A DNA stretch of 29,641 nt from Roseibacillus sp. (lineage in GTDB: Bacteria > Verrucomicrobiota > Verrucomicrobiia > Verrucomicrobiales > Akkermansiaceae), in NCBI GenBank assembly GCA_965242925.1, contig CBDEUM010000003.1, forward strand, positions 1 to 29,641, written 5' to 3'. Of this stretch, positions 1 through 29,641 are shown in pieces. A model generated the notes under the pieces. That model saw nothing but the letters and a program-made list of their open reading frames with translations. It ran no database searches and was not told the origin of the DNA. Within the stretch, counting starts at the first letter, position 1; each line of letters begins with the position of its first letter. A program made the position numbers and the translations under genes.

Positions 1-68
1 TGCGGTTGGATTCGAACCAACGACCTAGTGGTTAACAGCCACCCGCTCTACCGCTGAGCTACGCAGGA
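1..68 (-). tRNA. tRNA-Asn(GTT), 3' end truncated by the window edge
   Basis: Reverse complement reads TCCTGCG-TA-GCTC-AGCGGTA-GAGC-G-GGTGG-CT-GTT-AA-CCACT-AGGTC-GTTGG-TTCGAAT-CCAAC-CGCA, giving D, anticodon (GTT) and T arms. Confidence 0.97.
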
Positions 69-86
69 TCGTTGAAACGGGGCCGG

Positions 87-115
87 AAGATGATCGGCCG
101 GTCCGCCGGGAGCAA
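87..115 (-). promoter_or_regulatory. Putative sigma70 promoter of tRNA-Asn
   Basis: TTGCTC (115-110), 17 bp spacer, CATCTT (92-87), then a GC-rich discriminator CCGGCCCC; an A/T tract lies upstream of the -35. Confidence 0.55.
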
Positions 116-156
116 GAAAATTTTGCCCCTCGAGGAGTTACCACTTCACCACAAAT

Positions 157-2793
157 TCAGCGCTGATCCTGACGCTCCCTGAGCTGCCGGAGCAGTTTGT
201 CCACCTCTTCCTTGTCCGTCGGCTGACTCCCCCCGGGCGCGGCCGGAGCCGGGACCGAATCAGGTTGCTCCCGGGGAGCGTATCCGGTTGGGGGCACGCC
301 CACCGCAGCAAAAGGAGAGGAGTTCTCACTGGGCGCAACCACGGCACCATCCCCCGGCCACCACGAGGACGGCGACGGGGATGCTTCGCCTGGGCCAGAG
401 GTCTGCGGGGTTTTCCCATGGGCCTCCTGCCGAGGTGCAGCTTCTTCCGGGAACGGGTGATTCGGAGGATTATCTGCCACAAATGGTGAGGTAAAGGGAG
501 CCGAGGCCTGCAGGCTGACCGGGCTGAAGGGTGTTTCAGGCGGAGCGATCTCCGCCCGGTCTGCCCCCTCGCGGGGCGAAATGGAAGCAAAGACACTCTC
601 CTCATCCGCAGGGGAAGCAACAGGATAAACCGGTGTAAAGGGACTCTCCTGGGCTGCCGCTATCTGCGGCTCAGGATCCGCAGTGGCAGGGGCACTGGGA
701 GGCTCCTGATCCTGATCAATGAGCGGAGAGGAGGGACTGGCAGGCGGCTCCTCGGAAAGCGGCTTCAGTCTGGCAAATTCAATTTCGCCACCGGTCGGAT
801 CGGAATCGATGGGAGGGACTCCAGCAGAAGATTCCTCTGGGGCGCTCGCGGTTCCACTCGGCTCACCAGATGAAAAGAGCGAGATCGGTTCGGCTGGCGT
901 CGGCCCTGGATCGGAAGGGGCGTCGCCTTCCTCCCCCTCCTCCACCTCAACAGGTTCAATGGTTGGCTGGAAGTTCTCGAACGCCGCCGGGGAGGGCGTG
1001 TCGGATCTGTCTACCGTAGGCGAAACGGCCACAAACGGCGAAACCGGCTGACTGGCCGGCGGAAGGATCCTCTCCTCCGCTTCGGGGATGGTGGCATCCT
1101 CCTCAGGTGGTTGCTGATCCTTTTCCCCGACCCCGGGACCTGTGTCCCCAGCTTGAGTTGGCGAAAATGCATCGCCTGCATCAGGGAACGACACGAAGCC
1201 TGGGACGCGAGCCCCAGCTTCCTCTGCCTTGCAAGGATTCTCGGCTCCTTTCTCTATCCGGTCATCAACGGCCGTGAAGGAGGCTGGCTCTTCGGCGACC
1301 CTTTCCGGTTGCTGCGCCGATGGGGCCGTGACCGGCCGGGCTGACTCCGGCTCCGGGGGGCTTTCCTGTTCCGGGGGCGGTTTAGGTGCGAATGGACTCT
1401 CCCCAGGGTTGGCGCCTGCCGGTTCCCGGATCAAAACCGGTTCGGTAATGTCCTCCGAATCGGCACCGGAATCCCCGCCTGCCGGAGCGTCAGGCTCTGA
1501 CTGCGGTTCGGTCTCCATTTCCTTCGAACCCTGTTCGAGGTAAAGGCCCTTAAAGTCGGGCAGGTCGGCCAGCGCATCAGCTATCTGAAGGGCCTCACTG
1601 CCACCCAAGGGTTTGGACTTTTCTGCCGTGGTGGATTTGGCCTGGAGCTCTCCGGGGGAAGGATCAGGTTCCCGGTGCTCAAGCTCCTTCCACGCTTCGG
1701 AAGCCAACTTCAGCACGTGCCGCGAATAGAGGCTGTCGGCACAGCTTACCCAGTCGATCCCTGCGATGACCTCGGAAGCTCGATTCCCTGCCCGCGCGGA
1801 GATCAGAGCTTCCGCTCCTTTCCTCGAAAGGGCACCCAGGGAAACATTGTGTTCCAAAAGACGATCCGCCAGCCCCCCCGGCAAGAGCGGAAGGAAAGCG
1901 GACTCCCAGATATCGTCGTTGACGCTGAGAAGCACCGCCGTACCGGGACACGACTGCGAGATATTGGCAAGAAAAGAGGAGAGGGCGAGGGCATCGGGAG
2001 GCGCAGTCGAGAGACCCTCGGTGTCATCGACGACGAGAACCGGACTGGTCACCGTGCCGCAGAGCGCCAGCAACCCAAGAAGACGCTCTTCCGCAGCAGA
2101 TGCCGACTGGCTGTGGAGATCATTACGAAAGATGGTCTCAAATAGAAGGCGGGCTCGCTCGACATTGTCGGGCGGAGTGGTCGCGAAGCGGAAGAGGAGT
2201 TCTACCCAGTAGGACGCCTCCCGCAAACTGGCCCCACTTTCCCTTGCGAGTTCTGCCGCAAGCCGCGGCCCCAGGATTTCAAAGTTTGATTTCGTCCAGT
2301 GGGCCGTCACTGCCCGGTCATGATGAAAATCCAACGTCTCCGCAGGGTTTTCGCGCAAGGCCGCGAGGGCTCCGTCGGGATCCTGACAAGGCACTTCGCC
2401 GGAAGCCACCAACGGTTCCAAGCCCAGGGCCAGGATCCCGCGCGCAAGAAGATCCAGCCTGGTCAGGGTGGTTGAATTCGGCAGCACCTGACAGAGCGCC
2501 TGCAGAACGTACTCAAGGACATGAGCGGCATCGGTTGTCCGCCCGCCAGTAAGATTGACCCGGACAAACTGATGGCTCTCCGCAAACTCGCTCGACAGGC
2601 GTTGCAGGAGAGATGTCTTTCCATAGCCTGCCCGTGGCGCTCTCAGCAGAATGACTCGGCCGTCTCCGCCGCTGCCGGTATCCAGCAACCCTTTGAGTTC
2701 TTCAAAGGCTCGCTGGTTGATTGCTTCGACACTGTGTCGGTGCTCTCGCCCGAAAACCTCGAAGCGGGAACTGAAAGGATCAGGAAAACTCAT
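157..2793 (-). CDS. P-loop NTPase (N-terminal ~370 aa) with a ~500 aa Pro/Ser/Glu/Ala-rich low-complexity tail
   Basis: 878 aa ORF with Walker A-like ILLRAPRAGYGKTS and Walker B VLVVDDTE. The tail is acidic and Pro-rich and ends in a short helix, DKEEVDKLLRQLRER. Confidence 0.8.
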   Translation of the reverse strand: MSFPDPFSSRFEVFGREHRHSVEAINQRAFEELKGLLDTGSGGDGRVILLRAPRAGYGKTSLLQRLSSEFAESHQFVRVNLTGGRTTDAAHVLEYVLQALCQVLPNSTTLTRLDLLARGILALGLEPLVASGEVPCQDPDGALAALRENPAETLDFHHDRAVTAHWTKSNFEILGPRLAAELARESGASLREASYWVELLFRFATTPPDNVERARLLFETIFRNDLHSQSASAAEERLLGLLALCGTVTSPVLVVDDTEGLSTAPPDALALSSFLANISQSCPGTAVLLSVNDDIWESAFLPLLPGGLADRLLEHNVSLGALSRKGAEALISARAGNRASEVIAGIDWVSCADSLYSRHVLKLASEAWKELEHREPDPSPGELQAKSTTAEKSKPLGGSEALQIADALADLPDFKGLYLEQGSKEMETEPQSEPDAPAGGDSGADSEDITEPVLIREPAGANPGESPFAPKPPPEQESPPEPESARPVTAPSAQQPERVAEEPASFTAVDDRIEKGAENPCKAEEAGARVPGFVSFPDAGDAFSPTQAGDTGPGVGEKDQQPPEEDATIPEAEERILPPASQPVSPFVAVSPTVDRSDTPSPAAFENFQPTIEPVEVEEGEEGDAPSDPGPTPAEPISLFSSGEPSGTASAPEESSAGVPPIDSDPTGGEIEFARLKPLSEEPPASPSSPLIDQDQEPPSAPATADPEPQIAAAQESPFTPVYPVASPADEESVFASISPREGADRAEIAPPETPFSPVSLQASAPFTSPFVADNPPNHPFPEEAAPRQEAHGKTPQTSGPGEASPSPSSWWPGDGAVVAPSENSSPFAAVGVPPTGYAPREQPDSVPAPAAPGGSQPTDKEEVDKLLRQLRERQDQR

Positions 2794-2823
2794 GGGCAGG
2801 AGGAGATATCGATGACGTCCGAA

Positions 2824-2853
2824 ACCCTAGGTAAGCGCCGTGATCTCAGACAA
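2824..2853 (-). promoter_or_regulatory. Possible sigma70 promoter of the NTPase gene
   Basis: TTGTCT (2853-2848), 18 bp spacer, TAGGGT (2829-2824), about 30 bp upstream of the ATG. Confidence 0.3.
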
Positions 2854-2963
2854 GCTCGAAAGCTGTGAACAAGCTGCTATTCCAATGTGAAGAACTTGTT
2901 AGGAAAATCCAAGTTCCGGCAATCCGACTGGCCGCCATCAGGTCCTGCTCGGACGACGGGCGG

Positions 2964-4418
2964 CTAATTCCCCCCTTCCGGAGCCGAGGACTTCACAGGG
3001 GATGCCTGGAGTTTTCTGAGGAAATTGTCGCTCGGTTGCTCAATCGTGCCGCTCAATTCGAGGTCGGTCCAGCAGTAGCCCTGCTGGGGGCGACTGAAAG
3101 ACGAATAGCGGGGCTCGGTCAGGGATTTCATCATGAGAATCTCGGGGACGCCCAGTCGTAGGGTGCCGCTTAGCTCCTCCTCCTTCACCGCGATTTTCCC
3201 AGTCAGCATCATATGGGAGCGAACTTCGTATTTGAGGTCCTCGATGCTTAATTGATCACGGTCCCATTTCAGTGTCCCGGCGATAGTCCCTCCTTCGGGG
3301 CGGGCATAGTGCTCCTTGCGTAGAATGGAGGCGAGTCCTCCGAGAAACCTGAAGCCTTCAATTGAAATTTCAGTTCCACTGAAGCTGACCTCAAGCTGTC
3401 CCGAATCCACATGCCGGGGATCAAATGTCAGGGATCCGGAGGACGCATCCACGTGGCCCTTGATAAGGCGCCCGAGGGCATCCATTCCGAGCAATTCGGT
3501 CATCGGGAAGCCGATGAGTTGGACATCAAACACGGAGGGACCGCCGGAAGTAATAGGCTTCACCCCCTTGAACACGGCCTCTCCCGAGCTGGGACTTCTG
3601 GTGTAGAGGGATTTGAGATCAAAGCCTCCGTCATTCCATTTCCCCAGCCCAGTGCTCACCTTGAGCTCCGTCCAGTTGCCAAAACGCACAAACCCACCAC
3701 TGAGAACGAAGCGCAGGCCCTCCCCGTCTTCGGCGGGCCGTGCGGTCAACTCCGAGCCTCGCAGACGCACCAAGGAATCGCCAGTCTCGTTCCCGTAATG
3801 GAGGTCAAACTGACTGCAGCGGTAGCTCCCGAAATCAAGGAACTCCTCCCCTTTTGTAACCAGAGGGCCAATCGTATCCTCGGGAGGTCTCAGCACCATC
3901 GTTCCGGATTCCGCCCTAAGCTCTCTTCCCCGCAATCTGGAACTGATAAAACTGGATCCCTTCAACCGGGCATCCAGGGATAAGAGCTTGAGACTCCTGG
4001 GTAGTGATTCGGCTGACCAGGCGAACTTCACGGACTCTAATCGGCTTTTGATCGGATTCACCGAGAGGTCTGCAAGTCCCACCTGAGCACCGGTAGATCG
4101 CCCCAGGCTCTTCTCCAGGTCCTCCCGAAAACCCTTGCTGTTGAACCGGGCCAGCACCAGCAGCAGGGAAACCCCGGCGGCAACCAGAAGAACAACGAAT
4201 CCAACAGTCGTAATCAGGCCGTAACGACGCCGGCGGGACTTGGGGTTGGCCGACTGGTCTTTCCGTCGCTTCCGCCTGCGCACCCGCATCGCCTTCGATC
4301 CGTCAGACCGGGTCACCAGTTCAGCATCCTCGCTCCTCGTCTTAGCCCGTTCCCCCTTCTTCAGTTGCTCCATCATTTCGTCGACGGAGTAGCTGCGCTG
4401 TTCTGAATCCTTTGCCAT
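2964..4418 (-). CDS. Inner-membrane-anchored periplasmic beta-rich protein, AsmA-like
   Basis: 484 aa: charged N-terminus with a polybasic run, one TM helix (YGLITTVGFVVLLVAAGVSLLLVLA), then a helix-strand start typical of AsmA proteins (REDLEKSLGRSTGAQVGL) and alternating beta-strand patterns ending in LELSGTIEQP. Confidence 0.65.
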   Translation of the reverse strand: MAKDSEQRSYSVDEMMEQLKKGERAKTRSEDAELVTRSDGSKAMRVRRRKRRKDQSANPKSRRRRYGLITTVGFVVLLVAAGVSLLLVLARFNSKGFREDLEKSLGRSTGAQVGLADLSVNPIKSRLESVKFAWSAESLPRSLKLLSLDARLKGSSFISSRLRGRELRAESGTMVLRPPEDTIGPLVTKGEEFLDFGSYRCSQFDLHYGNETGDSLVRLRGSELTARPAEDGEGLRFVLSGGFVRFGNWTELKVSTGLGKWNDGGFDLKSLYTRSPSSGEAVFKGVKPITSGGPSVFDVQLIGFPMTELLGMDALGRLIKGHVDASSGSLTFDPRHVDSGQLEVSFSGTEISIEGFRFLGGLASILRKEHYARPEGGTIAGTLKWDRDQLSIEDLKYEVRSHMMLTGKIAVKEEELSGTLRLGVPEILMMKSLTEPRYSSFSRPQQGYCWTDLELSGTIEQPSDNFLRKLQASPVKSSAPEGGN

Positions 4419-4448
4419 GTCTCTACGGAGAACCCGGAAAAATTCGTC

Positions 4449-6875
4449 TTACCGACTGACAGGCTGGCCAGAGGGATCCTCCAACCGAACGGTCACCAGG
4501 ATAATGTAGGCGTCCTTCAAAGAGGTCTCCGCCTGGGATTGGAAGAATCGCCCGATCAGCGGAATTCTGCTCAGGACCGGTGTGCTGTCCTCTACTTTGA
4601 TGTTTGAGTTAGCGAGCAATCCACCCAGAACCACTGTTTCGCCATTGTATATCGAAAGAGTCGAATTGCCCCGAATCGTGCTGAACACGGGCATGAGGAT
4701 GGCGTTCTCGGTAATCGTCCCGAACGAGCCCGAGCTCAGGATCCCGCCGGTCGGATCGAGGACCGAGCTGCTGCTCCCACCACGGATCGGTGTGCCGTAG
4801 TTGATGAAGCCATCAAAATCCCGGATTTCCGGTTTGATGGCCACTTCCACCACCCCGTCTTCACCGAGCTGGGGAAGGACTTCGAGCATGCACCCGAGGT
4901 TGGTGGTCTCAAAGGCCGTCGGATGTGCAGGCGTAACGGGCATGACACCTGCATCCTGCCCCACCAAGCCTCCCGCCGGGTCGATCTGGAAGTTACCCCC
5001 GACCTGGTTCGGAAGCTCGGGAGGCTCATACTCGGTTGGATAAATGAATTCCTTTACCGACTCAATGGTTGCGGTCTGGCCAGAGCGGGTAATCACCGTC
5101 TTCTTGGTCATCAGGTCCAGTCCGTTATGCTGACTGGCGCCTCGCATGAGAACTCCAACGGTGGCATCATTGATTATCCCGGTGGCCAAGATGCTGCCGG
5201 GAGCACGGAAAAACGCGTTCTCGACTGGAGAGCGGGCCATTGCGGCACTGATGGAATTCTTCTCGGTGGCAAGATTGCCGCTGCGGTTCCCCGCGTTCAG
5301 CGGACGGAAAGGAGGCGCCACCACAGGAGTTCCATTGCCCACCGTTCCCCCGTGGAGCAGGAGCTCATCCGTGAGTGACTGCGCGCCGCCCAGGAGCCAA
5401 TCGAAACCCAGTTCCTCAAGCCGCTGCTCGGTGGAACGGATGATCCGGGCCTCCACGATGATCATCACCGGTTCAGCCTCAACAAGTGCTTCCACAATCA
5501 CCTCGACCAGGGCCATGTTGGTTTCGGTGTTCTTGATGGAGAGCACAGATGCTTCTGGCCTGTAGATCGCGGTGGCTCCGGGCGGGAACGCCACGCCTTT
5601 TTGCTTGAGATACTCCTGGGCTGTAAGGCGTTTCACGAGGCCTCGCCTGGGAGCATCATCGCCTCCAAAAGGATCGGCGTCCTCCCCGGCTCCTCCCTCT
5701 CCAAGATCCTCCCGGCTCAGGAAATCGGGAGGCATCTTGAACTGTCGGAAGATCAGGTCGTCGCTGATCACTCCCGCTGGCCTGATCACAATTGCATGCT
5801 CGTCAACCCTCGCCGTGGTCCGCGTGGCCTGCAGGATATAATCCAATACCTTGCGCATCGGGGCATTGCGCAGCTTGAGATTGAAGGTGGTGGTCTCAAT
5901 CTGGCGGGTGCGAATCTCGTCTGCATTCCCCAGTTGAATAACAAAGGCAATGCCCCGGCGCTCGGGATCCAGTTCCTGCAGATCAAGAGTGGCGGCCTGC
6001 TGACGCAGAAAGTCGATCGCTTCCCCCAACCGGACCTGATCCATGTCGACTACCGGAATAATGATAGATTCGAGTTTCTCCGAGGCCGAGGCTCCCAGGA
6101 GGATTCCTCCCTTCAGCCTCCCAAACTCTCCATCGGCAAGTTCGCTGACGCCCTTCGGCACCGGGGATTCCCAGGCCCTCCCAACCTCCATGAGCATCTG
6201 CTTCCGCGCCTCGTCACGAGCTGCATTGAAGTATTTGCTCTTGTGCCGGTGGATCGCTTCCATCCCCCGGCGGGCCGCTGCGTTATGGGGATCGATCCGC
6301 AGGACAGCGTCATAAATCACAAGGGCACGATCGAACTGCCCCAATTCCGTGAAACCCCGGGCCTCATAGAGCAGTCGGCGCACCTCATCTACCTTGCGGG
6401 CGTGGGCCGGGGTCAGAGCCGGGTTGTTCCTGATGGGATCCTTCAGTCGCTCACGCATCTGCTCAGCAGAGGCATGATGGGGTGCCACACCGGGCTTCAG
6501 CACGTTCTCCAGGAGTTCATCCGCTTTCCCGTAGTCGCCCACACGGGCCAATTCACGAGCACGCTCAACCGAGGCCTGGGCCAGACGGTCAGCTGTCGCG
6601 GCCTTGAGGTGGGCGGTGCCGACCCCACCCGGAAAAAGGCTGAAGGCCTTGGTGTATTCGTCCACCGCGGTTGCATAGTTCGCGAGGCGATACGCTTTGT
6701 CTCCGGCCAGAACCGCTTCCTGTGCCTGCTGGGTGCTTTGGGCCCTGCGCTCCAGTTCGCGCTTAACAATCCCGGACGGCTCAGCCGAGAGGGGCGAAAT
6801 GGCCGCAACAAGGCCAGCCACCATGAGCAAGGCGCACAAAACCGGACCGGCAACATCACGAGAGCGTTGCCGCAC
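4449..6875 (-). CDS. Secretin, Amuc_1098-like type IV pilus/T2SS outer-membrane protein with N-terminal TPR region
   Basis: Contains EARIIRSTEQRLEELGFDW, VITRSGQTATIESVKEFIYPTEYEPP, AFETTNLGCMLEVLP, GETVVLGGLL and TPVLSRIPLIGRFF. The ORF is open to TTG 6959; GTG 6875 is preferred because it gives a signal peptide (MRQRSR...ISPLSA). Confidence 0.92.
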   Translation of the reverse strand: MRQRSRDVAGPVLCALLMVAGLVAAISPLSAEPSGIVKRELERRAQSTQQAQEAVLAGDKAYRLANYATAVDEYTKAFSLFPGGVGTAHLKAATADRLAQASVERARELARVGDYGKADELLENVLKPGVAPHHASAEQMRERLKDPIRNNPALTPAHARKVDEVRRLLYEARGFTELGQFDRALVIYDAVLRIDPHNAAARRGMEAIHRHKSKYFNAARDEARKQMLMEVGRAWESPVPKGVSELADGEFGRLKGGILLGASASEKLESIIIPVVDMDQVRLGEAIDFLRQQAATLDLQELDPERRGIAFVIQLGNADEIRTRQIETTTFNLKLRNAPMRKVLDYILQATRTTARVDEHAIVIRPAGVISDDLIFRQFKMPPDFLSREDLGEGGAGEDADPFGGDDAPRRGLVKRLTAQEYLKQKGVAFPPGATAIYRPEASVLSIKNTETNMALVEVIVEALVEAEPVMIIVEARIIRSTEQRLEELGFDWLLGGAQSLTDELLLHGGTVGNGTPVVAPPFRPLNAGNRSGNLATEKNSISAAMARSPVENAFFRAPGSILATGIINDATVGVLMRGASQHNGLDLMTKKTVITRSGQTATIESVKEFIYPTEYEPPELPNQVGGNFQIDPAGGLVGQDAGVMPVTPAHPTAFETTNLGCMLEVLPQLGEDGVVEVAIKPEIRDFDGFINYGTPIRGGSSSSVLDPTGGILSSGSFGTITENAILMPVFSTIRGNSTLSIYNGETVVLGGLLANSNIKVEDSTPVLSRIPLIGRFFQSQAETSLKDAYIILVTVRLEDPSGQPVSR

Positions 6876-7138
6876 GAACTGAGGGACGTAGGCGATGGCG
6901 ATGGTTCTACCGAACCACCCTTCCGACGTCAGCACAAAAATCGGGGAGCTTATCGGCAAAATTCCCTGTGTTTGCGGGAGTTTTCTAACCTCGGAATGGT
7001 AGCTGTAATCGCTGCATGGCCGCTTTTCTGCTTCGAGTGTGGAAAGCCCGATTGAGAATTCGGATGCGACGTTTAAGGAGATTAACCCGGATCAGAAGGT
7101 GACATTTACGCACCCGGCACGTTAACATGTTCATGCGA

Positions 7139-7168
7139 ACAGTATGCCCCTTGCTGCGAAACTGTCAA
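7139..7168 (-). promoter_or_regulatory. Putative sigma70 promoter upstream of the secretin
   Basis: Perfect TTGACA (7168-7163) with CATACT at 16 bp (7146-7141) or TACTGT at 18 bp (7144-7139). Confidence 0.55.
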
Positions 7169-7190
7169 GGTCCAGCTGATCGAATCCATC

Positions 7191-9149
7191 CTATTCTCTT
7201 GGAGCCTTCACGATCCGGTCAACCGCATGCTTAGTCACGATATTCCCTTTCGCCCCGCGTCCCTTGACCGCAATTTCACCAAACTGGAATAGACGACTCA
7301 CGTTCCGGAGGCGCAAGGCCGGCTTAAGATGGATGAGCACCGTATTCAAGGCGCTCTCCTCCTCGGAGTCATGGACCACCAAGTAGAAAACCCGCGTTCC
7401 CGCCGTGCCCCTGCCCAACTCATAGATCTTGTCACGGGTCACTCCCCCGATCCGAAAACGTTTGGACAAGACGGCACCATCCCGCCCATCGCGGTAGATC
7501 ATTGAATAAATCTTTTCCTCTCCCTTGCGGAACACAGCCACATGGACCGGGCGTTTTCCCACGAAGGCCTTGTTCGAGACCTTCAGCACCCGCATCTTTC
7601 CGTCCTGTGAGATCGCAATGATATCATCGAGTCGTGAACACTTCTCGATGGCCTTTTCGCGCTTGAGCCCCAGTCCCGCAAATCCGTTCTTTTCATCGAC
7701 GTAGAGCGTCTCGGTGGACGCTACCACCTGGGTGCGGTCAACTCTTTCAAATTCCCCTTCATCAGTCCGGGGTTCACGATCCTTGCCATACTTCTTCTGA
7801 AGGTTCTTGTAATACCTTATGGCGTAGCGGGTGAGACTGCTGAGATTCTTCTGGGTCTCTGCGATGCCATCCTCCAGATCCCTGATCTCCTCGTCGGCCC
7901 GGAAGCTGTCATACTTCGAGATGCGCTTGATTCTGATTTCGGTGAGACGGATGATGTCATCCCGCGTAATTTCCCTCCGAAAGCGCTTCCTGTATGGCTT
8001 GAGCCCCTTGTCAATGGCATTGATCACGGCCTCCCAAGTGTCGCATTCCTCAATGTCGCGGTAGATCCGGTTTTCAATGAAGATCTTCTCAAGCGACCCG
8101 AAGTGCCACTTCTCCTCCAGTTCGCTCAACCGGATCTCGAGCTCCCGCTTGAGAAGATCCCTGGTCTGAAGAGCGGAGCGTTTGAGAATCTCGCTCACCC
8201 CCAGGAACTGAGGTTTCCCATCCGCTATCACACAGGCGTTTGGCGAGATGCTCATCTCGCAATCGGTGAAGGCGTAGAGGGCGTCGCGAACCGATTCCGG
8301 TTCGCTTCCCGCGGAGAGATGGACAAGAATGTCAGCCTCGTCCGCCGTGTTATCCTCGATCCGTGAAATCTTGATTTTTCCCTTTTCCTGGGCGCCGACA
8401 ATGGAGGCCTGGAGCGAGGTAGTGGTGGTCCCCCAGGGAACCTCGAAGATGCGCAACAGGTTCCTCTTGACGACCTCGATCTTGGCCCGCACCCGGACCC
8501 GCCCCCCCCGCAATCCGTCGTTGTACTCGCTGGCGTCCATGAGCCCCCCGGTCGGGAAGTCAGGAACGATCTCAACCTTCTGCTTGCGCAGGACCCGAAT
8601 GCACTGCTCGATCAGTTCGTTGAAATTGTGCGGAAGAATCTTGCAGGCGAGGCCGACGGCGATCCCCTCCCCCCCCTGCGCGAGAAGAAGCGGAAACTTC
8701 ATGGGGAGGGTGATGGGTTCCTTGTTCCGCCCGTCATAGCTGCGAGTCCAGTCAGTGGTCTTCGGATTGAACGCCACTTCAAGGGCGAAGGGAGTCAGGC
8801 GGGCCTCGATATATCGACCGGCGGCGGCACGATCGCCGGTAAGGACATTTCCCCAGTTTCCCTGCGTGTCGATCAGCAGATCCTTCTGTCCGATCCCGAC
8901 CAAGGCATCCTCAATCGCAACATTCCCGTGCGGGTGGTACTTCATCGTGTCACCCACGATGTTGGCCACCTTGTTGTAGCGGCCATCTTCGATCTGACGC
9001 ATGGCATGGAGAATCCGCCGCTGCACCGGTTTCAGGCCGTCTCCGAGATGGGGCACGGCCCGCTCCATGATCACGTAGCTTGCGTAATCGAGGAAGTAAT
9101 CGGAGTACATCTCCCCCAGACTTCCGTGCTCCGTGCCCTTGTCGCTCAT
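7191..9149 (-). CDS. parC: DNA topoisomerase IV subunit A
   Basis: DGLKPVQRRIL, MKYHPHG, catalytic Tyr in AAAGRYIEARL, PDFPTGG. It is short (652 aa) and has no canonical GyrA-box, which favours ParC over GyrA. Confidence 0.9.
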   Translation of the reverse strand: MSDKGTEHGSLGEMYSDYFLDYASYVIMERAVPHLGDGLKPVQRRILHAMRQIEDGRYNKVANIVGDTMKYHPHGNVAIEDALVGIGQKDLLIDTQGNWGNVLTGDRAAAGRYIEARLTPFALEVAFNPKTTDWTRSYDGRNKEPITLPMKFPLLLAQGGEGIAVGLACKILPHNFNELIEQCIRVLRKQKVEIVPDFPTGGLMDASEYNDGLRGGRVRVRAKIEVVKRNLLRIFEVPWGTTTTSLQASIVGAQEKGKIKISRIEDNTADEADILVHLSAGSEPESVRDALYAFTDCEMSISPNACVIADGKPQFLGVSEILKRSALQTRDLLKRELEIRLSELEEKWHFGSLEKIFIENRIYRDIEECDTWEAVINAIDKGLKPYRKRFRREITRDDIIRLTEIRIKRISKYDSFRADEEIRDLEDGIAETQKNLSSLTRYAIRYYKNLQKKYGKDREPRTDEGEFERVDRTQVVASTETLYVDEKNGFAGLGLKREKAIEKCSRLDDIIAISQDGKMRVLKVSNKAFVGKRPVHVAVFRKGEEKIYSMIYRDGRDGAVLSKRFRIGGVTRDKIYELGRGTAGTRVFYLVVHDSEEESALNTVLIHLKPALRLRNVSRLFQFGEIAVKGRGAKGNIVTKHAVDRIVKAPRE

Positions 9150-9455
9150 CAGTGCCCTGCGGGAAAGTTAAGAAGTCCTAATCGGCCAGGCAAGTGCCGA
9201 AGGGCAGTCTTTCATGCTGCCCATAGCCGGTCCGGGGCTTTGCTGGGGCCTGCCCGACTGGGTGGCCATCACCAAAAGTCTGGGCAAGTCTTTCGGGGGA
9301 ATTCCCCCATAAGACGTTGCCTGACCTTCTCCTGCCCCTTTCTTCTGCCCGGGGACGCGGAGGGAATTGAAGGAAAAGAAATTCGGCGCGATTTCAGTCT
9401 TCCGGGTGAGTAATGGCATCCCTGGTCCAGGGGCGTGCCCGTCGCGCGAATGTCC

Positions 9456-11309
9456 CTACTCTCCGTCTCCCCGGTCTACATCCTCCCGCAGGTTGTTGAT
9501 GATATACTCCTGACGGTGGGGGGTGTTCTTGCCCATGTAGAAGGAAAGCATCTCACTGAGGCCCCTTCCCTCCTCCATAAGAACCGGATCAAGGCGCATC
9601 TCGGCTCCGATCATGAACTTGAATTCATGTGAGGAGATTTCCCCCAGGCCCTTAAACCGGGTAATTTCCGAATTCTTTCCCAGCAATTGGAGAGCGGCCT
9701 CCTTCTCCTGCTCGTCAAAGCAGTAATCGGTCTGCTTCTTAGTCCGAACCCGGAAGAGAGGGGTCTGAAGAATGTAGAGATGCCCCTCCCGAATAAGCTC
9801 GGGAAAAAACTGCAGGAAGAAGGTGAGGAGAAGGAGGCGGATGTGCATCCCATCGACATCCGCGTCAGTAGCGAGGATCACTTTGTTGTAACGAAGGTTC
9901 TCAATGCCCTCCTCGATGCCCAACGCCGCCTGCAGCAGAGCAAATTCCTCGTTCTCATAAACGACCTTGCGACTCAGGCCGAAGGAATTGAGAGGCTTGC
10001 CCCGAAGGGAAAAGACAGCCTGGGTTTCCGCATCGCGGCAGGAGGTGATCGAACCACTCGCGCTATCGCCCTCCGTAATGAAGACGGTGCTACGGGCCCG
10101 CCTCTTGTGCTTCGTATTCCAGTGGGCCCGGCAGTCTCTAAGTTTCTTGTTGTGCAACTTGGCCTGTCTGGCGCGATCGCGGGCCATCTTTTTGACCCCC
10201 TTCAATTCCTTCCGCTCACGCTCGGAGGCCAGGATACGTTTCTGTATGGCCTCGGCTGTCTCGGGATGCTTGTGAAGGTAATTGTCGAGTTGCTCGCGGA
10301 GAAAATTTCCAACATAGGTCCGGATGGTCTCTCCTTCCGGTTTCATGGCGGAGTTCCCCAGTTTCGTTTTGGTCTGACTCTCGAAGACAGGTTCCTCGAT
10401 GCGAAGGGAAACGGCCGCCTCCAGGCCGGCCCGGATATCAGCAGGATCGTATTGTTTCTTATAGAACTCGCGGAGAACCTTCACGATGGCTTCGCGGAAG
10501 GCGCCAAGATGGGTGCCTCCCTGAGTGGTGTGCTGTCCATTGACGAAGGAATAGTAGTCCTCGCTGCTTGATGGTGTGTGCACGAAGGCCACATCAATAT
10601 CCTTTCCCGAGAGAGCGATCGGTTCGTAGAGCGACGGCCCCTCCATTTCCTCCTTGAGAAGATCGAGCAGGCCGTTTTTGGAACGGAATTTCTGCTTGTT
10701 GAAAACCAGGGTGAGGCCCGGGTTGAGGTAGGCGTAGTAGCGGCACATGCGCTCCACGATGGAAGATTTGAAGGTCGTCTTGGCAGGAAAGATTTCACGG
10801 TCGATCTCAAAGGCCAGACGAGTGCCTGGCTTGATCTTGGAGGCCGACCGGGGACGCTTCATCTCCTCGCAAACTTCACCTCGGCTGAACTCAATCGCCT
10901 TGGTCTTTCCCTCCCGCCACGCCTGAATTTCAAAGAATTCGCTCAGGGCATTGACTGCCTTGATGCCCACCCCGTTGAGTCCGACGGCCTTCTTGAAAGC
11001 TTCGCTGTCATACTTCGCGCCCGTATTGATCTTGGCAGCGCAGTCCATGAGTTTGCCCAGAGGAATACCTCGTCCATAGTCGCGCACCTCCACCCGACCC
11101 TCAGCGTCAATCTCGATGCGGATTTCCCTGCCGTGCCCCATCACGAATTCATCCACCGCATTGTCGACGACCTCCTTCAGCAGGAGGTAGATGCCATCGT
11201 CCTGCACTGTGCCGTCACCAAGCTTTCCGATGTACATGCCCGGGCGGAGGCGAATATGCTCCCGCCAGTTGAGGGTCTTGATGTCTTCTTCGGTATAACT
11301 CGCTGACAT
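9456..11309 (-). CDS. parE: DNA topoisomerase IV subunit B
   Basis: [50 protein letters not shown] and RFKGLGE motifs; 617 aa; lies upstream of parC. Confidence 0.92.
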
Positions 11310-11446
11310 GCCGATGACGTTTAATATTTCTTAACTAAAGTGGCGAGGTCAAGCATGCAAGCGCCGCACGCAAAGCCCCCCCGACACGCCCAGGGGAGAG
11401 ATGGATCTCCTTCTTTCAAAGCCGCTGAAGCTGTCCCGGTTGGAAT

Positions 11447-13990
11447 CTAGGGCTTCCGGATTCGGTAATACTGGGAACTCTCCTGGACAATAAAGAGGTC
11501 TGACACCACGAAACGGTGAACACCCGGCGAAACCTCTGTTCCGGTATCGGCGGTAAGGATTTCAAAGGGGAACCAGGGGTTTGTCCGACCCAGGTCGAGA
11601 CTGACGTCGAGACAGTAGATTGCGCCCGGTGCCATCCCTGAGACCTCAAGGGTGATTTCCTGCGTGCTTACATCGACATCAAAGCCGGTTATATCAATGA
11701 CCCCGATCGGAACCGCCCCGTCGAAGTCCCCCCCATCCACGCGGGTCCCCGGAGAGAAAAGGGTCCCCCCTGCTCCGTTGGCCGAGGAATGGGCCACCAG
11801 GGAACCGCTGCCATCCGGGTCCCGTGACATGGCCTGATCCAGAACCGAACCGTCATAGCTCATCTCCAGGAGATTGCTCCCCCCGCCCGGGGTTTTCAGG
11901 GAAATGGTATCACCACTGTTGTTAAGTCCGAGAAAGCCGGTGCTGGCTGTCTGGACCAGTGACCCGCCAAAGGATCCCGCAGGCGTTCCGCCACCGAACA
12001 CCACGATTGCACGTCCGGCCGCCAGCAGGGTTCCCGCGGAGAAGACGTGCCGCAGGCCCACCCCGTCGTGAATCTCATAGCCGCTGAGATCGAAAGGGTC
12101 ATCGGAGACATTCAGAAGTTCGATGAACTCATCCTGTGAAAAGTCGAGCGTTCCGTCGCGGTTGGCATCCCCTCCGGGATTAGGCGGATCGGAGAGGAAT
12201 TCGTTGATGACCAGAGACGAAAAGGGGCCATCCCCGTCATCTTCCACTTCGAAGGTGGCTGCTGCGGTGCCATACCCGGGGGCGATGGCACGCACCTGCA
12301 CGGATTGGACTCCATCCTGAGCAATGTCATCTTCCGCATTGATCGTGAACGTCAACGAACTCTCTCCCGGGTCGAAGGTGGCGCGGTCTCCCACGTCCGC
12401 TAGGGCTTCAGTCGGATCGTTGATCCGGATCAGGACGTCCAGCTGTCCACTCAGGTCACCCGTTCGTCGCAGGAGCGCAGTAATTGATCCTCCATTCTCG
12501 TTCATGCTGTTTGCACTGAGACTGAAACTGAGCTCGCCGAGGGGCGGACAAAACTCGGTGCCATCCGCTCTCGTTCCGGGCGAAAAGAGCCTTCCCCCCG
12601 CACCCGCGGCGCTGCCATGTTGAACAAAGGGGCCGGTGACATCCACGTCACGCGTCAGAGATTGGTCATTGCCTCCCTCCCCCCCGTAGCTGACCGAGGC
12701 GACCGTCTCACCCAGAGAGTCAAGAACAGTCACGGTGTCACCGGCATTGTTCAGGCCAAGTCGAATGCTGCTGACCACCTGAAAGATTGCGGACCCCCCC
12801 AGATTGTCAATCGATCCGCCCCCGAAGACCACGATCGCACAGTCCGCCGGAAGGATTGTGTCCGCGGGAAAGATATGTCGCTGTTCGACTCCGTCGTGCA
12901 AGGACCAGCCGCTCATATCGAGAGCGATTCCACTCTTGTTCACGATCTCGACAAACTCGTCGTCACCACTGTCAGTGTCTCCATCCTCGTTGGCGTCACC
13001 CGCCTCCCCGGAGGGTATATCGGCCAGAATCTCGTTGATCATGATCGGGGAGAAGTCCCCGTCGTCCGTCACGTTCAACTCCGCCACTCCCTCGGAAAAT
13101 CCGGTGGCAGACGCCGTGATGATCACCGATTGGGTTCCGTCCTCAATCAGGTCGTCCACCGCATCGATCGACATTGCAAAAGTGGCGGAGGCCTGGCCGG
13201 CCGGAATTTCCCGATCCGGATCAGGGATTACCGCTTCGCTGAAATCACTGGACTCAAGTGTCAGCGCCAGAACGCTGTCGGTGGATCCGGTACGGGTGAC
13301 GGTGACGTCCACCAGATCCACTCCACCATCTTCAGGGATCGTGCCTGGGTTCAGGGAGACGGTCAGCGACTCGCTGGCGGTGGCCGCGAAGCTCTGCAGA
13401 TACCAGGCATCGTCGGGTGCCGCGTTATCAACATCACTATTGCTTCTTTCTCCCCACACGATCGGGAAATCGAGCACGGTAGACCCGCCAATGGTGTCGT
13501 AACCCTTGCCCGGACCCAGTCGATAGAAGCTCTTGTTCGCTCCCTCGTTTCCCGAATCCGTAAAGGAAACCGCATCCGCGATGGCGGCATGACTCCCGAT
13601 CGCCCCCTTCGATGTATCGTAAAGCACCACACTATCGTCGCCATTGAAATTGGGTGTAGCGTTGGTAGCAACATCAGCGGTGGCGTAAGCGGGAAGGGCC
13701 GCACCGGTATTGGCCAGCAGAAGGTAGCCATTGGCAGGAATGGAGAGTCCCTCGAGGTCATCCTGGTATCGCGGACTGGCCCCATCCTGCTTCCATTCCT
13801 CGGTCGCCGCATTGGCCCATCTCGTCAGGACGAATCCGTCAAGGGAGACGGGCACCGCATCGGTGTTACTGAGTTCGATCCACTTGTTGAAGCTCGCTCC
13901 CTCGTAGTACTGGGAGATCAGGACTTCCCCCGAGGCATGGAGGGAGAGAGCGGCGGCGAGCACGGAAAGGAGATAGAGACGGAAGGCCAT
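11447..13990 (-). CDS. Secreted lamin-tail-domain (3x LTD) protein with two Ig/Calx-beta-like domains
   Basis: Signal peptide, then LTD starts LISQYYEG..NKWIEL, INEILAD..DEFVEIVN and INEFLSD..DEFIELLN, with LNNxGDT and FSPG motifs. Ig-like segments contain VTVTRTG and IDAVDDLIEDG. Confidence 0.88.
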   Translation of the reverse strand: MAFRLYLLSVLAAALSLHASGEVLISQYYEGASFNKWIELSNTDAVPVSLDGFVLTRWANAATEEWKQDGASPRYQDDLEGLSIPANGYLLLANTGAALPAYATADVATNATPNFNGDDSVVLYDTSKGAIGSHAAIADAVSFTDSGNEGANKSFYRLGPGKGYDTIGGSTVLDFPIVWGERSNSDVDNAAPDDAWYLQSFAATASESLTVSLNPGTIPEDGGVDLVDVTVTRTGSTDSVLALTLESSDFSEAVIPDPDREIPAGQASATFAMSIDAVDDLIEDGTQSVIITASATGFSEGVAELNVTDDGDFSPIMINEILADIPSGEAGDANEDGDTDSGDDEFVEIVNKSGIALDMSGWSLHDGVEQRHIFPADTILPADCAIVVFGGGSIDNLGGSAIFQVVSSIRLGLNNAGDTVTVLDSLGETVASVSYGGEGGNDQSLTRDVDVTGPFVQHGSAAGAGGRLFSPGTRADGTEFCPPLGELSFSLSANSMNENGGSITALLRRTGDLSGQLDVLIRINDPTEALADVGDRATFDPGESSLTFTINAEDDIAQDGVQSVQVRAIAPGYGTAAATFEVEDDGDGPFSSLVINEFLSDPPNPGGDANRDGTLDFSQDEFIELLNVSDDPFDLSGYEIHDGVGLRHVFSAGTLLAAGRAIVVFGGGTPAGSFGGSLVQTASTGFLGLNNSGDTISLKTPGGGSNLLEMSYDGSVLDQAMSRDPDGSGSLVAHSSANGAGGTLFSPGTRVDGGDFDGAVPIGVIDITGFDVDVSTQEITLEVSGMAPGAIYCLDVSLDLGRTNPWFPFEILTADTGTEVSPGVHRFVVSDLFIVQESSQYYRIRKP
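11720..13372 (-). repeat. Intragenic tandem duplication of an Ig-like + LTD module (~275 aa x2)
   Basis: Paired motifs: AVDDLIEDGTQSV/AEDDIAQDGVQSV, GDANEDG/GDANRDG, RHIF/RHVF, LGLNNAGDTV/LGLNNSGDTI, GAGGRLFSPGTRADG/GAGGTLFSPGTRVDG. Boundaries are approximate. Confidence 0.85.
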
Positions 13991-14130
13991 GGCGGGCGGG
14001 AAGCACTGGGCTTCGGCCGTATCCTTAAACGAGGGGCGGCAAAGCAGTCAAGCAGCCCCGCGCCGTATCTTCCTCCAAATTCCTTGAGATGCGGTGAAGG
14101 TGAAGCAACCCGTGCTGTCCCTTACCCGTC

Positions 14131-14158
14131 AAACGAAAGGGACCCCCGGAGGGCCCCT
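14131..14158 (-). terminator. Intrinsic terminator after the M15 peptidase gene
   Basis: Minus strand reads AGGGGCCC-TCCGG-GGGTCCCT followed by TTCGTTT, 30 bp past the stop codon. Confidence 0.65.
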
Positions 14159-14188
14159 CTTCGATTCCACAGGCGGAAATACCGATCC

Positions 14189-14827
14189 TTACCAATCCAC
14201 GTTGTAACCGCGGGTATCGACGTGGGTGAAGCGCTCGTAGCGCCCCACTCCTCCACGGAATTTCCCTTCCTCGCGAATATTGCGGGCTGCGCGTGCAACA
14301 GCGTAAGTAGAGGCATGGAAACTGAGATCCAGCGCAAAGTTCTGCTTGTGGCAGGAGTTCGGCTTCGCGCCCGGGCACCGAGCGTTATAGGATGGACTGC
14401 GGAAGGCGGAGGTCACAAGTTTCACCGAAGTTCCAAGGCGAACCGAGATCTCGTCCACAACTCTGAGCGTTTCGCTTATATGGCGCCAGTCCTCGCGCAC
14501 CGGGAGTGTGTTCCAGACGCTTCCTTTCTTCTTGGCATGCGACAAAACCACTTGCTGTACGCTTATATGTTTCAGGCGCAGGGCCGAGATGTAGCGGGCG
14601 TATGCATGCAGTTCCCCTCCCTGGCGACGGACCCATTCCTCCGGAAGCTCATCGATGTCGAGATTCGCGCTCCCGCTGAAGAGGGACAGCGCCTCCGTCG
14701 GGGTTGTGGCGGCAAACAGGCCGCTGGCGGTCAGGAGCGAGTTTCTCAGGAAAGAACGTCGACTCGCAGAAGCAAATTTACCGGTTGGAAGAAAGTCGCC
14801 GCTCCGGCGCAGGGGCTGACAAGGCAT
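14189..14827 (-). CDS. Tat-exported peptidase M15 (YcbK/MepK-like Zn peptidoglycan peptidase)
   Basis: Twin-arginine SRRSFLR plus h-region; SAFRSPSYN, NSCH-x6-D (HKQNFALD) and THVDTRG motifs. ATG 14827 chosen; the ORF is open to 14842. Confidence 0.88.
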   Translation of the reverse strand: MPCQPLRRSGDFLPTGKFASASRRSFLRNSLLTASGLFAATTPTEALSLFSGSANLDIDELPEEWVRRQGGELHAYARYISALRLKHISVQQVVLSHAKKKGSVWNTLPVREDWRHISETLRVVDEISVRLGTSVKLVTSAFRSPSYNARCPGAKPNSCHKQNFALDLSFHASTYAVARAARNIREEGKFRGGVGRYERFTHVDTRGYNVDW

Positions 14828-15147
14828 CGGCGATACTGTCAAATATCCAGAGGATGATGACCAGTCTAAAATGGTTCGTCAGCCCCGGAGAATAGCAGGG
14901 ATCACCTGCACGTCCCTTCCGCTGAGTATTAATTTTAATCTTACATCCCTGTAGTCCGGATCAGGCGGCGAAGTCACCTCCCTCATTGTAAAATTAAGGT
15001 CCGGGAGTCCCATTAGTTTGAAAAATAATTCAGACAGTCAATCTATCCGAATCGGGTGCCTTTTGGGGTTCCTTCCATGAGATTTTCACCTCATTGAGGC
15101 CGCAGCCCTTGCCAGAGTCCGCCCAACAGCCTGTCCTTCCCTCCTCC

Positions 15148-16749
15148 ATGGAAGACAGTCCTGAGCGCCGGCGCACCCCAAAACTGATTCTGGCCGGTCT
15201 CTCACTTCTGCTGAGCGGCGGCGCCCTTGCTCTTCCCGACACCATTCGGCCCTTGTGGCCAGCCCTTGTGGCCCTCGCCCTGGTCTTTACGACCCGACAG
15301 GCTCCCCTGTCCCTTGCCACCGCCTGTCTGAGCGCCCTGTTTCTCCTCTCTTTCAAGGACTGGTCATCGTTTTTGGAATGGTTCGGTTGGAGCGGAGGCC
15401 TGTGGCGAACTCTCTCCAGTCCATGGCACTTCTACGCACTCCTGTTCACCTTGCTGCTGGGAGCCCTCGCAGCGGTTGTTGAAAGCTCCGGAGGGCTCCT
15501 CCGGTTGTTGCATGCCACAGGGGAAATCACGGACCGCACCCGACAACGATTCCTCTCCAGTGTCCTTGGTCTCGGGCTCCTCTGCTTCTTCGACGGACTG
15601 GCCAACGCCCTCATGCTCGGAAGAGTGGCTCGCCCGGTGGCGGATCGTCTCCGGATTCCGCGCGCCTACCTTTCCTACCTCGTGGACACAACAAGTTCCG
15701 CCGTGGCCTGTCTTGCCTTTCTGTCTACCTGGATCGTGACCCAGCTTGGCTACATTGCACATCACAGTCCCCTGCAGGAACCGGCTTACCTCCAGTTCCT
15801 CTCCTCCATTCCCCATAACTTCTACTGCCTGTTCGGTCTCTTTCTCGCCTTCCTCTCGGTTCGTAATCGGTGGCTGATAGGTCCCATGCGATCCTGCAAC
15901 CCGATCCATCAGGAAACTTCCCCGGCATCCCCCGCTCCCGAGAAACGCGGAAGACTGTCGAGCTGCCTCACTCCGATCTTCGTCCTTATCGCAACCCTGC
16001 CGCTTGCGATCATCCTGCTTCATCGCCCAGAGGTTGATGTTCCCCTTGCCGAGCGCATCCAGCAATCGCTCAACGCACCCACTGTTCCCTTGGCCTTTGT
16101 GATCGCAAGCTCCCTCGGCCTCCTCACAGCTTTCATCGTCTTTCCTGCTGACCGCCGGCAGGAACTTCCACGGGTGGCTTTGGGGGGCGCTCTGCAGCTG
16201 ATCCCTGCCCTCGGCATCCTTCTGCTGGCATGGATTCTCGGCAGCCTTTTCGAGACCCTGGAAACCGCTCATGTTCTTAGTCGCGCCCTTGGCGGCTGGC
16301 TTCCCCTTGCGGCCCTCCCAGCAGGCGTATTTGTCGCCGGCTGCGGCGTCTCCTTCATCTCGGGCACGTCCTGGGGCACGATGGGCCTCCTCATGCCCCT
16401 TGTCCTGCCTCTCTCCGGCACGATGGCCGCCGAGCAGGCAATTGCCCCGGAGGTTCTCGCCGCCATTGTGCCCGCAGTGATCGGGGCCGTCTTTGGAGGT
16501 GCGGTCTTCGGGGACCACTGCAGCCCTTATAGTGACACCACCATTGTAAGCGCTCTGGCCACCGGGGTCTCCACCCATGAGCACACGATCACGCAGTTGC
16601 CATACGCCCTGGTTACCGCCGGAGCAGCTCTCGGGCTCGGTTATTTCCCGGTTGCACTGGGGGTTCCCGGCTGGCTGGCCACTCTCTCAGGGGGCGGTAT
16701 CCTCACCGCTCTGGTCCTTTTCTGGGTTCGCCGCAGCCGGGTCTCCTGA
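15148..16749 (+). CDS. NhaC-family Na+/H+ antiporter or solute transporter
   Basis: Multi-TM protein with SFISGTSWGTMG, GAVFGDHCSPYSDTT, HTITQLPYA and LSYLVDTTSS. ATG 15148 is preferred over TTG 15094. Confidence 0.9.
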   Translation: MEDSPERRRTPKLILAGLSLLLSGGALALPDTIRPLWPALVALALVFTTRQAPLSLATACLSALFLLSFKDWSSFLEWFGWSGGLWRTLSSPWHFYALLFTLLLGALAAVVESSGGLLRLLHATGEITDRTRQRFLSSVLGLGLLCFFDGLANALMLGRVARPVADRLRIPRAYLSYLVDTTSSAVACLAFLSTWIVTQLGYIAHHSPLQEPAYLQFLSSIPHNFYCLFGLFLAFLSVRNRWLIGPMRSCNPIHQETSPASPAPEKRGRLSSCLTPIFVLIATLPLAIILLHRPEVDVPLAERIQQSLNAPTVPLAFVIASSLGLLTAFIVFPADRRQELPRVALGGALQLIPALGILLLAWILGSLFETLETAHVLSRALGGWLPLAALPAGVFVAGCGVSFISGTSWGTMGLLMPLVLPLSGTMAAEQAIAPEVLAAIVPAVIGAVFGGAVFGDHCSPYSDTTIVSALATGVSTHEHTITQLPYALVTAGAALGLGYFPVALGVPGWLATLSGGGILTALVLFWVRRSRVS

Positions 16750-16760
16750 GTTCCTTGCTC

Positions 16761-17594
16761 CTATTCCTCTTCGTCGATCACGATGGAGGTGGGATCCCAG
16801 TCAATCTCCGGATAGTTCATGTCGAGAGATTTCAAGGTATCGACCATGATCCGGGCCACACAGAGATTGCGATACCACTTGTGGTCGGCCGGGATGACAT
16901 ACCAGGGTGCGCAGCTGGTGGAGGTCCGTTCTATGAGATCCTCGTAGCAGCGCATGAACTCCTCCCACCGCTGGCGATCTCTCAGGTCGTCAGGGTTGAA
17001 CTTCCAGTGCTTGGATGGGTTTTTCAGGCGCGCTTCCAGGCGGCGCTTCTGCTCCCCTTTGGAGATGTGGAGGAAAAACTTCAGGATGACCGTCCCTTCC
17101 TCCGCCAGCATTCGCTCGAAATCGATGATATGCCGGTAGCGCCGTTCCCACACCTTTTCGGGAAGGATTTTTTTCACCCTTACCGCGATGACGTCTTCGT
17201 AGTGGCTGCGATTGAAGATCGTGATCTTGCCGTTGCGGGGGACGTGCTGGTGCACGCGCCAGAGAAAGTCCCGGGCGAGTTCCGCCTGAGTAGGTTTTTT
17301 GAAGGATTTCACGTTGATCCCCTGAGGATCGACCCGTGAAAAGACATGTTTGACGCAGCCATCCTTCCCCCCCGTGTCCATGGCCTGGATCACCACGAGC
17401 ACCCGGCGTTTGTCTTCCGCGTAGAGAACCTTCTGAAGCGACTGCAACTGTTCGCGTAATTGATCGAAATATGGCAGGTGTTCTTCCTTCCCTCCCTCCA
17501 GGAAAAGGGCCTTCTCATCCTGATCGATGTTGTCGAGAGAAAGTTTCGCTCCCTCGGGGATCAAATACCGTTCAAGCGCTCCACGGGCTGGCAT
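16761..17594 (-). CDS. ppk2: Polyphosphate kinase 2 family protein, probably class III
   Basis: QAMDTGGKDG, SFKKPT..EL..DFLWR, FNRSHYEDV, KFFLHISK, KHWKF and PWYVIPADHKW. ATG 17594 gives 277 aa. Confidence 0.93.
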   Translation of the reverse strand: MPARGALERYLIPEGAKLSLDNIDQDEKALFLEGGKEEHLPYFDQLREQLQSLQKVLYAEDKRRVLVVIQAMDTGGKDGCVKHVFSRVDPQGINVKSFKKPTQAELARDFLWRVHQHVPRNGKITIFNRSHYEDVIAVRVKKILPEKVWERRYRHIIDFERMLAEEGTVILKFFLHISKGEQKRRLEARLKNPSKHWKFNPDDLRDRQRWEEFMRCYEDLIERTSTSCAPWYVIPADHKWYRNLCVARIMVDTLKSLDMNYPEIDWDPTSIVIDEEE

Positions 17595-17818
17595 GGTTCG
17601 GAAAGTGTGGAAGTTCGTCCGTATGCTGGCAAGCCCACAGGTCGACCGATGCAAATCGTTTTCCGGCCACGATGAAATTATCGCAATTCCCTGAGAATCA
17701 GCTGAAACTTTCCTCCCCCTCAAACTTCCCGGGGCAACCGTTCCCCGTTCTCCTTGTCCGGCCCCGTGGGCCTCTGTAAAATCACTCCTCCCCCCACTGA
17801 CCGTTCGCCCCTCCCCCA

Positions 17819-19369
17819 ATGGAATCCGCTCCCACTTCCGGTCCCGAACTCCAGGCCACTATTCACATAGGGGCCAGTGCGATCTCCATGCTACTGAGTC
17901 ATCCTGGCAACGAGGAGGGGATTCCTGGAGAGCAGATCGAATTCCTTGAGAAGCCGCTTCCCCTCGCCCGGGATATTTTTCGCCACGGCCGCATCAAGCG
18001 GTCCACCACCGAGCACGCGGTTGAAATCCTCCATGGTTTTGAAGAAGCGCTCCGCGAGACCGGAGCCGACCTTCGCCAGGTAACCCGCGCAGTCGTAAGC
18101 AATATTCTGGCCGAGGCCGAGAATAGAGAAACCTTTCTCAATCGACTCAAGATCGCCTGTAATCTCGGCCTTGAAATCCTCGACGACGGGGAGATGACCC
18201 GCCTCATCTACCTGAAAACTCAGAGACGGGTCCGCGACACCCCCAGCATGCAGAAGCGGAATACGCTGGTCGTCCATGTAGGCCCCGGCAACACCCGTGT
18301 TCTTCTCTTCCGCCAGGGCAACATCGATCGCTACACCAGTTATCGAATGGGTGCTCACCGTACCGCGGAGGCCGTAGAAGCCTCCCATTCCGACGGGGGC
18401 GCTCTCATACGGGTCATCCGCGAGCAGATCTCAGGACAAGTCAGCCAGATTTTCTACGATTATGAAAACGAGGGCGTTGAGAACCTGGTGGTCATCGGCT
18501 TCCAGATCCAGTATCTCGTCCCCTTCCTCTCCAAGGATCATGCCACGAAGATCACCCTCAAGTCCCTCCAGACCTTCGTCAGGGAATTGGCCGAGATTTC
18601 CGAAGAGGAATGCGTCCACCGTTACCAGTTCGATTACCATGCTGTTGATGCGGTCGTGCCCGCGCTCCTTGCAAATCTTGCCATCGCCGAGATCTTCGGA
18701 CTGAAGTCTCTGCGAATTCCTGACAGCGATTTCGAACGCGGACTTCTGACGGACCTTCCGCGCATCCCGACTCTGACCACCGGCTTTCATGACGAGGTTA
18801 TCCGCGCGGCACGAATCATCGGCGAAAGGTACAAGGTGGATATCAATCACGCCGACCAGGTCGCCAGACTGAGCGGCCAACTCTTCGAGCAAACCGCGAC
18901 CCTGCATAACCTTGAGAAGCGTGACGCCCTGCTTCTGGAGATCGCGGCGCTCCTTCATGAGTGCGGCGGGTATGTGAGCCCGCACTCCCACCACAAGCAC
19001 TCCCAGTATCTCATTCAGAACAGCGAGATCTTCGGGCTTTCCGGAACCGACGTGATGACTATTTCCCTGGTTGCAAGATATCATCGCCGTTCCGGACCTC
19101 GACTGCGCCATGCCGACTACCGGAATCTGTCTGCCGACGACCGGATCAGGGTCTCCAAGCTCGCAGCACTTCTACGGGTGGCCGATGCCCTGGAACGAGC
19201 GCACACTCAGCGAATCCGGGATTTCTCGGTCGAGATATCCAGGCACAAGATCCAGCTCAACCTCGAAGGGGTAAGCGATGCTGCCGTTGAACGGCTCGCC
19301 ATGCAGAGCAAGGGAGATCTCTTCCACGATGTCTTCGGCCTCGAAGTCGTCATTGCGGAAGCCCCCTAG
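17819..19369 (+). CDS. Ppx/GppA-family protein with C-terminal HD-like domain and degenerate active site
   Basis: Long-Ppx architecture (RLIY, HADQVARL, ALLHECG, HHKHS.YLI.NS, VARYHR, LRVADAL). The ASKHA motifs are altered to IHIGASA and VHVGPGNTR. Confidence 0.9.
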   Translation: MESAPTSGPELQATIHIGASAISMLLSHPGNEEGIPGEQIEFLEKPLPLARDIFRHGRIKRSTTEHAVEILHGFEEALRETGADLRQVTRAVVSNILAEAENRETFLNRLKIACNLGLEILDDGEMTRLIYLKTQRRVRDTPSMQKRNTLVVHVGPGNTRVLLFRQGNIDRYTSYRMGAHRTAEAVEASHSDGGALIRVIREQISGQVSQIFYDYENEGVENLVVIGFQIQYLVPFLSKDHATKITLKSLQTFVRELAEISEEECVHRYQFDYHAVDAVVPALLANLAIAEIFGLKSLRIPDSDFERGLLTDLPRIPTLTTGFHDEVIRAARIIGERYKVDINHADQVARLSGQLFEQTATLHNLEKRDALLLEIAALLHECGGYVSPHSHHKHSQYLIQNSEIFGLSGTDVMTISLVARYHRRSGPRLRHADYRNLSADDRIRVSKLAALLRVADALERAHTQRIRDFSVEISRHKIQLNLEGVSDAAVERLAMQSKGDLFHDVFGLEVVIAEAP

Positions 19370-19448
19370 AGAGATCATCATCCGTCCCGCCGGGATTGAA
19401 GGCGGCCTTCCAACCCTTCGTCTTCAGTCGCCAGATCTTCCTTCCGAT

Positions 19449-21557
19449 ATGCCTTTCATCAATCGCGAACTGTCCTGGCTTGAGTTCAACCAGCGTGTGC
19501 TGGAGCAGTCCAGGCAAAGCAGGACCCCTCTTCTTGAGCGCGTCAAGTTCCTCGCCATTGCGGATTCCAACCTTGACGAATTCTTCCAGGTGCGGGTGGG
19601 CGGACTGGTGATGCTCCAGAGCTCCGGGAGCCGCGTTCCCGACATCGCAGGCCTTACGCCATCCCAGCAAATCGCATTGATCCGTAAACGAGTGACCGCC
19701 TTTGCCGAGATTCAGTACGATCTACTCAATAACGCGCTCATGCCCGCCTTGGCTGAAGCCGGCATCAGGATTCTCAAACTCAACGAGCTTTCCCAGGGAC
19801 AGGATCTTCAGGTCGACAGTTTCTTCTCGGAGATGATCTATCCCCTCCTTACTCCTCTCGCCATCGACGAGGAAGATCCGCCACCCTCCATCCAGAACCT
19901 GCGCCTTTTCATTGCATGCCGTATCGATAACCCGGAGCAGCAGGAGGGGCGATACGCCTTTGTCCCCCTGCCGGAAAACCTGCCCCGCTTCATTTCCGTG
20001 CAGTCCAGCAAAGGCAGCAGCTTCGTCGCCATTGAGGACATTGTGCAGCGCCAGCTCGGGGAGCTTTTCCCCGGAGAGACGGTGGGAGCCAGCGCCCTTT
20101 TCCGGATCACCCGCAACAGCGACATCGCGGTTCAGGAGGAGGACGCCATCGACCTGGCCGGAGAGATGGCGGAGGTTCTTGCTGCCCGTCGCATCGGCAC
20201 GACCATCCGGGTCCAGATCGCCAAGGGCACCCCCCGCGATCTCCTGCGACTGGTCCAGGAAGTGACCCGTTCCGGACCCGCCGAACTTTACCGCATGGGA
20301 GGCCTGCTCCAACTCGCCGACCTGATGCAGATCAGCCAACTCAGCGACCATCAAGAACTCAGCAACCCTCCCTGGCCTCCCCTGCCTTCGCCACTGATCG
20401 ACTACAATACGCCCATCTTTGAGGTGATCAGTGCCAGGGACGTCCTTCTTTTCCATCCTTACGAATCGTTCGATCCGGTCATTCGCATGCTGGAGGAGGC
20501 GGCCGAGGATCCCGATGTTCTTGCCATCAAGCAGGTTCTTTACCGCACCGCCAGTGATTCGCGCATCATTTCGGCATTAATCCGGGCCGCTGAAAACGGA
20601 AAGCAGGTCACCGTCCTCGTCGAACTGAAGGCCCGCTTTGATGAAGCCCGGAACCTGCAACGCGCCGAGATGCTGCAACGGGCCGGGGTTCAGATTGTCT
20701 ACGGGGTGAAGGATCTCAAGACCCACGCCAAGGTCACTCTTATCGCACGCAACGAGGACGGACGACTCAAGCGCTATGTTCATCTTGGCACCGGCAACTA
20801 CAACGAGACTACCGCGCAACTCTACACCGACGTCTCCTACCTCACCTGTCGCCCCCAACTGGTCGCGGATGCATCTCACTTCTTCAACGCGGTGACCGGG
20901 CGCTCCAAACTCATGCGCCTGCAGAAGATCTGCGCTGCTCCGGTGCACTTGAAGAACCGCATCATTGAACTCATCGAGGCCGAGGCTGATCGGGCGCGAC
21001 ACGGAGAACCGGCCCTCATCATGGCCAAGTGCAATTCGCTCCAGGATCCCGATGTGATCAAAACCCTTTACCGGGCTTCCCGGGCCGGCGTGAAGATCAA
21101 GCTGAACATCAGAGGCATCTGCTGTCTAAAGACCGAAAGTAAGCGTTACTCAAAGAACATCGAAGTGCGTTCAATCGTAGACCGTTATCTCGAGCACGCC
21201 CGGATCTTCTACTTCCACCACGGAGGCGATCCCGAAGTCTACTTCTCTTCGGCGGACTGGATGACGCGCAATCTGGAAAAGCGGGTGGAATTACTTGTCC
21301 CGGTGGAAGACCCTCCCAGCAAGAAGCGACTCATCCGGATCCTGGAGGCAGCGTTTCGTGACAATACCAACGCCTTCCGAATCCTGAAAGACGGGAGCAG
21401 TATTCCTGTCGCACCCGCCAAGGGTGAAAAGAGGTTCCGGTTCCAGGAACACCTCTACAAGACCGCGAGCAAGGCCGCCAAGATCCGGCAGCGCGAGCGC
21501 TCCACCACCTTCACTCCCCATCGCCCTCCCGGGCGACTTGATGACAAGTTGACATAG
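19449..21557 (+). CDS. ppk1: Polyphosphate kinase 1
   Basis: FINRELSWLEFNQRVL, SNLDEFFQVRV, HPYESF, VELKARFDE, phospho-His KTHAK, GTGNYN, RYLEHARI and SADWMTRNL. Start is ATG 19449. Confidence 0.97.
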   Translation: MPFINRELSWLEFNQRVLEQSRQSRTPLLERVKFLAIADSNLDEFFQVRVGGLVMLQSSGSRVPDIAGLTPSQQIALIRKRVTAFAEIQYDLLNNALMPALAEAGIRILKLNELSQGQDLQVDSFFSEMIYPLLTPLAIDEEDPPPSIQNLRLFIACRIDNPEQQEGRYAFVPLPENLPRFISVQSSKGSSFVAIEDIVQRQLGELFPGETVGASALFRITRNSDIAVQEEDAIDLAGEMAEVLAARRIGTTIRVQIAKGTPRDLLRLVQEVTRSGPAELYRMGGLLQLADLMQISQLSDHQELSNPPWPPLPSPLIDYNTPIFEVISARDVLLFHPYESFDPVIRMLEEAAEDPDVLAIKQVLYRTASDSRIISALIRAAENGKQVTVLVELKARFDEARNLQRAEMLQRAGVQIVYGVKDLKTHAKVTLIARNEDGRLKRYVHLGTGNYNETTAQLYTDVSYLTCRPQLVADASHFFNAVTGRSKLMRLQKICAAPVHLKNRIIELIEAEADRARHGEPALIMAKCNSLQDPDVIKTLYRASRAGVKIKLNIRGICCLKTESKRYSKNIEVRSIVDRYLEHARIFYFHHGGDPEVYFSSADWMTRNLEKRVELLVPVEDPPSKKRLIRILEAAFRDNTNAFRILKDGSSIPVAPAKGEKRFRFQEHLYKTASKAAKIRQRERSTTFTPHRPPGRLDDKLT

Positions 21558-21702
21558 GGAGCCCCCGAAAGGGCAACGCCAGATAATCTGATCTTGATTC
21601 CCGGAGGATTCAGGCGAGACTCCTCCCCGCCTGTTGCAGCAGCGACAATCACTCGGACACAGTAGGTCTGTCTCCTGGACACTGTATGCCGAGCACTGAA
21701 AT

Positions 21703-21774
21703 GGGCCTGTAGTTCAACGGATAGAACGGTGGTTTCCGGAACCACAGATCGGGGTTCGATTCCCTGCGGGCCTA
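21703..21774 (+). tRNA. tRNA-Arg(CCG), CCA not encoded
   Basis: GGGCCTG-TA-GTTC-AACGGATA-GAAC-G-GTGGT-TT-CCG-GA-ACCAC-AGAT-CGGGG-TTCGATT-CCCTG-CGGGCCT-A; the A20 Arg identity element is present. Confidence 0.95.
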
Positions 21775-21783
21775 GTGCAACTG

Positions 21784-21825
21784 AAAGCAAACAGAATCAC
21801 CAGGGAACCGGGTGATTCCGTTCTT
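21784..21825. terminator. Probable bidirectional terminator between tRNA-Arg and the sulfatase
   Basis: 8 bp stem GAATCACC (21794-21801)/GGTGATTC (21811-21818), with T-rich flanks on both strands (CGTTCTT on +, TGTTTGCTTT on -). Confidence 0.55.
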
Positions 21826-21827
21826 CC

Positions 21828-23228
21828 CTACTTGAGAGGTTGTTTGGCTTCCTGGAAATACCGGCCGTAGCGGGACACCAGTTCCGGGTGCTGTGCGGCG
21901 ACGTCGTGTTTTTCTCCAATGTCGTTTTCGAGATCAAAGAGGGCGTAGCGATCCTTGCCGCGCGGATGGAGCTTCCACTTCCCCACCCTGATGGCCCAGG
22001 GCCAGTAGAGATACTCATGCTTCCGTTGATCCTCCGTCCTGCCCAGCAATTCCGGCAGGTAGCTGATACCGTCGATCTTCCCTGGCGCCGCTATTCCCGC
22101 CACTTCGCATGCGGTGGGGAGAAAGTCCCAGAAGGCGCTGGGGTGATCGCTCATGCTCCCTGGTTCGATTCGCCCGGGCCAGCGGGCGATGGTGGGCACC
22201 CGTAATCCGCCTTCGTGCATGCTGCGCTTGTGCCCCGACAGGGGACCACTGCTCTTGAAGAAACGGAGGGTCTGTCCGCCCTCATCCGATGGCCCGTTGT
22301 CACTGCTGAATAGGACGAAGGTATCCCGGGTGAGATGCAGTTCCTCCAGGAGGTCCAGGATCATGCCCACGCTGCGGTCCATCCGTGAAATCATCCCCGC
22401 ATAAGCGGCGTGGGGATGACTTTGCCCACAATAGCCCCTGGTATACTGGCTGCCGTAGCCGGCGTCCTTCCCCCCCCCGGTGTTACCTACTCCTTCGATT
22501 CGCGGTTTCTCGGGCCACCCGAACTCCCGGTAGGGCGCGATCGAATCTTCGGGAACGACGAGTTCCGCATGGGGAATGCAGAACGGAATGTAGAGGAAGA
22601 AGGAATGCTCCCTGTTCCTCCGCACCCAGCTCAGAGCCTCCTTGACCAGTTCGTCGTGACTGTAGTCACCCGCCCCCTTCCGGTATTCCCCATTGACCCG
22701 CAGATCGTGGTTTTTCGGAAAAAGAACCTTCTCTCCATTGCGCCAGAGGAATTCCGGATAATAGAAATGGGCAAAGCCCTGGTTATCGAAACCAAAGAAA
22801 TGGTCAAACCCCTTCCGGTTAGGGCTCCCCGGGTGACCAGGTCGGCCAACCAGGCCCCACTTGCCCACCATGCAGGTCCGGTAGCCGGCTTCCTTCAGCA
22901 GCATGGAGACCGTGACATCGCCGGCCTTCAGGCGTCCCCCGTTTCCGGTTACCGAGGCATGCCCCATGTGCATTCCGGTCATGAGGGAGCACCGGGAGGG
23001 CGAGCAGACCGAATGCCCCGCATAGTGGCTGGTGAGGCGCATTCCCTCCGCCGCCATACGATCCAACCGCGGTGTCTTTATCTTCTCCTGTCCGAAGCAA
23101 CCGAGATCTCCATAACCCAGATCATCGGCAAGGATCAGGACGATGTTGGGGCGGCGCCCCTGCTCCGCCCCCGCTTCGCAGATCCCGCCGAGGAGGGAAA
23201 CGGCAAGAATGATTCGAAGAAGGCTCAC
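21828..23228 (-). CDS. Secreted Cys-type S1 sulfatase (arylsulfatase family)
   Basis: Signal peptide, PNIVLILADDLG, CSPSRCSLMTG, GKWGL, SSDNG and EGGLRVP. The GTG start overlaps the upstream TGA (GTGA). Confidence 0.95.
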   Translation of the reverse strand: MSLLRIILAVSLLGGICEAGAEQGRRPNIVLILADDLGYGDLGCFGQEKIKTPRLDRMAAEGMRLTSHYAGHSVCSPSRCSLMTGMHMGHASVTGNGGRLKAGDVTVSMLLKEAGYRTCMVGKWGLVGRPGHPGSPNRKGFDHFFGFDNQGFAHFYYPEFLWRNGEKVLFPKNHDLRVNGEYRKGAGDYSHDELVKEALSWVRRNREHSFFLYIPFCIPHAELVVPEDSIAPYREFGWPEKPRIEGVGNTGGGKDAGYGSQYTRGYCGQSHPHAAYAGMISRMDRSVGMILDLLEELHLTRDTFVLFSSDNGPSDEGGQTLRFFKSSGPLSGHKRSMHEGGLRVPTIARWPGRIEPGSMSDHPSAFWDFLPTACEVAGIAAPGKIDGISYLPELLGRTEDQRKHEYLYWPWAIRVGKWKLHPRGKDRYALFDLENDIGEKHDVAAQHPELVSRYGRYFQEAKQPLK

Positions 23229-26200
23229 TGGTCACCATTCCTGAGAAACTCGACCACGTCCGCCACGTCCTGCGCGGTCAGACCCAGCTGGTCTGCCGAG
23301 AGCATCAGAGAGCGTCTCATCGGGGTTTTGGATTTCAACTCGGCGGCTGGAATCGACTGGGTGATCCCTCCCATCGATTTGACAATGATCGGATCACCTT
23401 CGGCCAGCACAACTCCCATGATGTTATGGCCGTCTTTTTTGGTCACTAGATGCTGGGCCTCAAACCCCAGGGAGATTTCGGCTGACGGATCGACGATAGC
23501 CCTGGCAACGATCTCACGGGGAAAGCGCTGCCCGAATCCGGTCAGATTGGGCCCCACGTCGACTCCAAGCTCCCCGATGACATGACAGGTGATGCAACGG
23601 CCTGCCACGGCCTTGCCCCGGGTGGCATCGCCTCTCAATTTGAGGATTTGAGCCACGGGAGGCAACTTGGAGGGAGCCTTCTCTTCGGGCGTGACCACCG
23701 AAACCAACTCGGCCCTGACGTTCCCTCCCTTGAGATTTTCGGCCGGCTTGTGGGCCTTCCACCAGCGATCGTTGTTCCACTTCACCCAGAAACCGGCCTG
23801 CTCTGCCAGTTCCTTGTCCGGGGCCAGGTTGGCGATCTCCACCATGGCGGTGGCCGCACTGCCACTCCTCACGAAGGCGATCGATTCAAGGGCCTGCATC
23901 CGAACCTCCGCCTCAAGGTTGCCGTCAAAGACCCGGTCCCGCAGGGCCGGGATCGCTGCTGGCGTCATGAGTCGCCAGACCGCCCCCGCCGCGGCTCCGT
24001 CCCATGCAGCCGCTTTCACATCCTTGACCAAAGCCGCGTAAACCGCTTCTTCCTTGCCGGTGGCTCCGGTGCCGAAAGCCTCAAGGTAGGACCGGTCCTT
24101 GCCGTCGTATCCCTTCGCCAGTTCCACAAGGATCGATACTACTTCGGGGGTTGCAGCTTGGTTTCGCAGGTAGAAGGCCACCTCCCGCCGGACAGCCGGG
24201 GACTGATCCCGGGCAAGTCGCCGGGCCAGTTCCATCATGCCCGGATGCTTCGCACGCCGGAAGGCCCGGAAGGACACGATCCGGGCCTGGGGATTGTCCT
24301 GTCCCTGAAGCTGGAGAATGGCCTGCACCCCTTTTTCGCCCAGCTGGGCGAGGAGCCAGAGGGCCCGGGCGGCAAGATACGGATTCTTGTTCTTCGCGAG
24401 TTCGGCAAGGGCAGGGATTGATTTTACCCCAGCCTTCTTCAATCGCGAAAAACCGAGGTAGCGCGTATTGATGGCGGGGCTCTGGAGAGCCGTGATCTGT
24501 CCGGCCTGTGTCTGGAGGTCGAACTTCGGGACCACCGGCTTGAAGCCCTTGGGCGCCACCCGGTAGATCGTGCCCGAGAGAGTGCGATCCGAGGTCCCGT
24601 GTCCCCCTACCCTCGGGTCAAACCAGTCTGCCACATAGATAGCACCATCGGGTCCCACGCTGACATCCGCCGGCCGAAACCAGGTGTTGATATCCCGGTT
24701 GGAACGCCCTTTGAAATCGGCCCCGGCCCACTTGCGATCAGGGTTTGACGTCATGAAGTCGACACGCTCCATCTTGAATCCCGCCCCTTCCAGCTCCGGC
24801 TGGTAGCCGAAGAGGACATTTTTCGCGGATTCGCAGCTCAGGAGCAGTCCGTTGTATTTCTCCGGGAGGGCTCCGTTCTCGTAGAAGGTGATACCAGTGG
24901 GCGCGCCCCCGCCATAAACATCCCCCGGGGGCATGCTGCCGGGATCCTCCTGGCGCCATTCAGCGGTCGGAGTATTCTGCCCGGGGCGGCGGTCCGCGCC
25001 CCAGGAGCGTTTCCCGTCGCTGGAGGCAAACCCCGCATTACCGTACTCCATCACCCAGCTGGTCCGGCAGGCCGGTGGGTCGTCGTTGTCATTCTGGAAC
25101 AGATCTCCCAGTGAGGTAATGATCTGCTCGTAACTGTTCCGGTAGTTATGACCGATGATCTCGCAGTTGGTTCCATCGGGGTTCATGCGGACCGAGAAGC
25201 CGCCGAGGTAGACGTGCCCGTCATCGCTCTTATGTCCTGCCACCTGCCGCATGGAATAAGGACTCCCAATCCGGAAGGTCTTGCCGGAACGATCAGTGAA
25301 CTGGGCCCCTGTATTTCCCTGGTTGAAGTACCACTTGCCATCCGGTCCCGCCACTACCGAATGCAGGCTGTGATCGTGGTTGCGTCCACTGAACCCGGTC
25401 AGAAGGACCTCCCGCTTGTCCTTTTCGGGATTAAATACCAGATCCCGGTCTACATCGGTGTAGACGAGAAGATCGGGTGGTTGAGAGACCACCACTACGT
25501 TGTCAAAGACCGCCACCCCGAGCGGGGACTGCAGGAATTTCTCCTGGACGAAAACATGGGACTTGTCGGCTTTGCCATCACCATCGGTATCCTGTACGAC
25601 CACAATACGATCACCCTCCCCGTCCCGCCGGGCACCGCGGTAGTTGACCCCTTCCGCCACCCAGGCGCGTCCGTGGTGATCAAAGTCGATATTGGTGGGA
25701 TTACGGAAGAGCGGTGACTGGGCCCACACCGTGACTTCCAGGTCGTCCGGCACCACGAACCGCTCCACCGGCACCTCGGTCTCTTCCCCTGTTGCGGAGT
25801 TGCCTGCACCGGGTTTGGCATTGAAGACGAGGAAGCGAACACTGCTCGTCTTGCCTCCCTGCTGGCCGACACCCCCCTTGTCCAGTCCGCCCCGCGCAAC
25901 AAAACGGGTATAGCCTTCCGGCACATCATAGACGATGGTGGAGGGTGCGTGAGTACCAACCCCATAGGAAACGGATTTCCCGCCCACTTCCATCTGCTGC
26001 CCCCCGGCATTCCTGTTCAGGCGGGCGCTCCCCCAACCCGCGAAGGCGGCCTTCCATTTGAGATCGGTCAATTTCAGCGTGCCCTTCGGGCCAACGAGAC
26101 GCGGTTCCATCCAATCCGCCCAGTCACAACCATAGCCATCCCCTGTTTCGTCCACGACGAGGTAAAGGGAACGGGATCCCTTGAGATCTGCCTCAATGTC

Positions 26201-26332
26201 CACCGCATGCCCGGGCGTCCTCGCAGTGACCACCGGACTCGCATAGAGTGGTTTTGGTTTCTCGGCGGCGACGGTGCCGCCGAGCAGCAGGAGAAGAATG
26301 GGTGATGGCCAGAGTGAGGATCTCATTGTCAT
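23225..26332 (-). CDS. PVC-type heme-binding CxxCH protein with N-terminal NPCBM/NEW2 domain
   Basis: Signal peptide; NPCBM-like GDGYGCDWADW and YGVGTHAPS; propeller region DTDGDGKAD, GPDGKWYFNQG, NYRNSYE, GPDGAIYVADW; HEAT-like helices; CITCH, GPNLT and SLM cytochrome c. Start is ATG 26332 or 26326. Confidence 0.92.
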   Translation of the reverse strand: MTMRSSLWPSPILLLLLGGTVAAEKPKPLYASPVVTARTPGHAVDIEADLKGSRSLYLVVDETGDGYGCDWADWMEPRLVGPKGTLKLTDLKWKAAFAGWGSARLNRNAGGQQMEVGGKSVSYGVGTHAPSTIVYDVPEGYTRFVARGGLDKGGVGQQGGKTSSVRFLVFNAKPGAGNSATGEETEVPVERFVVPDDLEVTVWAQSPLFRNPTNIDFDHHGRAWVAEGVNYRGARRDGEGDRIVVVQDTDGDGKADKSHVFVQEKFLQSPLGVAVFDNVVVVSQPPDLLVYTDVDRDLVFNPEKDKREVLLTGFSGRNHDHSLHSVVAGPDGKWYFNQGNTGAQFTDRSGKTFRIGSPYSMRQVAGHKSDDGHVYLGGFSVRMNPDGTNCEIIGHNYRNSYEQIITSLGDLFQNDNDDPPACRTSWVMEYGNAGFASSDGKRSWGADRRPGQNTPTAEWRQEDPGSMPPGDVYGGGAPTGITFYENGALPEKYNGLLLSCESAKNVLFGYQPELEGAGFKMERVDFMTSNPDRKWAGADFKGRSNRDINTWFRPADVSVGPDGAIYVADWFDPRVGGHGTSDRTLSGTIYRVAPKGFKPVVPKFDLQTQAGQITALQSPAINTRYLGFSRLKKAGVKSIPALAELAKNKNPYLAARALWLLAQLGEKGVQAILQLQGQDNPQARIVSFRAFRRAKHPGMMELARRLARDQSPAVRREVAFYLRNQAATPEVVSILVELAKGYDGKDRSYLEAFGTGATGKEEAVYAALVKDVKAAAWDGAAAGAVWRLMTPAAIPALRDRVFDGNLEAEVRMQALESIAFVRSGSAATAMVEIANLAPDKELAEQAGFWVKWNNDRWWKAHKPAENLKGGNVRAELVSVVTPEEKAPSKLPPVAQILKLRGDATRGKAVAGRCITCHVIGELGVDVGPNLTGFGQRFPREIVARAIVDPSAEISLGFEAQHLVTKKDGHNIMGVVLAEGDPIIVKSMGGITQSIPAAELKSKTPMRRSLMLSADQLGLTAQDVADVVEFLRNGDQ

Positions 26333-26460
26333 AGAGCTCGCAGATGGGTCTTCATCACGCAAGCCCCCTCGCAACTTTGGCTGAATAGTTTGTCATTTTC
26401 TCCGGTGATCTGCGTGCCTATTCGGGCTTGCGCTCCGAAGTGCGGACCTCACCATCCGGC

Positions 26461-27564
26461 ATGCAAGTGGATGGGCGCCTCTATCGCACGGTTTGGAGCG
26501 TTCCTGCCAAGGGAGTGGTACGCGTCATCGACCAGCGGCATCTTCCGTGGAATTTTGTCCTCCAGGACCTGGCCACCGTCGAAGAAATCGCGGTTGCCAT
26601 CAGGGAGATGCACGTCCGCGGGGCCGGGTGTATCGGGGCCACCGCCGGTTATGGAATGTGGCTGGCAGCCCGGGAATCGAGTGGCTCCATGAAACGACTG
26701 GAACAGCTCGCCGAACTCCTCACTGCTACGAGGCCCACCGCTCGAAACCTTTCATGGGCAGTCGAACGCCAACTCAATGTTCTCAAAGACCTTTCGCCTG
26801 ACCAGTGGGACCATGCTGCCTTGACTGAGTCGGAGGCCATTGCCGACGAGGATGCCTCATGGTGTGAACGGATCGGGGAGCATGGTCTCCTCCTGCTCTC
26901 CGGCATCCACGAGAAGAAGTCGAGACAGGATCCGGTGCAGGTTCTCACCCACTGCAATGCCGGATGGCTCGCCTTCACTGACTGGGGTTCGGCCACCGCA
27001 CCAGTTTATGCGGCCCATCGAGCCGGGATACCCATTCACGTCTGGGTCGACGAGACCCGACCCCGGAACCAGGGGAGCCGCCTCACGGCGTGGGAATTGC
27101 AAAACGAGGGAGTCCCCCATACGGTCATCGCTGACAATGCCGGGGGCCACCTCATGCAACACGGCAAGGTCGACATCGTGATTACCGGCTCCGATCGGAC
27201 GACCTGCACCGGGGATGTCGCCAACAAGATCGGGACTTATCTCAAAGCTCTGGCCGCTCACGACAACGACATTCCCTTCTACGTCGCCCTCCCCTCTTCC
27301 ACTATCGACTGGGAATGCCGGGACGGGGTGCGGGGGATCCCCATTGAGGAGCGTGGCGGGAGCGAGGTCTCCACCGTTGAAGGACTTACCCACGAAGGAG
27401 TCGTCCAAGGGGTCAATCTCGTCAACCCTGGCTCTCCGACCAGCAACTACGCCTTTGACGTGACACCCTCACGCCTCGTGACTGGATTGATCACCGAACG
27501 CGGGATCTGTGATGCTACCGCGGAGGCGATTGCGATTCTCTTCCCTCCAACCGCACGCAGGTGA
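26461..27564 (+). CDS. mtnA: S-methyl-5-thioribose-1-phosphate isomerase
   Basis: IDQRHLP, MHVRGA, TRPTARNL, LTHCNAGWLA, VDETRPRNQG, ANKIGTY and AFDVTP. Start is ATG 26461. Confidence 0.93.
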   Translation: MQVDGRLYRTVWSVPAKGVVRVIDQRHLPWNFVLQDLATVEEIAVAIREMHVRGAGCIGATAGYGMWLAARESSGSMKRLEQLAELLTATRPTARNLSWAVERQLNVLKDLSPDQWDHAALTESEAIADEDASWCERIGEHGLLLLSGIHEKKSRQDPVQVLTHCNAGWLAFTDWGSATAPVYAAHRAGIPIHVWVDETRPRNQGSRLTAWELQNEGVPHTVIADNAGGHLMQHGKVDIVITGSDRTTCTGDVANKIGTYLKALAAHDNDIPFYVALPSSTIDWECRDGVRGIPIEERGGSEVSTVEGLTHEGVVQGVNLVNPGSPTSNYAFDVTPSRLVTGLITERGICDATAEAIAILFPPTARR

Positions 27565-28580
27565 TGCCTGGCATTGTCCGCACTCTCAAGAATGGTTACT
27601 GGGATCGCACCACCGTAGTCCGCGCCAGTGAGGGAACCCTCCGGGTCCGCAAGGAAAGCAGGGAAAGCGAAACCCCGGGCCCGTGGGCGCACGAGGCCCT
27701 CCGAAATGAGATCGCCTACCTGGAGAGTCTTCCAGAGGCTGCCGCAAAATTCTTCCCGACCCTTCTCTCCTCATGGGATGAGCAGACAATCGGGTATGAG
27801 ATCCCCTATTATCAGGATCGTCCCGATCTCGCCCGCCTCGTTCTGGACGGGGTTCCCGGTCCTGTTGATTGCGGAGAAATCCAGAACCAGCTCGCGGAAG
27901 CGGTTCTCGGCGGACTCCACTCCGCGGAACAGGCGGGAGGCGCTCCCTTCTGCGCCCACCTTGAGGCGGTTCTCAGCGAATCCCTGGAGACCCTTTCAGC
28001 CGTCGAAGTCTTCGAACCGATTGTGAATGGAACTCGTCTTCACCTGAACGGTCACCCGGTGCCTGGTCTTCGGGCCTCCCTCGCCCGACTCCGCGCCTCG
28101 GGAATCCTCAAACACCTCGCCCGGGAAACTTCCGTCCGCCTGCACGGGGATCTTATCCTCGAGAACATGCTCTGGTCACCCCTGCTCCTCATCGATCCGG
28201 TCTCGGTCACAGGACTGACCATGGGGCATCCCCTCTTCGATCTGGTCAAGCACGAGTCCTACGCCCGGGGGGAGCTGTATGCCATCCGGGAGGAACTGGT
28301 CACCGCTTGCCGCCTCTCCGACGGTTCCTACTCTCTGAAAATTCCGTGGGACGCCGAAGCCCTGCTCCCCTTTGATCGGATTGACCTGACCACCCAATTC
28401 CGGAAGCAATTCATCAGGCAGCATGGCGGAATTAATCCCAGCTTCTATCTCCTCATAGACGCCTACTTCTCCCTCGTGATGGCCCGCAACACTACCGGGC
28501 TACACCAGTTTGCCCGGGTCCTCAAGGGGTGCCAGAGTTTGGCCAGGGCCGGAGACCCAGATCCCGTCCTGCCCTGCTAG
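27561..28580 (+). CDS. APH/choline-kinase-fold phosphotransferase of unknown substrate
   Basis: VRK (beta3 Lys), NEI (helix C Glu), catalytic loop LHGDLILENML, LLIDP and FDLVK. The start overlaps the mtnA stop (GTGATG). Confidence 0.8.
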   Translation: MMPGIVRTLKNGYWDRTTVVRASEGTLRVRKESRESETPGPWAHEALRNEIAYLESLPEAAAKFFPTLLSSWDEQTIGYEIPYYQDRPDLARLVLDGVPGPVDCGEIQNQLAEAVLGGLHSAEQAGGAPFCAHLEAVLSESLETLSAVEVFEPIVNGTRLHLNGHPVPGLRASLARLRASGILKHLARETSVRLHGDLILENMLWSPLLLIDPVSVTGLTMGHPLFDLVKHESYARGELYAIREELVTACRLSDGSYSLKIPWDAEALLPFDRIDLTTQFRKQFIRQHGGINPSFYLLIDAYFSLVMARNTTGLHQFARVLKGCQSLARAGDPDPVLPC

Positions 28581-29641
28581 AGGCCTTTCACCTGCTGCTG
28601 GATTCCCCGGTAGCCCATTGAGAAGTAAATGAGGGTGACAAGGCACATCACTGCCAGGGCAGACCAGTAGCAGGTCCAGCCCCCGACCCCATCCACCACC
28701 ATCCAGTCGTAAAGTCTCCCGCACACCAGCGTCCCCACCAGTGAACCGAATCCCATGGAGGCAAAGGTGACCAGGGCCTGCACCTGGGCCCGGAACCGTT
28801 GGTCCACCCTCCGGTTGAGAAAGACGCGACCGGTCTCAAAGAAGAAGGTCCAGCAGATCCCGTGCAGGGAAAGCCCCACCAGGAGCCAGGCGTAGTGCGG
28901 AACAACCCCGGCGAAGGCAAAAAGAAGATAGCGAACCACCGCGCAGCTCATCGCCACCACCAGCAGAATCTTGATGCGCACCCGCTTGAGCCAGAACCCC
29001 ATCATCAGGAAGGCCACCACCTCGAAGATCTGACCCACCGTCATCCCTGCCGCCACCGAACTGAACCCCAGTCCACGGAGATGGATCGGAGTGTGCATGT
29101 AGAAGGCCGCCAACGGCACGGAGAGAAGAAAGGTCGAAACCAGATAGACCCGGTGGTCGCGGTTCTTGAAGATACTCAACGAGTCGAGACCGAGCGCGCT
29201 CTTCCAGCCTGTTGAATCCCGGGCCATCGGAGGGGTATGGGGAAGCAGGAAGGCGCACAATCCGGCCATGAGCCGGAGCCCAAAGGCTATATCTCCCACC
29301 TTGGTGGAGGCATCGAGACCGAACCAACTCACCGACCACCCCACCACGACCCAGCCGATCGTACCCCACACCCGGTAAAACCCGAAACTCTTCTCCTCGT
29401 CCTCTAGGCTGTTAAGCGCGATGGCGGTAAGCAACCCCCAGGCCGGGGCTGAGATCAGGGCATTGATCATCATGAAGATGAGAAAGAGTTTGGGGCTGCC
29501 TGCCTCGAGCGCGCGGAAGGCGGCCCACAGGAAGATCGCTCCGCCCATAATGATGATTCCGACCAGTTTCTCGGCCGGAATACGCTGATCGGCCCGCGCA
29601 CTGAAGAGGAGCGGGGAAATCATCCCCGCGATCGGTCCGAC
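28577..29641 (-). CDS. MFS nucleoside:H+ symporter-like permease (NupG-like), 5' truncated
   Basis: FGFYRVWGTIGW, LPHTPP, MTVGQIFEV, RYLLFA, LHGICWTFFF and RAQVQAL. The frame stays open to the window end. Confidence 0.88.
   Translation of the reverse strand, partial: VGPIAGMISPLLFSARADQRIPAEKLVGIIIMGGAIFLWAAFRALEAGSPKLFLIFMMINALISAPAWGLLTAIALNSLEDEEKSFGFYRVWGTIGWVVVGWSVSWFGLDASTKVGDIAFGLRLMAGLCAFLLPHTPPMARDSTGWKSALGLDSLSIFKNRDHRVYLVSTFLLSVPLAAFYMHTPIHLRGLGFSSVAAGMTVGQIFEVVAFLMMGFWLKRVRIKILLVVAMSCAVVRYLLFAFAGVVPHYAWLLVGLSLHGICWTFFFETGRVFLNRRVDQRFRAQVQALVTFASMGFGSLVGTLVCGRLYDWMVVDGVGGWTCYWSALAVMCLVTLIYFSMGYRGIQQQVKGL

Follow-up and report, generated by a model that had tools for sequence, protein, structure and literature searches.

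A Ppx homolog with replaced catalytic residues, encoded upstream of ppk1 in Verrucomicrobiales, as a candidate non-hydrolytic partner of PPK1

Described Ppx proteins and the Roseibacillus locus

Canonical exopolyphosphatases, such as those of E. coli (1u6z/2flo), A. baumannii (8jgx) and D. radiodurans (8jgo), consist of two ASKHA domains (I–II), an HD-like domain III and a domain IV. Their catalytic signature comprises P-loop 1, DxGS[N/Y]S, with a Mg2+-binding Asp (E. coli D17); P-loop 2, [D/E]xGG[G/A]SxE (E. coli D143 and E150); and a general base, E121, positioned by R93. For the D. radiodurans enzyme, DrPPX, residues D7, R86, E114, D136 and E143 are reported to be conserved across 124 species, and the D7A, E114A, D136A and E143A substitutions to abolish most of the activity, in a paper that also describes the REG motif of the α-linker (PMC11234463). 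The initial annotation of the locus described here had mentioned a non-catalytic Ppx paralog required for polyP accumulation in lactobacilli, and this precedent is real: Ppx1 of Lacticaseibacillus (Lc.) paracasei is reported to be inactive, essential for polyP and able to enhance Ppk in vitro (bioRxiv 10.1101/2023.12.22.573107; review PMC12248826). Accounts of this kind of protein (Corrales et al.; the same preprint and review) assign 'cluster II' Ppx1 to Lactobacillaceae, Clostridia and Negativicutes.

The window analyzed here, a stretch of 29,641 nucleotides from Roseibacillus sp., contains a Ppx-like gene at 17819–19369 on the + strand. As the initial annotation had stated, it is an intact ORF of 516 amino acids; the product has the four-domain Ppx/GppA fold and architecture, with the canonical catalytic residues all replaced. 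Its former P-loop 2 carries the motif HxGPGNTR, the signature of a clade discussed below. The likeness in fold is that of Foldseek matches to an AF2 model (pLDDT 89.6, pTM 0.84), of which the top ones were A. baumannii PPX (8jgx) and E. coli PPX (1u6z), with a TM of ≈0.65 and an E-value of 1e-25 over ≈515 columns; H. pylori PPX/GppA complexes were also among the matches. The protein matched PF21447 (Ppx-GppA domain III) at 8.6e-30, above the cut-off, which bears out the HD-like domain noted initially, and residues 277–507 matched D. radiodurans PPX at 3.1e-31. Domains III–IV (residues 316–516; 18764..19366, +) are of the ordinary Ppx type, and the protein shares its fold, domain order and C-terminal half with the canonical enzymes. 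The match to PF02541 (N-terminal Ppx-GppA) was weak, at 1.2e-13, yet above the cut-off. Scores against the NCBIfam equivalogs were far below their cut-offs: 75 bits versus 864 for the exopolyphosphatase family NF008108, 58.9 versus 307 for the exopolyphosphatase family TIGR03706 and 66.1 versus 624 for the GppA family NF008260. Genes of the clade carry the annotation exopolyphosphatase/GppA or HD-domain protein.

The Ppx-like gene, ppk1 and ppk2 are clustered at one locus. The stop codon of the Ppx-like gene ends at 19369, and the ppk1 start at 19449 (MPFINREL), common to 18/18 aligned orthologs, leaves a gap of 79 bp, the distance given in the initial annotation. From this start, ppk1 (19449..21557, +) encodes 702 amino acids (TIGR03705, 811 bits); a longer ORF from 19278 was rejected, as it overlaps the Ppx-like gene and is without ortholog support. 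The expected synteny with ppk1 was found: at 22 of 24 clade loci, the next gene downstream on the same strand is ppk1, and the same holds for 31 of 48 genomes. In 17 of the 48, the two genes are on separate contigs, some deep within long contigs, showing that an operon with ppk1 is not obligatory. Divergent from the Ppx-like gene is ppk2 (16761..17594, −; PF03976, 5.9e-74). Matches to its orthologs start at residues 54–85, and its start is probably the ATG at 17594 (M76 of a long ORF running to 17819). The gene after ppk1 encodes a sulfatase and has the opposite orientation. The Ppx-like gene is preceded by a σ70-like promoter match (17754..17782, +), which is a match to consensus only, with two found against 1.4 expected, and the 79-bp gap before ppk1 had no terminator-like site.

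Short RNA-library contigs from four runs in three studies cover parts of the Ppx-like gene and ppk1, mostly at 95–99+% identity. None of them bridges the whole 79-nt gap; one reaches 36 nt beyond the stop codon, and another starts 42 nt before the ppk1 ATG. Because DNA carry-over is possible, these contigs prove neither expression nor co-transcription.

The locus resembles that of 'cluster II' Ppx1, as described in the accounts above, in having a four-domain Ppx homolog directly upstream of ppk1 (here in the 31 genomes just counted), with degenerate P-loops and R93 equivalent, and in 'cluster II' often a degenerate E121 equivalent as well. However, Lc. paracasei Ppx1 has DISSGSVE and is reported to lack P-loop 1, whereas the Roseibacillus protein, from another phylum, has the invariant HxGPGNTR; these different motif patterns suggest an origin independent of the Bacillota Ppx1. 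Unlike the ppx1-ppk1-ppx2 cluster with its active two-domain ppx2, the locus has no ppx2 downstream, nor was one found in the 89.9% complete genome, and there is a divergent ppk2 instead. Our literature search yielded no publication on the HxGPGNTR clade or on a Ppx–PPK1 complex.

Replacement of the catalytic residues and conservation of the clade

Residues of the Ppx-like protein were mapped by MAFFT alignment to E. coli K-12 Ppx (from NC_000913.3), in which all of the motif substitutions listed in the initial annotation were present. The former P-loop 1 (residues 14–21; 17858..17881, +) reads IHIGASA, with D17 replaced by H16, S20 by Ala and N21 by Ser, and with the Gly kept. The former P-loop 2 (residues 153–160; 18275..18298, +) reads HVGPGNTR, with D143 replaced by H153, G146 by P156, S148 by N158 and E150 by R160; both phosphate-loop Asp residues are therefore His, as claimed. 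In the sequence DDGEMTRL (residues 122–129; 18182..18205, +), the general base E121 is replaced by M126 (Met in 14/15 clade rows), and an acidic residue, E125, equivalent to E120, is kept one position before it. At the site of the conserved Arg (R93 in E. coli, R86 in DrPPX), the protein has A98 (18110..18112, +), in a column that is variable inside the clade and Arg in 113 of 125 non-clade relatives. FERG in the α-linker (residues 305–308; 18731..18742, +) has the Arg and Glu of REG swapped (R298/E299 to E306/R307).

In contrast to the canonical exopolyphosphatases, D17, R93, E121, D143, S148, E150 and the REG motif are thus all replaced, and five conserved arginines, which align with H24, R93, A98, K221 and R298 of E. 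coli Ppx, are absent from the cleft. With these arginines lost, canonical binding of the polyP end in the cleft is unsupported. In place of the third ASKHA motif, which reads GASGT in E. coli and GGDxRF in relatives, the clade has IG(Y/F)(E/Q)IQ. The loop glycines and T159 are retained; their counterparts in canonical Ppx bind phosphate via the backbone.

The HxGPGNTR motif was invariant in 15/15 clade rows and 22/22 related loci. It is the most conserved stretch of the N-terminal half. The expectation that orthologs keep both His substitutions held for H153 but only partly for H16, which is His in 22/22 related loci, whereas the 15 rows of the wider clade have His in nine, Tyr in three, and Phe, Asn and a gap in one each. 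Of 81 genomes of the order, 48 matched the back-translated HxGPGNTR pattern, with a single match in each Ppx-like gene, and the reversed control gave none; the carriers span 13 of 27 sampled genera. The motif is retained down to 36% identity and through synonymous codon changes across the 48 genomes, and was present in none of 20 loci fetched from other classes of the phylum. In the tree, the clade forms a single branch (15 of 140 rows) with an SH-like support of 100 and a stem length of 0.61. Identity between clade and non-clade relatives was 0.231 in the N-terminal half, compared to 0.294 among those relatives, and 0.397 compared to 0.401 in the C-terminal half. By this comparison, only the N-terminal half has been remodeled, the C-terminal half being ordinary. 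The remodeling of the N-terminal cleft goes back to a single event at the base of the clade, and the invariant HxGPGNTR loop has since been under purifying selection.

The nearest relatives, at 30–36% identity, are a sister clade of ppk1-linked Ppx homologs, partly from Pirellulaceae and Planctomycetaceae. Unlike the HxGPGNTR clade, the sister clade keeps D/E17, R93, D/E143 and E150; its sole replacement is at E121, which is Val, Ile, Leu, Thr or Ala in 58 of 70 rows. In Planctomycetota, a Ppx homolog precedes ppk1 in the same gene order; it is canonical at locus L028 and deviates at E150 alone at L029 and L030. Related Ppx homologs from other classes of Verrucomicrobiota are likewise upstream of ppk1.

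The dN/dS of the Ppx-like gene was 0.084 (N-terminal half 0.090, C-terminal half 0.074) at a dS of 0.26, against 0.077 for ppk1, both measured on a single ortholog, L004, with three others (L012, L018 and L019; 67–72% identical) saturated at a dS of 1.6–3.5. The low value that had been anticipated was thus obtained. As the motif is invariant and the dN/dS is as low as that of ppk1, the Ppx-like gene is not decaying. That it is a recently inactivated ppx in the process of being lost has practically no probability left, being refuted by the conservation data: nothing apart from the missing catalytic residues is in its favor, and against it are the intact frame, the low dN/dS, the persistence of the motif across distant orthologs, genomes and genera and, as far as they are not DNA carry-over, the RNA-library contigs that cover parts of the gene. 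The initial annotation had named canonical motifs in close orthologs as a sign of recent decay; close and distant orthologs alike were non-canonical (22/22, 15/15 and 48/81 in the counts above).

PF02541 under-detects the clade (39/81 genomes versus 48/81 by the clade profile) and its use was therefore limited to the search for additional copies of canonical type. None of the 48 carrier genomes had a second match above the cut-off. In the 89.9% complete source genome, no canonical or second Ppx/GppA homolog was found besides the Ppx-like gene, and some phosphatase role could therefore still be needed.

Since H153, N158 and R160 are strictly invariant, the cleft may still do something specific that a pure scaffold does not explain. 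We consider it unlikely, however, that the protein is still an enzyme with another chemistry, in which the rebuilt cleft (H153, N158, T159 and R160, with E125 nearby) would act on polyP, a nucleotide or (p)ppGpp, hydrolyzing it or transferring its phosphate by a mechanism other than the canonical Mg2+/Glu one, for example through a His nucleophile or another metal. Such activity would fit a motif that tops the conservation of the N-terminal half and persists despite synonymous codon changes across 48 genomes, the retained phosphate-binding loop glycines and T159, and a gene that is the sole Ppx/GppA homolog found in the source genome and in the 48 carriers. On the other hand, E121 has no acidic or other obvious replacement base in its position, the first-loop site varies between His, Tyr, Phe and Asn and therefore holds no essential metal ligand or nucleophile, the five substrate-binding arginines are missing, and the closest protein with degenerate motifs to have been studied experimentally is reported to have had no detectable activity.

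Predicted contact with PPK1

When PPK1 residues 1–684 were co-folded with residues 1–315 of the Ppx-like protein, the pair scored 0.63, against 0.00 for the best of three controls, and so passed the co-folding check proposed in the initial annotation. Of 157 solved complexes, 116 attained the mark, as did 2 of 215 mismatched pairs; for our author-built alignments, these counts hold only roughly. The runs shared at least 84% of contacts, with a partner pLDDT of at least 83. No PDB entry is common to the PPK1 matches and the Ppx matches, showing that the result is not a memory of a solved complex.

The main predicted contact is a β-hairpin of the Ppx-like protein, residues 38–46 (EQIEFLEKP; 17930..17956, +), with the clade consensus DFLEQP and an invariant L43. 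A second predicted contact is the helix of residues 73–82 (18035..18064, +), in which E80 is nearly invariant. On PPK1, the predicted docking patch lies in domain C1; its core is formed by residues 476–487 (SHFFNAVTGRSK; 20874..20909, +), ≈50 residues after His426 of KTHAK.

At the predicted interface, 12 of 22 PPK1 columns are conserved in Ppx-linked PPK1s and different in PPK1s of the order lacking the gene. The same contrast was seen in 130 of 656 columns elsewhere in PPK1 (Fisher p = 4e-4) and in 35 of 158 columns within C1 alone (p = 0.003), p-values that are inflated by kinship, the contrast being one between two PPK1 lineages. Two of the 20 PPK1s fetched as being without a Ppx (L075 and L076) were of the Ppx-linked type and were set aside before the count. 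N480 and G484 are present in 39/39 PPK1s adjoining any Ppx and in 0/18 without, while R485 (17/18) and K487 (18/18) accompany the HxGPGNTR type and are absent (0/21) with a sister-type Ppx. In these alignments, the predicted patch is conserved only in PPK1s with a Ppx neighbor. On the Ppx side, four of 25 interface residues are common to non-clade relatives and one is clade-specific, so that any binding to PPK1 is probably ancestral and separate from the catalytic loss. The non-clade relatives conserve the two elements of the putative contact, the hairpin and the helix.

The predicted contact is also compatible with a ligand sensor, in which the cleft would bind a small phosphate-containing ligand, for example Pi, (p)ppGpp or a nucleotide, without turnover, and PPK1 or polyP granules would receive the signal through the C-terminal half. 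In favor of this role, the ASKHA cleft with its Gly-rich loops is retained and invariant, and the family has (p)ppGpp-binding members, as in the H. pylori PPX/GppA complexes. Nevertheless, with the third ASKHA motif replaced and GppA membership failing (66 bits versus 624), this role seems rather improbable to us.

Proposed role and implications

On balance, we lean somewhat toward the Ppx-like protein being a Ppx-derived pseudoenzyme, a non-hydrolytic, bound partner of PPK1, and it probably helps to make or hold polyP rather than degrade it. Our results support the initial interpretation of a non-catalytic PPK1 partner, with the loss of hydrolysis, the binding and the effect on PPK1 as predictions from sequence and modeling. 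The protein has retained the Ppx fold, and the acidic residues for Mg2+-dependent hydrolysis have gone from the N-terminal cleft. The domain I hairpin (38–46) and helix (73–82) would dock on C1 of PPK1, where the FFNAVTGRSK patch closely follows the catalytic His. So bound, the protein may promote or stabilize polyP synthesis or hold the chain, by analogy with the enhancement of Ppk by Lc. paracasei Ppx1; a role in supporting PPK1 is reported for the latter and only predicted for the Verrucomicrobiales protein. The polyP would then be consumed via the neighboring PPK2, not by hydrolysis.

More tentatively, we suggest that the ppx–ppk1 pairs of Planctomycetota and Verrucomicrobiota may encode a physical Ppx–PPK1 complex, in which the domain I hairpin and helix clamp C1 beside the catalytic His. 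In Verrucomicrobiales, the Ppx subunit would have been converted once to a non-hydrolytic form, with the rebuilt His/Asn/Arg cleft handling the nascent chain or a phosphoryl group. If this is true, the same docking mode would explain the activation of Ppk1 by the degenerate lactobacillus Ppx1.

The HxGPGNTR clade bears on the question of how PPK1 is switched on in bacteria. It would be a second, apparently independent lineage of non-catalytic Ppx beside ppk1, in another phylum, and a cleaner case, in that no catalytic residue is left and the search of the source genome gave no canonical Ppx. The model offers a concrete interface to mutate, residues 38–46 and 73–82 of the Ppx-like protein against 476–487 of PPK1, a patch that tracks the presence of a Ppx neighbor. 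Metabolic reconstructions that count the genes of this clade as polyP-degrading enzymes are probably wrong.

The Ppx-like gene and its locus

The Ppx-like gene is an uninterrupted ORF (17819–19369, + strand) encoding a 516-aa protein. The host genome is that of a marine verrucomicrobial, and the closest named relatives of the protein come from Roseibacillus and Akkermansiaceae MAGs. Against Pfam, the match to Ppx-GppA domain III was strong (8.6e-30) and that to the N-terminal Ppx-GppA model weak (1.2e-13), and the protein's scores fell far short of the NCBIfam cut-offs for both Ppx and GppA. The ppk1 gene follows on the same strand after 79 bp, starting at an ATG at 19449 that is common to 18 of 18 aligned orthologues; no terminator-like site was found in the 79-bp gap. 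Upstream and divergent lies ppk2 (− strand). The long PPK2 ORF (16761–17819) has a TTG start that overlaps the Ppx-like start codon by one base, the A of its ATG; judging from orthologues, the probable start is the ATG at 17594, giving a 277-aa product (16761–17594) and a divergent intergenic region of 224 bp. In a tblastn search of the whole genome (89.9% complete), the Ppx-like gene, PPK1 and PPK2 were each found once, at this locus, and no other sequence resembled E. coli Ppx.

Elsewhere, the window encodes a secretin with TPR repeats (4449–6959, −), a topoisomerase IV/gyrase A-like and B-like pair (7191–11309, −) and an 847-aa protein with three lamin-tail domains (11447–13990, −). The 746-aa ORF at 12617–14857 (+), which overlaps the lamin-tail gene and has no family match, is probably not a gene. 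An MtnA-like IF-2B-family gene and an APH-family kinase gene, overlapping by 4 bp (26428–28580, +), are probably a methionine-salvage pair, and are followed on the opposite strand by a nucleoside:H+ symporter gene.

Catalytic residues and conservation of the clade

The protein was aligned to E. coli K-12 Ppx (NC_000913.3), with T149 and the invariant flanking glycines anchoring the alignment. All the motif changes listed in the initial annotation were recovered. In P-loop 1, D17 is replaced by H16, S20 by A and N21 by S; R93 becomes A98; E121 becomes M126, with the neighbouring E120 retained as E125; in P-loop 2, D143, G146, S148 and E150 become H153, P156, N158 and R160; and REG in the LREG motif becomes ERG. 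Furthermore, the third ASKHA motif, GASGT in E. coli Ppx, reads VIGFQ. The replaced positions correspond to DrPPX D7, R86, E114, D136 and E143, reported to be conserved in 124 species, and the D7A, E114A, D136A and E143A mutants of DrPPX are reported to have lost most activity (PMC11234463). According to PDB titles, the E121 equivalent is also the site mutated by crystallographers (DrPPX E114A, HpPPX E143A and ZmPPX E137A). A confident AlphaFold2 model (pLDDT 89.6, pTM 0.84), for which 21 clade sequences were used, matched four-domain PPX structures at the level of the fold (TM ≈0.65). Arginines kept in relatives are also lost in the clade, at the positions of E. coli H24, R93, A98, K221 and R298, indicating that the cleft was rebuilt rather than merely disarmed. 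These results show that the protein has kept the Ppx fold and that its cleft is devoid of the catalytic residues and of the conserved substrate-binding arginines.

We then considered whether this could reflect recent decay of a ppx gene. The 150 nearest representatives of 50%-identity clusters were filtered by length: 12 were dropped, and the 138 of at least 450 aa were aligned together with E. coli Ppx and the protein from the window (140 rows). The H-x-G-P-G-N-T-R motif was present and R93 absent in the 15 nearest rows, window included, down to 36% identity, with Met at the E121 position in 14; these 15 rows formed a single FastTree branch with SH-like support of 100 and a long stem (0.61). 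Among clade loci from public genomes, the 22 examined all kept the non-canonical pattern; the partial loci L005 and L025 were excluded. Among 81 sampled genomes of the order Verrucomicrobiales, 48 had exactly one strong clade-profile match (E ≤ 1e-181) and the remaining 33 had none. The back-translated HxGPGNTR motif was found in the same 48 genomes, within the clade genes and with synonymously varying codons, and a reversed-motif control gave 0 matches in the 81 genomes. Compared with the 95%-identical locus L004, dN/dS was 0.084 (N-half 0.090, C-half 0.074; dS 0.26), against 0.077 for ppk1. Orthologues thus keep the substitutions, dN/dS is low, and recent decay is excluded.

In these alignments, the divergence is restricted to the N-half: identity between clade and non-clade relatives was 0.231, compared to 0.294 among the non-clade relatives, with corresponding C-half values of 0.397 and 0.401. 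The N/C identity ratio inside the clade was 0.75, close again to the usual 0.73. The pattern looks like a single burst of remodelling, after which constraint was restored.

In a PF02541 scan, no genome of the order had more than one match above the cut-off, and the only clearly canonical short Ppx was that of G063, a genome without the clade gene. In three genomes of one genus (G026, G050 and G078), the back-translated pattern has one further exact match, which lies outside the Ppx-like gene. On a 2955-bp contig filed under a Thermodesulfobacteriota MAG record (L007), an HxGPGNTR gene of 49% identity is accompanied by ppk2 and ppk1, arranged in the verrucomicrobial order; the contig is probably mis-binned.

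Linkage to ppk1 and predicted docking

The Ppx-like gene is under purifying selection and linked to ppk1. Of 24 clade loci, 22 have ppk1 directly 3' of the clade gene; the exceptions are L006, where the sequence leaves no space for it, and L017, where it is missing. Comparison of coordinates by hand placed the two genes side by side on the same strand in 31 of 48 genomes and on separate contigs in 17. A divergent ppk2 was found upstream in 12 of 27 loci. In three of three Planctomycetota loci, ppk1 also lies 3' of a Ppx gene that is canonical (L028) or altered only at E150 (L029, L030). PPK1 was found in 80 of the 81 genomes; it scored at least 726 bits against TIGR03705 in all 48 carriers and at most 686 bits in 29 of the 32 non-carriers that have a PPK1, the exceptions being G002, G043 and G055. 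By this score, PPK1 type tracks the presence of the Ppx-like gene.

The suggestion that the protein might partner PPK1 was pursued by co-folding PPK1 (residues 1–684) with the N-half of the Ppx-like protein (1–315), using a separate alignment for each chain. The score, a model confidence and not a measurement, was 0.63 (0.63, 0.62 and 0.64 in individual runs), compared to 0.00 for the best of three controls. This passes a mark that 116 of 157 solved complexes attained, as did 2 of 215 mismatched pairs; with own alignments, these counts are approximate. The runs agreed in at least 84% of contacts, with a partner pLDDT of at least 83. No PDB entry was common to the PPK1 and Ppx matches, so the model did not simply reproduce a known complex structure. 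The predicted interface comprises hairpin 38–46 and helix 73–82 of the Ppx-like protein and residues 358–361, 386–388, 415, 433–440 and 469–499 of the PPK1 C1 domain. Its predicted centre on PPK1 is FFNAVTGRSK (479–488), ≈50 residues past the KTHAK histidine.

The PPK1 side was compared between 18 proteins adjoining the clade gene and 18 from genomes of the order without it; 20 of the latter had been fetched, and L075 and L076 were set aside beforehand as being of the high-scoring type. Columns conserved in the linked PPK1s and different in the unlinked ones made up 12 of 22 interface positions versus 130 of 656 elsewhere (Fisher p = 4e-4), or 35 of 158 within the C1 domain alone (p = 0.003). 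A third group of 21 PPK1s adjoining non-clade Ppx genes was added. N480 and G484 were present in 39 of 39 Ppx-linked PPK1s versus 0 of 18 unlinked ones, and R485 (17 of 18) and K487 (18 of 18) marked those paired with the HxGPGNTR type, neither occurring in any of the 21 partners of sister-type Ppx. As a partial check, affected by phylogeny and drawn from few independent lineages, this pattern hints at a real interface. On the Ppx side, 20 of 25 predicted contact residues were variable, four were common to non-clade relatives and only one was clade-specific, suggesting that binding, if real, probably predates the catalytic loss.

Related homologues and proposed role

In other classes of the phylum, a Ppx homologue lies directly upstream of ppk1 in 18 of 20 fetched loci (L037–L054), and HxGPGNTR was absent from all of these homologues. 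Some have A, G, V, I or S at E121 and retain the other residues; others have a GTGS loop, with D143 changed to A, I or V and E150 to I, L or Q. Loss of catalytic residues seems to be recurrent among ppk1-linked Ppx genes. In the sister clade (70 rows, P0141–P0273; partly Pirellulaceae and Planctomycetaceae), E121 is V, I, L, T or A in 58, and D/E17, R93, D/E143 and E150 are kept; in these proteins, either E120 takes over as base or activity is impaired as well. By the ppx–ppk1 pair in six loci (L037–L042) is a gene whose ≈500-aa product is similar to the Ppx-like protein only over the latter's C-terminal HD-like part. The three scanned with Pfam (L037:4033–5514; L041:4692–6374, −; L042:991–2496) are fusions of Ppx domain III with CHAD, a polyP-granule binding domain according to literature cited in bioRxiv 10.1101/2023.12.22.573107.

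The Lc. paracasei Ppx1 protein is described as inactive, essential for polyP and enhancing Ppk in vitro (bioRxiv 10.1101/2023.12.22.573107). Domain I of the Ppx-like protein is predicted by the co-fold to dock on the PPK1 C1 domain. By analogy with Ppx1, the protein may support polyP synthesis by PPK1 or hold the polymer through its ordinary C-terminal half; polyP would then be spent through PPK2 instead of being hydrolyzed. Support of PPK1 leaves the invariance of H153, N158 and R160 unexplained, which keeps two other explanations alive: an enzyme with different chemistry, which we consider unlikely, and a ligand sensor, which appears somewhat more doubtful still.

A non-catalytic Ppx has precedent in Bacillota. 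Compared to the Bacillota cluster II Ppx1 proteins, the HxGPGNTR clade belongs to another phylum, differs in its motif, which is far more uniform, lacks a ppx2 partner and has a divergent ppk2 neighbour. No publication dealing with this clade or with a Ppx–PPK1 complex turned up in our literature searches. Cluster II Ppx1 proteins may activate Ppk1 by a mechanism that the review describes as unknown (PMC12248826); for this open mechanistic question, the clade supplies a concrete, testable interface.
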